Below are positions 1 through 24,000 of a stretch of 24,000 bases of DNA, one piece after another. The position numbers and the translations under genes are program-made. This DNA comes from Candidatus Caldarchaeales archaeon (lineage in GTDB: Archaea > Thermoproteota > Nitrososphaeria_A > Caldarchaeales > Calditenuaceae), in assembly GCA_039630085.1 (NCBI GenBank), contig JBCNVM010000007.1, positions 7,742 to 31,741 of the forward strand, written 5' to 3'. Numbering within the stretch: position 1 is the first letter of the stretch; each line of letters begins with the position of its first letter. Below the pieces are notes generated by a model. It was not told where the DNA came from. It did no database searches and saw only the letters and a program-made list of their open reading frames with translations.

Positions 1-1395
1 ATGAACATACTTTTCGGGCTTATACAGCCCGACGAAGGGGAGATCTACTTGGACGGCAGGAGGGTCGTCTTCAGGTCGCCCCTCGATGCGATAAACATGG
101 GCGTCGGGATGGTCCATCAGAACAGGAAGTTAATACCCGCGCACACCGTGCTCGACAACGTAATAATCGGACACCCGAAGACAGGGTGGCTTCTGGACAG
201 GAAGAGGAGCAGGGCCGAGGTGGAGGAGCTGTGCAGGAGGTTCGGGTTCGACCTTGACCTCGACGCGCGGGTCTGGCAGCTCTCGGCAGGGGAGAAGCAG
301 CTGGTCGAGATCGTCCGTGCCCTTTACAGGGGGGCTAAGATACTGATCCTCGATGAGCCGACGTCCGTGCTCACGCCGCCCGAGATCGAAAGCTTCTTGG
401 AGTCCCTCAAGGCCCTCTCGAGAGAGAAGATCACTCTGGTCCCGTTCGTGACCCACAAGCTTCCGGAAGTCTTTTCGACGTGTGACAGGGTTACCATCCT
501 CAGGAGGGGGAAGGTGGTCAAGACGCTTAACGTCAAGGAGGCCACTGCCAAGCAACTCGCAGAGTACATGGTCGGCAAGGAGGTTTCTCTCTCGATAGAG
601 AGGCAGGACTCCAGGTTAGGACAGGAGATCCTGAGGGTCGAGAACCTCTCCGCGATGAACGACAAGGGTCTCGTGGCCTTCAGCGGCGTCACCTTCTCGC
701 TGCGCGAGGGCGAGATCTTCGGCATAGCGGGCGTCAGCGGGAACGGACAGCATGAGCTGGCAGAGACCATCTTCGGCCTGAGGAGGCCGTTGTCCGGCAG
801 GATCCTCTACAACGACCGCGACATCACCAAGTCCTCCGTCCTCCAGCGGTTGCGGATGGGGATCGCATACATCCCGCCGGAGAGGTTGGGAGTTGCGGCG
901 GTCGGCGAACTGAGCTTAGTCGACAACGTGTTGCTCATGTATTACTACGACGGTGCCGCGTCGAGGAGCGGGTTCATCAATTACAAGCTCATTCGGGAGC
1001 TAACGGAACAGATCATCTCCGAATACGGCATTGTCGCTCCCGGGCCCACTGCCAAGGCATCGCACTTGTCCGGCGGAAACCTGCAGAGGCTCATCCTCGG
1101 CCGGGTCCTCTCTAGGAACCCGAAGGTCGTCATAGCTAACCTCCCGACGCAGGGGCTCGACGTGGCGGCCGCCCAGTACGTAAGGAGGAAGCTGCTGGAG
1201 TGCAAGCAGCGCGGTGCCGGCGTGATCCTGATCTCGGAGGACCTCGACGAGATACTGCAACTTAGCGATAGGGTCGCCCCCGTCTACGAGGGGCGTTTCG
1301 TCGACGTTCTTGATAACACGGCCCTCCGGAAGGAGGAAGTAGGGGCGATGATAGCGGGCGCCCACGCGGGGAGGGAGAAGGGCCTTGCTCAGTGA
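1..1395 (+). CDS. ABC transporter ATP-binding protein, tandem-cassette (BMP/CUT2-type sugar or nucleoside importer), 5' end cut by window edge
   Basis: The frame is open from base 1. The first-cassette Walker A is missing, so the gene continues upstream. Cassette 1 has signature LSAGEKQLVEI and Walker B ILILDEPTS. Cassette 2 has GVSGNGQHEL, signature LSGGNLQRL and ILISEDLDE. Stop TGA at 1393-1395. Confidence 0.9.
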   Translation: MNILFGLIQPDEGEIYLDGRRVVFRSPLDAINMGVGMVHQNRKLIPAHTVLDNVIIGHPKTGWLLDRKRSRAEVEELCRRFGFDLDLDARVWQLSAGEKQLVEIVRALYRGAKILILDEPTSVLTPPEIESFLESLKALSREKITLVPFVTHKLPEVFSTCDRVTILRRGKVVKTLNVKEATAKQLAEYMVGKEVSLSIERQDSRLGQEILRVENLSAMNDKGLVAFSGVTFSLREGEIFGIAGVSGNGQHELAETIFGLRRPLSGRILYNDRDITKSSVLQRLRMGIAYIPPERLGVAAVGELSLVDNVLLMYYYDGAASRSGFINYKLIRELTEQIISEYGIVAPGPTAKASHLSGGNLQRLILGRVLSRNPKVVIANLPTQGLDVAAAQYVRRKLLECKQRGAGVILISEDLDEILQLSDRVAPVYEGRFVDVLDNTALRKEEVGAMIAGAHAGREKGLAQ

Positions 1396-2467
1396 TACCC
1401 ATTTCAGGATCAAGCTGGAGAGGCTCCCCACCTTATCCGGTTGGAGGGCCGTCAGGATATCGCTTTACTCGATAGTGCTGTCGTTCCTTCTGTTCAGCAG
1501 CGTGTTGATATACGAGGGCGCCGATCCGCTCGTGGCTTACCAGAACATGTTCTCGTTCGCTTTCGATCCCAAGCTGGGACTCCCGCTGACCCTTCACAGG
1601 TCCATGCTGATCCTTCTGTGTACCCTCGCGTTCATCATCCCGTTGAGAGCAGGGCTCTGGAACGTGGGGATGGAGGGGCAGTTCTATCTCGGCACCATCG
1701 GGGCCTTCTTCTTAGCCTACACCTTCTCGACTTACTCCTCAGAGGTCCTGATGCTTCTCATGATAGTGGGGGCAATGGGCGGAGGGGCACTCTACGGCGC
1801 CATCGCTGGGTTCTTACGCGGTCGGTACAACGTCAACGAGGTGGTAGTGACGCTCATGCTCAACAACATAGCGTTCTGGATCGTATACATGCTCGTGGTC
1901 GGAGGGCCGTGGGCTGGGATCGCCGAGTCGTCGAGCAGGCCGCTACCTACGTCCGCTCACGCTCCGTTCATCTCCATAACGCCCATCACGAGCTACATCA
2001 TCGTCGCACTCGCAGTGCTCGTCTTCCTCTTCCTCACCAAGACGACCTTGGGATTCAAGCTCCGGGTCCTAGGATATAGCCCCGTAGCCGCGAGGATTGC
2101 CGGCATAGAGGAGTTCAGGGTCTCTGTCCTCGTGATGAGCATAGGAGGTGCCTTAGCTGGTCTGGCCGGCTATCACATGTGGGCGGGCGATCCGGCATAC
2201 TACATGATTCCGCGTCCGGAGGCTTACAAAGCGATAGGCGATCTGACCTACTGGGGCATCATAATCGGGCTGATCTGCCTGCTCAATCCCATTCCCGCCA
2301 TACCGGCTTCCCTCTTCATGGGCTCCGTCATAGTCGGCTCGACCGTGTTGGTGAGGAGGCTGCGACTGCCTTTCGGGCTAGATTTCCTGCTGCTGGGGAT
2401 CATCTCGATTACCTTTGCCGCCTTCCAACTGTTCTACAACTACAGGATGCGGGTGATCAGGAAATGA
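1385..2467 (+). CDS. ABC transporter permease (BMP-type, YufP/NupP-like)
   Basis: 360-aa ORF with many hydrophobic segments and a NVGMEGQFYLG motif typical of this permease family. The only start upstream of the first TM segment is TTG 1385, which overlaps the ATPase stop by 11 nt (operon coupling). Confidence 0.8.
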   Translation: MLSDTHFRIKLERLPTLSGWRAVRISLYSIVLSFLLFSSVLIYEGADPLVAYQNMFSFAFDPKLGLPLTLHRSMLILLCTLAFIIPLRAGLWNVGMEGQFYLGTIGAFFLAYTFSTYSSEVLMLLMIVGAMGGGALYGAIAGFLRGRYNVNEVVVTLMLNNIAFWIVYMLVVGGPWAGIAESSSRPLPTSAHAPFISITPITSYIIVALAVLVFLFLTKTTLGFKLRVLGYSPVAARIAGIEEFRVSVLVMSIGGALAGLAGYHMWAGDPAYYMIPRPEAYKAIGDLTYWGIIIGLICLLNPIPAIPASLFMGSVIVGSTVLVRRLRLPFGLDFLLLGIISITFAAFQLFYNYRMRVIRK

Positions 2468-3357
2468 TCGAGTTACCTCCGGCGATCTGGCCCTTCACCA
2501 CTAGGGTCTTAGAGGTCTCAACGATCCTGCTTCTCGCTGCCGCAGGCGAGCTCCTCGTCCAGCGGTCGGGCGTGATCAACGTCGGTATCGAGGGCCTCAT
2601 GCTGTTCGGCGCGGCGACGTCGTTCATGACCGCTCAGCTCTTCGGTCCGCTTCCGGGCTTCATCGCAGGCTCGCTCGTGGGGACCCTTCTGGGACTCTTC
2701 CACGCCGTGATGTCGGTCTCTTTGAGGGTCAATCAGATAATCAGTGGAATGGGGGTTTGGTTGTTCGCGATGGGTTTCGTAACTTACTGGGCTGACAGGT
2801 ATACTGGTCCTCTCCGGACTTCGGTCCCGCGCATAGCCGGTCTAACTCCTGCCCTATTCATAGCGCTCGCCGTAGTTTTCGTGATCTGGTTCGTGCTGAA
2901 CAAAACGCATTATGGCTTGAAGATACGGTCCGTGGGGGAGAATCCCGCGGCCGCTGAGGTTTCCGGCGTCAATGTCAGTAGGATAAGGTACGTTTGCACG
3001 ATTATCGGCGGCACGCTGGGCAGCTTCGCGGGATCGGTCCTGCTCCTTTCGTACCTCGGGGCCTGGAGTCATCTCCCCACAAAAGGACTCGGATGGCTGT
3101 CGTTCGGATTGGTCATGTTCTCGCTCTGGAGACCAGGGATACTGCTCGCCGGGGCGCTCGCCTTCGGCTTCGTCTGGCAGTTCGCGATCTCGCCCGAGTC
3201 CATCGTCCCCGGCTTCCCAGTCCCTCTACCTGTTAGCAGAATGCTTCCGTTCTTGGTGACGGTAGTGATACTCACGATAATCTCGACCGAGCGGTTCAGG
3301 AGGAAATGGGCTCTGCTGAAACCTGAAGCGCTCGGACAACCATACATAAAAGAATGA
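2464..3357 (+). CDS. ABC transporter permease (BMP-type, YufQ/NupQ-like)
   Basis: ATG 2464 overlaps the upstream stop (ATGA at 2464-2467). The first 95 codons of the track ORF 2179..3357 lie inside the preceding gene and look non-protein-like. It has an INVGIEGLMLFGA motif and multiple TM segments. Confidence 0.8.
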   Translation: MIELPPAIWPFTTRVLEVSTILLLAAAGELLVQRSGVINVGIEGLMLFGAATSFMTAQLFGPLPGFIAGSLVGTLLGLFHAVMSVSLRVNQIISGMGVWLFAMGFVTYWADRYTGPLRTSVPRIAGLTPALFIALAVVFVIWFVLNKTHYGLKIRSVGENPAAAEVSGVNVSRIRYVCTIIGGTLGSFAGSVLLLSYLGAWSHLPTKGLGWLSFGLVMFSLWRPGILLAGALAFGFVWQFAISPESIVPGFPVPLPVSRMLPFLVTVVILTIISTERFRRKWALLKPEALGQPYIKE

Positions 3358-3383
3358 TGATCCTGAGCGTATGTGACTCTGTT

Positions 3384-4730
3384 TTACTTCAGCAGCACTA
3401 TGCCGTCCAGCATGAAGTTGAGCCTCGCGAGTAGAAATTCGTCTGTCGGCATCTCTTTTGCGGGCTTCACCACGGTACCCTTCGGAGGTACCTTCAGGTT
3501 GAGCTGCGGTATTTCGATCCCCTCGCCACTGCTGACCAGCTCGTTCTCATAGAACGGGTCCCAAGCGCCGCTCATCATCTGAGCCCTCCTGAGCTCTATG
3601 AGTTTCAGTACCCTCTCGGGGATGAGCGGTCTCGCCTTCGGGCTGATCGCCTCGAGCCCCACCTTCATATCGTTCTGTAGGTCGACTGCCGGCAACTTGG
3701 TCTGGCCTGGCATGATCGGATTGTTCTCCGGCAGCGAGATGTGTGTGTTCATGCCCAAGAAGTAGATCCTGTCGGGGTTAGTAGTGCCCGCGAGGTACTC
3801 CTTCAGGATCCGGTCGAAGAGGACCTCCCATCTGGTGTCGAAGGATACGGCAACCGTGTCGGTGGTAGACCACTTGTAGAGTCCCACCACGTCCGTGTCC
3901 TTACCTACGAACCAGATCTTTTTCTCCTCCGCGACCCTGAGGGGCTCGACCGAGTCCGTGTAATGGGTCAGGACATCGACCCCGGCGTCCACTAACGCAA
4001 GCGATACCTCCTTCTCCTTGGGCGGATCGAACCACTCGCCGACGTATTTGATGTACAGCGTCGCGTTAGGGTTAGCGTCCTTGATCCCCAAGTAGAACGC
4101 GGCCATCCTCCTGAAGTTCTGCACGGCTGCCGGCCCCACTGCTATGCCGATCTTGTTCTTGCGCGTTATGGCGCCTGCGATCAGTCCCTCGAGGTACATC
4201 GCCTGATACTGTCTGATGAAAACCCTCATGAAGTTCCTTCTCGAAGAGACGTCGCTCCCGACGATGCCGAGGAAGTAGACGTTGGGGTTTTCGTCGGCTA
4301 TCCTGTGGAACGCGGGGACTGCCGCGGGCTCCCAGCTCCCGAAGATCACGTTGGCCTTGTTGACGGTGATCAGGTCCCTGGCCGACGATATCGGGTCCTT
4401 GCCCTTCAGGATAACACCCTCGTCGCGGACGTAGTCGAACCAGTTGTAGATCTTCTTCAGCCTCTCCGCGGCCATCACCTGGCGCCCGTCCCACGTCGAG
4501 CCCTCGACGTATCCTCCTAGGACCATCCCCAGAACGACCTTATTGGTCGCTTGAACCTCACGGGTCACGGTTGTCGTGAAGGCCCTCGTCTCGGTCACAG
4601 TCCGAGCTGGAGCTGCAGAGCCCCCAGCGAAGTATCCCCCAACAGCTCCCACGACTCCAGCGCCAACGGCGGCCGCCGCGACCTTTCCGGCAGTCGAGAT
4701 GGCCTCCCTTCTCGTTACCCTTCTAGTCAC
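3384..4730 (-). CDS. BMP-family (PnrA/Med-like) ABC substrate-binding protein with Tat-like signal/anchor
   Basis: 448-aa ORF with GTG start at 4730. The N-terminus has TRREAIS followed by the hydrophobic stretch AAAAVGAGVVGAVGG, then a Thr-rich linker (TVTETRAFTTTVTRE). The body has BMP-like blocks (AMYLEGLIAGAITRKNKIGIAVGP, FDPPKEKE, DAGVDVLTHY). It is convergent with the permease genes. Confidence 0.75.
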   Translation of the reverse strand: MTRRVTRREAISTAGKVAAAAVGAGVVGAVGGYFAGGSAAPARTVTETRAFTTTVTREVQATNKVVLGMVLGGYVEGSTWDGRQVMAAERLKKIYNWFDYVRDEGVILKGKDPISSARDLITVNKANVIFGSWEPAAVPAFHRIADENPNVYFLGIVGSDVSSRRNFMRVFIRQYQAMYLEGLIAGAITRKNKIGIAVGPAAVQNFRRMAAFYLGIKDANPNATLYIKYVGEWFDPPKEKEVSLALVDAGVDVLTHYTDSVEPLRVAEEKKIWFVGKDTDVVGLYKWSTTDTVAVSFDTRWEVLFDRILKEYLAGTTNPDRIYFLGMNTHISLPENNPIMPGQTKLPAVDLQNDMKVGLEAISPKARPLIPERVLKLIELRRAQMMSGAWDPFYENELVSSGEGIEIPQLNLKVPPKGTVVKPAKEMPTDEFLLARLNFMLDGIVLLK

Positions 4731-4749
4731 GCGAAACGCGCTCCGATGG

Positions 4750-4768
4750 TTTTATTTAACCTTTTTAC
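4750..4768 (-). promoter_or_regulatory. TATA-like box upstream of the binding-protein gene
   Basis: The minus strand reads GTAAAAAGGTTAAATAAAA about 20-38 nt upstream of GTG 4730. It is the only AT-rich element in the 43-nt gap after the CoxL-like stop. Confidence 0.4.
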
Positions 4769-4773
4769 ACTAA

Positions 4774-7098
4774 CTAATATCTTCGCCGACGAATAAGTTC
4801 ATAAAGCTTGTGGGGCTGCAGCGGGCTCTCGAACGGGATGACGGAGTTGTCGAGTGCGTCCTGCACTGTCGAGGCGATGACCGCGGCGACCGGTATAGCC
4901 CCTGCCTCTCCCACGCCCTTCACCCCCAGCGGGTTGAGAGGGGACGGTGTCTCGATGTGCCTTATGATTATCTCGTTCGGCGTCTCGACTGAGGTCGGAA
5001 CGAGGTAATCGGCGAAGCTCGCTGTCAGAGGCTGACCGTTCTCGTCGTGCACGATCTCCTCGAGCAGAGAGAACCCTATCCCGTTTGAAAGGCCTCCGAG
5101 GATCTGGCCCTCTACGATCATCGGATTTATGACTTTTCCGCAGTCGTGGACCACGACCATCCGCAGTATCGTGATTGCGCCCGTCTCCGGATCGACCTCT
5201 ACCTCGGCCGCTGCTCCTCCCGACGAGAACACTGAGTGTACCGGGCTGAAGTACTTCGTGGCCTCGAGCCCCGGCTCTCGCTTTATCAGGCCCCGCAGGG
5301 GACGGGCGCGCTCGGCGAGCTCTCCGAGGCCCATCGACTTGTCCGGTACCCCCTTGACGTAGACCCGTCCGTCCCTGAACTCCAAGTCGTCGGGACTGGT
5401 CTCGAGGATCTGCGCCGCGAGCTCCGCGGCTTTCCTCCTGACCTCCATTGCTGCCAGGTAGACCGCGTTTCCGGCTATGGTGGCAGACCTGCTGGCGAAT
5501 GTGCCCACCCCCCATGACATCTGCGCAGTGTCCCCGACGGCCACGTCCACATCGTGCACGCTCACTCCCAACGCCTCGGAGACGATCTGTGCCAAGGTGG
5601 TGGACTGGCCCTGACCCTGGGTCCCGACGCCCGTTGCGACGCTCACCTTGCCGGACGGCGTCACGGTCACTCTGGCCATCTCGTAGGGGCCCACTCCGGC
5701 TCCCTCAACGTAGAGCGCGAGCCCAAGCCCGACGAACCTGCCCTCTCTCCTGTACCTCTCCCTGCGTTCGGGCCAGCCTCTGTAGTCTATCGCGTCCAAG
5801 AGCGTCTCGAGGAGGAGCGGGTAATTCCCGCTGTCGTACTTCACCGGCCCTCCGTCCTGATAGATTATCCCGGTGTCGTACGGGAACTCGTTGGGCTGGA
5901 TGATATTCCGCCTCCTTATCTCGGCCCTGTCAAGTCCCAACCTGTGCGCCGCCACGTCCATCATCCTTTCCATCACGTAAACGGCTTCCGGTCTTCCGGC
6001 GCCTCTGACCGGGCTGACGATGGTCTTGTTGGTGTAGACCGACGCGAACTCCACGTCGAACGCGGGTATTTTGTATGGTCCGGGCATCGTCCCTGTTGTG
6101 ATGATCGGCACCATTATTCCATAGGGTGTGTAAGCTCCAGTGTCGACTAGGAAACTGTCGCTCAGTCCTAGTATCTTCCCGTCCCTGCTGAAGGCTGCCC
6201 TCACGTAGTGGACCTGTATCCTCTGCTGGTTGGCCGCCACCATATACTCCCGCCTCTCCTCTATCCACTTGACCGGACGGCCCAGCCTGATCGCCGCGAA
6301 GGGGACTAAGATCTCCTCGGGGTAGAACAGCATGATCTTCGGGCCGAACCCACCCCCCACGTCTGGAGCTATCACCCTCACCCGATTCTCGGGAATGCCG
6401 AACAGCTTCGCGAGTCCGTTCCGGATCGGAATTGGGGCTTGGGTGGAGTCCCAGACCGTCAGATAACCCGACTTCTCGTCGTAGTGCGCCACCACACCCC
6501 TGGTCTCTATGGATGCCCCCGCGCCCCTGTTGAAGACGATTCGCTGCTCTATCACGAGGTCTGCGCGCCGGAAGGCCTCGGAGACGTCTCCGACCCTCAC
6601 CCTATGTCGGGCTGCTATGTTGTTGGGCACGTCGTCGTGTACGAGCGGAGACCCGGGCTGAATCGCCCTCTCAACGTCAACGACTGGTTCCAGCGGATCG
6701 TATTCCACAGATATCAGCTCCAACGCGTCCCTTGCGACGTACTTGTCCTCGGCTACGACCATCGCGATCGGTTCCCCCACGTAACGCACCTTGTCCTTCG
6801 CTAGCGCGTAGTGGGTCTTCATGTAGGGTATCGGATATTGAGGCAGCGGGGTGATCGAGGGTGGAAGCGGTCCGTTCAGGGGCCCTAAGTCCTCGGCCGT
6901 GTAGACCGCCGCTACCCCGTCCAGCCTCTCGGCCCCCGACTTGTCAATCGAGACTATCCTCGCGTGGGCGTGGGGACTTCTCAGGATTGCAGCGTAGAGC
7001 ATTCGTGGGAGGACGATGTCGTCAACGAACAGGCCCTTGCCCGATAGAAGCCTCCCGTCCTCCAGTCTAGGTACGGAGGCTCCTATAATTTTCTTCAT
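4774..7098 (-). CDS. Molybdopterin-binding large subunit of the xanthine dehydrogenase / aerobic CO dehydrogenase (CoxL) family; substrate unknown
   Basis: The conserved N-terminus begins at ATG 7098 (MKKIIGASVPRLEDGRLLSGKG). Family motifs are present: VGGGFGPK, SPVRGAGRPE, EVEVDPETG, VHDCGKVINP, KGVGEAG. The track ORF extends to 7170, but the extra 24 codons run through the AT-rich promoter region. Confidence 0.85.
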   Translation of the reverse strand: MKKIIGASVPRLEDGRLLSGKGLFVDDIVLPRMLYAAILRSPHAHARIVSIDKSGAERLDGVAAVYTAEDLGPLNGPLPPSITPLPQYPIPYMKTHYALAKDKVRYVGEPIAMVVAEDKYVARDALELISVEYDPLEPVVDVERAIQPGSPLVHDDVPNNIAARHRVRVGDVSEAFRRADLVIEQRIVFNRGAGASIETRGVVAHYDEKSGYLTVWDSTQAPIPIRNGLAKLFGIPENRVRVIAPDVGGGFGPKIMLFYPEEILVPFAAIRLGRPVKWIEERREYMVAANQQRIQVHYVRAAFSRDGKILGLSDSFLVDTGAYTPYGIMVPIITTGTMPGPYKIPAFDVEFASVYTNKTIVSPVRGAGRPEAVYVMERMMDVAAHRLGLDRAEIRRRNIIQPNEFPYDTGIIYQDGGPVKYDSGNYPLLLETLLDAIDYRGWPERRERYRREGRFVGLGLALYVEGAGVGPYEMARVTVTPSGKVSVATGVGTQGQGQSTTLAQIVSEALGVSVHDVDVAVGDTAQMSWGVGTFASRSATIAGNAVYLAAMEVRRKAAELAAQILETSPDDLEFRDGRVYVKGVPDKSMGLGELAERARPLRGLIKREPGLEATKYFSPVHSVFSSGGAAAEVEVDPETGAITILRMVVVHDCGKVINPMIVEGQILGGLSNGIGFSLLEEIVHDENGQPLTASFADYLVPTSVETPNEIIIRHIETPSPLNPLGVKGVGEAGAIPVAAVIASTVQDALDNSVIPFESPLQPHKLYELIRRRRY

Positions 7099-7111
7099 AT
7101 GACGCCGGTCA

Positions 7112-7150
7112 TTGATTCTATTATTTATGTTTATTCTTTGATATAATAGT
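7112..7150. promoter_or_regulatory. AT-rich divergent promoter region (TATA-like boxes on both strands)
   Basis: The sequence ttgattctattatttatgtttattctttgatataatag is embedded in GC-rich DNA. The minus-strand ACATAAATAA lies about 25-35 nt upstream of ATG 7098. Confidence 0.45.
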
Positions 7151-7305
7151 TTTGCAGTCGTATGCCACATCGGAGGCGGTTCGCGTCTTCCCGTTCCACT
7201 GCTGCAGCAGGGCTCGCCTCGAACGCCGTCATGATGCGATTCTTTGCGCGGTCTCCGGGCCGAACTCGCGAACCTTTTTCCCGGAGAGGGAACGCGTAGC
7301 GCGCG

Positions 7306-8157
7306 ATGAAGTCCGGCGCGCTGAGCTACGACGAGGGCTACAGGCTGCTGTCGGAAGGCGGCGGAACCGTCGAGGCTCTGGGGAGCAGGGCGGCATACGT
7401 GAGGACGCCCTCCGAGGATGTTGTGATACTGACCGATCGACCTCTGACGCGCTATTCGGTCTCCCTCTTCGACTCTTGGGAGGACTTGAGGAAGGTCATC
7501 GAAGTGGGCGACCGCGTCTCGATCGAGCGGTCGACGCTGACGATCGGAGCTGAGCTCCGCGTGCCGTTGAGGGTACGGGGTCTCTGTTCGAGGGTGACGG
7601 GCCGCTCTGATCTCAGCCCAGAGTCCCTGAGCTCGGCGATCAGTTATTTCCGGGCGCTCGCTTCAGTCGACGAGCGCGACCCGGTTGTGGAGCGAGGCGT
7701 AGAGATCCTCAGGAGCAGCGCGAGTGCCGACGCTCTCTGCGAGTCCCTTAAGGAGGTCGTCGGAAAGGGCAGGGGGTACACGCCGGTCGGCGACGACTTC
7801 GTTTCGGGGGTCATGGTGGCCTTCAAGTTACTTGGCCGCGAATCTGACTTCCGTCCGCTCGTAGAGTTCGCAAAGTCGCGTTCGAGGTGGCCCAGCTGGA
7901 AAATGATGGAGCACTCCCTTCACGGGTGCACATTCCTTTCGGTCATGTCGCTCTGTGCCTCGATCGCAAAGGGGTCTGACCCAACTCCACATGTGATGAG
8001 TTCACTTAGGATGGGCAGCTCAACGGGGCTTGCCGTTTTGACAGGGCTTTTTGAGACGTTGTTTTTGTATTACAGGAGTTTGTCTAATATGTTTTTGAGG
8101 TCGTCCTCGATTTCCGCAGGTGGGCTCCATTCGACGTCGACGACTTCCACACCCTGA
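7306..8157 (+). CDS. DUF2877-like protein (YlbF/AllH family)
   Basis: 283-aa ORF. The GKGRGYTPVGDDFVSGV motif matches the G-x-G-x-G-x-TP-x-GDD-x-x-x-G signature I associate with DUF2877. It sits next to FdrA and DUF1116 genes, as in bacterial fdrA-ylbE-ylbF loci. The last ~29 codons are antisense to the 51-aa ORF and look low-complexity. Confidence 0.6.
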   Translation: MKSGALSYDEGYRLLSEGGGTVEALGSRAAYVRTPSEDVVILTDRPLTRYSVSLFDSWEDLRKVIEVGDRVSIERSTLTIGAELRVPLRVRGLCSRVTGRSDLSPESLSSAISYFRALASVDERDPVVERGVEILRSSASADALCESLKEVVGKGRGYTPVGDDFVSGVMVAFKLLGRESDFRPLVEFAKSRSRWPSWKMMEHSLHGCTFLSVMSLCASIAKGSDPTPHVMSSLRMGSSTGLAVLTGLFETLFLYYRSLSNMFLRSSSISAGGLHSTSTTSTP

Positions 8158-8225
8158 CTTCGGAGGCTCTCGGAGAATATTGACACGCCGATGCAGAGCA
8201 CCTTTCCGATCCTCTCCGGCGTCAT
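8070..8225 (-). CDS. Small protein (51 aa) equivalent to the C-terminal tail of bacterial FdrA; not in the supplied ORF track
   Basis: Hand translation gives MTPERIGKVLCIGVSIFSESLRSQGVEVVDVEWSPPAEIEDDLKNILDKLL. Its ATG (8223-8225) overlaps the FdrA stop TGA (8222-8224) as ATGA. It is collinear with the E. coli FdrA C-terminus as I recall it (VINIGLRSFALELQS...PVVHYQWSPVAGG...LARLLERL). Confidence 0.6.
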   Translation of the reverse strand: MTPERIGKVLCIGVSIFSESLRSQGVEVVDVEWSPPAEIEDDLKNILDKLL

Positions 8226-9769
8226 GTCACCTCACTCAGGACGAACCTCTCGATTAAGTGATGGAGCACCGATGCGTCCTCCTCCGCGCACGCCGCTGCG
8301 AACGCCGCGGTCACCGCGTTGGAGCCGGTGGTTATGAGCGGGTACTTCGAGAGCTCCCGTGTTTGATCCCATTGGGGGTCTTCGCCGGTTCCGACGACCC
8401 TCGCCGAGACCCTCTTGCGCTCTCCGGTCGCTAGCGCAGGCCCGACCTCCTCCAAGGTCCTCGAGACTGCGTCCACGGGAGCTCCGTACCCGATGATCAG
8501 GTCGAACGCGATCGATCCTGTCTCTGGTGATGCCAGCTCTTGAGTTATCCGCCTGTTCCTCAGCGACGGGTCTATTATCGGATGAACTCTTCCGGCGGTG
8601 AACTCCTCCGACCCGTAGTCAACCACGGTCGCCCCCCTAGAGCGCAGCGGATCGTCTAGCTTCTTCGTCCAAGGCAGCTCCAAATTCGAATAGACCTCGA
8701 TCCCCGCCTCGCTCCACAGGAATGCCGTCTCGGTCGCAAGCGTTCCGCCGCAGTAGAATCCGCGGGGATGACCTCCTCCGTCGACCTTCTCCTTGAGCGA
8801 GGTCACCTCTCTCTCCAGTGCCGAGAGGGCCTTGCTGTAAGCCTGAGGTGAGACGAGAGAGCAGGCCTTCAGCGCGGTCGCGTGGAGTGTGGGGAGTTGC
8901 GGGTGCTCGCTGATCTTCTCCTTGTGTCCGAGAAGGCAGAGCAGCAGGGGCTTGCCGATCTTCGCGTCTTCGAGGACCCGTTTCACGAGTTCCGCATCTG
9001 ACTGCTTGGCCAGCAGCACGATGACCTTCGTGCTCCGGTCTCCGTCGAGGAGCCTCAGCGACTCGCGCGTCATCAGCCCTCCCACGGCTCTGGTCATGTC
9101 GCGTCCTCCCACTCCGATCGCGTGAGAGATGCCCACTCCCATGTCGTGTAGTATGACCGACAACTCTTGGATGCCTGAGCCGGATGAGGCCACTATCCCC
9201 ACCGGGCCCCTGATGACCCTGTTCGCGAACCCGAAGCCCACGCCCCCAATTATCGAAGTCCCGGCCTCCGGCCCCATCACTAGGAGGTTCCTCGCGGCGG
9301 CCTCGCGCTTCATCGCTACCTCCACCTCTATCGGGACGTGATCGCTGAAGACGAAGAGGTTGACTCCCCTCTCGAGGAGCTTGAATGCGACGTCCTTCAC
9401 GTGCTGTCCGGGTATCGATATCGATGCCATTCTTATGTCCGGGTTCTCGTGCAGAGCGTCGTCTATGCTCGCGTATCTGGCGGTCCGGGGCTTCATCTGG
9501 AACAGGACCTCTCTCGCCTTCCTCAGGACGCCTTCCGTCAGCCCGACTCCCTTAAGTGCGATCACGATATCGTTTGGTCCTGCACGGTCGCCCTCCGGCG
9601 TGAGGATCCCCTGCGACCTCAGGAGCTCCTTATTGGCTTCGGTGGCCATGACGACCGCGACCTCGATCACCCCGGGCAGCCTCTTGATCGCCTCGGAGGC
9701 TTCCATCAGCTGCACCGAATCCCGATAAAGGCCTTGCACTACCAAGTTGATTACGTCAGTTGAACCCAC
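8222..9769 (-). CDS. fdrA: FdrA-type acyl-CoA-synthetase-like protein (succinyl-CoA-synthetase-alpha-like fold; AllF family)
   Basis: Collinear blocks match E. coli FdrA: YRDSVQLM, LVMGPEAGTSII, GIVASSGSGIQEL, SHAIGVGGRDM, GRVHPIIDPSLRN, VVGTGEDPQ. The ORF is open to TTG 9793, which lies inside the TATA-like box. GTG 9769, about 25-30 nt downstream of that box, is the more plausible start. Confidence 0.85.
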   Translation of the reverse strand: MGSTDVINLVVQGLYRDSVQLMEASEAIKRLPGVIEVAVVMATEANKELLRSQGILTPEGDRAGPNDIVIALKGVGLTEGVLRKAREVLFQMKPRTARYASIDDALHENPDIRMASISIPGQHVKDVAFKLLERGVNLFVFSDHVPIEVEVAMKREAAARNLLVMGPEAGTSIIGGVGFGFANRVIRGPVGIVASSGSGIQELSVILHDMGVGISHAIGVGGRDMTRAVGGLMTRESLRLLDGDRSTKVIVLLAKQSDAELVKRVLEDAKIGKPLLLCLLGHKEKISEHPQLPTLHATALKACSLVSPQAYSKALSALEREVTSLKEKVDGGGHPRGFYCGGTLATETAFLWSEAGIEVYSNLELPWTKKLDDPLRSRGATVVDYGSEEFTAGRVHPIIDPSLRNRRITQELASPETGSIAFDLIIGYGAPVDAVSRTLEEVGPALATGERKRVSARVVGTGEDPQWDQTRELSKYPLITTGSNAVTAAFAAACAEEDASVLHHLIERFVLSEVT

Positions 9770-9790
9770 AATCGATGCGATCTGAAAGTG

Positions 9791-9806
9791 CAATATTTAT
9801 ATTAGT
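9791..9806. promoter_or_regulatory. Shared quasi-palindromic TATA element between divergent fdrA and cyclase genes
   Basis: The sequence caATATTTATATTag contains AATAT..ATATT inverted halves. It is the only AT-rich element between GTG 9769 (-) and ATG 9820/9832 (+), and is about 25-35 nt from each. Confidence 0.5.
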
Positions 9807-9831
9807 GTTCCGAGGCGTGATGATCGCGACC

Positions 9832-10629
9832 ATGTCTGCCGTTGTAGATCTGTCAAAGGTAAAAATATATGACTTATCCCAGCCGACCAGCGCGAGAGCT
9901 CCGCCCTTCATGTACTACCCTCCGTTCAAATGGACGTGGATCAAGAGGCTCGGAGAGCACGGCGTCAACGCGCAGTACATCGAGGGACCGCTTCACACGG
10001 GTACGCACTTCGACGGCCAGCTGCACTTCATGACGGGAGGGAAGGACATGGCCAGCATCGACGTCAGCTACTTCATCGGGGAGGGGATCATAGTTGACAT
10101 CAGCAAGCGCGTCGGCGACTACGACATCTACACAAGCGACATGATCGAGGAGGCGGCGAGGGAGGCAGGCCTCCGGATAAAGCCCGACGACATACTGCTC
10201 ATCTACACGGGTTACAGCCGTTACGCGTGGTGCGGTCCCGAGCCCGACGAAGTGCGGTACATGTGTAAGCACCCGGGCCCCGACATCAGGTTCGCGAGGT
10301 GGTGCATCGAGAAGAGGATCAGGTGGCTCGGCGTCGACGCGATGTCGCAGGACCACCCTCTGAACACCGTCGTCAGGAGGGCGAGGCCCGACCTGGTAGC
10401 GGAGGCCGAAAGGAAGTGGGGAAAGAAGATCGACGAGGTGCTGCCCTGGCCCGAGAACTATCAGGTGATGCACACGATGCTTTTCCCGAGGATGATCCTT
10501 CATGTCGAGAACCTAGGAGGGGACATCGACAAGGTCGTCAACAAGAGGTGCCTGATCATAGCGCTGCCGTTCAAGTTCGAGGGAGGAGAGAGCGCGTACT
10601 GCCGAGTGGTGGCCCTCACCTCGGAATGA
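9832..10629 (+). CDS. Putative-cyclase family metal-dependent hydrolase (kynurenine formamidase / isatin hydrolase-like)
   Basis: The HTGTHFDGQLHF motif matches the family signature HxGTHxDxPxH, and there is a downstream GVDAMSQDHP block. The track ORF starts at TTG 9760 inside fdrA. ATG 9832 (or ATG 9820) fits the TATA spacing. The stop lies 6 nt before the DUF1116 ATG. Confidence 0.75.
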   Translation: MSAVVDLSKVKIYDLSQPTSARAPPFMYYPPFKWTWIKRLGEHGVNAQYIEGPLHTGTHFDGQLHFMTGGKDMASIDVSYFIGEGIIVDISKRVGDYDIYTSDMIEEAAREAGLRIKPDDILLIYTGYSRYAWCGPEPDEVRYMCKHPGPDIRFARWCIEKRIRWLGVDAMSQDHPLNTVVRRARPDLVAEAERKWGKKIDEVLPWPENYQVMHTMLFPRMILHVENLGGDIDKVVNKRCLIIALPFKFEGGESAYCRVVALTSE

Positions 10630-10635
10630 GCAGGC

Positions 10636-11898
10636 ATGGAGACGCTTAAGGAGGAGATCGAGAGGGCGAACGATAAGTGCCTCGATCTGATGATGGAGGC
10701 GAGGCCCCTCCTCGTGGACATCGTAGAGGCGCGGAAGGTCATACCCTTCCTCGCGAAGGACAAATGCCTCACGCATGCGGGCCCGCCGATTAGCTGGGAT
10801 AGGGCCAGCGGCCCCCTGAGGGGCGCGATAATCGGAGCCGCGATCTACGAGGGCTGGGCCGAGAACGAGAGAGAGGCGATCAGGCTGGCGGAGAGGGGTG
10901 AGATAGTCCTCGAGCCCAATCACCATCACTCGGCGGTCAGTCCCATGGCCGGCGTCATCTCGCCGTCGATGAAGGTCTTCGTGGTCAGGGACGGTGACCT
11001 GAGGACTTACAGCAACCTCAACGAGGGGCTCGGTAAGGTCATGAGGTACGGCGCCTACTCCCCCGACGTTTTGGACCGCCTCCGCTTCTTGAACGAGGTC
11101 GTCGGCCCCGTTCTCTCCGACGCGGTGAAGGAGTACGTCCGTGATAAGGGGGGAATGGATCTGAAGAGCATAATGGCCCAGGCGGTCCATATGGGCGACG
11201 AGTGTCACAACCGGAACATTGCCTCGACTTCCCTGTTCTACAGAGAGATATCGTCCTATGTTATCGACTCGACTGACAAAGAGACAGCAAAAATTGTGCT
11301 TAAGACGATCGACTCTAACATCTTATTCTTCCTTAACATGGCAATGGCGGCCTGCAAGCTGATGGCCGATAGGGCCCACGGCGTCAAGTACAGCACGATC
11401 GTGACCACGATCGCGAGGAACGGCACGGACGTCGGCATCAGGGTGAGCGGGCTCGGAGACCAGTGGTTCACAGCTCCGGCGACCATACCTAGGGGTCTGT
11501 ACTTCTCAGGGTTCAGCGAGTCCGACGCAAACCCCGACATAGGCGACAGCACGATAACCGAGACAGTCGGGCTCGGTGCGGCCGCTTTGGCGGCGAGCCC
11601 GGCGATCGTGAGGTTCATCGGCGGGGACGCGAAGACGGCGATCGAGATCACCAACAGGATGGCGAAGATCTGTCACGGCAGGCACCGCTACTTCACGATC
11701 CCCTATCTAGAGTTCGAGGGTACCCCAGTTGGGATAGACATCAGGAGGGTTCTGCGACTCGGTCTTCCGCCTGTGGCCGACACGGGCATAGCGCATAGGG
11801 AGGCCGGAGTGGGGCAGATAGGCGCAGGGATCGTCGAGCTGCCGATCGAGCCCTTCAAGCAGGCCCTGAGGAAATACGCCGAGGCCTACGGGATCTGA
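10636..11898 (+). CDS. DUF1116 protein (YlbE/AllG family)
   Basis: 420 aa. It is collinear with E. coli YlbE as recalled: LTHAGPPISW, EGWAENEREA, NHHHSAVSPMAG, NLNEGLGKVMRYGAY, MGDECHNRNIAS, FFLNMAMAACK, GIRVSGLGDQWFTAP, ANPDIGDSTITET, DTGIAHREAGVGQIGAG. Confidence 0.85.
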   Translation: METLKEEIERANDKCLDLMMEARPLLVDIVEARKVIPFLAKDKCLTHAGPPISWDRASGPLRGAIIGAAIYEGWAENEREAIRLAERGEIVLEPNHHHSAVSPMAGVISPSMKVFVVRDGDLRTYSNLNEGLGKVMRYGAYSPDVLDRLRFLNEVVGPVLSDAVKEYVRDKGGMDLKSIMAQAVHMGDECHNRNIASTSLFYREISSYVIDSTDKETAKIVLKTIDSNILFFLNMAMAACKLMADRAHGVKYSTIVTTIARNGTDVGIRVSGLGDQWFTAPATIPRGLYFSGFSESDANPDIGDSTITETVGLGAAALAASPAIVRFIGGDAKTAIEITNRMAKICHGRHRYFTIPYLEFEGTPVGIDIRRVLRLGLPPVADTGIAHREAGVGQIGAGIVELPIEPFKQALRKYAEAYGI

Positions 11899-11986
11899 AC
11901 ACGACAGCCCTCTGTAGGGCCCTTCGCCAATCGATCAGCCGACCGGAGCCTTAGTCGGACCTCTCGCCGACGAGCAGGGCTGTTCT

Positions 11987-12010
11987 GTGGACCGGGCGGG
12001 ATTCGAGCCC
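11987..12010 (-). repeat. Inverted partial copy of the tRNA-Ala 3' end (T-loop to discriminator/first C)
   Basis: 11987-12006 (gtggaccgggcgggattcga) is the exact reverse complement of tRNA positions 14189-14208 (20/20). The match is 23/24 when extended to 12010. The GC content drops immediately after 12010. Confidence 0.85.
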
Positions 12011-12071
12011 AGATTTACTCACCGGCTTTCCTTATTACTCCGAAAAAAGGTAGGTAAGTTCACAGAAAAAG

Positions 12072-12080
12072 TTATAAATT
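12072..12080 (+). promoter_or_regulatory. TATA box for the HAD gene
   Basis: TTATAAATT lies 24-32 nt upstream of ATG 12104, consistent with a leaderless transcript. Confidence 0.4.
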
Positions 12081-12103
12081 TCTACGTGCAAGGGTTTATA
12101 ATA

Positions 12104-12973
12104 ATGAGCAGAGTATTCCATAATACAATCGCCCTCATAATGGATTGTGACGATACGCTGTGTGAGGACACCACTGACGCGTGTCTAAAGCAGATCGGAA
12201 TAGAAGATCCTCTGGAGGACTTCTGGAAAAAGAGAGTAAAACCCAAGGTCAAAGATGGCTGGGACCCGCCACTAGCGTATATGACCGAATTCATAAATGT
12301 GGCCAAGGAAAAAGGTACAAAACTCACAAAGGATTTTTTGAGAAAGTAGGACGAAATCTGAAATTTTATCCCGGAGTTCCAAACTTTTTCGATGAGTTAA
12401 GGAATGAGGTCAAAGCTATTAGCAACGAGTACGAAATCGACATAAGGATTGAGTTTTATGTTATTAGCTCAGGTTTTGAAGAGGTCATAACGGCGAGTCC
12501 TCTAAACTCCTATGTAACCGAAATTATGGATGTACATTTTACATTGATGAAAACGGTCGTGTAATATGCCCGAAATCGATAGTAACGTTTACGGAAAAAA
12601 AAACAAATTTGTGTTCGCGATAAACAAGGGCATTAACAAGATGATTTTACGAAGTGACCCTGGTAGAGTTAATGACACGATAAGTGAGGAGAATAGAAGG
12701 ATTCCCTTCAAGAACATGATCTACATAGGAGACGGACCAACAGACATACCCTGCTTCTCGCTTATCACAAGGAACGGGGGGCGAGGATTAGGAATTATAC
12801 AGCCCGAAAAGCCAGAAAGGGGGGCTCCATTATGGAAAGGACGAAGAATAACTGTGGGACCGTACCGCCCTAATTATGAGCAAGGATCAGACCTCCGACT
12901 TATGATAAAGGCTTTGATAAGAGACATCTCAGCGAGTATTTATGAGGAGTCGAAAATGTCATATCGCCCGTGA
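12104..12973 (+). pseudogene. HAD-superfamily hydrolase gene disrupted by three single-nucleotide deletions
   Basis: HAD motif I (IMDCDDTL) is in frame 2. Motif II (YVISSG) is in frame 1. The segment YGCTFYIDENGRVICPKSIVTFTEKK is in frame 3. The K..KG region and motif IV (YIGDGPTDIP) are back in frame 2. The frame switches are at about 12346 (GG), about 12525 (TT) and the A9 run at 12595-12603. The track shows three fragments: 11987..12349, 12181..12564 and 12566..12973. Confidence 0.75.
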
Positions 12974-13025
12974 CATTCATTAACAAATAGATGTCGTCGC
13001 GATCTCGATCGAATAAACCATCATT

Positions 13026-13037
13026 ATTTTATAAAAT
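13026..13037. repeat. Perfect 12-nt palindrome ATTTTATAAAAT, copy 1 (TATA-like)
   Basis: Read directly from the sequence. It is self-complementary and preceded by ATCATT, as is copy 2. Confidence 0.7.
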
Positions 13038-13126
13038 TCTCGTAGAGCGGAGCACGTTGACCTATCCTGTTAAATACGTAGACGAAACATCGCATACTCG
13101 ACGCATTCGGAAAAATCATTTACACT

Positions 13127-13138
13127 ATTTTATAAAAT
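13127..13138. repeat. Perfect 12-nt palindrome ATTTTATAAAAT, copy 2 (TATA-like)
   Basis: An identical 12-mer lies 101 nt downstream of copy 1. The context is ATCATTtacacTATTTTATAAAAT. Confidence 0.7.
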
Positions 13139-14134
13139 GTTGAATACAGTATAGAGAGCTAATTTTATTTTAGCATTAGTGACTGATTTTAAGTGTTGTT
13201 TTGTTGATCGCTCTTCCTTTCAGTATACTGGTCGCAGCATTTGGTTAAACCTGTCCGGAGGAAAAGGCAAGTCGTTTCGGTGGCTTCTGGGTTTGGATTA
13301 GCCATGGGGTTGATAGGTGGAATTTTCGGACGCGGGTTGGGCTGCTTACATAGTTTACAATAAGGTCATCTGGGATTATTTCGTTGTTGGCTGTTCATAG
13401 TTTGTGACATTATAATAATTTAGAGAACTACAAGAAAGATCTCACGTCGTCTCAAGCTTGTGGAACGGGAGGTTCGAGGGTAACTGTTCGAGTTTTGACG
13501 GCTCGGTGGGAAATGGTCTGCCGAAGCTGTGGAAACATCCCGACACTAAGCTTTAGAGCGTATAACATCTGTGGTTCAAGGCTCTACATGGAGAGATAGG
13601 TGTAAAATACCCTGTCTGCAAAGGTTCCCTATCCTGCACCACAGAAACCGTTTGAAAGGAAGGACAGAACAGGCTCTTAGAAGAATAGCAGATTGTGTGA
13701 GGAGATTTGGGACACCCGGATAACCCTAAATCGTGTTTCAGTCTCGCTCAAAAAGCTCATCAGAAAGTTCTTGAAATTGATTTTTCTGATTTACGGTAAC
13801 AACCAGCTTTTTCGTTGAGAAAACCTAAACGCTATAGTTGTGAAGATGTCTGTGAATACTGAGAGATGAGGAGGTTGGAGAGGAAAACGCAGTCTCAGAG
13901 GTGCCGAAAAGTGTCTCTGAAGAGCGTTGATCGGGAAGTTGCGTTCGCCTTGCTTCCTGACAGCGACAGTATTATCACTTCGGCGTTGATACTCCTGAGA
14001 AATCTGGCTCGAAATAGTCAACCCGTCACAAAAGGATGTGAGACGAAAAAAGCAGGAGTCATAGGAACGAATTAAGGCGGAGAAAGCCCGATTACATTAA
14101 AACTAAAATTCTCCGAGTGAGAGATGCGATAAGG

Positions 14135-14210
14135 GGGCCGGTAGATCAGCGGTATGATCGCCCGGTTGGCGTCCGGGAGGTCGCGGGTTCGAATCCCGCC
14201 CGGTCCACCA
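14135..14210 (+). tRNA. tRNA-Ala (anticodon GGC) with genomically encoded CCA
   Basis: Hand-folded cloverleaf. Acceptor gggccgg/ccggtcc has a G3:U70 pair, the Ala identity element. D stem is gatc/gatc. Anticodon stem is cccgg/ccggg with loop ttGGCgt. Variable loop is aggtc. T arm is gcggg-ttcgaat-cccgc. Discriminator is A, followed by CCA at 14208-14210. An AT-rich box (cattaaaactaaaatt) lies about 25-40 nt upstream. Confidence 0.9.
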
Positions 14211-14240
14211 ATCCTGTGATGCAATAAGGGTAACCATGAA

Positions 14241-14281
14241 GAGGGAAAAATAGAGGAGGAACGCTTCGTCGGATTCTCCTC
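14241..14281 (-). terminator. Stem-loop plus T-tract downstream of the LAGLIDADG gene
   Basis: The minus strand reads GAGGAGA-aatccgacgaagcgt-TCCTCCTC followed by TATTTTTCCC, about 30 nt after the stop at 14312. T-tracts are the usual archaeal termination signal. Confidence 0.4.
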
Positions 14282-14311
14282 AGAGTTCTTCGGAAGCATC
14301 TGCACCGAAAT

Positions 14312-15391
14312 TTACTCCTCCTCGTCGGGAAGTATCACGAGTGCGACATCCCCGTCGGAGTTCACTAGAGGTACACTCGGAGCCTTTTCCTCAGCGACTT
14401 CCTCTTCAACGATCTCCTCATCGTCTCTCGGTTTTCGCCAACGTCTTCTCAGCCGGAGCATTCTCTCCCTTACTATCTCTTCGAGCCTGCGCAGCTTCCT
14501 CTCAATAGAAAACCCGACCTTTTCCAGAAACAGCGGCAGGCAGGCATTACGTATTCGGATCCTATAACAGTCCTTACTAGACACGCCCCCTCCGATCTCC
14601 ATTGATGTGCCGGCTGGTATGTGTAGGTACGGACCTGTGGACATTATTCCTAGGTCCTCCAACAACTCCTGTGCCCACCTCAGCACATCGACGTTTGTAT
14701 TGTACAGTATTACGCCGCTCTTACCGACACTTCCCTCCGAGTCGAAGAAACCCCGGAGGAAAGCGACCTTTGTCTGTTCATCGTGCTCGACGAACTTCCG
14801 TATTCGTTCGATGTCTCTATCAATAAGAAGCTGGGTCAATATTATGTCCCGCACTCTAACGACATAAAACGTCTTCCCGTCTCTAACCATTTCTAGAATC
14901 GGCGGAGGATCCCTGTTCAGGACTTTCGCCAGCGCCTGTGCGAAGGACATGGCGAAGTCCAGATCCCGGACAATTAGTTGGATCACACATGCCCATTTAC
15001 GTCTATAATGGAGCAGATAGACTGACCCGTCCCCGAAGACCACGCCTATGACATAGGCTAGTTCCGGAGACGGCTCCAGCTCGTCGAGTGACCGGAACCT
15101 CCGACGCTGGGATAATCCCATCCGATAGGGCGACCTCTCCCCTCTCATCCATCTTACTACGGTTGACTGATATATTGTCACCCCGAAGGTTTCATAAATA
15201 ATTTCCACGATCTGTTTGACGCTGTATCCTTGTTCTATCAGCTGTAGGGCTACATGATAAATCTGGATCATGAGGGCTTTGGGTCTCCTTCGGCGCTTTT
15301 TCGTGGTCCCTCCTTTCTTAGATCGTCGGGTCTCGCCTCTCGGGCCAAGAGACGAGACTGCTAAGTCCGGATCCACCAAGCCATCCGACAT
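14312..15391 (-). CDS. Free-standing double-motif LAGLIDADG homing-endonuclease-like protein with N-terminal HTH and acidic C-terminal tail
   Basis: There are two LAGLIDADG motifs about 95 aa apart, LAYVIGVVFGDGSV and VAFLRGFFDSEGSV, and both keep the acidic catalytic position (D, E). The N-terminus has a basic KKRRRRPK stretch plus a resolvase/transposase-like HTH (GYSVKQIVEIIYETFGVTIYQSTVVRWMRG). A strong SD, GGAGGTGA, lies 6 nt upstream of ATG 15391. Confidence 0.8.
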   Translation of the reverse strand: MSDGLVDPDLAVSSLGPRGETRRSKKGGTTKKRRRRPKALMIQIYHVALQLIEQGYSVKQIVEIIYETFGVTIYQSTVVRWMRGERSPYRMGLSQRRRFRSLDELEPSPELAYVIGVVFGDGSVYLLHYRRKWACVIQLIVRDLDFAMSFAQALAKVLNRDPPPILEMVRDGKTFYVVRVRDIILTQLLIDRDIERIRKFVEHDEQTKVAFLRGFFDSEGSVGKSGVILYNTNVDVLRWAQELLEDLGIMSTGPYLHIPAGTSMEIGGGVSSKDCYRIRIRNACLPLFLEKVGFSIERKLRRLEEIVRERMLRLRRRWRKPRDDEEIVEEEVAEEKAPSVPLVNSDGDVALVILPDEEE

Positions 15392-15576
15392 TTCCTTTCA
15401 CCTCCGGGGGTCGAACTCCCTTCCCCGAGCAGGAAGAAACCCTCCCGCATGGGCAGGAGGGTCCCCCTGTCGAGGGCCAGACCACCTGAGGGGTGAATTT
15501 AAGCCTCGCTAGCGGCGTCGGTCCGAGACCTAGGGAACGGGATGGGCTTTATCCGGCAGGAGCTCGGCGACCGGTC

Positions 15577-16287
15577 GTGAAAGATTGGACCCTTCCCGTG
15601 GTGGTTCTGAACTTCAAGGCGTACAGGGAGGCGGTGGGAAGCGGCGCAGAGAGGCTCGGTTACGTCGCGGAGACCGTCTCGAGGGAGCTGGGCGTCACGG
15701 TCGCGGTCGCGGTCCAGCCGACCGACGTCTACAGGCTCTCCGGCAGGCTCGGGATTCCCGTCCTGGGACAGCACGTCGATCCCTACGAGGAGGGGAGCTG
15801 GACGGGGCACGTGACCGCGTTCGCGCTGAGGGAGGCTGGGGCAGCGGGGAGCCTCCTGAACCACTCCGAGAGGAGGATAGGGCTCTCCGAGATCGCGGCC
15901 GCGGTCGAGCTCCTCAGGAAGGAGGGCCTGAAGTCGATCGTCTGCGCCGACACGCCGCTGACCAGCAGGGCCGCCGGAGCCCTGAGGCCGGACATGGTCG
16001 CGGTCGAGCCCCCGGAGCTGATAGGGACCGGGATATCGGTCTCGAGGGCGAGGCCGGAGGTCGTCACCGACGCGGTGAAGATGCTGGCCTCCGTCGAGCC
16101 GAGCGTCTCGCTCCTCTGCGGCGCGGGCATCTCGACCCCGGAGGACGTCTACAGGGCGATAGAGCTGGGAACGGTGGGAGTGCTGGTCTCGTCGGCGTTC
16201 GTGAAGTCCAAGGACCCCCAGCAGACCCTAACGGGCTTCTGCGAGGCGGCGCTGAAGGCCTACGAGCGGAGGGTCAGTAGATCCTGA
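15577..16287 (+). CDS. tpiA: Triosephosphate isomerase (archaeal type)
   Basis: Motifs VVVLNFKAY, GSLLNHSERR, AVEPPELIGTG and LCGAGIS are present. The track ORF starts at GTG 15493 with 28 non-conserved codons. GTG 15577 (or GTG 15595) gives the typical length of about 230-236 aa. Confidence 0.85.
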   Translation: MKDWTLPVVVLNFKAYREAVGSGAERLGYVAETVSRELGVTVAVAVQPTDVYRLSGRLGIPVLGQHVDPYEEGSWTGHVTAFALREAGAAGSLLNHSERRIGLSEIAAAVELLRKEGLKSIVCADTPLTSRAAGALRPDMVAVEPPELIGTGISVSRARPEVVTDAVKMLASVEPSVSLLCGAGISTPEDVYRAIELGTVGVLVSSAFVKSKDPQQTLTGFCEAALKAYERRVSRS

Positions 16288-16918
16288 TCTCGACCAGCTG
16301 GACCGGGACGTAGGAGCTGCTTGGGACCACCGCGGCCACCCTCTCCTCCACCTCGACCTCCACCTCCTGAATCGCGCCCGGGACCAGCGACTGTCCGAAG
16401 TAGCCGAACTCCTCCCTGTAGGGAGCCAGCCTGACGGCCGAACCGTCGGAGAGGTACGCGGCGATCACCGGCGAGGAGGCGAAGGCGCGGGACGCCTCGG
16501 GGACCGCGATGAGGGCCTCGATCTTGGTGCCGTCGTCGCCCACTGTCAGCCTCACCTCCTCGAGCCTGATTCTCCTTACCTCGAACGTCAGCTCGACGGT
16601 CAGGTCCCTCTCGGCGCGGACCTCCAGCACCACGACCGCGAACCTCGAGTCCGGGAGCTTCACGTAGGAGCTGTACCTCCCGGGGGCCGCGCTGAACCTG
16701 AAGGTCCCGTCCTCCCCGGTCACCCCCCTCTCGAGCCCCAGGACCACCAGAGCGCCCTCGACGGGCCTCGGTCGGCCGTCCTCCACCATCCGGACCCTGA
16801 ACGTCACCTCCCTTGCCAGCGAGAGGCCGAAGCCCTCGCCGATGCTCCCCGACGAGTTGAAGACGGTCAGGAGGAGCATCAGGGCCGCGCCGATCGCGGC
16901 CGCCCCGGCCCACCTCAT
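16274..16918 (-). CDS. Secreted or membrane-anchored hypothetical protein, beta-rich (carboxypeptidase-regulatory-like domain suspected)
   Basis: 214 aa. It has an N-terminal signal/anchor (AAAIGAALMLLLTVF) and a GALVVLGLERGVTGEDGTFRFSAAPGRY pattern. A TATA-like GTTAAAGG lies about 28 nt upstream of ATG 16918. It is preferred over the RG-rich overlapping ORF 16260..17306. Confidence 0.55.
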   Translation of the reverse strand: MRWAGAAAIGAALMLLLTVFNSSGSIGEGFGLSLAREVTFRVRMVEDGRPRPVEGALVVLGLERGVTGEDGTFRFSAAPGRYSSYVKLPDSRFAVVVLEVRAERDLTVELTFEVRRIRLEEVRLTVGDDGTKIEALIAVPEASRAFASSPVIAAYLSDGSAVRLAPYREEFGYFGQSLVPGAIQEVEVEVEERVAAVVPSSSYVPVQLVEIRIY

Positions 16919-17021
16919 ACCCCGCTCGGGGTCGGGGCTCAGCCTTTAACGTGTCGCCGCGGCCCCCGGCGATCCTAGCGGCGCGGAAACTCAAATCTCC
17001 GGGCATCGAGGTGGATCCGTG

Positions 17022-17732
17022 ATGACGAAGGCCGTCATCCTCGCGGGAGGGTTCGGGAAGAGGCTGAGGCCGCTGACGGACACGCTCCCCAAGCCGCTGC
17101 TGAGGGTCGCGGAGAGGCCGATCATCGAGTGGCAGATCAGGTGGCTCGCCTCCCACGGCATCAAGAGCGTCGTCGTCTGCGCCGGCTACCTCAAGGAGAA
17201 GATGGTCGAGGAGCTGGGGAGCGGCGCTAGGCTCGGGGTGAGGCTGGGCTTCGTCTTCGAGGACGAGCCTCTGGGGACCGCAGGAGCCCTCAAGAACGCC
17301 GAGCACTTCCTCGCCGGAGAGAGGTCCTTCCTGGTCCTGAACGGCGACGTCCTGACCGACCTCGACCCGACGTACGTCCTCTCGGCAGCCGAGCGCTACC
17401 TCGCCTCGATGGCGGTCGTGCCGCTGCCCTCACCGTACGGGATCGTCGACCTCGAGGAGTCGACCGGACGGGTGAAGGGTTTCAGGGAGAAGCCGATGCT
17501 CGGGGAGTACTGGATCAACGCGGGCGTCTATGCGCTCAGGGGCGAGCTGCTGGCGGAGCTTCCGGAGAGCGGCGACCTCGAGAGGGAGGTCTTCCCGAGG
17601 CTAGCAGCGAGGGGACAGCTGGTGGCGATCAGGTACGAGCACTGCTACTGGAAGTCCATAGACTCCCACAAGGACCTGGAGGAGGCCTCGGCTCACTTCA
17701 GGGAGCCTGAGAGGTCCAGGGCCATCACGTAG
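17022..17732 (+). CDS. Sugar-phosphate nucleotidyltransferase (NTP_transferase family)
   Basis: The N-terminus has the family signature AVILAGGFGKRLRPLTDTLPKPLL, followed by EDEPLGTAGAL and LVLNGDVL. The start is GTG 17019 or ATG 17022, preceded by GGTGG and a TATA-like AAACTCAAATC. Confidence 0.8.
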   Translation: MTKAVILAGGFGKRLRPLTDTLPKPLLRVAERPIIEWQIRWLASHGIKSVVVCAGYLKEKMVEELGSGARLGVRLGFVFEDEPLGTAGALKNAEHFLAGERSFLVLNGDVLTDLDPTYVLSAAERYLASMAVVPLPSPYGIVDLEESTGRVKGFREKPMLGEYWINAGVYALRGELLAELPESGDLEREVFPRLAARGQLVAIRYEHCYWKSIDSHKDLEEASAHFREPERSRAIT

Positions 17733-18223
17733 GCGTCCTCGCCGTCGAGGTAGTAGTGCTTGATCGTGTCGACGACGGAGAAGCCCAGCGACTCGTACAT
17801 CCTGATCGCGGGGTTGTTGGTGACCCGGACCTCCAGAAAGACCTCGTCGCAGCGGTAGACGTCCCTCATCGCCCTGATCGCCTCCAGCATCAGCGCCCTA
17901 CCTATCCCCCTCCTCCTGTGCTCGGGGAGAACCGCTATCGAGATCACGTGTCCCAGCTTCCTGAACCGGAGCCCTCCGAACTTCGAGAACCCCCTCTCCA
18001 CCCTGCACATGACGTACCCGACTATCCTGCCCTCGAGCTCCGCGACGACGAAGCTCTCGGGATGGGACTTCGCGACGCTGAGGAAGAACGAGTAGGTGTA
18101 GTTCTCGGGCAGGGTCAGCCTGTTGACGTTCATCACGTCCAGCAGGTCCTCCTCCCTGACCGGCCTCAGGACGTACTGCGCGTCCTCGCGCCTAAGCACC
18201 TCCAAGAACGCCAGCCTCCCGAC
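17693..18223 (-). CDS. GNAT N-alpha-acetyltransferase (archaeal Ard1/NatA-catalytic-subunit type; annotated rimI-like in many genomes)
   Basis: It closely resembles Sulfolobus Ard1 as recalled: NRLTLPENYTYSFF, GHVISIAVLPEHRRRGIG, LEVRVTNNPAIRMYESLGF, YYLDGEDAYVMA. The ORF is open to TTG 18292. GTG 18223 fits the TATA-like box near 18255-18270 and the usual length. Confidence 0.8.
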   Translation of the reverse strand, partial: VGRLAFLEVLRREDAQYVLRPVREEDLLDVMNVNRLTLPENYTYSFFLSVAKSHPESFVVAELEGRIVGYVMCRVERGFSKFGGLRFRKLGHVISIAVLPEHRRRGIGRALMLEAIRAMRDVYRCDEVFLEVRVTNNPAIRMYESLGFSVVDTIKHYYLDGEDAYVMALDLSGSLK

Positions 18224-18309
18224 CACGTGAGCCCCCGGACACTTAAGACTTTCCCGGAGACCAATAACTTGATAAGACGGCCATCGGTTCAATCCTCTTA
18301 GGTTCTGCG

Positions 18310-18657
18310 GTGGTGATCTTGTCGTCCTCGGGGGGAGTCTCTCGTCCTAGGAGGTCAACCAAGCAGCCCAAGCCCCAGCCCGCGGCGAAGCGGGAGCCCG
18401 CGAAGGCCCCCGAGGCCGAGCGGGTGGTCGTCGTGGAACTGATGGGGTGGAGGATCGAGCACGAGCTCCTCGACAGCGCAGAGGCCGAGCAGGTCCTCAA
18501 CCGCTACAAGGCTACCCGCAACCAGCTGCCGAAGATCCTGGTCACGGACCCGGTCGTCAGGAAAATGGGCGCTAAGCCCGGCGATATCATAAAAATCACG
18601 AGGACCTCACCTACCGCAGGGTTGACCGTCTACTATAGGGTGGTGGAGGAGGCTTGA
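18310..18657 (+). CDS. rpoH: DNA-directed RNA polymerase subunit H (Rpo5)
   Basis: The C-terminal block is NQLPKILVTDPVVRKMGAKPGDIIKITRTSPTAGLTVYYRVV. The stop TGA overlaps the rpoB TTG start (TTGA at 18654-18657). The start is uncertain: GTG 18310 gives a K/P/A-rich extension, and GTG 18424 or ATG 18442 give a conventional length. Confidence 0.85.
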   Translation: MVILSSSGGVSRPRRSTKQPKPQPAAKREPAKAPEAERVVVVELMGWRIEHELLDSAEAEQVLNRYKATRNQLPKILVTDPVVRKMGAKPGDIIKITRTSPTAGLTVYYRVVEEA

Positions 18658-21600
18658 AGGCCAGGCCATCTCCTGAGTCCCTCACCCACGACGATCTCTG
18701 GGCCGTCGCGAAGGCCATCGTCGAGGAGGAAGGCCTGATCGCGCACCACTTCAGGTCCTACGAGTACTTCGTCAGGGAGGGGCTCGAGAGGCTCCTCAGG
18801 AGCATGAGCCCCCAGGAGATCAAGACGAAGCAGGGCGTCGCGTACCTCTACTTCAGGGAACCCGAGATAGGCCTGCCGACGATAAGGGAGGTCGACGGGT
18901 CGGAGAGGCACTACGTCACGCCCAACGAGTGCAGGCTGAGGAACATCAGCTACACCGCTCCGATCTACGTCAGGGTCACGCTCAAGCTCGACGACCAAGA
19001 GATCGTCAGGAGCGAGAGGGTTCAGATCGGGGTCCTGCCGATCATGGTGAAGTCCTCCGTCTGTCCCCTCAGCAGGATGTCCGAAGAGGAGCTCATCGCG
19101 ATCGGAGAGGACCCCACCGACCCGGGGGGATACTTCATCATCAACGGCTCCGAGAGGGTCATAGTCGCGATCGAGGACCTAGCTCCCAACAAGGTCCTGA
19201 TCACCTCGAAGGAGCAGGACGGAGGAGTCCAGTACTCGGCCGCGGTGATCTCGATCTCCTACGGGAGGCAGAGCAAGGTCGAGGTCACCTACAAGCCCGG
19301 CGGGCCGGTGAGGGTCTTCTTCGCGAAGATCCACAAGGGCATACCGCTGATCGTCATGCTGAGGGCCCTGGGGATGGAGAACGACAGGCAGATCGCGGAG
19401 TTCGTCTCGCCGCTCCCGGAGGTCCAGGAGATGCTTATCGAGAGCTTCAAGGAGGCGGAGGGGATCGAGGACAAGAAGGAGGCCCTGAGGTTCCTGGGGA
19501 ACAGGGTCGCCTTCGGGTACGCGGAGGAGTACAGGATCGAGAGGGCGGAGCAGATGCTCGACAGCAACTTCCTCATCCACCTCGGCACGAACAAGGAGGC
19601 CAGGTTCAAGAAGGCCGTGATGCTCTGCGACGTGGTAGGGAAGCTCCTCGAGACGGCCGCGGGGATCAGGAAGCCGGACGACAAGGACCACTACGCCAAC
19701 AAGAGGCTCAAGCTCGAGTCGCAGCTCCTGACGGAGCTCTACAGGTCCGCCCTCAACAAGCTCATCAGGGACATCAGGTACCAGCTCGAGAGGATACTCG
19801 TAACTAGGCAGCCCATCTCGCTCTCCACGTTCATCAGGCCCGGGATAGTGAACGACGTGGTCCTGACGGCCTTCTCCACGGGCAACTGGCCCGGGGGGAG
19901 GGTGGGAGTCACGCAGATACTCAACAGGACCAACTACCTCGCGACCGTCAGCCACCTGAGGAGGGTCCAGAGCCCTCTGAGCAGGAGCCAGCCCCACTTC
20001 GAGGCCAGGGACCTCCACGGGACCCACTGGGGGAGGATATGTCCAGCCGAGACGCCCGAGGGCGCGAACGCGGGACTGGTCAAGAACTTGGCCCTCGGTG
20101 CAGAGGTCACGGTGCCGCTCCTGAAGGACGAAGAGGAGGGCCTCAGGGAGAGGCTCTGGAAGCTCGGGCTGGTCAGCCTGATGGCGGTCATCGAGAAGAG
20201 GACGGCGGCGAGGAGGAAGGAGCTCAGGACCAAGGTCTACATCAACGACGAGCTGATCGGGTACCACCCTGACGGGAGGAAGCTCGTGAGGGAGCTGAAG
20301 AGGATGAGGAGGAGCGGCGAGGTCAGCCAGTCCGTCAACGTCCTCTTCAGGGAGTACGAACACCTCTCGGAGGTCTACATCTACTCCGACGAGGGAAGGG
20401 TCAGGAGGCCCCTGGTGGTCGTTGAGGACGGCGAGGTCAAGCTCAAGCGGCACATGGCCGAGTCCGTCGCGCAGGGGACGCTGAAGTCGAGGGACCTGAC
20501 AGCGATGGGGGTGATCGAGTACCTCGACGCCAGCGAGGAGGACAACGCCTACACGGCCCTCAGGCCGGAGGACGTCACCAAGTCCCACGACTACCTCGAG
20601 ATAAGCCCGCTGATGATGATGGGCGTCGTGGCCGGGATCATCCCCTTCAGCAACCACAACCAGTCGCCTAGGAACGTCTACGAGGCCTCGATGGCGAAGC
20701 AGGCCCTCGGCCTCCCCGCGATCTCGTATCCGGTCAGGACCGACAGCAGGCTCCACGTGATGATCTACCCGCAGAAGGCCCTCGTCAAGACGAAGGTGAT
20801 GGACCTCCTCGGGCTCGACAGGAGGCCGATAGGTCAGAACTTCGTCGTCGCGGTGCTGACGGGATACGGCTACAACATCGAGGACGCGGTCGTGCTGAAC
20901 AGGTCCGCGATCGAGAGGGGACTCGCGGTCACGATGAGCTACAGGACCTACGAGGTCGAGGCCAGGCAGTACCTCGGCGGCGAGAAGGACAGGGTCGCGG
21001 TGCCGGACCCGAACGTCAGGGGCTACAGGGGCGAGCAGTACTACAGGGTCCTCGACAGGGACGGCCTCGCGGTCCCCGAGTCCGAGGTCACCGACGGCAT
21101 GGTCCTCGTCGGGGTCGTCAGCCCGCCCAGGTTCATGGAGGAGTACGTCAGGACGCCGGCCAGGGAGATGGTCTGGAGGGACGCCTCGGAGGCGGTGAGG
21201 CCCTCAGAGGTCGGGATCGTCGACGAGATATTCGCCTCGAGGACCGTCGAGGGCAACGCGCTCATCAAGCCCAGGGTCAGGGCCCTCTGCTTCCCCGAGA
21301 TCGGCGACAAGTTCGCTTCCAGGCACGGCCAGAAGGGCGTGATCGGGATGGTCTTCCAGCAGGCCGACCTCCCCTACACCGAGAGCGGGATCGTCCCGGA
21401 CCTCATCATCAACCCGCACGCCTTCCCGTCCAGGATGACGGTCGGCCAGCTGATCGAGAGCCTCGCGGGGAAGCTCGCAGCGCTGAGGGGCGAGCCGGTG
21501 GACGGCTCTCCGTTCGTCGGGAAGGGCCTCGAGGAGATCAAGAGGGAGCTGGAGGAGCTGGGGTTCAGGAGCACCGGGACCGAGGTGATGTACGACGGCC

Positions 21601-22040
21601 TCACCGGGAGGCGGTACGAGGTCGAGGTCTTCATAGGCGTCACTTTCTACCAGAGGCTCCACCACCTCGTCAGGGACAAGATCCACGCGAGGTCCAGGGG
21701 CCAGGTCCAGATGCTCACCCGCCAGCCGACCGAGGGCAGGGCGAGGGGAGGGGGCCTGAAGTTCGGGGAGATGGAGAGGGACTGCCTCCTCGCCTACGGC
21801 GCGAGCTACCTGCTCCTCGACAGGCTCCTCGAGCAGTCCGACAAGTACACCGTCTACTTCTGCGAGAAGTGCGGGCTCGCGGCCTACTACGACCTGAAGC
21901 AGGAGAGGCTCGTCTGCCCGATCCACGGGAAGAACCCGCCCGCGAAGCCGGTCACGCTCTCCTACGCCTTCTACCTGCTGCTGAACGAGCTGCTCTCGAT
22001 GGGCATCTACCCGAAGGTCGTCCTGGAGGAGGTGGCCTGA
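18654..22040 (+). CDS. rpoB: DNA-directed RNA polymerase subunit B (unsplit, 1128 aa)
   Basis: This is a full-length single ORF with canonical blocks GRICPAETPEGANAGLVKNLAL, NHNQSPRNVYEASMAKQA, SRHGQKGV, PSRMTVGQL, GGLKFGEMERDCL and a C-terminal Zn-ribbon (CEKCG...CPIHG). There is no intein-sized insertion. Confidence 0.97.
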   Translation: MKARPSPESLTHDDLWAVAKAIVEEEGLIAHHFRSYEYFVREGLERLLRSMSPQEIKTKQGVAYLYFREPEIGLPTIREVDGSERHYVTPNECRLRNISYTAPIYVRVTLKLDDQEIVRSERVQIGVLPIMVKSSVCPLSRMSEEELIAIGEDPTDPGGYFIINGSERVIVAIEDLAPNKVLITSKEQDGGVQYSAAVISISYGRQSKVEVTYKPGGPVRVFFAKIHKGIPLIVMLRALGMENDRQIAEFVSPLPEVQEMLIESFKEAEGIEDKKEALRFLGNRVAFGYAEEYRIERAEQMLDSNFLIHLGTNKEARFKKAVMLCDVVGKLLETAAGIRKPDDKDHYANKRLKLESQLLTELYRSALNKLIRDIRYQLERILVTRQPISLSTFIRPGIVNDVVLTAFSTGNWPGGRVGVTQILNRTNYLATVSHLRRVQSPLSRSQPHFEARDLHGTHWGRICPAETPEGANAGLVKNLALGAEVTVPLLKDEEEGLRERLWKLGLVSLMAVIEKRTAARRKELRTKVYINDELIGYHPDGRKLVRELKRMRRSGEVSQSVNVLFREYEHLSEVYIYSDEGRVRRPLVVVEDGEVKLKRHMAESVAQGTLKSRDLTAMGVIEYLDASEEDNAYTALRPEDVTKSHDYLEISPLMMMGVVAGIIPFSNHNQSPRNVYEASMAKQALGLPAISYPVRTDSRLHVMIYPQKALVKTKVMDLLGLDRRPIGQNFVVAVLTGYGYNIEDAVVLNRSAIERGLAVTMSYRTYEVEARQYLGGEKDRVAVPDPNVRGYRGEQYYRVLDRDGLAVPESEVTDGMVLVGVVSPPRFMEEYVRTPAREMVWRDASEAVRPSEVGIVDEIFASRTVEGNALIKPRVRALCFPEIGDKFASRHGQKGVIGMVFQQADLPYTESGIVPDLIINPHAFPSRMTVGQLIESLAGKLAALRGEPVDGSPFVGKGLEEIKRELEELGFRSTGTEVMYDGLTGRRYEVEVFIGVTFYQRLHHLVRDKIHARSRGQVQMLTRQPTEGRARGGGLKFGEMERDCLLAYGASYLLLDRLLEQSDKYTVYFCEKCGLAAYYDLKQERLVCPIHGKNPPAKPVTLSYAFYLLLNELLSMGIYPKVVLEEVA

Positions 22041-22041
22041 G

Positions 22042-24000
22042 ATGGTGAAGGGCTCGATAGCAGCGATCAAGTTCGGGCTCCTCTCGCCGGAGATGATCCG
22101 GAGCATGGCCGTCGCTGAGATCTCCAACCCCGAGACCTACGACGAGGACGGTGCCCCGATCGCGACCGGCGTGATGGACCCGAGGCTAGGGACCCTCGAG
22201 CCCGGACAGAGGTGCAAGACCTGCGGGAACACCTACCTTAACTGCCCCGGGCACTTCGGGTACATCGAGCTGGCAGTCCCGGTGATCCACATAGGCTACG
22301 TCAAGGTCATCCACGAGCTCCTCAGGTCGACGTGCAGGTCCTGCGGGAGGCTCCTGCTCTCCGAAGAGCAGATCTCCAAGCTCAAGGCCGAGGTCGAGAG
22401 GCTCAGGGCCGAGAACAGGCAGTACAGGCACGTCTTCTACAGGGCGAAGCAGACCGCGATGTCGGCCAACGTCTGCCCGCACTGCGGCGAGAAGCAGGTC
22501 AAGGTCGAGCTGGAGAAGCCGATGACCTTCTACGAGGCGACAGCGCAGGGGATGGTGAGGCTGACCGCGAACGTCGTCAGGCAGAGGCTCGAGAAGATAC
22601 CAGACGGGGACCTGGAGCTCCTCGACCTGGACCCGAAGAGCGCCCGACCCGAGTGGATGGTCCTGACGGTCCTTCCGGTGCCGCCGGTCTACGTGAGGCC
22701 CTCGATCACCCTCGAGACCGGTTACAGGTCCGAGGACGACCTCACCCACAAGCTCGTCGACATCCTGAGGGTCAACCAGAGGCTGAGGGACGCGATAGCC
22801 TCGGGGGCGCCGTCCCCGGTGATAATCGAGCTGGCCGACCTGCTCCAGTACCACGTCACGACCTACATCAACAACGAGGTCCCGAACCTGGCCCCTGCGC
22901 AGCACAGGTCCGGCAGGATCCTCAAGACGCTGGCCCAGAGGCTCAAGGGGAAGGAGGGGAGGTTCAGGCTCAACCTCTCCGGGAAGAGGGTCGACTTCTC
23001 CGCGAGGACCGTCATCTCGCCGGACCCGAACATCGACATCGACGAGGTCGGAGTCCCGATAGAGGTCGCGATGCAGCTCACGGTCCCCGAGTCCGTGACG
23101 CCCTGGAACAGGGAGAAGCTCAAGCAGCTGGTCAGGAACGGCCCCTACAGTTACCCCGGGGCGAGGTACGTCGTGAGGCCCGACAAGAGGATCATCAGGC
23201 TGAAGTTCGTCCAGGACCTGAACGAGCTCGCGGAGCAGCTAGACGTCGGTTGGGTCGTCGAGAGGCACCTGATGGACGGGGACATAGTGCTCTTCAACAG
23301 GCAGCCCAGCCTCCACAGGATCTCGATCATGGCCCACAGGGTCAAGGTCCTCCCCTTCAAGACCTTCAGGCTGAACCTGATGGTCTGCACGCCCTACAAC
23401 GCCGACTTCGACGGCGACGAGATGAACCTCCACGTCCCGCAGAGCGAGGAGGCCCAAGCCGAGGCCAGACTGCTGCTGCAGGTCCAGAGGAACGTGATCT
23501 CGCCGAGGTACGGAGCACCTATCATCGGCGCCATCAGGGACTTCCTCACCTCCTCCTACCTGCTGACCGCGAAGGCTGAGCTCGACAAGCAGTTCGTCGG
23601 CTCCCTGCTCGCGGCCGCGGGCTACTCCGGACCTCTGCCCCCGCCGAAGGGGTCTGAAGGGAGGTGGAAGGGGTCCCAGGTCTTCAGCCTCCTGCTCCCG
23701 AGGGGCCTCAGCTACGAGGGTCAGGCCGCCTTCAGCCCGGACGACAGGGTTGTCGTTAGGAACGGTGAGCTGGTCGAGGGTTACGCCGACAAGGCGCTGA
23801 TCGGCGTGGAGCGGCCCAACAGCCTCCTCCACAGGATCGCGAGGGACTACGGGCCCGACGAGGTCGCGAGGTTCCTCAACTCCCTGATCAGGCTCGCGAA
23901 CACCTACATCAACCTCAGGGGCTTCACGCTGGGCATCGAGGACCTCACGGTCCCGCCGAGGCTCTACGAGGAGAAGGCCAGGGTGATCGAGCTGATGGAG
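22042..24000 (+). CDS. rpoA1: DNA-directed RNA polymerase subunit A' (N-terminal 653 codons; continues beyond window)
   Basis: I translated frame 1 by hand from ATG 22042 to 24000 and found no stop codon. The sequence has MVKGSIAAIKFGLLSPEMIRSMAV, CKTCGN..CPGHFGYIEL, RPEWMVLTVLPVPP, FNRQPSLHRISIMAH and the catalytic NADFDGDEMNLHVPQ. It is absent from the ORF track because no stop lies in the window. Confidence 0.97.
   Translation, partial: MVKGSIAAIKFGLLSPEMIRSMAVAEISNPETYDEDGAPIATGVMDPRLGTLEPGQRCKTCGNTYLNCPGHFGYIELAVPVIHIGYVKVIHELLRSTCRSCGRLLLSEEQISKLKAEVERLRAENRQYRHVFYRAKQTAMSANVCPHCGEKQVKVELEKPMTFYEATAQGMVRLTANVVRQRLEKIPDGDLELLDLDPKSARPEWMVLTVLPVPPVYVRPSITLETGYRSEDDLTHKLVDILRVNQRLRDAIASGAPSPVIIELADLLQYHVTTYINNEVPNLAPAQHRSGRILKTLAQRLKGKEGRFRLNLSGKRVDFSARTVISPDPNIDIDEVGVPIEVAMQLTVPESVTPWNREKLKQLVRNGPYSYPGARYVVRPDKRIIRLKFVQDLNELAEQLDVGWVVERHLMDGDIVLFNRQPSLHRISIMAHRVKVLPFKTFRLNLMVCTPYNADFDGDEMNLHVPQSEEAQAEARLLLQVQRNVISPRYGAPIIGAIRDFLTSSYLLTAKAELDKQFVGSLLAAAGYSGPLPPPKGSEGRWKGSQVFSLLLPRGLSYEGQAAFSPDDRVVVRNGELVEGYADKALIGVERPNSLLHRIARDYGPDEVARFLNSLIRLANTYINLRGFTLGIEDLTVPPRLYEEKARVIELME

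Follow-up and report, generated by a model that had tools for sequence, protein, structure and literature searches.

Molybdenum hydroxylases insert an oxygen that is derived from water, and isatin hydrolases, which belong to the cyclase family, open a lactam ring. Enzymes of the AtzD/TrzD family convert barbiturate and cyanurate to acylureas by ring opening (PMC3758960). The E. coli proteins FdrA, YlbE and YlbF constitute the oxamic transcarbamylase AllFGH, which has been characterised with oxalurate and oxamate only (PMC11326118). This assignment turns the link of these genes to allantoin into specific chemistry, the phosphorolysis of an acylurea. In the locus described here, an AllFGH-like enzyme is encoded beside a CoxL-type hydroxylase, a cyclase-family hydrolase and a Bmp-type importer. 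We regard it as highly probable that the block works as a single unit in the catabolism of a nucleobase or cyclic ureide, which would yield carbamoyl phosphate. A pyrimidine-specific route, from uracil through barbiturate and ureidomalonate to carbamoyl phosphate and malonamate, stands at about even chances. Gene content, two-way synteny and motif conservation are observed, and we infer every substrate and reaction from the chemistry of the families and from neighbouring genes, to a large extent in other genomes.

Gene content of the window and its host

The window (the whole stretch of DNA analysed, 24,000 nucleotides) was mapped from ORFs with Pfam and NCBIfam profiles, together with an independent gene call:

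1..1395, + strand: ABC transporter ATPase (tandem ABC_tran, Pfam E 1e-36)
1385..2467, + strand: ABC permease 1 (BPD_transp_2, Pfam E 1.5e-32)
2464..3357, + strand: ABC permease 2 (BPD_transp_2, Pfam E 1.4e-31; start 2464 from the independent gene call)
3384..4730, - strand: Bmp-family substrate-binding protein (PF02608, Pfam E 4e-25)
4774..7098, - strand: CoxL-type large subunit of the CoxL/XDH family, 'class 1' (three Pfam domains, E 3e-31 to 1e-86)
7099..7305: divergent CoxL/AllH intergenic region, 207 nt (CoxL start 7098 from the independent gene call)
7306..8157, + strand: AllH (DUF2877) subunit (PF11392, Pfam E 8e-17)
8222..9793, likely start 9706, - strand: AllF (FdrA) (Pfam Ligase_CoA and CoA_binding)
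9817..10629, + strand: cyclase-family metal-dependent amidohydrolase (PF04199, Pfam E 1.5e-35), between AllF and AllG
10636..11898, + strand: AllG (DUF1116) subunit (PF06545, Pfam E 3.5e-88)

The left edge of the window cuts through the gene unit and removes the 5´ end of the ATPase gene, with ~45 residues missing (the NCBIfam alignment begins at model position 46). The ATPase gene overlaps that of permease 1 by 11 nt, and the two permease genes overlap by 4 nt; in L092 and L093, which are orthologous loci, the ATPase gene comes after two permeases. An earlier sequence-only reading had named the Bmp importer, the Mo hydroxylase and the FdrA cluster, all of which are confirmed in place by ORFs, Pfam and NCBIfam, and had left the cyclase gene at 9817-10629 (+) off its list. 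Its figure of 43 nt from CoxL stop to Bmp start (4731-4773) is exact, and its divergent hydroxylase/DUF2877 spacer of ~200 nt measures 207 nt (7099-7305). Within this spacer, an A+T-rich stretch at ~7105-7160, read from the sequence, is a candidate for archaeal TATA elements, and a search of 7099..7305 for a regulator motif found none.

The host had been taken for a member of the Crenarchaeota. Because its AllG, CoxL and Bmp proteins are 77%, 75% and 76-79% identical to those of Ca. Caldarchaeum, the host is placed on these identities in the Caldarchaeales (Nitrososphaerota / 'Aigarchaeota'), as a relative of Ca. Caldarchaeum, and lies outside the Crenarchaeota in the strict sense.

Conserved synteny of the three modules

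The AllG-anchored set includes 43 species-level loci that span 15 kb or more. AllF is present in all of these, the cyclase in 34, a Cox subunit in 32, cyclase and Cox together in 28, and an amidase in 14; the 80 loci carry the AllG sequences most similar to that of the window, so they sample the family with a bias. Five contexts picked by CoxL similarity alone (57-64% identity) contain AllH (5/5), the cyclase (4/5), AllF and/or AllG (3/5) and Bmp-ABC (2/5). The three contexts closest by Bmp all adjoin Cox subunits and the cyclase, and two of them contain AllFGH; the contig of the third stops just past Bmp. In L088 (Armatimonadota), the order is amidase-CoxL-CoxM-CoxS-AllH-Bmp-ATPase-permease-permease, and the next genes, cyclase, AllG and AllF, are on the opposite strand. 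In some bacterial loci, a single same-strand run comprises the three modules; in L040 it is Bmp-ATPase-permease-permease-CoA transferase-AllF-CN hydrolase-AllG-double cyclase-NmrA-CoxM-CoxS-CoxL-CoxG.

The modules are co-located, often in one operon, in Caldarchaeales, other Thermoproteati and Hadarchaeum, and in bacteria of the Chloroflexota, Acidobacteriota, Armatimonadota, Bacillota and Thermotogaceae. This adjacency is far beyond chance. Because they are co-located in so many distant archaea and bacteria, the three modules form one functional unit whose parts travel together, and the cyclase is a core member of it. The earlier proposal that the modules work as one unit to take up and break down an N-heterocycle survived this synteny test, in which the modules were not scattered among relatives.

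Molybdenum hydroxylase, binding protein and transporters

The window CoxL keeps the catalytic Glu in GVGEAG, and the Cys of CODH is missing from its loop, PVRGAGRPE. The CSFR Cys motif that marks form I CODH is missing from all 48 cluster-linked CoxL sequences, in which the loop is P[VY]RGAGR. The best NCBIfam match of the window CoxL is CODH_aero_grp5 (913 bits, under the cutoff of 950), and the L088 orthologue exceeds that cutoff (1060 bits). Taken at face value, these scores speak for an aerobic CO dehydrogenase, NCBI's name for close homologues, that merely has the other modules as chance neighbours. However, this account is already contradicted by the motifs and by the two-way synteny conserved across two domains, and we consider it extremely improbable. 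CoxL orthologues that are 50-75% identical adjoin AllFGH and the cyclase in many genomes; in some, a 'class 2' CoxL, which best matches XdhA models, accompanies the same core. The window protein is a candidate nucleobase (uracil/thymine) dehydrogenase. It was rightly described as 'orphan', as tblastn to E = 10 detected no CoxM (FAD) or CoxS (2Fe-2S) subunit in the 24-kb window.

The Bmp protein has an N-terminal membrane anchor. The best fold matches of its AF2 model (pLDDT 80) are AtzT (guanine) and 3S99 (TM 0.81-0.84), and nucleoside binders reach 0.65-0.76. By sequence and predicted fold, the closest solved relatives bind free bases (guanine in AtzT; adenine modelled in 3S99), and PnrA and BmpD, which bind nucleosides, lie further away; the nucleoside ligand of the sequence-only reading is therefore doubtful. 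Compared with the AtzT guanine site, all four mapped hydrogen-bonding positions are replaced, and a signature of Q204/R208/W233/Y257/D259 is common to cluster-linked orthologues of both domains. The protein is predicted to bind a flat N-heterocycle.

The Bmp importer, found in five of the 43 AllG-anchored loci of 15 kb or more, is a recurrent accessory of the cluster and not universal; NCS1 or NCS2 permeases occur elsewhere instead, and 15 of the 43 have a transporter of the Bmp, NCS1 or NCS2 type. Five NCS2 carriers from Cox-linked clusters were scanned, and for four of them the UraA uracil permease model is the best match; pbuX-like NCS2 carriers are encoded in L007 and L055, and NCS1 carriers in related loci resemble allantoin/hydantoin permeases.

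Proposed route and alternative substrates

In the proposed route, the Bmp-type ABC system would import the base, possibly its nucleoside. The CoxL-type hydroxylase would add a water-derived oxygen beside a ring nitrogen, most likely converting uracil to barbiturate (thymine to 5-methylbarbiturate), so that the N1-C6 bond becomes an amide. The cyclase-family metal hydrolase would cleave this amide to ureidomalonate (3-oxo-3-ureidopropanoate), an acylurea one CH2 group apart from oxalurate, the substrate of E. coli AllFGH. AllF-AllG-AllH would then move the carbamoyl group onto phosphate to give carbamoyl phosphate and malonamate, a step modelled on what E. coli AllFGH does with oxalurate. In related genomes, carbamate kinase would use carbamoyl phosphate to make ATP, malonamate would be hydrolysed to malonate by an amidase or CN-hydrolase, and a CoA transferase, carboxyltransferase or malonate decarboxylase would carry malonate to acetyl units. 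Most likely, the unit recovers the urea-like end of a nucleobase as energy-rich carbamoyl phosphate; no description of this route was found in the literature searched. Carbamate kinase, amidase and malonate-handling genes, like CoxM and CoxS, are absent from the window, so the host would either lack part of the pathway or encode it at several places in its genome. An NmrA-like gene, a gene for a conserved 246-aa protein and a thiolase-like gene stand outside the proposed model.

The cyclase metal motif HTGTHFDGQLH (an HxGTHxDxxxH site) aligns with kynurenine formamidase, and the protein, a candidate ring-opening hydrolase analogous to barbiturase, also matches isatin hydrolases. Three loci, L055 (Tissierella pigra), L084 (C. 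ultunense) and L020 (Nitrososphaera), carry no cyclase or Cox subunit; their AllH, AllF, AllG and carbamate kinase genes adjoin an AtzD/TrzD-family hydrolase (PF09663, E 1e-156). Because this hydrolase occurs there and the cyclase does not, the two families appear interchangeable at the ring-opening step. An alternative is another cyclic ureide, imide or triazine-like substrate (cyanuric acid, ammelide-type compounds, hydantoin, parabanate, oxidised or damaged bases), with carboxybiuret, biuret or oxalurate as the compound cleaved by AllFGH. NCBIfam scores the L055 enzyme as a cyanuric acid hydrolase, cutoff passed, and not as a barbiturase; the NCS1 carriers fit; and CodA-like (cytosine-deaminase-like) amidohydrolases, relatives of AtzC, are present in L008, L046, L073, L092 and L094. 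However, cyanurate, biuret and parabanate offer no C-H to a Mo hydroxylase, although Cox subunits accompany most of the loci (32/43), the malonate decarboxylase and carboxyltransferase genes would be left unexplained, and natural fluxes of such compounds are small compared with those of nucleobases. Even though nitrifier MAGs have allFGHK adjacent to bmpA-nupABC and triuret/biuret genes (PMC12625717), we consider a substrate of this kind decidedly unlikely.

AllF, 494 aa in the independent gene call, scores 320 bits against NCBIfam PRK06091 (FdrA), below the cutoff of 433, and matches PDB 3DMY (FdrA) with E 6e-54; AllG matches PDB 3CLQ with E 2e-102 and shares 46% identity with E. coli YlbE. 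In bacteria, AllH directly follows CoxL-CoxM-CoxS, and proteins of ~1000 residues with AllG in their C-terminal part may be AllF-AllG fusions. Since AllF/FdrA is related to succinyl-CoA synthetase alpha and has CoA-ligase-type domains, the complex could instead perform acyl-CoA or acyl-phosphate chemistry on a non-nucleobase heterocycle (pyridine, pyrazine or quinoline). This would suit the nearest solved CoxL relatives, which include 6-hydroxypseudooxynicotine dehydrogenase and quinoline 2-oxidoreductase, and also the CoxLMS-AllH operon of L096, within 10 kb of which AllF, AllG and the cyclase are all missing. In contrast, AllG identities of 46-56% between E. coli and these clusters suggest conserved chemistry, carbamate kinase recurs (11 loci), the transporters are of nucleobase type, and L090 encodes a cytidine deaminase (above equivalog cutoffs) beside an IU nucleoside hydrolase, which together render a non-nucleobase substrate very unlikely.

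For the preferred pyrimidine route, the downstream product looks like malonate. L068 encodes, on one strand, CoxMSL-NCS2-PucR-AllH-AllF-AllG-cyclase and then a complete malonate decarboxylase set: OAD_beta, alpha subunit (E 2e-266), ACP delta subunit, MdcE, MdcG and CitG. A Carboxyl_trans/OAD_gamma/biotin carrier/OAD_beta decarboxylase lies 6 kb from AllG in L009, and an mmdA-like carboxyltransferase adjoins AllG in the Ca. Caldarchaeum loci. An amidase (17 loci) and a CN-hydrolase (14 loci) never occur together, and one of them usually adjoins AllF. Further pyrimidine indications from related loci are the AtzD/TrzD-family hydrolase in place of the cyclase, the UraA-like NCS2 carriers, the CodA-like amidohydrolases, and the cytidine deaminase with its neighbouring nucleoside hydrolase in L090.

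The E. coli allantoin route shares an AllFGH-like enzyme with this cluster but not its gene context. Homologues of AllA, AllC, AllD, AllE and Gcl were found neither in the window nor in 90 related loci, and the cluster is therefore not that route; the allantoin regulon, which had served as the pathway link in the sequence-only reading, falls away. A purine unit could still employ the Mo hydroxylase as a xanthine/hypoxanthine dehydrogenase and cyclase-family steps to reach oxalurate for AllFGH. The substrates with which AllFGH was characterised agree with this, as do the guanine and adenine ligands of the closest solved binding proteins, the class 2 CoxL, the pbuX-like carriers, PucR-type regulators in four loci, and the adenine-deaminase-like gene that adjoins CoxLMS, cyclase and Bmp in the Hadarchaeum locus L094. 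However, genes for uricase, the allantoinase route and ureidoglycolate dehydrogenase are absent from the 90 loci (AllB-like genes occur in only two), and on chemical reasoning a hydroxylase and one amidohydrolase alone provide no short path by which xanthine or urate would become an acylurea. The four hydrogen-bonding positions mapped onto the AtzT guanine site are not retained, the downstream genes act on malonate or (methyl)malonyl-CoA, and no oxalyl-CoA decarboxylase domain appears among the 25 commonest families listed for 133 leftover ORFs. A purine unit is unlikely, and the accessory genes favour pyrimidine over purine as the probable substrate class, contrary to the purine link drawn earlier.

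Gene content and conservation of the cluster

The window was annotated from an ORF list together with Pfam and NCBIfam scans. The genes of the unit are arranged as follows.

Genes of the unit (coordinates, strand, description, basis)
1-1395, +, tandem-domain ABC ATPase, cut by the window edge (ORF, Pfam, NCBIfam)
1385-2467, +, BPD_transp_2 permease 1 (ORF, Pfam, NCBIfam)
2464-3357, +, BPD_transp_2 permease 2 (ORF, Pfam, NCBIfam)
3384-4730, -, Bmp-family binding protein, convergent with the permeases (PF02608)
4774-7098, -, CoxL/XDH-type Mo large subunit, 43 nt upstream of Bmp on the same strand (PF01315, PF02738, PF20256)
7306-8157, +, AllH/DUF2877, divergent from CoxL over 207 nt (PF11392, E 8e-17)
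8222-9706/9793, -, AllF/FdrA, convergent with AllH (PF00549/PF02629)
9817-10629, +, cyclase-family hydrolase, divergent from AllF (PF04199)
10636-11898, +, AllG/DUF1116 (PF06545, E 3.5e-88)

The same genes, with shorter starts, were called independently on a near-identical public contig. Both this call and the ORF list agree with the coordinates and spacings of the sequence-only reading, and the genes that it named are all present, while the cyclase gene at 9817-10629 had been overlooked. The nearest homologues of AllG, CoxL and Bmp belong to Ca. Caldarchaeum (75-79% identity), which places the host archaeon in Caldarchaeales. A tblastn search (E = 10) of the 24-kb window reveals no CoxM, CoxS, carbamate kinase, amidase, carboxyltransferase or 246-aa protein remnant, and the window contains neither an AtzD-family gene nor a malonate-handling gene.

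To place the unit among its relatives, one genome per GTDB species was scanned with an AllG alignment, and the best 80 loci, which represent the closest AllG sequences and not a random sample of the family, were searched by tblastn with window, Vulcanisaeta and Caldarchaeum proteins. The AllG family itself comprises 581 clusters at 50% identity (E <= 1e-30). Counts refer to the 43 loci of at least 15 kb. AllF is found in all 43, the cyclase in 34, any Cox subunit in 32, and the cyclase and Cox together in 28. An AS-family amidase is present in 14 of the 43 loci, carbamate kinase in 6 and a Bmp orthologue (at least 40% identity) in 5; any of Bmp, NCS1 and NCS2 occurs in 15. Other loci have recruited two further Bmp subtypes.

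Ca. C. subterraneum and a Nitrososphaerota MAG carry CoxL, AllH, AllF, cyclase and AllG in the order and on the strands of the window, with an additional 246-aa protein without Pfam match and an mmdA-like carboxyltransferase. The locus of Vulcanisaeta thermophila combines CoxL-CoxM-CoxS, an amidase, a CoA transferase, a crotonase, cyclase-AllF-AllG-AllH, NCS2 and NCS1 nucleobase permeases and carbamate kinase. All-against-all clustering of the predicted proteins, with Pfam scans of the representatives, identifies as further recurrent members fused double cyclases, a CN-hydrolase, CoxG, XdhC, an NmrA-like protein, a family III CoA transferase, a thiolase-like protein, a CodA-like amidohydrolase and PucR regulators, and a Pfam census of the 133 leftover neighbouring ORFs shows no additional dominant family. 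The gene-order maps show long same-strand runs in bacteria; the order in the cluster-bearing locus L040 is Bmp-ATPase-perm-perm-CoA transferase-AllF-CN hydrolase-AllG-double cyclase-NmrA-CoxM-CoxS-CoxL-CoxG.

Contexts selected by the other modules lead to the same association. Among five contexts picked solely by CoxL (57-64% identical to window CoxL), AllH is present in all five, the cyclase in four and AllF and/or AllG in three; one further locus ends at the cyclase and a CoA transferase. Bmp-ABC genes lie within the cluster in two of the five, and one locus (L096) consists of CoxLMS-AllH only. The Bmp-anchored set comprises the three contexts that are closest by Bmp. In L092, a Ca. Caldarchaeum MAG, the arrangement of the window recurs; a CodA-like amidohydrolase lies upstream of its ATPase, and the locus also contains the 246-aa protein, a carboxyltransferase and a second CoxL. 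The order in L093, a Thaumarchaeota MAG, is AllG-AllH-AllF-CoxS-CoxM-CoxL-CoxG-cyclase-Bmp-perm-perm-ATPase, and a Hadarchaeum contig (L094) holds an adenine-deaminase-like gene, CoxLMS, cyclase, amidohydrolase and Bmp before the contig end. The idea of one functional unit, proposed by the sequence-only reading, therefore holds up, since CoxL- and Bmp-anchored synteny does not show modules that occur independently in relatives. The cluster is very probably a single catabolic unit for a nucleobase or cyclic ureide.

The ~246-aa conserved protein without Pfam match lies inside the cluster in both archaea and bacteria (L002 5828-6568; L092 6841-7581). It is found in 9 species-level loci (e.g. L011, L014, L018 and L061), and in Ca. 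Caldarchaeum it is located between CoxL and AllH. A faint hint of a 2-thiouracil desulfurase for a gene of the Thaumarchaeota locus was dropped; the direct Pfam scan gives no such match.

The putative carbamoyltransferase, the hydroxylase and the binding protein

FdrA, YlbE and YlbF were identified in 2024 as the three subunits of oxamic transcarbamylase (OXTCase) and renamed AllF, AllG and AllH (PMC11326118), so that the question becomes which acylurea meets AllFGH in an archaeon. The enzyme catalyzes the reaction oxalurate + Pi <-> carbamoyl phosphate + oxamate, and in E. coli allFGHK forms a single operon that includes the carbamate kinase AllK (PMC11326118). Pfam detects each of the three subunit families in the window. 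Window AllG and AllF share 46% and 32% identity with their E. coli counterparts, and AllH is recognized via its Pfam model. PDB matches are 3DMY for AllF and 3CLQ for AllG, and AllF scores 320 bits against the NCBIfam FdrA model, under its cutoff of 433. The chemistry is presumed to be the same, a reversible carbamoyl transfer between an acylurea and phosphate. In contrast to the single E. coli operon, the three window genes occupy different strands with the cyclase gene inserted, and a Mo hydroxylase and a ring-opening hydrolase are encoded in the same cluster. Oxalurate is the substrate in E. coli, whereas the gene context suggests for the window AllFGH a homologous acylurea, probably ureidomalonate. 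Carbamate kinase, encoded by allK in the E. coli operon, has no gene in the 24-kb window and is present in 11 related loci; the protein of Thermaerobacter litoralis (L089) passes the arcC cutoff (383 versus 358 bits).

Searches by tblastn with E. coli proteins find AllA, AllC, AllD, AllE and Gcl in none of 90 loci and not in the window, and AllB-like genes in 2 loci. An allantoin/oxalurate route of the E. coli type is therefore rejected, and supply of oxalurate in that way is unlikely.

Four AllG homologues (P0362, P0364, P0365 and P0368) are ~1000 residues long with AllG in the C-terminal 400 residues, and may be AllF-AllG fusions; if true, such fusions would speak for a physical AllF-AllG complex. 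For AllH there is no relative of known structure, and its single-sequence AlphaFold2 model (mean pLDDT 41.6) is unusable. In bacteria, AllH is the gene directly 3´ of CoxL-CoxM-CoxS (L088 of Armatimonadota, 13789-14757; L095, 14142-14984; L096, 13832-14719), and in L096, where it accompanies the hydroxylase, AllF, AllG and the cyclase are absent within 10 kb. Because of these two arrangements, AllH may serve the Mo enzyme, e.g. in maturation or coupling, besides or in place of the carbamoyltransferase. In the window, AllH has its divergent promoter region in common with CoxL.

Window CoxL contains an a/b-hammerhead and two MoCo-binding domains (PF01315, PF02738, PF20256). The GVGEAG motif with the catalytic Glu is kept in all 48 cluster-linked CoxL sequences. 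The relatives of known structure that match best are a mycobacterial CoxL, 6-hydroxypseudooxynicotine dehydrogenase and quinoline 2-oxidoreductase. The domain architecture and catalytic Glu are the same as in form I/II CO dehydrogenase (CODH) and the CoxL clade (8UEM, 7DQX and 1T3Q; E 1e-148 to 1e-156). However, the Cu-binding Cys in the AYxCSFR loop of form I CODH is absent from window CoxL, in which the active-site loop reads SPVRGAGRPE, and none of the 48 cluster-linked sequences contains the CSFR Cys motif. The reading of window CoxL as a CO dehydrogenase is rejected because of this loop. The gene contexts also differ: CODH genes are arranged as coxMSL-coxDEF, whereas window CoxL lies in a context of nucleobase-type catabolism, and the Caldarchaeales gene, unlike that of CODH, has no adjacent M and S subunits. 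Likewise, CoxM and CoxS are not beside the class 1 gene in the Ca. Caldarchaeum loci and are adjacent to the bacterial orthologues.

Two classes of CoxL accompany the same AllFGH and cyclase core, and the Ca. Caldarchaeum loci have both. In class 1, the window type, the loop is P[VY]RGAGR; in class 2 it is an RGFG loop. Class 2 scores highest with XdhA models and shares ~33% identity with class 1. The NCBIfam model CODH_aero_grp5 catches class 1, and the Armatimonadota orthologue exceeds its cutoff, so that public records name these genes CO dehydrogenase. The NCBI label 'aerobic carbon-monoxide dehydrogenase large subunit' is assigned via NF040766 to L088 10001-12358 and to the homologues P0144, P0145, P0158 and P0183. 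This naming of class 1 hydroxylases is likely a systematic misannotation, because class 1 is without the CODH Cys motif and is located in AllFGH/cyclase clusters.

All four parts of a Bmp/PnrA-type importer are present, namely a binding protein of PF02608, a pair of BPD_transp_2 permeases and an ATPase with tandem domains, and the same four-gene arrangement is found in L092 and L093. By sequence, the best solved relatives of window Bmp are AtzT and Brucella 3S99. For AtzT, binding of guanine (110 nM), adenine and 2-hydroxyatrazine is described, and adenine is modelled in the 3S99 site (PMC6834077). An AlphaFold2 model built from 35 homologues (pLDDT 80) ranks its structural neighbours in the same order. 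With TM-scores taken by target length, the free-base binders AtzT (0.84) and 3S99 (0.81) precede the nucleoside binders Lbp (guanosine; 0.76), BmpD (0.70) and PnrA (0.65-0.67). Window Bmp is thus nearer the free-base binders in sequence and predicted fold, with site residues unlike either group. The stacking Trp of AtzT (W194) is kept. In contrast, the guanine-reading residues E165, N169, N218 and N220 are replaced by Q, R, Y and D, respectively, with Y/Q at N218 across orthologues. Because the Trp is kept and the guanine-reading residues are replaced, these residues suggest that the ligand is probably a flat heterocycle other than guanine. The site signature is common to cluster-linked archaeal and bacterial orthologues, which are 41-79% identical overall. 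Window Bmp also differs from AtzT, 3S99, PnrA and BmpD by a ~100-residue C-terminal extension and an N-terminal membrane anchor.

Candidate heterocycle and proposed route

In the proposed route, the heterocycle would be imported, hydroxylated by the Mo-dependent enzyme and opened hydrolytically by the cyclase-family enzyme, and the resulting acylurea would undergo phosphorolysis by AllFGH to carbamoyl phosphate. Related loci offer five observations that point towards the barbiturate branch of pyrimidine catabolism. Work by Soong et al. in 2001/2002, as summarised in PMC3758960, reportedly described uracil dehydrogenase, barbiturase and ureidomalonase in the oxidative pyrimidine pathway of Rhodococcus/Mycobacterium. 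In this classical and biochemically established pathway, uracil is converted via barbiturate and 3-oxo-3-ureidopropanoate to urea and malonate (PMC3758960). The intermediates proposed for the window unit are identical.

The cyclase metal motif HTGTHFDGQLH aligns with HTGTHIDAPFH of KynB 4CO9 (HxGTHxDxxxH), and the window protein scores below the arylformamidase equivalog cutoff (44 versus 223 bits). By chemical reasoning, hydroxylation of uracil at C6 would turn the N1-C6 bond into an amide, hydrolysis of which would give ureidomalonate, the CH2 homologue of oxalurate. Two enzymes would thereby lead from a common base to a substrate of the AllFGH type.

The AtzD/TrzD family comprises barbiturase and cyanuric acid hydrolase, both of which yield acylureas. 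Members of this family, which provide a likeness to the classical pathway, lie beside AllG in Tissierella pigra (L055, 2335-3438), C. ultunense (L084, 2339-3439) and a Nitrososphaera MAG (L020, 5077-6186), and these three loci contain neither the cyclase nor Cox subunits. The first two form a variant cluster of PucR, AtzD-family hydrolase, CodA-like amidohydrolase, transporters, AllH-AllF-AllG and carbamate kinase; the third has the AtzD-family gene, AllG and carbamate kinase. The T. pigra protein is scored by NCBIfam as cyanuric acid hydrolase, so that a triazine-type variant is possible. The variant cluster suggests carboxybiuret or biuret-type acylureas as further compounds from which AllFGH can obtain carbamoyl phosphate.

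Genes that could handle malonate, the carbon end product of the classical pathway, also occur in the related loci. A Bacillota MAG (L068) carries a complete Malonomonas-type malonate decarboxylase set at 13325-21236 (OAD_beta, alpha subunit, ACP delta, MdcE, MdcG and CitG), on the same strand and directly after CoxMSL-NCS2-PucR-AllH-AllF-AllG-cyclase. An Mmd-type biotin/Na+ decarboxylase is found in L009, Mmd-type or carboxyltransferase genes also in L002, L004, L008 and L092, and an mmdA-like carboxyltransferase is present in the Caldarchaeales loci. Family III CoA transferases are encoded in 11 loci. Amidase (17 loci) and CN-hydrolase (14 loci) never occur in the same locus, and AllF is usually flanked by one of the two, as expected for hydrolysis of an amide co-product.

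Salvage and transport genes bear on the nature of the base. The cluster-bearing locus L090 encodes a cytidine deaminase above equivalog cutoffs, adjoining an IU nucleoside hydrolase. CodA-like amidohydrolases occur in six further loci, and of five NCS2 carriers that were scanned in Cox-linked clusters, four are most like uracil permease. A rival is a purine as the substrate, and purine hints stand against the pyrimidine reading. We give the uracil/thymine-barbiturate-ureidomalonate version an even chance of being correct.

The window unit would depart from the classical pathway at two steps. The candidate ring opener is a cyclase-family protein (PF04199) instead of the AtzD 'Toblerone' fold. 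The proposed last step is phosphorolysis to carbamoyl phosphate and malonamate rather than hydrolysis to urea and malonate, by which the ureido group would be kept as ATP or activated nitrogen. The same logic is found in the 2,8-dioxopurine pathway of anaerobic purine degradation, which combines a Mo hydroxylase, ring-opening amidohydrolases, ureido phosphorolysis and ATP formation via carbamate kinase (bioRxiv 10.1101/2025.04.24.650524). The carbamoyltransferase and carbamate kinase of that pathway are YgeW and YqeA (bioRxiv 10.1101/2025.04.24.650524). Its families are unlike those of the window unit: YgeW, a transcarbamylase with the classical ATCase/OTCase fold, has an alkyl-ureido compound as its substrate, and the amidohydrolases are SsnA and HyuA. 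The paper makes no mention of FdrA/AllF, oxamate or a cyclase-family enzyme (bioRxiv 10.1101/2025.04.24.650524).

More tentatively, and with somewhat less than even confidence, we propose a widespread, previously unrecognized, energy-conserving oxidative pyrimidine pathway in both prokaryotic domains. It would consist of a CoxL-clade uracil/thymine dehydrogenase, an enzyme to which we know of no assigned gene, a cyclase-family barbiturase not homologous to the known one, and AllFGH as a general acylurea:phosphate carbamoyltransferase (for ureidomalonate, carboxybiuret or oxalurate) that feeds carbamate kinase. If CoxL is a uracil/thymine dehydrogenase, the NCBI label 'aerobic CO dehydrogenase group 5' would be wrong for these hydroxylases. 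In this archaeon, the hydroxylase is without adjacent electron-transfer subunits and no carbamate kinase is nearby; carbamoyl phosphate could here feed arginine or pyrimidine synthesis rather than ATP formation.

Searches of the full-text literature found no description of a cluster of Mo hydroxylase, cyclase and AllFGH, nor of an oxidative pyrimidine route that yields carbamoyl phosphate. The nearest statement is a 2025 metagenomic note of allFGHK beside bmpA-nupABC and triuret/biuret genes in some nitrifier/Nitrososphaerales MAGs (PMC12625717). The component families are known, and the combination and the implied reactions are new. If the proposal is true, the oxidative pyrimidine route, known biochemically since the 1950s, gains gene assignments and can end in carbamoyl phosphate instead of urea, which makes ATP possible by substrate-level phosphorylation. 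It would also add to the substrates of the AllFGH transcarbamylases, a family identified only recently, and provide a function for the large 'form II / group 5 CO dehydrogenase-like' group, which is often taken as CO oxidation in metagenomes. Nucleobase scavenging would be added to hot-spring Caldarchaeales and to many uncultured Chloroflexota, Acidobacteriota and Armatimonadota. Even with another substrate, the conserved association of Mo hydroxylase, ring hydrolase and AllFGH is a well-defined and directly testable target.

Intergenic elements and the right flank

The intergenic regions of the window and three related loci (L002, L004 and L092) contain no operator or common regulator motif; the only shared element is the TATA-like GCAATATTTATAT. 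It is kept in the short divergent spacer between AllF and the cyclase in these four Caldarchaeales loci (window 9793-9805) and is probably a bidirectional TATA region common to both genes.

To the right of 11898, a stretch of 41-43% G+C is followed by tRNA-Ala, a LAGLIDADG ORF and housekeeping genes, which include triose-phosphate isomerase, a nucleotidyltransferase and rpoH-rpoB-rpoA'. The tRNA is the sole match of an Rfam scan of the window. The low-G+C segment (11987-14210; ~60% G+C on either side) lies between AllG and tRNA-Ala (14135-14210, +). The 3´ end of tRNA-Ala recurs as a 24-nt inverted copy (96%), and the two sequences (11987-12010 and 14185-14208) flank the segment. It resembles a scar left behind by an integrated or rearranged element. 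In the Ca. Caldarchaeum relatives, AllG is followed at this place by a carboxyltransferase and a second CoxL, or by ribosomal genes. At 11987-12973, HAD-phosphatase motifs (DCDDTL ... GDGPTD) are carried by three short ORFs (120, 127 and 135 aa) that lie in different frames; these are probably a single HAD-like gene that is split by frameshifts inside the segment. The 359-aa LAGLIDADG_3 ORF (14312-15391, -; E 1e-11) adjoins tRNA-Ala and is free-standing, outside any rRNA or intein host gene. The rpoH-rpoB-rpoA' operon occupies 18310-24000 with the rpoA' frame open from ~22040 to the window end, and the listed ORF at 22332-23579, which is in another frame, is probably spurious.

Follow-up and report, generated by a model that had tools for sequence, protein, structure and literature searches.

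A conserved AllF/AllG, cyclase and molybdenum hydroxylase gene cluster in a Candidatus Caldarchaeales archaeon, with a proposed role in cyclic ureide catabolism

The window analysed here, a stretch of 24,000 nucleotides, carries a gene cluster that is widely conserved in archaea and bacteria, yet undescribed. We propose, with about even chances of being right, that a conserved module for cyclic ureide catabolism has its core in the window, the likeliest substrate being a pyrimidine base. The cluster probably degrades a ring-shaped nitrogen compound, of which uracil is the most likely, and saves energy as carbamoyl phosphate; we regard it as a variant form of the oxamate carbamoyltransferase system already known. 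The gene families, their conservation and co-occurrence, and three fusion states of a small module are observed directly, while each substrate proposed for the cluster is assigned by gene neighbourhood and each of its reaction steps is deduced.

Layout of the locus

All five open reading frames listed in a preliminary description of this DNA are present where it had placed them (Table 1), and profile HMMs bear out its assignments to the AllH, FdrA, cyclase and AllG families. The peptide blocks GPEAGT, SSGSGIQEL and IGVGGRD are likewise all found in the FdrA translation, and the cyclase stop codon (10627-10629) and the AllG ATG (10636) lie 6 nt apart, as described. The host, however, is not crenarchaeal: the MAG belongs to Candidatus Caldarchaeales (Aigarchaeota; phylum Nitrososphaerota).

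Table 1. Features of the window
Feature	Position	Strand	Basis
ABC transporter ATPase	1..1395	+	truncated by window start; two ABC_tran domains
Two BPD_transp_2 permease genes	1385-2467, 2464-3357	+	Pfam PF02653 both
BMP/PnrA-like substrate-binding protein	3384..4730	-	PF02608, E 4e-25
Mo hydroxylase large subunit, CoxL/quinoline-oxidoreductase-like	4774..7170	-	Pfam Ald_Xan_dh_C, MoCoBD_1, MoCoBD_2
AllH/DUF2877 subunit	7306..8157	+	PF11392, E 8e-17
51-aa free-standing AllF/AllG linker module	8070..8225	-	FdrA model positions 512-554
AllF/FdrA subunit, succinyl-CoA-synthetase-alpha-like	8222..9793	-	NF004760, E 2e-95
Cyclase-family metal-dependent amidohydrolase	9760..10629	+	PF04199, E 1.5e-35
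AT-rich element AATATTTATATTA	9792..9804	.	read directly from sequence
AllG/DUF1116 subunit	10636..11898	+	PF06545, E 3.5e-88

The AllF stop codon and the start of the 51-aa ORF overlap as ATGA, and this ORF converges with AllH in an overlap of 88 nt. AATATTTATATTA sits between the starts of the divergently oriented AllF and cyclase genes, at distances of about 29 nt (GTG 9769) and about 34 nt (ATG 9832), and is a candidate shared bidirectional TATA box. GTG 9769 is the likely true start of AllF, giving 515 aa (516 aa in Ca. Caldarchaeum subterraneum); the probable true starts of the cyclase and the Mo hydroxylase are ATG 9832 or 9820 and ATG 7098 (774 aa), respectively.

The best NCBIfam matches of the truncated ATPase are sugar/nucleoside-type ABC ATPases, and the protein is predicted to be a component of a BMP/PnrA-type nucleoside/nucleobase uptake system. 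This transporter set is found again beside AllF/AllG in other loci. The permease genes are delimited as they are called on contig L001, an identical Logan contig; for the second permease, the longest ORF starts at 2179.

Conservation of the cluster

The layout in Ca. Caldarchaeum subterraneum is identical to that of the window. In Vulcanisaeta thermophila, a collinear operon (cyclase-AllF-small module-AllG-AllH) adjoins genes for the L, M and S subunits of a Mo hydroxylase, an amidase, a CoA-transferase, a crotonase and two nucleobase permeases. A wider census covered the best 80 of more than 592 AllG loci by similarity to the window, 47 of them with full flanks; since these loci are phylogenetically non-independent and were chosen by similarity, the resulting percentages are biased upward. 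Of the 47, 35 carry a cyclase homologue and 34 have a CoxL-like Mo hydroxylase homologue no more than 10 kb from AllG; the two co-occur with an odds ratio of 23 (p 8.5e-5; 47 phylogenetically non-independent loci). One of three further genes, encoding an amidase, CN_hydrolase or hyp246, is present in 33/47 loci, with two together in one locus only, and 25/47 have no detected AllH within 10 kb. The reverse search, starting from the cyclase, found AllF/AllG in 11 of the 13 loci with both flanks. Recurrent neighbours include nucleobase/nucleoside transporters, cytosine-deaminase-like genes, uridine phosphorylase, an amide hydrolase, a CoA-transferase and parts of a (methyl)malonyl-CoA decarboxylase. 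The genes travel together, and their layout is kept between archaeal orders and in many phyla of bacteria, in agreement with the earlier idea of one functional set.

The cyclase gene had been described as inserted upstream of DUF1116. Its functional tie to the trio stands, but an insertion or rearrangement specific to this genome does not, as the gene is a conserved partner in most related archaeal and bacterial loci; its product belongs to a dedicated subfamily travelling with AllF/AllG. The Mo hydroxylase, which lay outside that earlier finding, is a conserved partner too.

As had been noted, the window lacks a carbamate kinase, and tblastn detects none there. The earlier description named the absence of this enzyme and of any ureide pathway from the genome as a refutation of an oxamate-type function. 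Carbamate kinase is encoded in-cluster in Thermoproteales and Nitrososphaerales relatives, and its absence from the window does not refute a role in forming carbamoyl phosphate.

The AllF, AllG and AllH subunits

The three subunits belong to the families of E. coli AllFGH, with AllG 46% and AllF 32% identical to their counterparts and AllH related by profile only. The E. coli enzyme, previously referred to as proposed, was purified and assayed in 2024 as an oxalurate/oxamate carbamoyltransferase (Kim & Kim; PMC11326118). Their three homologues in the window probably act in the same way, converting an N-carbamoyl amide to carbamoyl phosphate by phosphorolysis. Unlike in E. coli allFGHK, the gene order here is divergent/convergent, no carbamate kinase or allantoin genes lie nearby, and the conserved partners are a cyclase-family hydrolase and a Mo hydroxylase.

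AllG scores 295 bits against PF06545 (cutoff 27) and AllH 62 bits against PF11392 (cutoff 25). The AF2 model of AllG (pLDDT 91) superimposes on 3clq with a TM of 0.94, and archaeal AllG forms its own clade, apart from E. coli AllG. AllH is 41% identical to that of Ca. Caldarchaeum subterraneum; it ends in a non-conserved extension of ~20 residues that is disordered and lies antisense to the 51-aa ORF, and its AF2 model has a pLDDT of 75, falling below 50 in the tail (264-282). The NF004760 match of FdrA spans model positions 5-502 of 555, at 320 bits below the curated NCBIfam cutoff of 433. AllF is 56% identical to that of Ca. Caldarchaeum subterraneum, matches PDB entry 3dmy (E 7e-54), and has residues G401, H404 and P405 invariant across 61 homologues.

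FdrA also matches succinyl-CoA-synthetase-alpha (E 1e-13) and Ligase_CoA domains, and CoA-transferase and thiolase-like genes are common neighbours. It could on this basis be an NDP-forming acyl-CoA synthetase or ligase that activates the acid released by the cyclase, with DUF1116 and DUF2877 as accessories. This is very improbable: purified E. coli AllFGH performs a phosphate-dependent carbamoyl transfer with no CoA (PMC11326118), the ATP-grasp beta subunit is absent, and AllG has an orphan fold matched by 3clq only. The novel ligase suggested earlier is without support.

The 51-aa module

FdrA had been described as split. There is no lesion: the 51-aa ORF matches the FdrA model (E 1.6e-4), corresponds to residues 513-554 of E. 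coli AllF and 12-58 of E. coli YahG, and represents a conserved module of ~45 residues that is AllF-fused in 42 loci, AllG-fused in 18 and free in 11. The C-terminal module of E. coli AllF is a separate gene here, as in archaea generally, and in E. coli YahG, a paralogue of AllG, it forms part of that protein. It has no Pfam family, and no match in Pfam at E<=1. Since the fusion partner is AllF in some genomes but AllG in others, a Rosetta-stone argument points to contact between AllF and AllG, and the multi-subunit enzyme envisaged earlier is plausible.

That the five genes are adjacent by chance, with the 51-aa ORF left over from a frameshift in a decaying FdrA gene, is barely credible. Gene calling on the identical Logan contig indeed did not return the ORF, which the NCBI record apparently lacks as well, and the window is without several genes present in its closest relatives. 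Against this, the small module occurs in 222 representative clusters, mostly as proteins of 42-100 aa, and its substitutions by codon position (627/357/1059) show the bias typical of coding sequence. Together with the conserved layout, these data refute chance adjacency and decay.

The cyclase and the molybdenum hydroxylase

The cyclase scores 123 bits against PF04199 (cutoff 23), carries the metal motif HTGTHFDGQLH, and is 84% identical to its Ca. Caldarchaeum subterraneum homologue and 61% to that of Vulcanisaeta. Isatin hydrolase (5nmp) and kynurenine formamidase (4co9) are its nearest structures and share its fold family and HxGTHxDxxxH motif, but the similarity reaches only E ~1e-8; against the arylformamidase equivalog it scores 43.8 bits (cutoff 223). 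Isatin hydrolase also opens a cyclic amide. The cyclase is here proposed to be a ring-opening hydrolase, which probably supplies the ureide substrate of the trio.

The Mo hydroxylase falls below every NCBIfam cutoff, its nearest PDB entries being 8uem, 7dqx and 1t3q. It is a proposed ring hydroxylase, and sequence alone gives it no substrate assignment. The first enzyme of the oxidative pyrimidine pathway of Rhodococcus and Mycobacterium is also a Mo/FAD/FeS hydroxylase.

A proposed pathway

Nucleosides or bases would be imported by the BMP-type ABC transporter. The CoxL-like Mo hydroxylase would then place a water-derived oxygen on the ring, converting uracil to barbiturate or thymine to 5-methylbarbiturate, and the cyclase-family metallo-amidohydrolase would open the ring to an N-acyl-urea (ureidomalonate), in analogy to lactam opening by isatin hydrolase. 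AllF, the 51-aa module, AllG and AllH would together form a complex that uses phosphate to split the carbamoyl-N bond, giving carbamoyl phosphate and an amide (malonamate), with the action of E. coli AllFGH on oxalurate as the model chemistry. Carbamoyl phosphate could pass to carbamate kinase (yielding ATP and NH3) or into biosynthesis. In related genomes, the amide would be converted via malonate and malonyl-CoA to acetyl-CoA by an amidase, nitrilase-type hydrolase or 'hyp246', followed by a family III CoA-transferase and an MmdA-type or crotonase-type decarboxylase.

Barbiturate, ureidomalonate and malonate are also intermediates of the Rhodococcus/Mycobacterium pathway (uracil dehydrogenase, barbiturase, ureidomalonase; Soong et al. 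2001/2002 via PMC3758960), the classical oxidative route from uracil via barbiturate and ureidomalonate to urea and malonate. Unlike there, the proposed ring opener is of the cyclase family rather than the AtzD/barbiturase fold (no AtzD-family member was seen among the window proteins scanned), and phosphate would yield carbamoyl phosphate and an amide, where water yields urea and malonate. Ureidomalonate and oxalurate differ by one CH2.

Pyrimidine, purine or oxalurate

The uridine phosphorylase of the clusters passes its equivalog cutoff (283.9 vs 280.3 bits), the cytosine-deaminase-family genes reach up to 442 bits (cutoff 483), and uracil permease is the best match of 4/6 NCS2 permeases tested. 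An MmdA-type carboxyltransferase, OAD_beta and a biotin carrier are also present in clusters. Several observations count against the proposed pyrimidine pathway: the other 2/6 NCS2 permeases are more like xanthine permease, the NCS1 permeases come closest to allantoin/hydantoin types, the transporter and deaminase matches fall below curated cutoffs, and PucR-type (purine) regulators occur in 5 loci. So does the lack, in the window, of an amide hydrolase, CoA-transferase, decarboxylase, carbamate kinase and hydroxylase M/S subunits.

The regulators and the pbuX-like permeases of some clusters would suit a purine (xanthine/urate) variant, in which the hydroxylase is a xanthine dehydrogenase and cyclase paralogues open purine-derived rings before carbamoyl transfer; purine nucleosides are a common cargo of BMP transporters, and the 2-3 cyclase paralogues of Chloroflexota loci fit a two-ring substrate. 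We regard this as quite unlikely. The hydroxylase scores far below XDH equivalogs (432 vs 780) and groups with CoxL/quinoline oxidoreductase, the archaeal clusters have a single cyclase only, and the uridine phosphorylase and cytosine-deaminase-like neighbours suit pyrimidines.

It is unlikely, if somewhat less so, that the enzyme is simply orthologous to the oxamate carbamoyltransferase of E. coli, splitting oxalurate from purines, allantoin or parabanate, while the cyclase serves as an auxiliary amidase acting, for instance, on oxamate. In favour of this, each of the three subunits has its E. coli homologue, with the AllG identity given above, and their Pfam families bear the oxamate carbamoyltransferase name; family III CoA-transferases include oxalate CoA-transferases (NF008511, 317 bits), and amidase-signature enzymes include oxalurate and allophanate hydrolases. 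However, homologues of the allantoin-route genes AllB/C/D/E are missing from nearly all of 135 loci, and the conserved neighbours include no oxalyl-CoA decarboxylase, (methyl)malonyl-CoA decarboxylase parts being seen instead. The separate archaeal AllG clade and the below-cutoff AllF score also speak against orthology, which would also not explain why Mo hydroxylase and cyclase are so tightly linked.

Related systems

The uncharacterised E. coli paralogue yahE-yahF-yahG-yahI-yahJ resembles the present cluster in that AllF is 36% identical to YahF (vs 32% to AllF) and AllG 43% to YahG, and YahJ-like cytosine-deaminase-family genes lie beside many cyclase-type clusters. It differs in the N-terminal fusion of the small module to YahG, and in having a carbamate kinase and no cyclase or Mo hydroxylase. 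In ammonia-oxidising archaea and comammox, allFGHK + biuH + bmpA-nupABC clusters likewise place AllFGH beside a BMP-type ABC transporter, and have been interpreted as scavenging nucleobase breakdown products, with oxalurate the assumed substrate (PMC12625717). Unlike the window, they have carbamate kinase and biuret hydrolase, and a cyclase or Mo hydroxylase is not reported there (PMC12625717). Finally, in the reductive uric acid pathway the carbamoyltransferase YgeW likewise removes a ureido group by phosphate, not water, so that carbamate kinase can make ATP (PMC12507026); YgeW itself has the classical ATCase/OTCase fold and is not related to AllF/G/H.

Identity of the five genes

The five open reading frames lie where the preliminary description had placed them, and profile-HMM searches upheld all of its family assignments. 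Its observation of an FdrA/DUF1116/DUF2877 trio arranged around a cyclase gene is thereby confirmed, and its interpretation as a candidate novel enzyme system is supported in part only. In Pfam searches, AllH matches PF11392 (DUF2877; 62 bits against a cutoff of 25), AllG matches PF06545 (DUF1116; 295 against 27), and the cyclase-family hydrolase matches PF04199 (123 against 23). AllG is 46% identical to its E. coli counterpart. AllF (FdrA) aligns with positions 5-502 of the 555 in NF004760 (E 2e-95), where its 320 bits lie below the curated cutoff of 433; by its profile match it is a member of the family, not at equivalog level. HMA_AllF_N and Ligase_CoA domains are recorded for this protein, which also matches succinyl-CoA-synthetase alpha (E 1e-13). 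Gly401, His404 and Pro405 are invariant among 61 homologues. His404 sits in the third, Ligase_CoA-like domain and does not align with the phosphohistidine loop of succinyl-CoA-synthetase alpha, and is therefore not claimed as a phosphohistidine.

Entries from a "Candidatus Caldarchaeales archaeon" MAG match two of the proteins exactly: MEN3048068.1 is AllG and MEN3048065.1 is AllH. Since Caldarchaeales is an order of the phylum Nitrososphaerota, the host is an Aigarchaeota-type thermophile and not, as had been supposed, a crenarchaeote.

Comparison with relatives and with the gene calls on an identical contig revised the starts of AllF, the cyclase and the Mo hydroxylase (see the table). Judged from its sequence and position, an AT-rich element between the divergent AllF and cyclase starts may be a shared TATA box. 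The 6-nt spacing noted between the cyclase stop and the AllG start holds.

Features of the cluster and its surroundings (positions in the window unless a locus handle is given)
Feature	Position	Strand	Remarks
Mo hydroxylase	4774-7170	-	Revised start ATG 7098
AllH (DUF2877)	7306-8157	+	
AllH/51-aa ORF overlap	8070-8157		Convergent, 88 nt
51-aa ORF	8070-8225	-	
AllF (FdrA)	8222-9793	-	Revised start GTG 9769, 515 aa
AT-rich element AATATTTATATTA	9792-9804		About 30 nt from each divergent start after start revision; candidate TATA box
Cyclase-family hydrolase	9760-10629	+	Revised start ATG 9832 or 9820
AllG (DUF1116)	10636-11898	+	
Low-GC island	11987-14208		2.1 kb, 41-43% GC against about 60%
Repeat arm	11987-12010		Reverse complement of the other arm
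Three consecutive ORFs	11987-12973		Different frames, joining into 288 aa
tRNA-Ala(GGC)	14135-14210		Its 3' end is the other repeat arm
Free-standing 359-aa ORF	14312-15391	-	LAGLIDADG_3 domain; adjoins the tRNA-Ala gene
Housekeeping genes	15493-24000		Triose-phosphate isomerase, nucleotidyl transferase, GNAT acetyltransferase, Rpb5-like and Rpb2-like RNA polymerase subunits
hyp246 in Ca. Caldarchaeum subterraneum	L002:5828-6568	-	
PF05635 gene between AllG and cyclase	L015:11347-11685; L021:11279-11773		
PF05635 gene before AllG	L043:3258-3806		
Most complete cluster in one stretch (Halanaerobiales MAG)	L086:400-19100		

The AllG model (pLDDT 91) has a single structural match, the protein of unknown function 3clq (TM 0.94), and the predicted fold is an orphan one. 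In a neighbour-joining tree, the archaeal AllG proteins form one clade, separate from both E. coli AllG and its paralogue YahG. The AllH model (pLDDT 75) comprises an N-terminal beta-barrel and a helical bundle, for which a PDB fold search gave no match, and a homologue search with AllH returned four proteins only. The C-terminal 20 residues of AllH, antisense to the small ORF, are disordered in the model. The convergent overlap of these two genes measures only 18 nt in Ca. Caldarchaeum subterraneum; the extra tail in the window, which is rich in Ser and Thr, not conserved and predicted to be disordered, looks like a read-through extension.

Conservation of the cluster

An AllG profile scan of one genome per species gave more than 592 loci. 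The best 80 were annotated by tblastn and ORF clustering, in which ORF calling is heuristic, and neighbours within 10 kb were counted at the 47 loci where each flank of AllG extends for 5 kb or more; these loci are the ones closest to the window in sequence, and they are not phylogenetically independent. The pairing of cyclase and AllG recurs at 35 of the 47, across archaea and bacteria. The large subunit of the Mo hydroxylase is present at 34 and its FAD subunit at 27, and cyclase and hydroxylase tend to occur together (odds ratio 23, p 8.5e-5, with no correction for phylogeny). AllH was found at 22 loci, its "absence" from the other 25 being uncertain because the family evolves fast. Less frequent neighbours are an amidase (14), an NCS2 permease and CoxG (13 each), the conserved protein of about 245 residues termed hyp246 and a CoA-transferase (11 each), CN_hydrolase (9) and carbamate kinase (6). 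Amidase, CN_hydrolase or hyp246 occurs at 33 loci, with two of them together at one locus only, which suggests that they are interchangeable enzymes for a single step.

Bacterial carriers in the AllG scan belong to Chloroflexota, Acidobacteriota, Gemmatimonadota, Bacillota, Thermotogae, Caldisericales and Spirochaetota, and archaeal carriers to Desulfurococcales, Thermoproteales, Bathyarchaeia and Nitrososphaerota. Cultured organisms among the carriers include Vulcanisaeta thermophila and Thermomicrobium sp. CFH 73360. The genes of Ca. Caldarchaeum subterraneum are ordered Mo hydroxylase(-), hyp246(-), AllH(+), small ORF(-), AllF(-), cyclase(+), AllG(+). In Vulcanisaeta thermophila, cyclase, AllF, small ORF, AllG and AllH form a single collinear unit, adjoined by the L, FAD and FeS subunits of a Mo hydroxylase, an amidase, a family III CoA-transferase, a crotonase-family protein, NCS2 and NCS1 permeases and an amino-acid-kinase gene. 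The homologue of this kinase at locus L115 is carbamate-kinase-like, with an arcC score of 237 bits that lies below the cutoff. Two loci from close Caldarchaeales relatives (L087 and L094) carry a transporter, a cytosine-deaminase-like gene, a hydroxylase, hyp246 and a carboxyltransferase around the same five genes, and the window is thus a reduced version without hyp246 and the carboxyltransferase.

The window cluster genuinely belongs to a widespread AllFGH variant in which the system is tied to a cyclase-family hydrolase and a Mo hydroxylase and possesses a previously unnoticed subunit of about 50 residues. A literature search found no paper describing a cyclase/AllFG/Mo-hydroxylase cluster.

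The Halanaerobiales locus L086 is the most complete version: a uracil-permease-like gene, PucR, AllH, an MmdA-type carboxyltransferase, a biotin carrier, OAD_beta and AllF are followed by AllG, cyclase, carbamate kinase, Mo hydroxylase subunits, a CoA-transferase and CN_hydrolase. A reconstitution of the pathway could well be modelled on this locus. The hyp246 protein, found in Ca. Caldarchaeum subterraneum and at 12 other loci and absent from the window, matches nothing in Pfam or the PDB except for a weak hint of GNAT. Its SLHT and HELGG motifs are invariant, it is almost mutually exclusive with amidase and CN_hydrolase, and it is a candidate new enzyme family for the step that they serve. 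In some Chloroflexota loci, a gene for a "23S rRNA-intervening sequence protein" (PF05635) lies directly beside AllG.

A free-standing module of AllF

The preliminary description had regarded FdrA as split. The 51-residue ORF matches the final 43 positions of the FdrA model (E 1.6e-4) and aligns with residues 513-554 of E. coli AllF, as well as with residues 12-58 of E. coli YahG, a DUF1116 paralogue; on these alignments, the C-terminal module of about 45 residues of AllF is present in the window as a separate gene. Its ATG overlaps the TGA of FdrA as ATGA, with GAGGTGA just upstream. A 51-residue ORF in the equivalent position in Ca. Caldarchaeum subterraneum is 76% identical, and a 54-residue ORF between AllF and AllG in V. 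thermophila is 43% identical. Among 77 AllG loci with a detected module, it is fused to the C-terminus of AllF at 42, fused to the N-terminus of AllG at 18, free-standing at 11 (7 archaeal and 4 bacterial) and ambiguous at 6. Substitutions relative to the window copy number 627, 357 and 1059 at codon positions 1, 2 and 3, the pattern of a translated gene. Furthermore, when 1.84 billion representative proteins were scanned in full with HMMER, 222 module clusters were found at E<=0.001, and about 130 of the best 150 matches are proteins of 42-100 residues; a word-indexed homologue search, in contrast, found only two relatives.

The fusion states, the coding pattern and the 222 clusters therefore identify a conserved mobile module rather than a frameshift remnant. 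Its free-standing occurrence in other lineages speaks against a split FdrA, and a frameshift or programmed frameshift from AllF into the small ORF is rejected in view of the conservation of a separate ORF across many lineages. The alternating fusion partners are an argument for contact between AllF and AllG by way of the module.

No Pfam family matches the module, even at E<=1, and its profile matched no PDB sequence; the E. coli AllF tail lies inside the deposited 3dmy sequence, at chain positions 420-474. The 51-residue gene is not among the gene calls of the identical Logan contig. It also appears to be unannotated in the NCBI record of the MAG, as the two accessions between those of AllH and AllG must be AllF and the cyclase. 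The module is thus a neglected small protein, routinely missed by gene callers. It is probably needed to assemble the complex, a role that matters for any reconstitution of the archaeal enzyme.

The Mo hydroxylase and the cyclase-family hydrolase

The Mo hydroxylase falls below every NCBIfam cutoff. It scores 913 against 950 for CODH group 5 (NF040766), 568 against 991 for form I CoxL (TIGR02416), and 432 against 780 and 332 against 784 for the XdhA/PucD xanthine dehydrogenase equivalogs. Its loop is VRGAGRPE, of the "form II"-like type, and not the AYxCSFR of form I. Among PDB entries, it lies closest to a CoxL, 6-hydroxypseudooxynicotine dehydrogenase and quinoline 2-oxidoreductase, and no M or S subunit genes are adjacent. 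Such CoxL-like ("form II CODH") genes have been taken as evidence of CO oxidation in Aigarchaeota (PMC6053391, PMC10547907). The conserved neighbourhood suggests that at least the copy in the window serves the catabolism of N-heterocycles; as this copy lies in a nucleobase-type catabolic cluster, CO oxidation is not safely inferred from CoxL-like genes.

A metagenome scan seeded with the cyclase gave 55 loci at 41-83% identity to the window protein. AllF/AllG was present at 11 of the 13 loci with flanks of 5 kb or more on each side and at 23 of the 32 with such a flank on one side, and the cyclase subfamily is therefore dedicated to this cluster. Among solved structures, the cyclase comes nearest to isatin hydrolase and kynurenine formamidase, at E values of only about 1e-8. 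Its metal motif, HTGTHFDGQLH, fits HxGTHxDxxxH. Against the arylformamidase equivalog (KynB, TIGR03035), it scores 43.8 bits where 223 are needed, with a match to the N-terminal 85 positions only.

Evidence for the substrate

As the preliminary description had it, the 24-kb window contains no carbamate kinase gene (allK). In relatives, carbamate kinase or carbamate-kinase-like genes lie within the cluster (loci L004, L008, L103, L104 and L113-L116). Searches of 135 loci by tblastn with the E. coli proteins found two AllB-like and one AllC-like sequence and no AllD or AllE, and the window contains no homologue of any of the four. The allantoin-to-oxalurate context of E. coli AllFGH is therefore inapplicable here.

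The recurrent neighbours instead point to nucleobases, and to pyrimidines more than purines. At six loci, AllG or the cyclase has as its immediate neighbour a uridine phosphorylase scoring above the equivalog cutoff (283.9 against 280.3). Cytosine-deaminase-family proteins (up to 442 bits, below the cutoff of 483) adjoin NCS1 permeases, and BMP-type ABC transporters recur as in the window. The best match of the NCS2 permeases is uracil permease in four of six and xanthine permease in two, all below curated cutoffs. As to specificity, the transporter matches are mixed, and every one lies below cutoff.

On the carbon side, malonate or methylmalonate is suggested by genes for a family III CoA-transferase and for an MmdA-type carboxyltransferase or, in its place, a crotonase-family protein. 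At loci L086 and L007, the MmdA-type carboxyltransferase, OAD_beta and the biotin carrier lie between AllH and AllF, forming a complete sodium-pumping (methyl)malonyl-CoA decarboxylase. No Pfam match to an AtzD/barbiturase-fold amidase was found among the window proteins scanned.

A proposed pathway

E. coli AllFGH moves the carbamoyl group of oxalurate to phosphate (PMC11326118); its identification dates from as late as 2024 and covers oxalurate alone. Ureidomalonate differs from oxalurate by a single methylene. The Mo enzyme would hydroxylate uracil or thymine to (5-methyl)barbiturate, and the cyclase-family hydrolase would open the ring to ureido(methyl)malonate. The complex of AllF, the small protein, AllG and AllH would then move the carbamoyl group onto phosphate, as its E. 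coli counterpart does with oxalurate. The amide product would be hydrolysed, activated by CoA transfer and decarboxylated, and the carbamoyl phosphate would yield ATP through carbamate kinase where the gene is present, or enter biosynthesis.

The scheme would share its intermediates with the classical oxidative pyrimidine pathway (PMC3758960), from which it would differ in a non-homologous ring-opening enzyme and in splitting the ureide by phosphate rather than water. YgeW of reductive urate degradation follows a likewise energy-saving ureide logic (PMC12507026), and the nearest report is of allFGHK with biuH and bmpA-nupABC in ammonia-oxidising archaea (PMC12625717).

Taken jointly, these observations could reflect an oxidative pyrimidine pathway in a widespread phosphorolytic form that is independent of oxygen and built from non-homologous parts, in many anaerobic and thermophilic bacteria and in TACK archaea, a tentative reading that we place somewhat on the improbable side. 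The "form II CoxL" would then be a uracil/thymine dehydrogenase, the cyclase-family protein a barbiturase, and AllF with the 50-residue subunit, AllG and AllH a ureidomalonate:phosphate carbamoyltransferase. The ureido group would be conserved as carbamoyl phosphate (ATP), and malonamate would be converted to acetyl-CoA via a sodium-pumping or soluble malonyl-CoA decarboxylase.

If so, orphan activities would gain genes (a uracil dehydrogenase, an analogous barbiturase and a new ureidomalonate-cleaving enzyme), and many "putative CO dehydrogenases" would be re-labelled. AtzD/barbiturase homologues have been found in some 3% of genomes (PMC3758960); should the pyrimidine reading be correct, a route regarded as rare would prove common and would yield ATP without oxygen. 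The findings also suggest that the AllFGH family is a general acyl-urea phosphorylase paired with different ring-opening enzymes. Their chief value lies in a concrete, cheaply testable biochemical hypothesis.

The region following AllG

The low-GC island directly follows AllG and is bracketed by a 24-nt inverted repeat, matched at 23 of 24 positions. Where the window has the island, its closest relatives have a carboxyltransferase gene after AllG; this gene may have been lost from its place through an integration or inversion event at the tRNA. The 288-residue joined sequence from the three consecutive ORFs in the island has DxDxT and GDGxxD motifs and weak HAD-phosphatase matches (Put_Phosphatase, E 1.2e-5, below the cutoff), and looks like a fragmented HAD-family gene. 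The genes farther to the right are unrelated housekeeping genes, and the cluster therefore ends at AllG.

Follow-up and report, generated by a model that had tools for sequence, protein, structure and literature searches.

The window analysed here, a stretch of 24,000 nucleotides, lies on a MAG contig, and its species is represented by this one genome. It is collinear with the relative L001 on both sides and differs from it only from 12011 to about 15548 (Table 1). The left host flank, allG, serves as synteny anchor and is collinear with positions 6633-7895 of L001. On the right, collinearity with relatives resumes at about 15549, blastn aligning positions 15549-24000 of the window with positions 10007-18460 of L001 at 93.7% identity. 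In the two closest relatives (Calditenuaceae, Caldarchaeales), an intact tRNA-Ala(GGC) gene lies on the minus strand, 88-90 nt after allG. The same order is found in L001, in L168 (the species of L001, from an independent sample) and in L003: minus-strand tRNA-Ala(GGC), its promoter, a DUF4234 gene, sppA and tpiA; in L003 the left neighbour of the tRNA gene is different. Nowhere in the window is there a DUF4234 or sppA gene. Conversely, none of these three relatives carries an insert at the allG-tpiA locus, and their tRNA-Ala locus has no endonuclease gene. Hence, the segment is specific to the lineage studied here.

Table 1. Coordinates of the features at the allG-tpiA locus, in window positions
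Feature	Position	Strand	Evidence or remark
allG (DUF1116, oxamate carbamoyltransferase subunit)	10636-11898	+	Pfam PF06545, E 3.5e-88
Putative orphaned 3' end of the resident tRNA-Ala(GGC)	11987-12010	-	23/24 inverted match to 14185-14208
Left end of the insert, AT-rich, upstream of the HAD-like gene	12011-12103	+	GC 0.333; similarity to L001 ends at 12010
HAD-superfamily phosphatase pseudogene	12104-12973	+	decayed cargo, three frameshifts
Low-GC DNA without recognisable gene	12974-14102	.	GC 0.425; no ORF > 76 aa
TATA-like box CTAAAATTCT	14103-14112	+	22 nt upstream of the tRNA gene at 14135
Complete tRNA-Ala(GGC), putatively imported	14135-14210	+	ARAGORN; Rfam 64.2 bits
HTH-LAGLIDADG endonuclease gene, intact, 359 aa	14312-15391	-	Pfam PF14528
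GC-rich spacer of uncertain origin, from the endonuclease start codon to the putative old promoter	15392-15486	.	GC 0.66
Putative remnant BRE/TATA promoter of the resident tRNA-Ala	15487-15513	-	original orientation kept
tpiA, right host flank	15577-16287	+	Pfam TIM

At 12011, GC content drops from about 0.64 (0.637 at 11700-11999) to 0.33, as had been noticed before. It is 0.42 at 12104-14134, 0.47-0.52 across 14211-15391 and 0.65 beyond 15549, that is 0.33-0.52 for the insert against 0.60-0.65 for the host. The low-GC DNA does start at 12011, but it does not end at the intact tRNA gene, where the earlier note had placed its limit: foreign-looking composition continues through 14211-15391. 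The foreign segment can therefore be described as a composite, low-GC stretch of about 3.4-3.5 kb, whose right end lies at about 15391-15486. Composition and synteny with relatives thus bear out the proposal of a foreign insertion bordered by a tRNA fragment. Within the insert, the left part, with the HAD pseudogene, has a GC content of 0.42 and the endonuclease gene one of 0.52; therefore, the insert may stem from more than one event. The spacer at 15392-15486 has no significant similarity to tRNA in either orientation, and its fold is not unusual (z = -1.15).

The reading frame of the HAD pseudogene is broken across three frames, one of the frameshifts being located at a run of nine A near 12594. 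Once repaired, it encodes a protein of 290 aa that has weak Pfam matches to HAD families and is 59-61% identical, over 97-98% coverage, to full-length homologues of 286-292 aa. No integrase or other domain was found at 12974-14102 by six-frame Pfam scans, and Rfam gave nothing there. Furthermore, Pfam scans of the island ORFs and of the six-frame translations of 12991-14140, with stops masked, revealed no remnant of an integrase, transposase or Cas1 and no tyrosine or serine recombinase domain, in agreement with the earlier note, which had seen no integrase. Likewise, no direct-repeat partner of the tRNA 3' end was found to the right of the endonuclease gene, and the island holds no remnant of the genes neighbouring the HAD homologues (L081 and L083) or of the small ORF of locus L084. 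Phage, plasmid and viral collections yielded no donor of the insert, the only DNA match in the phage and plasmid sets being to the tRNA itself; in IMG/VR the endonuclease family has one weak match. A candidate C/D-box sRNA (sR32) at 14297-14353 was dismissed as a chance match, its Rfam score of 18 bits being set against a gathering score of 40.

The complete tRNA gene and the endonuclease gene

The plus-strand tRNA-Ala(GGC) is the single tRNA that ARAGORN detects in the window. It has a G3:U70 pair and an encoded CCA, and it has no intron, whereas the L001 gene has one. Its 3' 31 nt are identical to those of L001. However, its D-loop and one compensatory pair of its anticodon stem depart from those of the L001 and L003 orthologues, whose bodies agree with each other. 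The 10-mer of its TATA-like box also lies 21 nt upstream of the tRNA-Ala gene of L001, and 0.8% of shuffles reached the score of this local alignment; we infer that the box functions as a promoter. These comparisons indicate that the plus-strand tRNA gene is a newcomer at the locus, and it presumably supplies the tRNA-Ala(GGC) function of the cell.

This tRNA gene is tail-to-tail with the endonuclease gene, from which it is separated by a gap of 101 nt. The ORF of the latter is intact and has both catalytic motifs, GDG and DSEG, which do not vary among 30 homologues, acidic residues included; the family profile matches I-DmoI (E 3e-12). Moreover, as for free-standing homing endonucleases, the presence of the gene at this locus varies among close relatives, and several copies occur at similar kinds of site. 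Convergent pairing with a tRNA gene was found in at least 39 of the 80 related metagenomic loci surveyed, a set that leaves aside the two closest Caldarchaeales homologues (P0003 and P0004), and involves about 15 tRNA identities. For instance, endonuclease paralogues that are 82-89% identical adjoin different tRNA genes, and a unit of 1.07 kb (91% identical) is located beside tRNA-Met at one locus and beside tRNA-Ser at another. That close paralogues stand beside different tRNA genes suggests that the endonuclease gene usually moves without the tRNA. ARAGORN labels of intron-containing tRNAs were not used as evidence of such movement because they are inconsistent, the orthologous loci L111 and L143 being called Asp and Tyr. 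The closest homologue of the endonuclease gene, at L084, has a tRNA gene on one side and, on the other, a displaced duplicate of that tRNA's 3' end.

Traces of a resident tRNA gene

The inverted match that the earlier note had reported between 11987 and the 3' end of the tRNA-Ala gene was recovered by alignment: the two arms (11987-12010 and 14185-14208) lie 2.2 kb apart and are complementary at 23 of 24 nt, the first 20 nt perfectly. A 22-mer of the tRNA 3' end, searched with up to 3 mismatches, has two sites only in the window, and none of 100 shuffles matched. The left arm spans three bases of the T-stem, the T-loop, the 3' strand of the T-stem, the 3' strand of the acceptor stem, the discriminator and one further base; its single mismatch, in the T-loop (T54 to C), is 3 nt from the junction. 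The junction itself (12010/12011) falls within the T-arm, in the 3' part of the tRNA gene. Neither ARAGORN nor Rfam (E<=1, 11500-15600, both strands) gives a tRNA or a tRNA half on the minus strand at 11987-12062, so that 11987-12010 is a fragment, as had been supposed; nor is it a split tRNA half, since only 24 nt match, beginning within the T-stem. Neither of the two observations that the earlier note had named as fatal to its finding was therefore made: there is no minus-strand tRNA at 11987-12062, and relatives do not carry the segment.

The fragment was thought to be a copy derived from the tRNA gene at 14135. This implied direction is the reverse of what the relatives show, which carry a resident minus-strand gene exactly here. 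Indeed, about 89-90 nt separate the fragment from the stop codon of allG, as in L001, where the intact tRNA-Ala(GGC) of the minus strand has its 3' end at this distance. The spacer between allG and the tRNA does not align significantly with that of L001 (p = 0.11), so that the argument from position is based on distance and on the neighbouring gene, not on homology of the spacer. At the other side of the insert, the sequence at 15487-15513 resembles the region upstream of the minus-strand tRNA gene of relatives, with 23/27 matches in L003 and 15/16 in L001, and none of 500 shuffles reached either score. Its TATA box has been retained, along with the 9 nt that follow downstream.

On this comparison of sequences, a resident minus-strand tRNA-Ala(GGC) gene located between allG and tpiA has very probably been split in its T-arm by the foreign segment. 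The last 24 nt of the old gene would be stranded beside allG and its promoter beside tpiA, while its body and the two genes upstream (DUF4234 and sppA) would have been lost. The 24-mer thus appears to be the leftover tail of the resident gene and not a copy that arose from the tRNA gene at 14135. Similarly, the "inverted repeat" appears to oppose an old tail to a new gene and is not, on this reading, a pair of element ends. The foreign segment would bring a complete tRNA-Ala(GGC) with its own predicted promoter, on the strand opposite to the old gene.

Possible routes of entry

With a little more confidence than doubt, we regard a broken resident gene with an endonuclease-linked replacement as the best explanation overall. 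The endonuclease-driven route that the earlier note had offered as an example has become plausible, since the island carries an intact LAGLIDADG gene, which that note had missed. The imported tRNA may have come with the HTH-LAGLIDADG gene, or the endonuclease gene may have joined it afterwards. The endonuclease, or a relative of it, would have cut the resident gene in its T-arm, and the break would have been repaired by uptake of a module made of the endonuclease gene and a working tRNA. With the loss of the resident gene, the cell would have become dependent on the imported copy.

We hold this endonuclease-driven entry as a serious but tentative possibility. In its favour count the position of the break, which falls within the T-arm of the resident gene and has a mismatch 3 nt away, and the precedent of SegB of phage T4, whose recognition site includes a conserved T-arm motif of tRNA genes and whose homing takes neighbouring tRNA genes along (PMC2330249). 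Against it, the imported T-arm is identical to that of the resident gene, which leaves the immunity of the imported copy unexplained. Moreover, classical homing requires homology on both sides and would neither invert the gene nor strand a tail. The presence of paralogues beside different tRNA genes counts both ways, for an association with tRNA genes and against joint transport of the tRNA. The mixed composition of the insert argues against entry in a single event. Furthermore, that no donor is found in phage, plasmid or viral collections and that the species is known from one genome count against the favoured explanation as a whole.

Its main rival is a decayed integrase element, which we consider unlikely but well short of negligible. 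A tyrosine-integrase element would have entered the resident minus-strand gene, its attachment site being at least the last 24 nt of tRNA-Ala. The 24-mer beside allG would be the displaced host end (attR), and the element would have happened to carry a whole tRNA-Ala; later deletions would have taken the integrase, the reconstituted minus-strand tRNA, the DUF4234 gene and sppA. In integrations of the SSV, pNOB8 and pTN3 types, the junction is located in the 3' part of the tRNA gene, with the element on that side. Here also, the junction lies in the 3' part of the gene, with the element on the expected side and a foreign insert that relatives do not have. In addition, the closest HAD homologues are found within a tRNA-Arg(CCT) locus (L081) that has direct full and partial tRNA repeats, a signature of integrase-type insertion, and the decay of the HAD gene implies time for deletions. 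The locus may also be a recombination hot spot, given the different left neighbour in L003 and a step in synonymous divergence at the island: identity to L001 at four-fold sites is 0.63-0.71 in the left flank and 0.76-0.85 in the right one, values that co-conversion of flanking markers, an older variable region or codon bias could equally explain. However, neither the ORFs nor the six frames of 12991-14140 hold a remnant of an integrase or other recombinase. There are no flanking direct repeats with an intact and a partial tRNA, and no reconstituted minus-strand tRNA lies beside the surviving promoter. For this scenario to hold, precise deletion must also have occurred at least twice, and the element must by chance have carried the very tRNA that it targeted.

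A post-integration inversion, which the earlier note had suggested, is very improbable. On that view, recombination between repeats derived from the tRNA would have turned the original gene round to give the present plus-strand tRNA. The integrase of the Thermococcus plasmid pTN3 acts in this way between att sites, and for Thermococcales integrase-catalysed inversions that join att with non-att sites have been documented as well (PMC5495485). The 10-nt TATA-like box that the plus-strand tRNA and L001 have in common at equal spacing would fit such an origin, as would the identical 3' 31 nt. Nevertheless, the ancestral promoter is still in its original orientation at 15487-15513 and is unlike the box upstream of the plus-strand tRNA; therefore, it did not travel with the gene. 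Moreover, the body of this tRNA is unlike both orthologues, which agree mutually. Recombination between two inverted tRNA copies would yield two full genes and no 24-nt stub, and no recombinase was found.

The origin of the sequence in a MAG contig, the fact that tRNA sequences are classic misjoin points and the three frameshifts of the HAD gene could suggest a chimeric join at a tRNA sequence. Such an assembly artefact is hardly credible: the two syntenic points at which the contig departs from the host genome and returns to it are about 3.5 kb apart, the first junction leads into non-tRNA sequence, and the second, next to the old promoter, falls in unique sequence and not at a repeat. Least tenable of all is the transposon-like element with tRNA-derived terminal inverted repeats that had also been proposed, since, although a 24-nt inverted repeat (23/24) with arms 2.2 kb apart is present, its right arm (14185-14208) is internal, with about 1.3 kb of foreign DNA beyond it, its left arm lies exactly where relatives hold the native tRNA, no transposase or Cas1 was found, and none of 37 related endonuclease-tRNA loci has inverted tRNA fragments.

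Genes for tRNA are classic landing sites of integrase-bearing elements, which normally repair the gene that they enter. Here, the resident tRNA gene appears to have been destroyed and its function passed to an imported copy, with no integrase and with a homing-endonuclease gene attached. The recurrent pairing of this family with many tRNA genes points to a second, endonuclease-based exploitation of archaeal tRNA genes. We put forward, as a speculative proposal that we would sooner expect to fail than to hold, that tRNA genes serve as landing sites, and probably also as cleavage targets, for a large family of free-standing HTH-LAGLIDADG homing endonucleases in hot-spring Nitrososphaerota (Caldarchaeales and relatives). 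This family would be a chromosomal archaeal counterpart of SegB, and the window would show one member replacing a resident essential tRNA with a linked copy on which the host depends. If this is true, the turnover of tRNA genes in these archaea, together with their tRNA fragments and displaced tRNA ends, would have a testable source, and a set of natural LAGLIDADG enzymes specific for tRNA genes would be at hand. Protection would then be one more reason for selection to act on the disruption of tRNA genes (introns, split genes), and the host would have been made dependent on a selfish module.

Comparison with known systems

Integrations by archaeal tyrosine recombinases (SSV1, pNOB8, pTN3) resemble the present locus in that low-GC foreign DNA adjoins a partial copy of a tRNA 3' end at a hot-spot locus that varies between relatives. 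They differ in having an integrase, whereas none is found here. Moreover, the partial copy is here inverted relative to the intact gene, and the resident gene is not reconstituted, a separate complete gene being present instead.

The best solved-structure match for the endonuclease core is I-DmoI (PDB 1b24, 2vs7), a monomeric enzyme with two LAGLIDADG motifs in one chain. I-DmoI is encoded by an intron of the Desulfurococcus 23S rRNA gene and targets rDNA. In contrast, members of the family described here are free-standing genes beside tRNA genes, and their products carry an additional helix-turn-helix region at the N terminus.

In Caldiarchaeum subterraneum, Sugahara et al. (2012; PMC3293823) described a multi-copy insertion of 1.87 kb at tRNA-Thr(GGU), with a tRNA fragment left behind and a single ORF of about 270 aa, thought to act on DNA. 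Compared by its description, this insertion is likewise small and lies at a tRNA gene, its host belonging to the same archaeal order, and the Caldarchaeum members of the HTH-LAGLIDADG family are 271 aa long. However, the fragment there comes from the 5' part and is directly oriented, and the ORF is described as being on the same strand as the tRNA, upstream of it.

SegB is a free-standing GIY-YIG homing endonuclease encoded in the tRNA gene cluster of phage T4, and its homing erases markers of the recipient tRNA region (PMC2330249). Whereas SegB is a GIY-YIG enzyme of a phage with demonstrated activity, the present gene encodes a LAGLIDADG protein in an archaeal chromosome, with activity predicted from its motifs. 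SegB homing also proceeds by flanking homology and leaves no inverted orphan. The likeness lies in the endonuclease gene standing among tRNA genes, matched here by a resident tRNA apparently broken in its T-arm and a tRNA-linked endonuclease gene.

The tRNA-Ala locus in relatives and its remains in the window

A scan of TpiA in species-representative genomes assigned the window to the Calditenuaceae (Caldarchaeales, formerly 'Aigarchaeota'). The nearest genome is L001 (TpiA 92%), whose sequence is collinear with that of the window on either flank (window 4000-11900 with L001 5-7897 and window 15549-24000 with L001 10007-18460) and the difference is confined to the segment between these two blocks. 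In L001, this segment carries an intact minus-strand tRNA-Ala(GGC) gene that begins 88 nt past the allG stop; next come a gene for a DUF4234 membrane protein, then sppA and tpiA. L168, which represents this species in an independent assembly (99.7% identical), has the same arrangement. L003, a more distant genome (TpiA 84-86%), also harbors a minus-strand tRNA-Ala(GGC), together with the DUF4234 gene, an sppA in decay (C-terminal remnant only, L003 2834-3181) and tpiA; the gene to the left of its tRNA differs from that of the window and L001. Therefore, the minus-strand tRNA-Ala arrangement is ancestral and the state of the window is derived.

Coordinates of features at the tRNA-Ala locus of the window
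Feature	Position	Strand	Remarks
allG	10636-11898	plus	
3' tail of resident tRNA-Ala(GGC)	11987-12010	minus	24 nt
HAD-type phosphatase pseudogene	12104-12973		three frameshifts
tRNA-Ala(GGC)	14135-14210	plus	
HTH-LAGLIDADG endonuclease gene	14312-15391	minus	359 aa; Pfam PF14528
BRE/TATA-like region	15487-15513	minus	
tpiA	15577-16287	plus	

As the earlier note had claimed, an inverted copy of the tRNA-Ala 3' end (14185-14208) lies at the left border of the island (23/24 matches, the initial 20 being perfect). A 22-mer of this 3' end has only two sites in the window with up to 3 mismatches, and no shuffled sequence gave a match. ARAGORN detects the plus-strand tRNA-Ala as the sole tRNA of the window, and a permissive Rfam search on both strands of 11500-15600 found nothing besides this intact gene (64.2 bits); hence, the 24-mer is a fragment. 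It occupies the place of the ancestral gene's 3' end, about 89-90 nt past the allG stop in both the window and L001, and similarity to L001 spans it and ends at 12010 within the T-stem. Furthermore, the BRE/TATA-like region resembles that located upstream of the relatives' minus-strand tRNA (23/27 to L003 and 15/16 to L001, neither score being reached in 500 shuffles). The outer ends of the old gene are therefore unmoved and in their original orientation. They are now about 3.5 kb apart, and no body of the resident gene is detectable between them. Between the old promoter and the start codon of the endonuclease gene lie 95 nt of GC-rich DNA, with no significant tRNA similarity in either orientation. 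Alignment with the relatives shows a resident tRNA gene interrupted in its T-arm by foreign DNA. The polarity proposed earlier is thus reversed, the fragment being the original gene and the intact tRNA the import.

The DUF4234 and sppA genes are absent across the whole window; both are present at L001 8111-9990 and cleanly lost from the corresponding region of the window, around 15514-15548. Since this loss is to the right of the surviving promoter, it is either a separate deletion or a component of a complex event. The orphaned promoter faces the endonuclease gene, whose start codon (15391) lies about 100-120 nt downstream; there is no further AT-rich box in between, and the promoter may now drive this gene.

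The imported tRNA gene and the rest of the insert

The plus-strand tRNA-Ala(GGC) gene is complete, encodes CCA and has the alanine identity pair G3:U70. In its D-loop and in one anticodon-stem pair, where the change is compensatory, it departs from the genes of L001 and L003, which are alike here although L003 is the more distant genome. It also lacks the intron of about 16 nt found in the anticodon loop of tRNA-Ala in L001 (7983-8070) and L168 (1-83), which is likewise absent from L003. A TATA-like box of its own lies 22 nt upstream of the gene and differs from the TATA of the surviving ancestral promoter. The plus-strand gene arrived with the foreign DNA, and it presumably replaces the function of the resident gene from the opposite strand.

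The GC collapse reported at 12011 is real, from 0.64 directly upstream to 0.33 in 12011-12103, then about 0.42 as far as the tRNA. However, the foreign-looking DNA does not stop at the tRNA as had been stated: it continues at GC 0.47-0.52 through the endonuclease gene, and a host-like GC (0.65) is regained only close to tpiA. Since the HAD part has a GC of 0.42 versus 0.52 for the endonuclease gene, the insert may be composite. After repair, the HAD gene shares 59-61% identity with full-length proteins. One frameshift is located at an A9 homopolymer (12594-12604) and possibly results from a sequencing or assembly slip; the other two are away from homopolymers. In its best-documented context, a 46%-GC archaeal contig (L081), the closest HAD homologue is bracketed by two direct full copies of tRNA-Arg(CCT) (9551-12489), and partial copies also occur nearby, one of them at 11510-11541. 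The HAD cargo therefore also travels in tRNA-associated islands. In this contig, the tRNA end plus its downstream flank is repeated at 11109-11138 and one full copy has an acceptor-stem mismatch; the region looks like nested or tandem insertions at a single tRNA.

A LAGLIDADG family adjoining tRNA 3' ends

The 359-aa ORF is intact, with an N-terminal helix-turn-helix region and two LAGLIDADG motifs. The family profile matches I-DmoI (E 3e-12), and the catalytic motifs GDG and DSEG are invariant among 30 homologues. The gene and tRNA-Ala are tail-to-tail, separated by 101 nt. This pairing is no coincidence of the window locus: of 80 metagenomic loci that encode relatives in hot-spring Nitrososphaerota, at least 39 have a convergent tRNA partner, against a chance expectation that we estimate at <1% per locus (about one tRNA per 30 kb). 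ARAGORN with intron detection found 33 of them, from a 4-nt overlap to 163 nt beyond the stop codon; in three further loci (L129, L136, L144) the tRNA is overlapped by the ORF call, and three others (L135, L145, L146) have a correct-strand T-arm hairpin that ARAGORN missed. In an alignment of homologues, several have predicted C-termini ('GGIRT' or 'GLEPRT') that are the translated antisense tRNA T-arm. The partners cover about 15 identities, including Asp, Ser (two anticodons), Phe, Lys, Met, Ile, Arg, Thr, Gly, Gln, Asn, Glu, Tyr and Trp.

Close paralogues adjoin different tRNAs (Met versus Ser(TGA), 88.9% identical; Gly versus Glu, 82%). The Met/Ser pair shares a 1.07-kb unit (91% identical) that terminates at the tRNA 3' end and gives approximate boundaries of the mobile unit. 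It comprises the endonuclease gene plus about 140 nt upstream (L109 3862-4963 and L093 ~3877-4967), with tRNA-Met as its neighbor in one of these contigs and tRNA-Ser(TGA) in the other; the two tRNAs share their acceptor stem and differ in one compensatory T-stem pair. The closest homologue of the window's endonuclease (48% identity, L084) is flanked on one side by a tRNA and on the other by a displaced 35-nt piece repeating the 3' end of that tRNA (69-103 and 1762-1796); the repeat is direct and 83% identical, with compensatory T-stem differences. This tRNA, probably Pro-GGG and intron-bearing, is cut by the contig end. In two other loci, an intact endonuclease gene directly followed by tRNA-Phe faces a degraded inverted self-duplicate, 71-85% complementary (L086 1084-1938 versus 2494-3343, likewise L085). 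Viral contigs contain almost no members of the family. These data describe a mobile chromosomal endonuclease gene family landing against tRNA 3' ends.

Entry of the insert

The insert lies between collinear flanks shared with L001, in agreement with the foreign island first proposed at the tRNA fragment. We tentatively favor, at somewhat less than an even chance, entry through an endonuclease-made break: the enzyme would have cut the resident tRNA-Ala gene in its T-arm, where the insert DNA would then have entered. The earlier note had named such a route, and the intact LAGLIDADG gene makes it plausible. We favor it because the sole intact gene of the insert encodes a homing endonuclease from a tRNA-tied family, the resident gene is interrupted within its T-arm at a junction three bases from a mismatch, and both integrase and direct repeat are lacking. 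T4 SegB offers a precedent, being a free-standing endonuclease whose recognition site includes a tRNA T-arm motif and that spreads adjacent tRNA genes (PMC2330249). However, classical homing neither inverts a gene nor leaves an orphan; the T-arm of the imported gene does not differ from that of the resident gene, leaving the self-immunity of the imported copy without explanation; and close paralogues with different tRNA neighbors point to an endonuclease gene that normally travels by itself.

The main rival, which we consider somewhat less likely, is an ordinary integrase-mediated insertion followed by deletion of the integrase and the reconstituted tRNA, losses that would be tolerated because a tRNA-Ala came with the element. 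This rival fits the position of the junction and the contexts of the HAD gene in other loci, but not the total absence of remnants: no recognizable gene, recombinase remnant or Rfam family was found in 12974-14102, consistent with the integrase-free island noted earlier. Inversion after integration, or a simple flip of the old gene, is unlikely since the two promoter copies are unlike and the ancestral one is unmoved; tRNA-derived terminal inverted repeats are rejected since foreign DNA continues beyond the tRNA, and an assembly chimera is unlikely as well.

Compared with L001 (window 7306-11898 and 15577-22040), identity at four-fold-degenerate sites is 0.63-0.71 in the three genes to the left of the insert, 0.44 in the next gene beyond these, and 0.76-0.85 across six genes on the right. 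This step, together with the different left neighbor in L003, suggests that recombination or gene exchange in the clade has long had a boundary at the tRNA-Ala locus, which fits endonuclease and integrase mechanisms alike. L003 has no allG cluster at this locus, and the allG/fdrA-like/cyclase cluster may be an older acquisition at the same tRNA-Ala.

No description of a tRNA-adjoining LAGLIDADG family was found in the literature searched, and neither 'LAGLIDADG' nor 'homing endonuclease' occurs in a survey of Thaumarchaeota integrated elements; this wider pattern thus appears undescribed. In Caldiarchaeum, a multi-copy 1.87-kb insertion at tRNA-Thr carries an ORF of unknown family (Sugahara et al. 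2012, PMC3293823) that may or may not be related, the geometry as reported differing from that of the family described here. The case in the window itself combines known themes, namely the targeting of tRNA genes by mobile DNA and homing endonucleases encoded by free-standing genes.

Follow-up and report, generated by a model that had tools for sequence, protein, structure and literature searches.

The gene at positions 14312 to 15391 of the window (the whole 24,000-nucleotide stretch of DNA analysed here) encodes a protein, P0001, that is probably an intact, monomeric homing endonuclease with a helix-turn-helix (HTH) module and a LAGLIDADG core. We propose that it is carried by a selfish, free-standing cassette and targets the ends of tRNA genes in a manner reminiscent of phage T4 SegB, with DNA cleavage as its predicted activity. 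Archaeal LAGLIDADG enzymes are textbook passengers of inteins or introns, the latter classically being either self-splicing or of the archaeal BHB type; free-standing homing endonucleases have been studied thoroughly in phages but, to our knowledge, barely in archaeal chromosomes. The family of which P0001 is a member has another habitat: the DNA directly 3′ of tRNA genes, which it occupies in convergent orientation. The features of the window locus are as follows.

11985-12010, minus strand: stub of the native tRNA-Ala gene (3′ part of the T-arm and acceptor 3′ strand), recognised by comparison with the sister genome G003.
12011-14134, unstranded: low-GC foreign DNA with decayed ORFs, 2.1 kb, outside the family's repeat unit.
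14135-14210, plus strand: intron-less tRNA-Ala(GGC) with encoded CCA (Rfam, 64 bits), the cassette-linked replacement tRNA.
14223-14295, minus strand: conserved 3′ untranslated cassette segment, between the stop codon and the tRNA.
14312-15391, minus strand: coding sequence of the HTH-LAGLIDADG protein P0001, 359 aa plus stop (ORF, Pfam, PDB alignment, AlphaFold, Foldseek).
14315-14425, minus strand: disordered acidic C-terminal tail, residues 323-359, common to the closest relative (the G004 copy).
14519-15067, minus strand: double LAGLIDADG nuclease core, residues 109-291 (alignment, conservation, model, Foldseek).
14732-14767, minus strand: LAGLIDADG motif 2 with E219.
15026-15061, minus strand: LAGLIDADG motif 1 with D121.
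15146-15280, minus strand: N-terminal three-helix HTH, residues 38-82 (helices 38-53, 58-69 and 75-82, pLDDT >90).
15392-15476, minus strand: conserved 5′ leader with hairpins, recognised by comparison with the paralogue on contig C2.
15398-15405, minus strand: Shine-Dalgarno sequence GGAGGTGA, 6 nt 5′ of the ATG, read from the sequence.

Judged by alignment and structure prediction, P0001 is an intact I-DmoI-like double LAGLIDADG protein that retains both predicted catalytic acids. Pfam LAGLIDADG_3 matches residues 208-293 (E 1.3e-11), and the sole match in a sequence search of the PDB is I-DmoI (E 1e-5, residues 111-252). Two LAGLIDADG motifs lie in the single chain, at residues 111-122 and 209-220, and align to both motifs of I-DmoI; the GDG of motif 1 (D121) is aligned to D21 of that enzyme and the SEG of motif 2 (E219) to E117. 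The AlphaFold (AF2) model has a mean pLDDT of 84 and a core above 90. It places a double alpha-beta-beta-alpha-beta-beta-alpha core at residues 109-291 and a further helix at residues 297-319, with residues 1-36 and 320-359 disordered, and its top Foldseek match is again I-DmoI (E 2e-11, TM 0.71-0.75 on the target). Thus, the HTH and two motifs with D and E kept that the first-pass annotation had read from the sequence are borne out by Pfam, the I-DmoI alignment and the model, which also contains the double fold that it had suggested looking for. The translation likewise holds the basic stretch (residues 22-38, just N-terminal of the HTH) and the acidic tail that it described.

No protein matches P0001 better than I-DmoI, whether in sequence or in fold, and both come from thermophilic archaea. 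However, I-DmoI derives from an intron in the Desulfurococcus mobilis 23S rRNA gene, has an rDNA target and lacks an HTH module, whereas P0001 is free-standing, has an N-terminal HTH and charged tails, sits at a tRNA 3′ end and is only ~20% identical to it. The HTH of P0001 itself gives weak Pfam matches (HTH_7, HTH_33 and HTH_32); its homologues give clear matches to HTHs of the transposase or resolvase type. In modular enzymes of the I-TevI type, which are GIY-YIG or HNH rather than LAGLIDADG proteins, a catalytic domain is linked to an HTH or other DNA-binding module. By analogy, the nuclease core, flexible linker and small HTH of P0001 would permit cutting at a set distance from the motif that is bound, and we hypothesize that the protein reads DNA in this bipartite way, with the HTH and the core contacting sites some distance apart.

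The surroundings of the gene agree with its earlier description as independent of any intron or intein. The open frame comprises just 361 codons and has its own start and ribosome-binding site, the strong Shine-Dalgarno sequence noted before being indeed present; an in-frame stop codon lies two codons 5′ of the ATG. Rfam found no intron RNA families in 11800-15800, and the adjoining tRNA-Ala is complete and intron-less. P0001 is not an in-frame insertion with intein splicing blocks, and NCBIfam matches to intein-bearing proteins cover the endonuclease domain only, with scores far under the cut-off; the search for an overlooked intron or intein therefore came out negative. We had suspected by eye that the GC-rich leader might be tRNA-like, but Rfam finds no match of any kind there at E<=5.

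The tRNA-Ala gene and the endonuclease gene are convergent, their 3′ ends facing each other 101 bp apart, which makes more precise the earlier placement of the gene 3′ of tRNA-Ala: the arrangement is tail-to-tail. The intermediate GC content ascribed to the gene also holds, at 0.50-0.55 as compared to 0.40-0.46 at 12001-14000 and 0.58-0.69 elsewhere. In general the cassette measures ~1.2-1.3 kb (~1.27 kb in the window) and joins a leader to the ORF and to a short 3′ segment behind it. Its leader contains a GC-rich hairpin (~15439-15462) and a second, small one (~15420-15436), and leader plus first 28 codons are 79% identical to the corresponding part of the contig C2 paralogue. The 3′ segment also follows the stop codon of the G004 copy, and a solo remnant of it lies beside another tRNA at G000:C1:111115-111185. 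Beyond the 5′ side of the cassette there are, across the family, at least two alternative upstream modules.

Comparison with G003 and G004, in which the ancestral gene order is seen, indicates what has changed at this locus. The native tRNA-Ala is broken within its T-stem and its stub forms the left border of 3.5 kb of foreign DNA; the two host genes that neighboured it are missing from this assembly. The stub is inverted relative to the replacement tRNA-Ala, and there is no direct att repeat. Codons 4-8 match the tRNA-Ala 3′ end in 13/16 positions, as an att-like repeat might; the C2 paralogue has this match too, at another tRNA, and we therefore rejected it as chance. Of the 41 genomes searched, 40 of them relatives, only this one has the 2.1-kb low-GC part, and no other family copy has it. 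The first-pass annotation had proposed that the protein is the mobility or maintenance factor of the island; the self-contained, multi-copy, patchily distributed cassette at tRNA 3′ ends supports mobility, but the genome-unique low-GC DNA argues against a role in serving the island.

Homologous loci were retrieved with an alignment as query; a single-protein query retrieved none. The family comprises 336 clusters at 50% identity (E<=1e-30; 1.8 billion representatives searched) and is apparently a large archaeal family undescribed hitherto; in the literature searched, we found no paper describing its association with tRNA 3′ ends. Across 37 diverse aligned homologues, D217, S218, E219 and G220 are invariant and D121 and G122 nearly so (D121 is present in at least 90%). 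In family pairs free of frameshifts dN/dS is 0.05-0.4; pairs L112/L115, L059/L068 and L065/L113 were set aside, as frameshifts gave nonsense values. Copy number among close relatives ranges from 0 to 64 pieces, many with stop codons. The host MAG (genus Ca. Calditenuis) has six copies, two of them with stop codons and several at contig ends; in its relatives the number of pieces per genome reaches 49-64, with many broken; and the closest sister species, G003, whose TIM protein is 96% identical and whose flanking DNA is 85-91% identical, has none in an assembly that is 90% complete. The family's loci are not syntenic. Vertical conservation at one locus with degenerate residues, the pattern that would speak against mobility, is thus not what the homologue survey found: the acids are kept and the loci differ.

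These observations bear on the idea, also raised in the first-pass annotation, that P0001 is a domesticated DNA-binding regulator. Such a protein would have arisen from a homing endonuclease and would now act, immobile, on the expression of tRNA genes or on neighbouring genes. The precedent is WhiA, a bacterial sporulation and cell-division regulator with a degenerate LAGLIDADG scaffold that has lost its catalytic acids. WhiA shares with P0001 the combination of a double LAGLIDADG scaffold and an HTH and appears among the fold matches of the model (E 2e-6); purifying selection in the family, a conserved inverted repeat in the leader that could be an operator, and a euryarchaeal clade that is always at tRNA-Met with dN/dS of 0.05 would also suit a regulator. 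However, the WhiA HTH is C-terminal and that of P0001 N-terminal, and P0001 matches no WhiA Pfam model at E<=1 (one of the 37 homologues matches one weakly). Moreover, WhiA is a single-copy, vertically inherited gene; here the catalytic acids are kept in nearly all aligned members, genomes hold anything from no copy (the closest sister species) to 64 pieces, many of them pseudogenes, and synteny is lacking. We consider domestication very unlikely and continue with P0001 as a probable homing endonuclease.

The strongest pattern in the family is its position. Measured from the position that corresponds to residue 312, where the conserved part of the protein ends, a convergent tRNA 3′ end lies 4-120 bp (median 66) further on in 48 of 80 loci from many archaeal lineages, against a background of ~0.5% per locus (binomial P about 1e-87). 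An antisense T-arm motif occupies the equivalent place in a further 13 loci; two paralogues on contig C5 have no detectable tRNA adjoining them. The association is most extensive in genome G016, where 27 of the 48 tRNA genes are occupied, representing at least 20 isoacceptors. The same cassette end, ATATTAGTTATTATTTTGAG or a variant of it, coincides with the last tRNA base or begins no more than a few bases from it in ~25 of the 27, and at many isoacceptors the junction between tRNA and cassette falls 13 nt after the T-loop.

Some clades keep to a single tRNA across genera, as homing would predict: the euryarchaeal clade to tRNA-Met, and a Nitrososphaerales clade to one Cys-type tRNA. Others are found at many tRNAs, and close Caldarchaeales paralogues are at different ones. 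Among congeners, an identical tRNA-Lys(TTT) has a cassette behind it in G016 and a remnant in G015, and it has neither in G008, G010, G012 and G014; as occupied and empty genes do not differ, immunity would have to lie in the changed trailer, a segment not conserved from one empty site to the next. The two loci of the present genome that are well resolved each have the cassette at a synteny break, and at both the window locus and contig C2 a replacement tRNA allele is linked to it. No filled and empty pair with both flanks conserved was found; the flanks of C2 and L095 are rearranged in all relatives tried.

Archaeal integrative elements classically attach at the 3′ ends of tRNA genes (PMC3293823), so the association could in principle be owed to the integrase of a larger tRNA-targeting element of which the gene is passenger cargo. 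The 3.5 kb of foreign DNA beside a tRNA stub in the window, and the further foreign DNA that follows the cassette at the C2 locus, would be in line with this. However, a tyrosine recombinase (PF00589) is absent from both the whole 90%-complete assembly and the island ORFs, the unit repeated within genomes is just the 1.0-1.3-kb cassette, and the occupation of 27 tRNA genes in one genome is hard to attribute to such an element. We also looked on the far side of the gene for att-like repeats of tRNA fragments and found nothing consistent: direct repeats flank none of 37 tRNA-adjacent loci, and in the window the stub is inverted relative to the replacement tRNA. Finally, in a search for a mobile carrier, 72,556 plasmids and 50,697 phage records yielded nothing and IMG/VR a single weak match. 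Passenger status is highly improbable on this evidence.

A different question is whether this particular copy is still active. The closest relative of the window copy has 48-52% protein identity and none is near-identical, so recent mobility of this copy is conjectural. The family might once have been mobile and this gene be a neutral leftover in decay, with the island produced by unrelated recombination; in favour of this, relatives carry mostly broken copies, the window locus is scarred in a complex manner, and a cassette elsewhere in the genome has decayed to a solo remnant. In contrast, the window ORF is full-length and carries every family-invariant residue, the predicted structure is confident, the ribosome-binding site is intact, the conserved leader is common to a second intact paralogue, and the acidic tail and 3′ segment are conserved with the G004 copy. 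We regard an inactive relic as unlikely and an intact homing endonuclease as the better account of the gene.

Two known systems help to frame this account. SegB of phage T4 is a free-standing GIY-YIG endonuclease encoded in a tRNA gene cluster; it recognises 27 bp that include an 11-bp T-psi-C motif, the remainder being degenerate, and tRNA genes on its flanks are swept along when it homes (PMC2330249). P0001 resembles it in being a free-standing endonuclease gene by tRNA genes with a flanking tRNA linked to the cassette (in the window and at C2), and recognition of the T-psi-C type finds circumstantial support in the junction 13 nt after the T-loop and in the break of the native tRNA-Ala within its T-stem. 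The proposed likeness is functional only, the enzymes being GIY-YIG and LAGLIDADG, respectively. In addition, SegB acts at one site in the tRNA cluster of a phage genome, whereas the present family occupies dozens of tRNA genes in archaeal chromosomes with an exact 3′ junction. The second system comes from the same archaeal order: a putative transposable element, ‘a+b’, beside tRNA-Thr in Ca. Caldiarchaeum subterraneum, linked by Sugahara et al. (2012, PMC3293823) to the gain of introns as well as to tRNA fragments and a replacement tRNA. It too is a repeated element adjoining tRNA genes, and its description nowhere mentions LAGLIDADG or homing (PMC3293823). We examined whether its ‘b’ ORF belongs to the P0001 family, but the ORF beside tRNA-Thr(CGU) at the published coordinates is unrelated (hhalign probability 1.5%). 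The Ca. Caldiarchaeum subterraneum genome does have its own copies of the family, one of which abuts tRNA-Gly(TCC).

How might such a cassette move? From its position, the putative target would be the 3′ part of a tRNA gene, that is, the near-palindromic T-arm box GGTTCRAATCC together with the acceptor 3′ strand. We propose that the HTH reads the T-box and the nuclease core cuts a set distance away, at or near the boundary between tRNA and trailer; as the T-loop of all tRNAs keeps a constant distance of 13 nt to the 3′ end, this division of labour would explain the exact junction at many tRNAs. Repair from a cassette-bearing copy would then place the cassette directly behind the last tRNA base and thereby destroy the target. 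With homology on the tRNA side alone, repair may be untidy, such that the tRNA is co-converted or replaced and neighbouring DNA is deleted or imported. Untidy repair would explain the window locus, in which the native tRNA-Ala is broken in the T-arm, two host genes are gone, and a replacement tRNA-Ala, the cassette and low-GC DNA stand in their place. Classical two-sided homologous repair cannot give exact insertion at many different tRNAs, so the joining step would have to proceed in some other way.

These results suggest a lifestyle in which the family is parked just past the end of a highly conserved, essential and short gene. Lying beyond the end of the tRNA gene makes splicing unnecessary, and the T-rich end of the cassette could even act as the new terminator of the tRNA. 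The breakage and replacement of archaeal tRNA genes may plausibly be caused by this family. More tentatively, and perhaps with somewhat less than even chances, HTH-LAGLIDADG cassettes may constitute an unrecognised class of archaeal mobile element that measures off the invariant T-loop, inserts exactly after the last tRNA base, can spread through a genome until the majority of its tRNA genes are occupied (27 of 48 in one MAG) and is, by way of untidy repair, one of the main forces behind the breakage, replacement and duplication of archaeal tRNA genes and the turnover of their introns; the long-debated origin of disrupted tRNA genes would then have a concrete agent. If tRNA ends are indeed the target, the family would offer a testable molecular cause of broken, duplicated and replaced tRNA genes and of intron gain and loss in archaea, would explain small ‘integrase-less islands’ at tRNA genes, and would be a source of thermostable nucleases in which DNA reading is modular, divided between an HTH and a core.

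The endonuclease ORF encodes a 359-residue protein (P0001) and is convergent with a complete tRNA-Ala(GGC) gene, with 101 bp between the two 3′ ends.

Features of the endonuclease locus and their counterparts elsewhere
14312-15391, minus strand: endonuclease ORF (359 residues), from translation
14135-14210: tRNA-Ala(GGC), complete
11985-12010: native tRNA-Ala stub, ~24 nt, cut inside the T-stem
15392-15476 (also host MAG G000, contigs C2:46150-46309, C5:8162-8206 and C24:1300-1373): GC-rich leader hairpin upstream of start codons
14223-14295 (also G000 contig C1:111115-111185 and locus L045 about 3560-3640): ~73-nt cassette 3′ segment with a GAGGAG...CTCCTC hairpin

Pfam finds LAGLIDADG_3 at residues 208-293 (E 1.3e-11), and I-DmoI chains are the only solved structures related to P0001 by sequence (E 1e-5). 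Aligned with I-DmoI, motif 1 (GDG) places D121 opposite D21 and motif 2 (SEG) places E219 opposite E117; both catalytic acids are kept. An AlphaFold model built from 37 homologues (mean pLDDT 84) places a three-helix HTH at residues 38-82, joined by a linker to a double LAGLIDADG core at 109-291, with a long helix after it (297-319); both termini, the basic N-terminal stretch and the acidic tail (323-359), are disordered. I-DmoI is the top Foldseek match (E 2e-11, TM 0.71-0.75), with inteins, maturases and WhiA ranked far below. GGAGGTGA lies upstream of the ATG with a spacing of 6 nt. The open frame continues for only two codons beyond this ATG and no intron family was found near the gene, placing it outside any intron or intein. 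Because the ORF, domains, fold, GGAGGTGA, frame limits and complete tRNA are all as found here, the first-pass annotation's description of a free-standing HTH-LAGLIDADG gene beside a tRNA holds.

Many relatives of this gene abut tRNA 3′ ends, convergently and exactly, in a range of archaea. Using the family alignment as query, we gathered 80 loci from Caldarchaeales, Nitrososphaerales, Nitrosopumilales, Thermococcus, Archaeoglobaceae and Methanocaldococcus. ARAGORN and Rfam combined identify an opposite-strand tRNA at 48 of them, its 3′ end lying 4-120 bp (median 66) past the equivalent of residue 312. The 321 kb of flanking DNA contains only 18 other tRNAs, so the chance expectation is 0.5% per locus and the binomial tail is near 1e-87; 13 further loci have an antisense T-arm motif at an equal distance. 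Some ORFs run on antisense through as much as 104 bp of the tRNA and others stop up to ~100 bp short of it, and several database proteins therefore end in translated tRNA antisense. In 37 loci no tRNA-fragment repeats were found on the far side of the endonuclease gene, and the literature that we searched contains no description of LAGLIDADG genes at archaeal tRNA 3′ ends. At one locus (L012 2385-2741, the same as L049 3386-3708) two exact 130-nt tandem copies of tRNA-Val(CAC), 227 nt start to start, directly follow the endonuclease copy, which suggests that an occupied tRNA was duplicated very recently. At two others (L074 1484-1602 and L077 3236-3550) a convergent 5S rRNA or SRP RNA gene lies 270-345 bp downstream of the family copy, with a T-arm-like motif in between; the family may favour stable-RNA gene neighbourhoods more generally.

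One relative, G016, is nearly saturated: in its 2.0-Mb genome, 48 tRNA genes score above the Rfam cut-off and the family accounts for 64 pieces. Defining a tRNA as occupied when the C-terminal end of a family copy lies 15-103 bp from its 3′ end, 27 of the 48 are occupied, covering at least 20 isoacceptors, and a tRNA adjoins 27 of the 36 pieces that retain the C-terminal end. In about 25 of the 27 occupied tRNAs the cassette has a common end, ATATTAGTTATTATTTTGAG or its variant ATTTTAGTTAATTGATAAG, that begins at the last tRNA base or no more than a few bases from it, and at least four unoccupied tRNAs bear this end alone. Since the cassette end is T-rich in the tRNA's reading direction, it could provide the tRNA with a new terminator. 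Among the G016 tRNA loci (L152-L199), CCA is encoded in none of the 27 occupied genes versus about six of the 21 unoccupied ones, in one of which (L172) the cassette end directly follows the CCA. The window's own tRNA-Ala, unlike the occupied G016 tRNAs, encodes CCA.

The family is large, patchy and in part decayed. Searched with a family profile, 1.84 billion representative proteins yielded 336 clusters at E<=1e-30, and family matches occur in 28 of 41 genomes searched (the host and 40 relatives), ranging from 1 to 49, many of them fragments or stop-bearing. The host, a 1.41-Mb MAG that is 90% complete and in which the window forms part of contig C64, has six copies at 35-52% protein identity, two with stop codons and several at contig ends; its closest sister species, G003 (90% complete, TIM protein 96% identical to the host's), has none. 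All 37 aligned members contain LAGLIDADG_3, with D217, S218, E219 and G220 invariant and D121 and G122 nearly so, and dN/dS is 0.05-0.4 for pairs without frameshifts. Their N-terminal modules match transposase- or resolvase-type HTH models and vary in number, with about five in the C2 paralogue (G000:C2:44210-46306). In the C5 paralogue (G000:C5:6975-8222), which has two, the open frame continues beyond the nuclease core into what resembles the start of another HTH. A domesticated regulator of the WhiA kind is contradicted by the conserved catalytic residues, the wide spread in copy number among genomes, the many broken copies and a different domain order. Because the family is multi-copy and patchy, with conserved catalytic residues and dN/dS of 0.05-0.4, its profile is instead that expected of selfish nucleases, active or recently active.

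The mobile unit appears to be a short cassette. Across the leader and first 28 codons the window copy and the C2 paralogue share 79% identity, versus 41% for the whole proteins, and other paralogues are preceded by weaker versions of the leader hairpin. This hairpin is more conserved than the coding sequence, with a few compensatory changes among the six sequences compared; its role may be that of an operator, an attenuator or a hot spot for recombination. The 73-nt segment that follows the stop codon is shared by the window copy and its closest relative, in G004, which also has the acidic tail. A solo segment on contig C1 lies 57 bp after a tRNA with no endonuclease gene there; the segment is probably the cassette 3′ end and the solo remnant the scar of a lost copy. 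That the endonuclease is cargo of an integrase-driven element is contradicted by a repeat unit of only 1.0-1.3 kb, by the absence of att repeats in 37 loci and by the lack of a carrier among 72,556 plasmids and 50,697 phage records. Moreover, Phage_integrase (PF00589, E<=0.01) is absent from the whole 90%-complete host assembly, including any XerA-like gene, and was found in 14 of 14 control genomes.

The tRNAs beside cassettes can be broken or replaced. In G003 and G004 an AllG-like gene is followed by tRNA-Ala, which is on the opposite strand and in G003 contains a 16-nt intron, and then by genes for a membrane protein, an SppA-like protein and TIM. Homology between the window and G003 ends at 11900, near the native tRNA-Ala stub, and returns at 15549, ~70 bp from the end of the cassette leader; the membrane protein and SppA-like genes are missing from the host assembly. 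Between these borders lie 2.1 kb of 40%-GC DNA, found in the host alone among the 41 genomes, an intron-less tRNA-Ala in the opposite orientation and the cassette. This low-GC island opens with overlapping, frame-shifted ORFs (11987-12973) that faintly resemble a HAD phosphatase (E 0.008) and appear to be a decayed foreign gene. There is a small chance that the window copy is an inactive relic, but its gene is intact in every measurable respect. The C2 locus echoes this arrangement: a cassette and a divergent second tRNA share one contig, and the native tRNA lies at the start of contig C14 beside its usual neighbour. ARAGORN calls the C2 tRNA (G000:C2:44092-44181) Val(CAC) with an intron and misses the G003 copy (L123 1406-1509) altogether. 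Because CTCTTAACCGG occurs in both the C2 tRNA and the native copy (G000:C14:1-110), they resemble tRNA-Lys(CUU) genes whose introns occupy different non-canonical positions.

In Ca. Caldiarchaeum subterraneum, a repeated 'a+b' element next to tRNA-Thr was put down to plasmid integration (Sugahara et al. 2012, PMC3293823). We considered it as a family member and rejected it: the ORF at the published 'a3b4' coordinates (L151 1227-2093, beside tRNA-Thr(CGU)) is unrelated, encodes 288 residues without a Pfam match, and is a second, unexplained repeated tRNA-associated gene in the order. That genome's own family copy abuts tRNA-Gly.

Sorting loci by the protein tree reveals how tRNA choice varies. 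A euryarchaeal clade is always at tRNA-Met, with the same acceptor end, and one Nitrososphaerales clade at a single Cys-type tRNA, as would be expected if the enzymes home site-specifically to a conserved target. Closely related Caldarchaeales paralogues occur at Ser, Lys, Leu, Ala, Gly and Phe tRNAs; the sequence they have in common reaches right up to the tRNA end. An identical tRNA-Lys(TTT) is occupied in G016, carries a degenerate remnant in G015 and is empty in G008, G010, G012 and G014. We predict that the endonuclease recognizes the DNA of a tRNA gene in the region of its T-arm and acceptor end and cuts close to the boundary between tRNA and trailer, where cassette insertion would destroy the target site. 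The HTH may read the invariant T-box while the LAGLIDADG core cuts; because the T-box always lies 13 nt from the end of the tRNA, this would yield exact junctions across many isoacceptors. Under this putative mechanism, exact insertion at new tRNAs would have to proceed without two-sided homology; on the 5′ side of the cassette at least two alternative upstream modules occur. A precedent for such recognition is T4 SegB, whose 27-bp site includes an 11-bp T-psi-C motif and whose homing takes flanking tRNA genes with it (PMC2330249).
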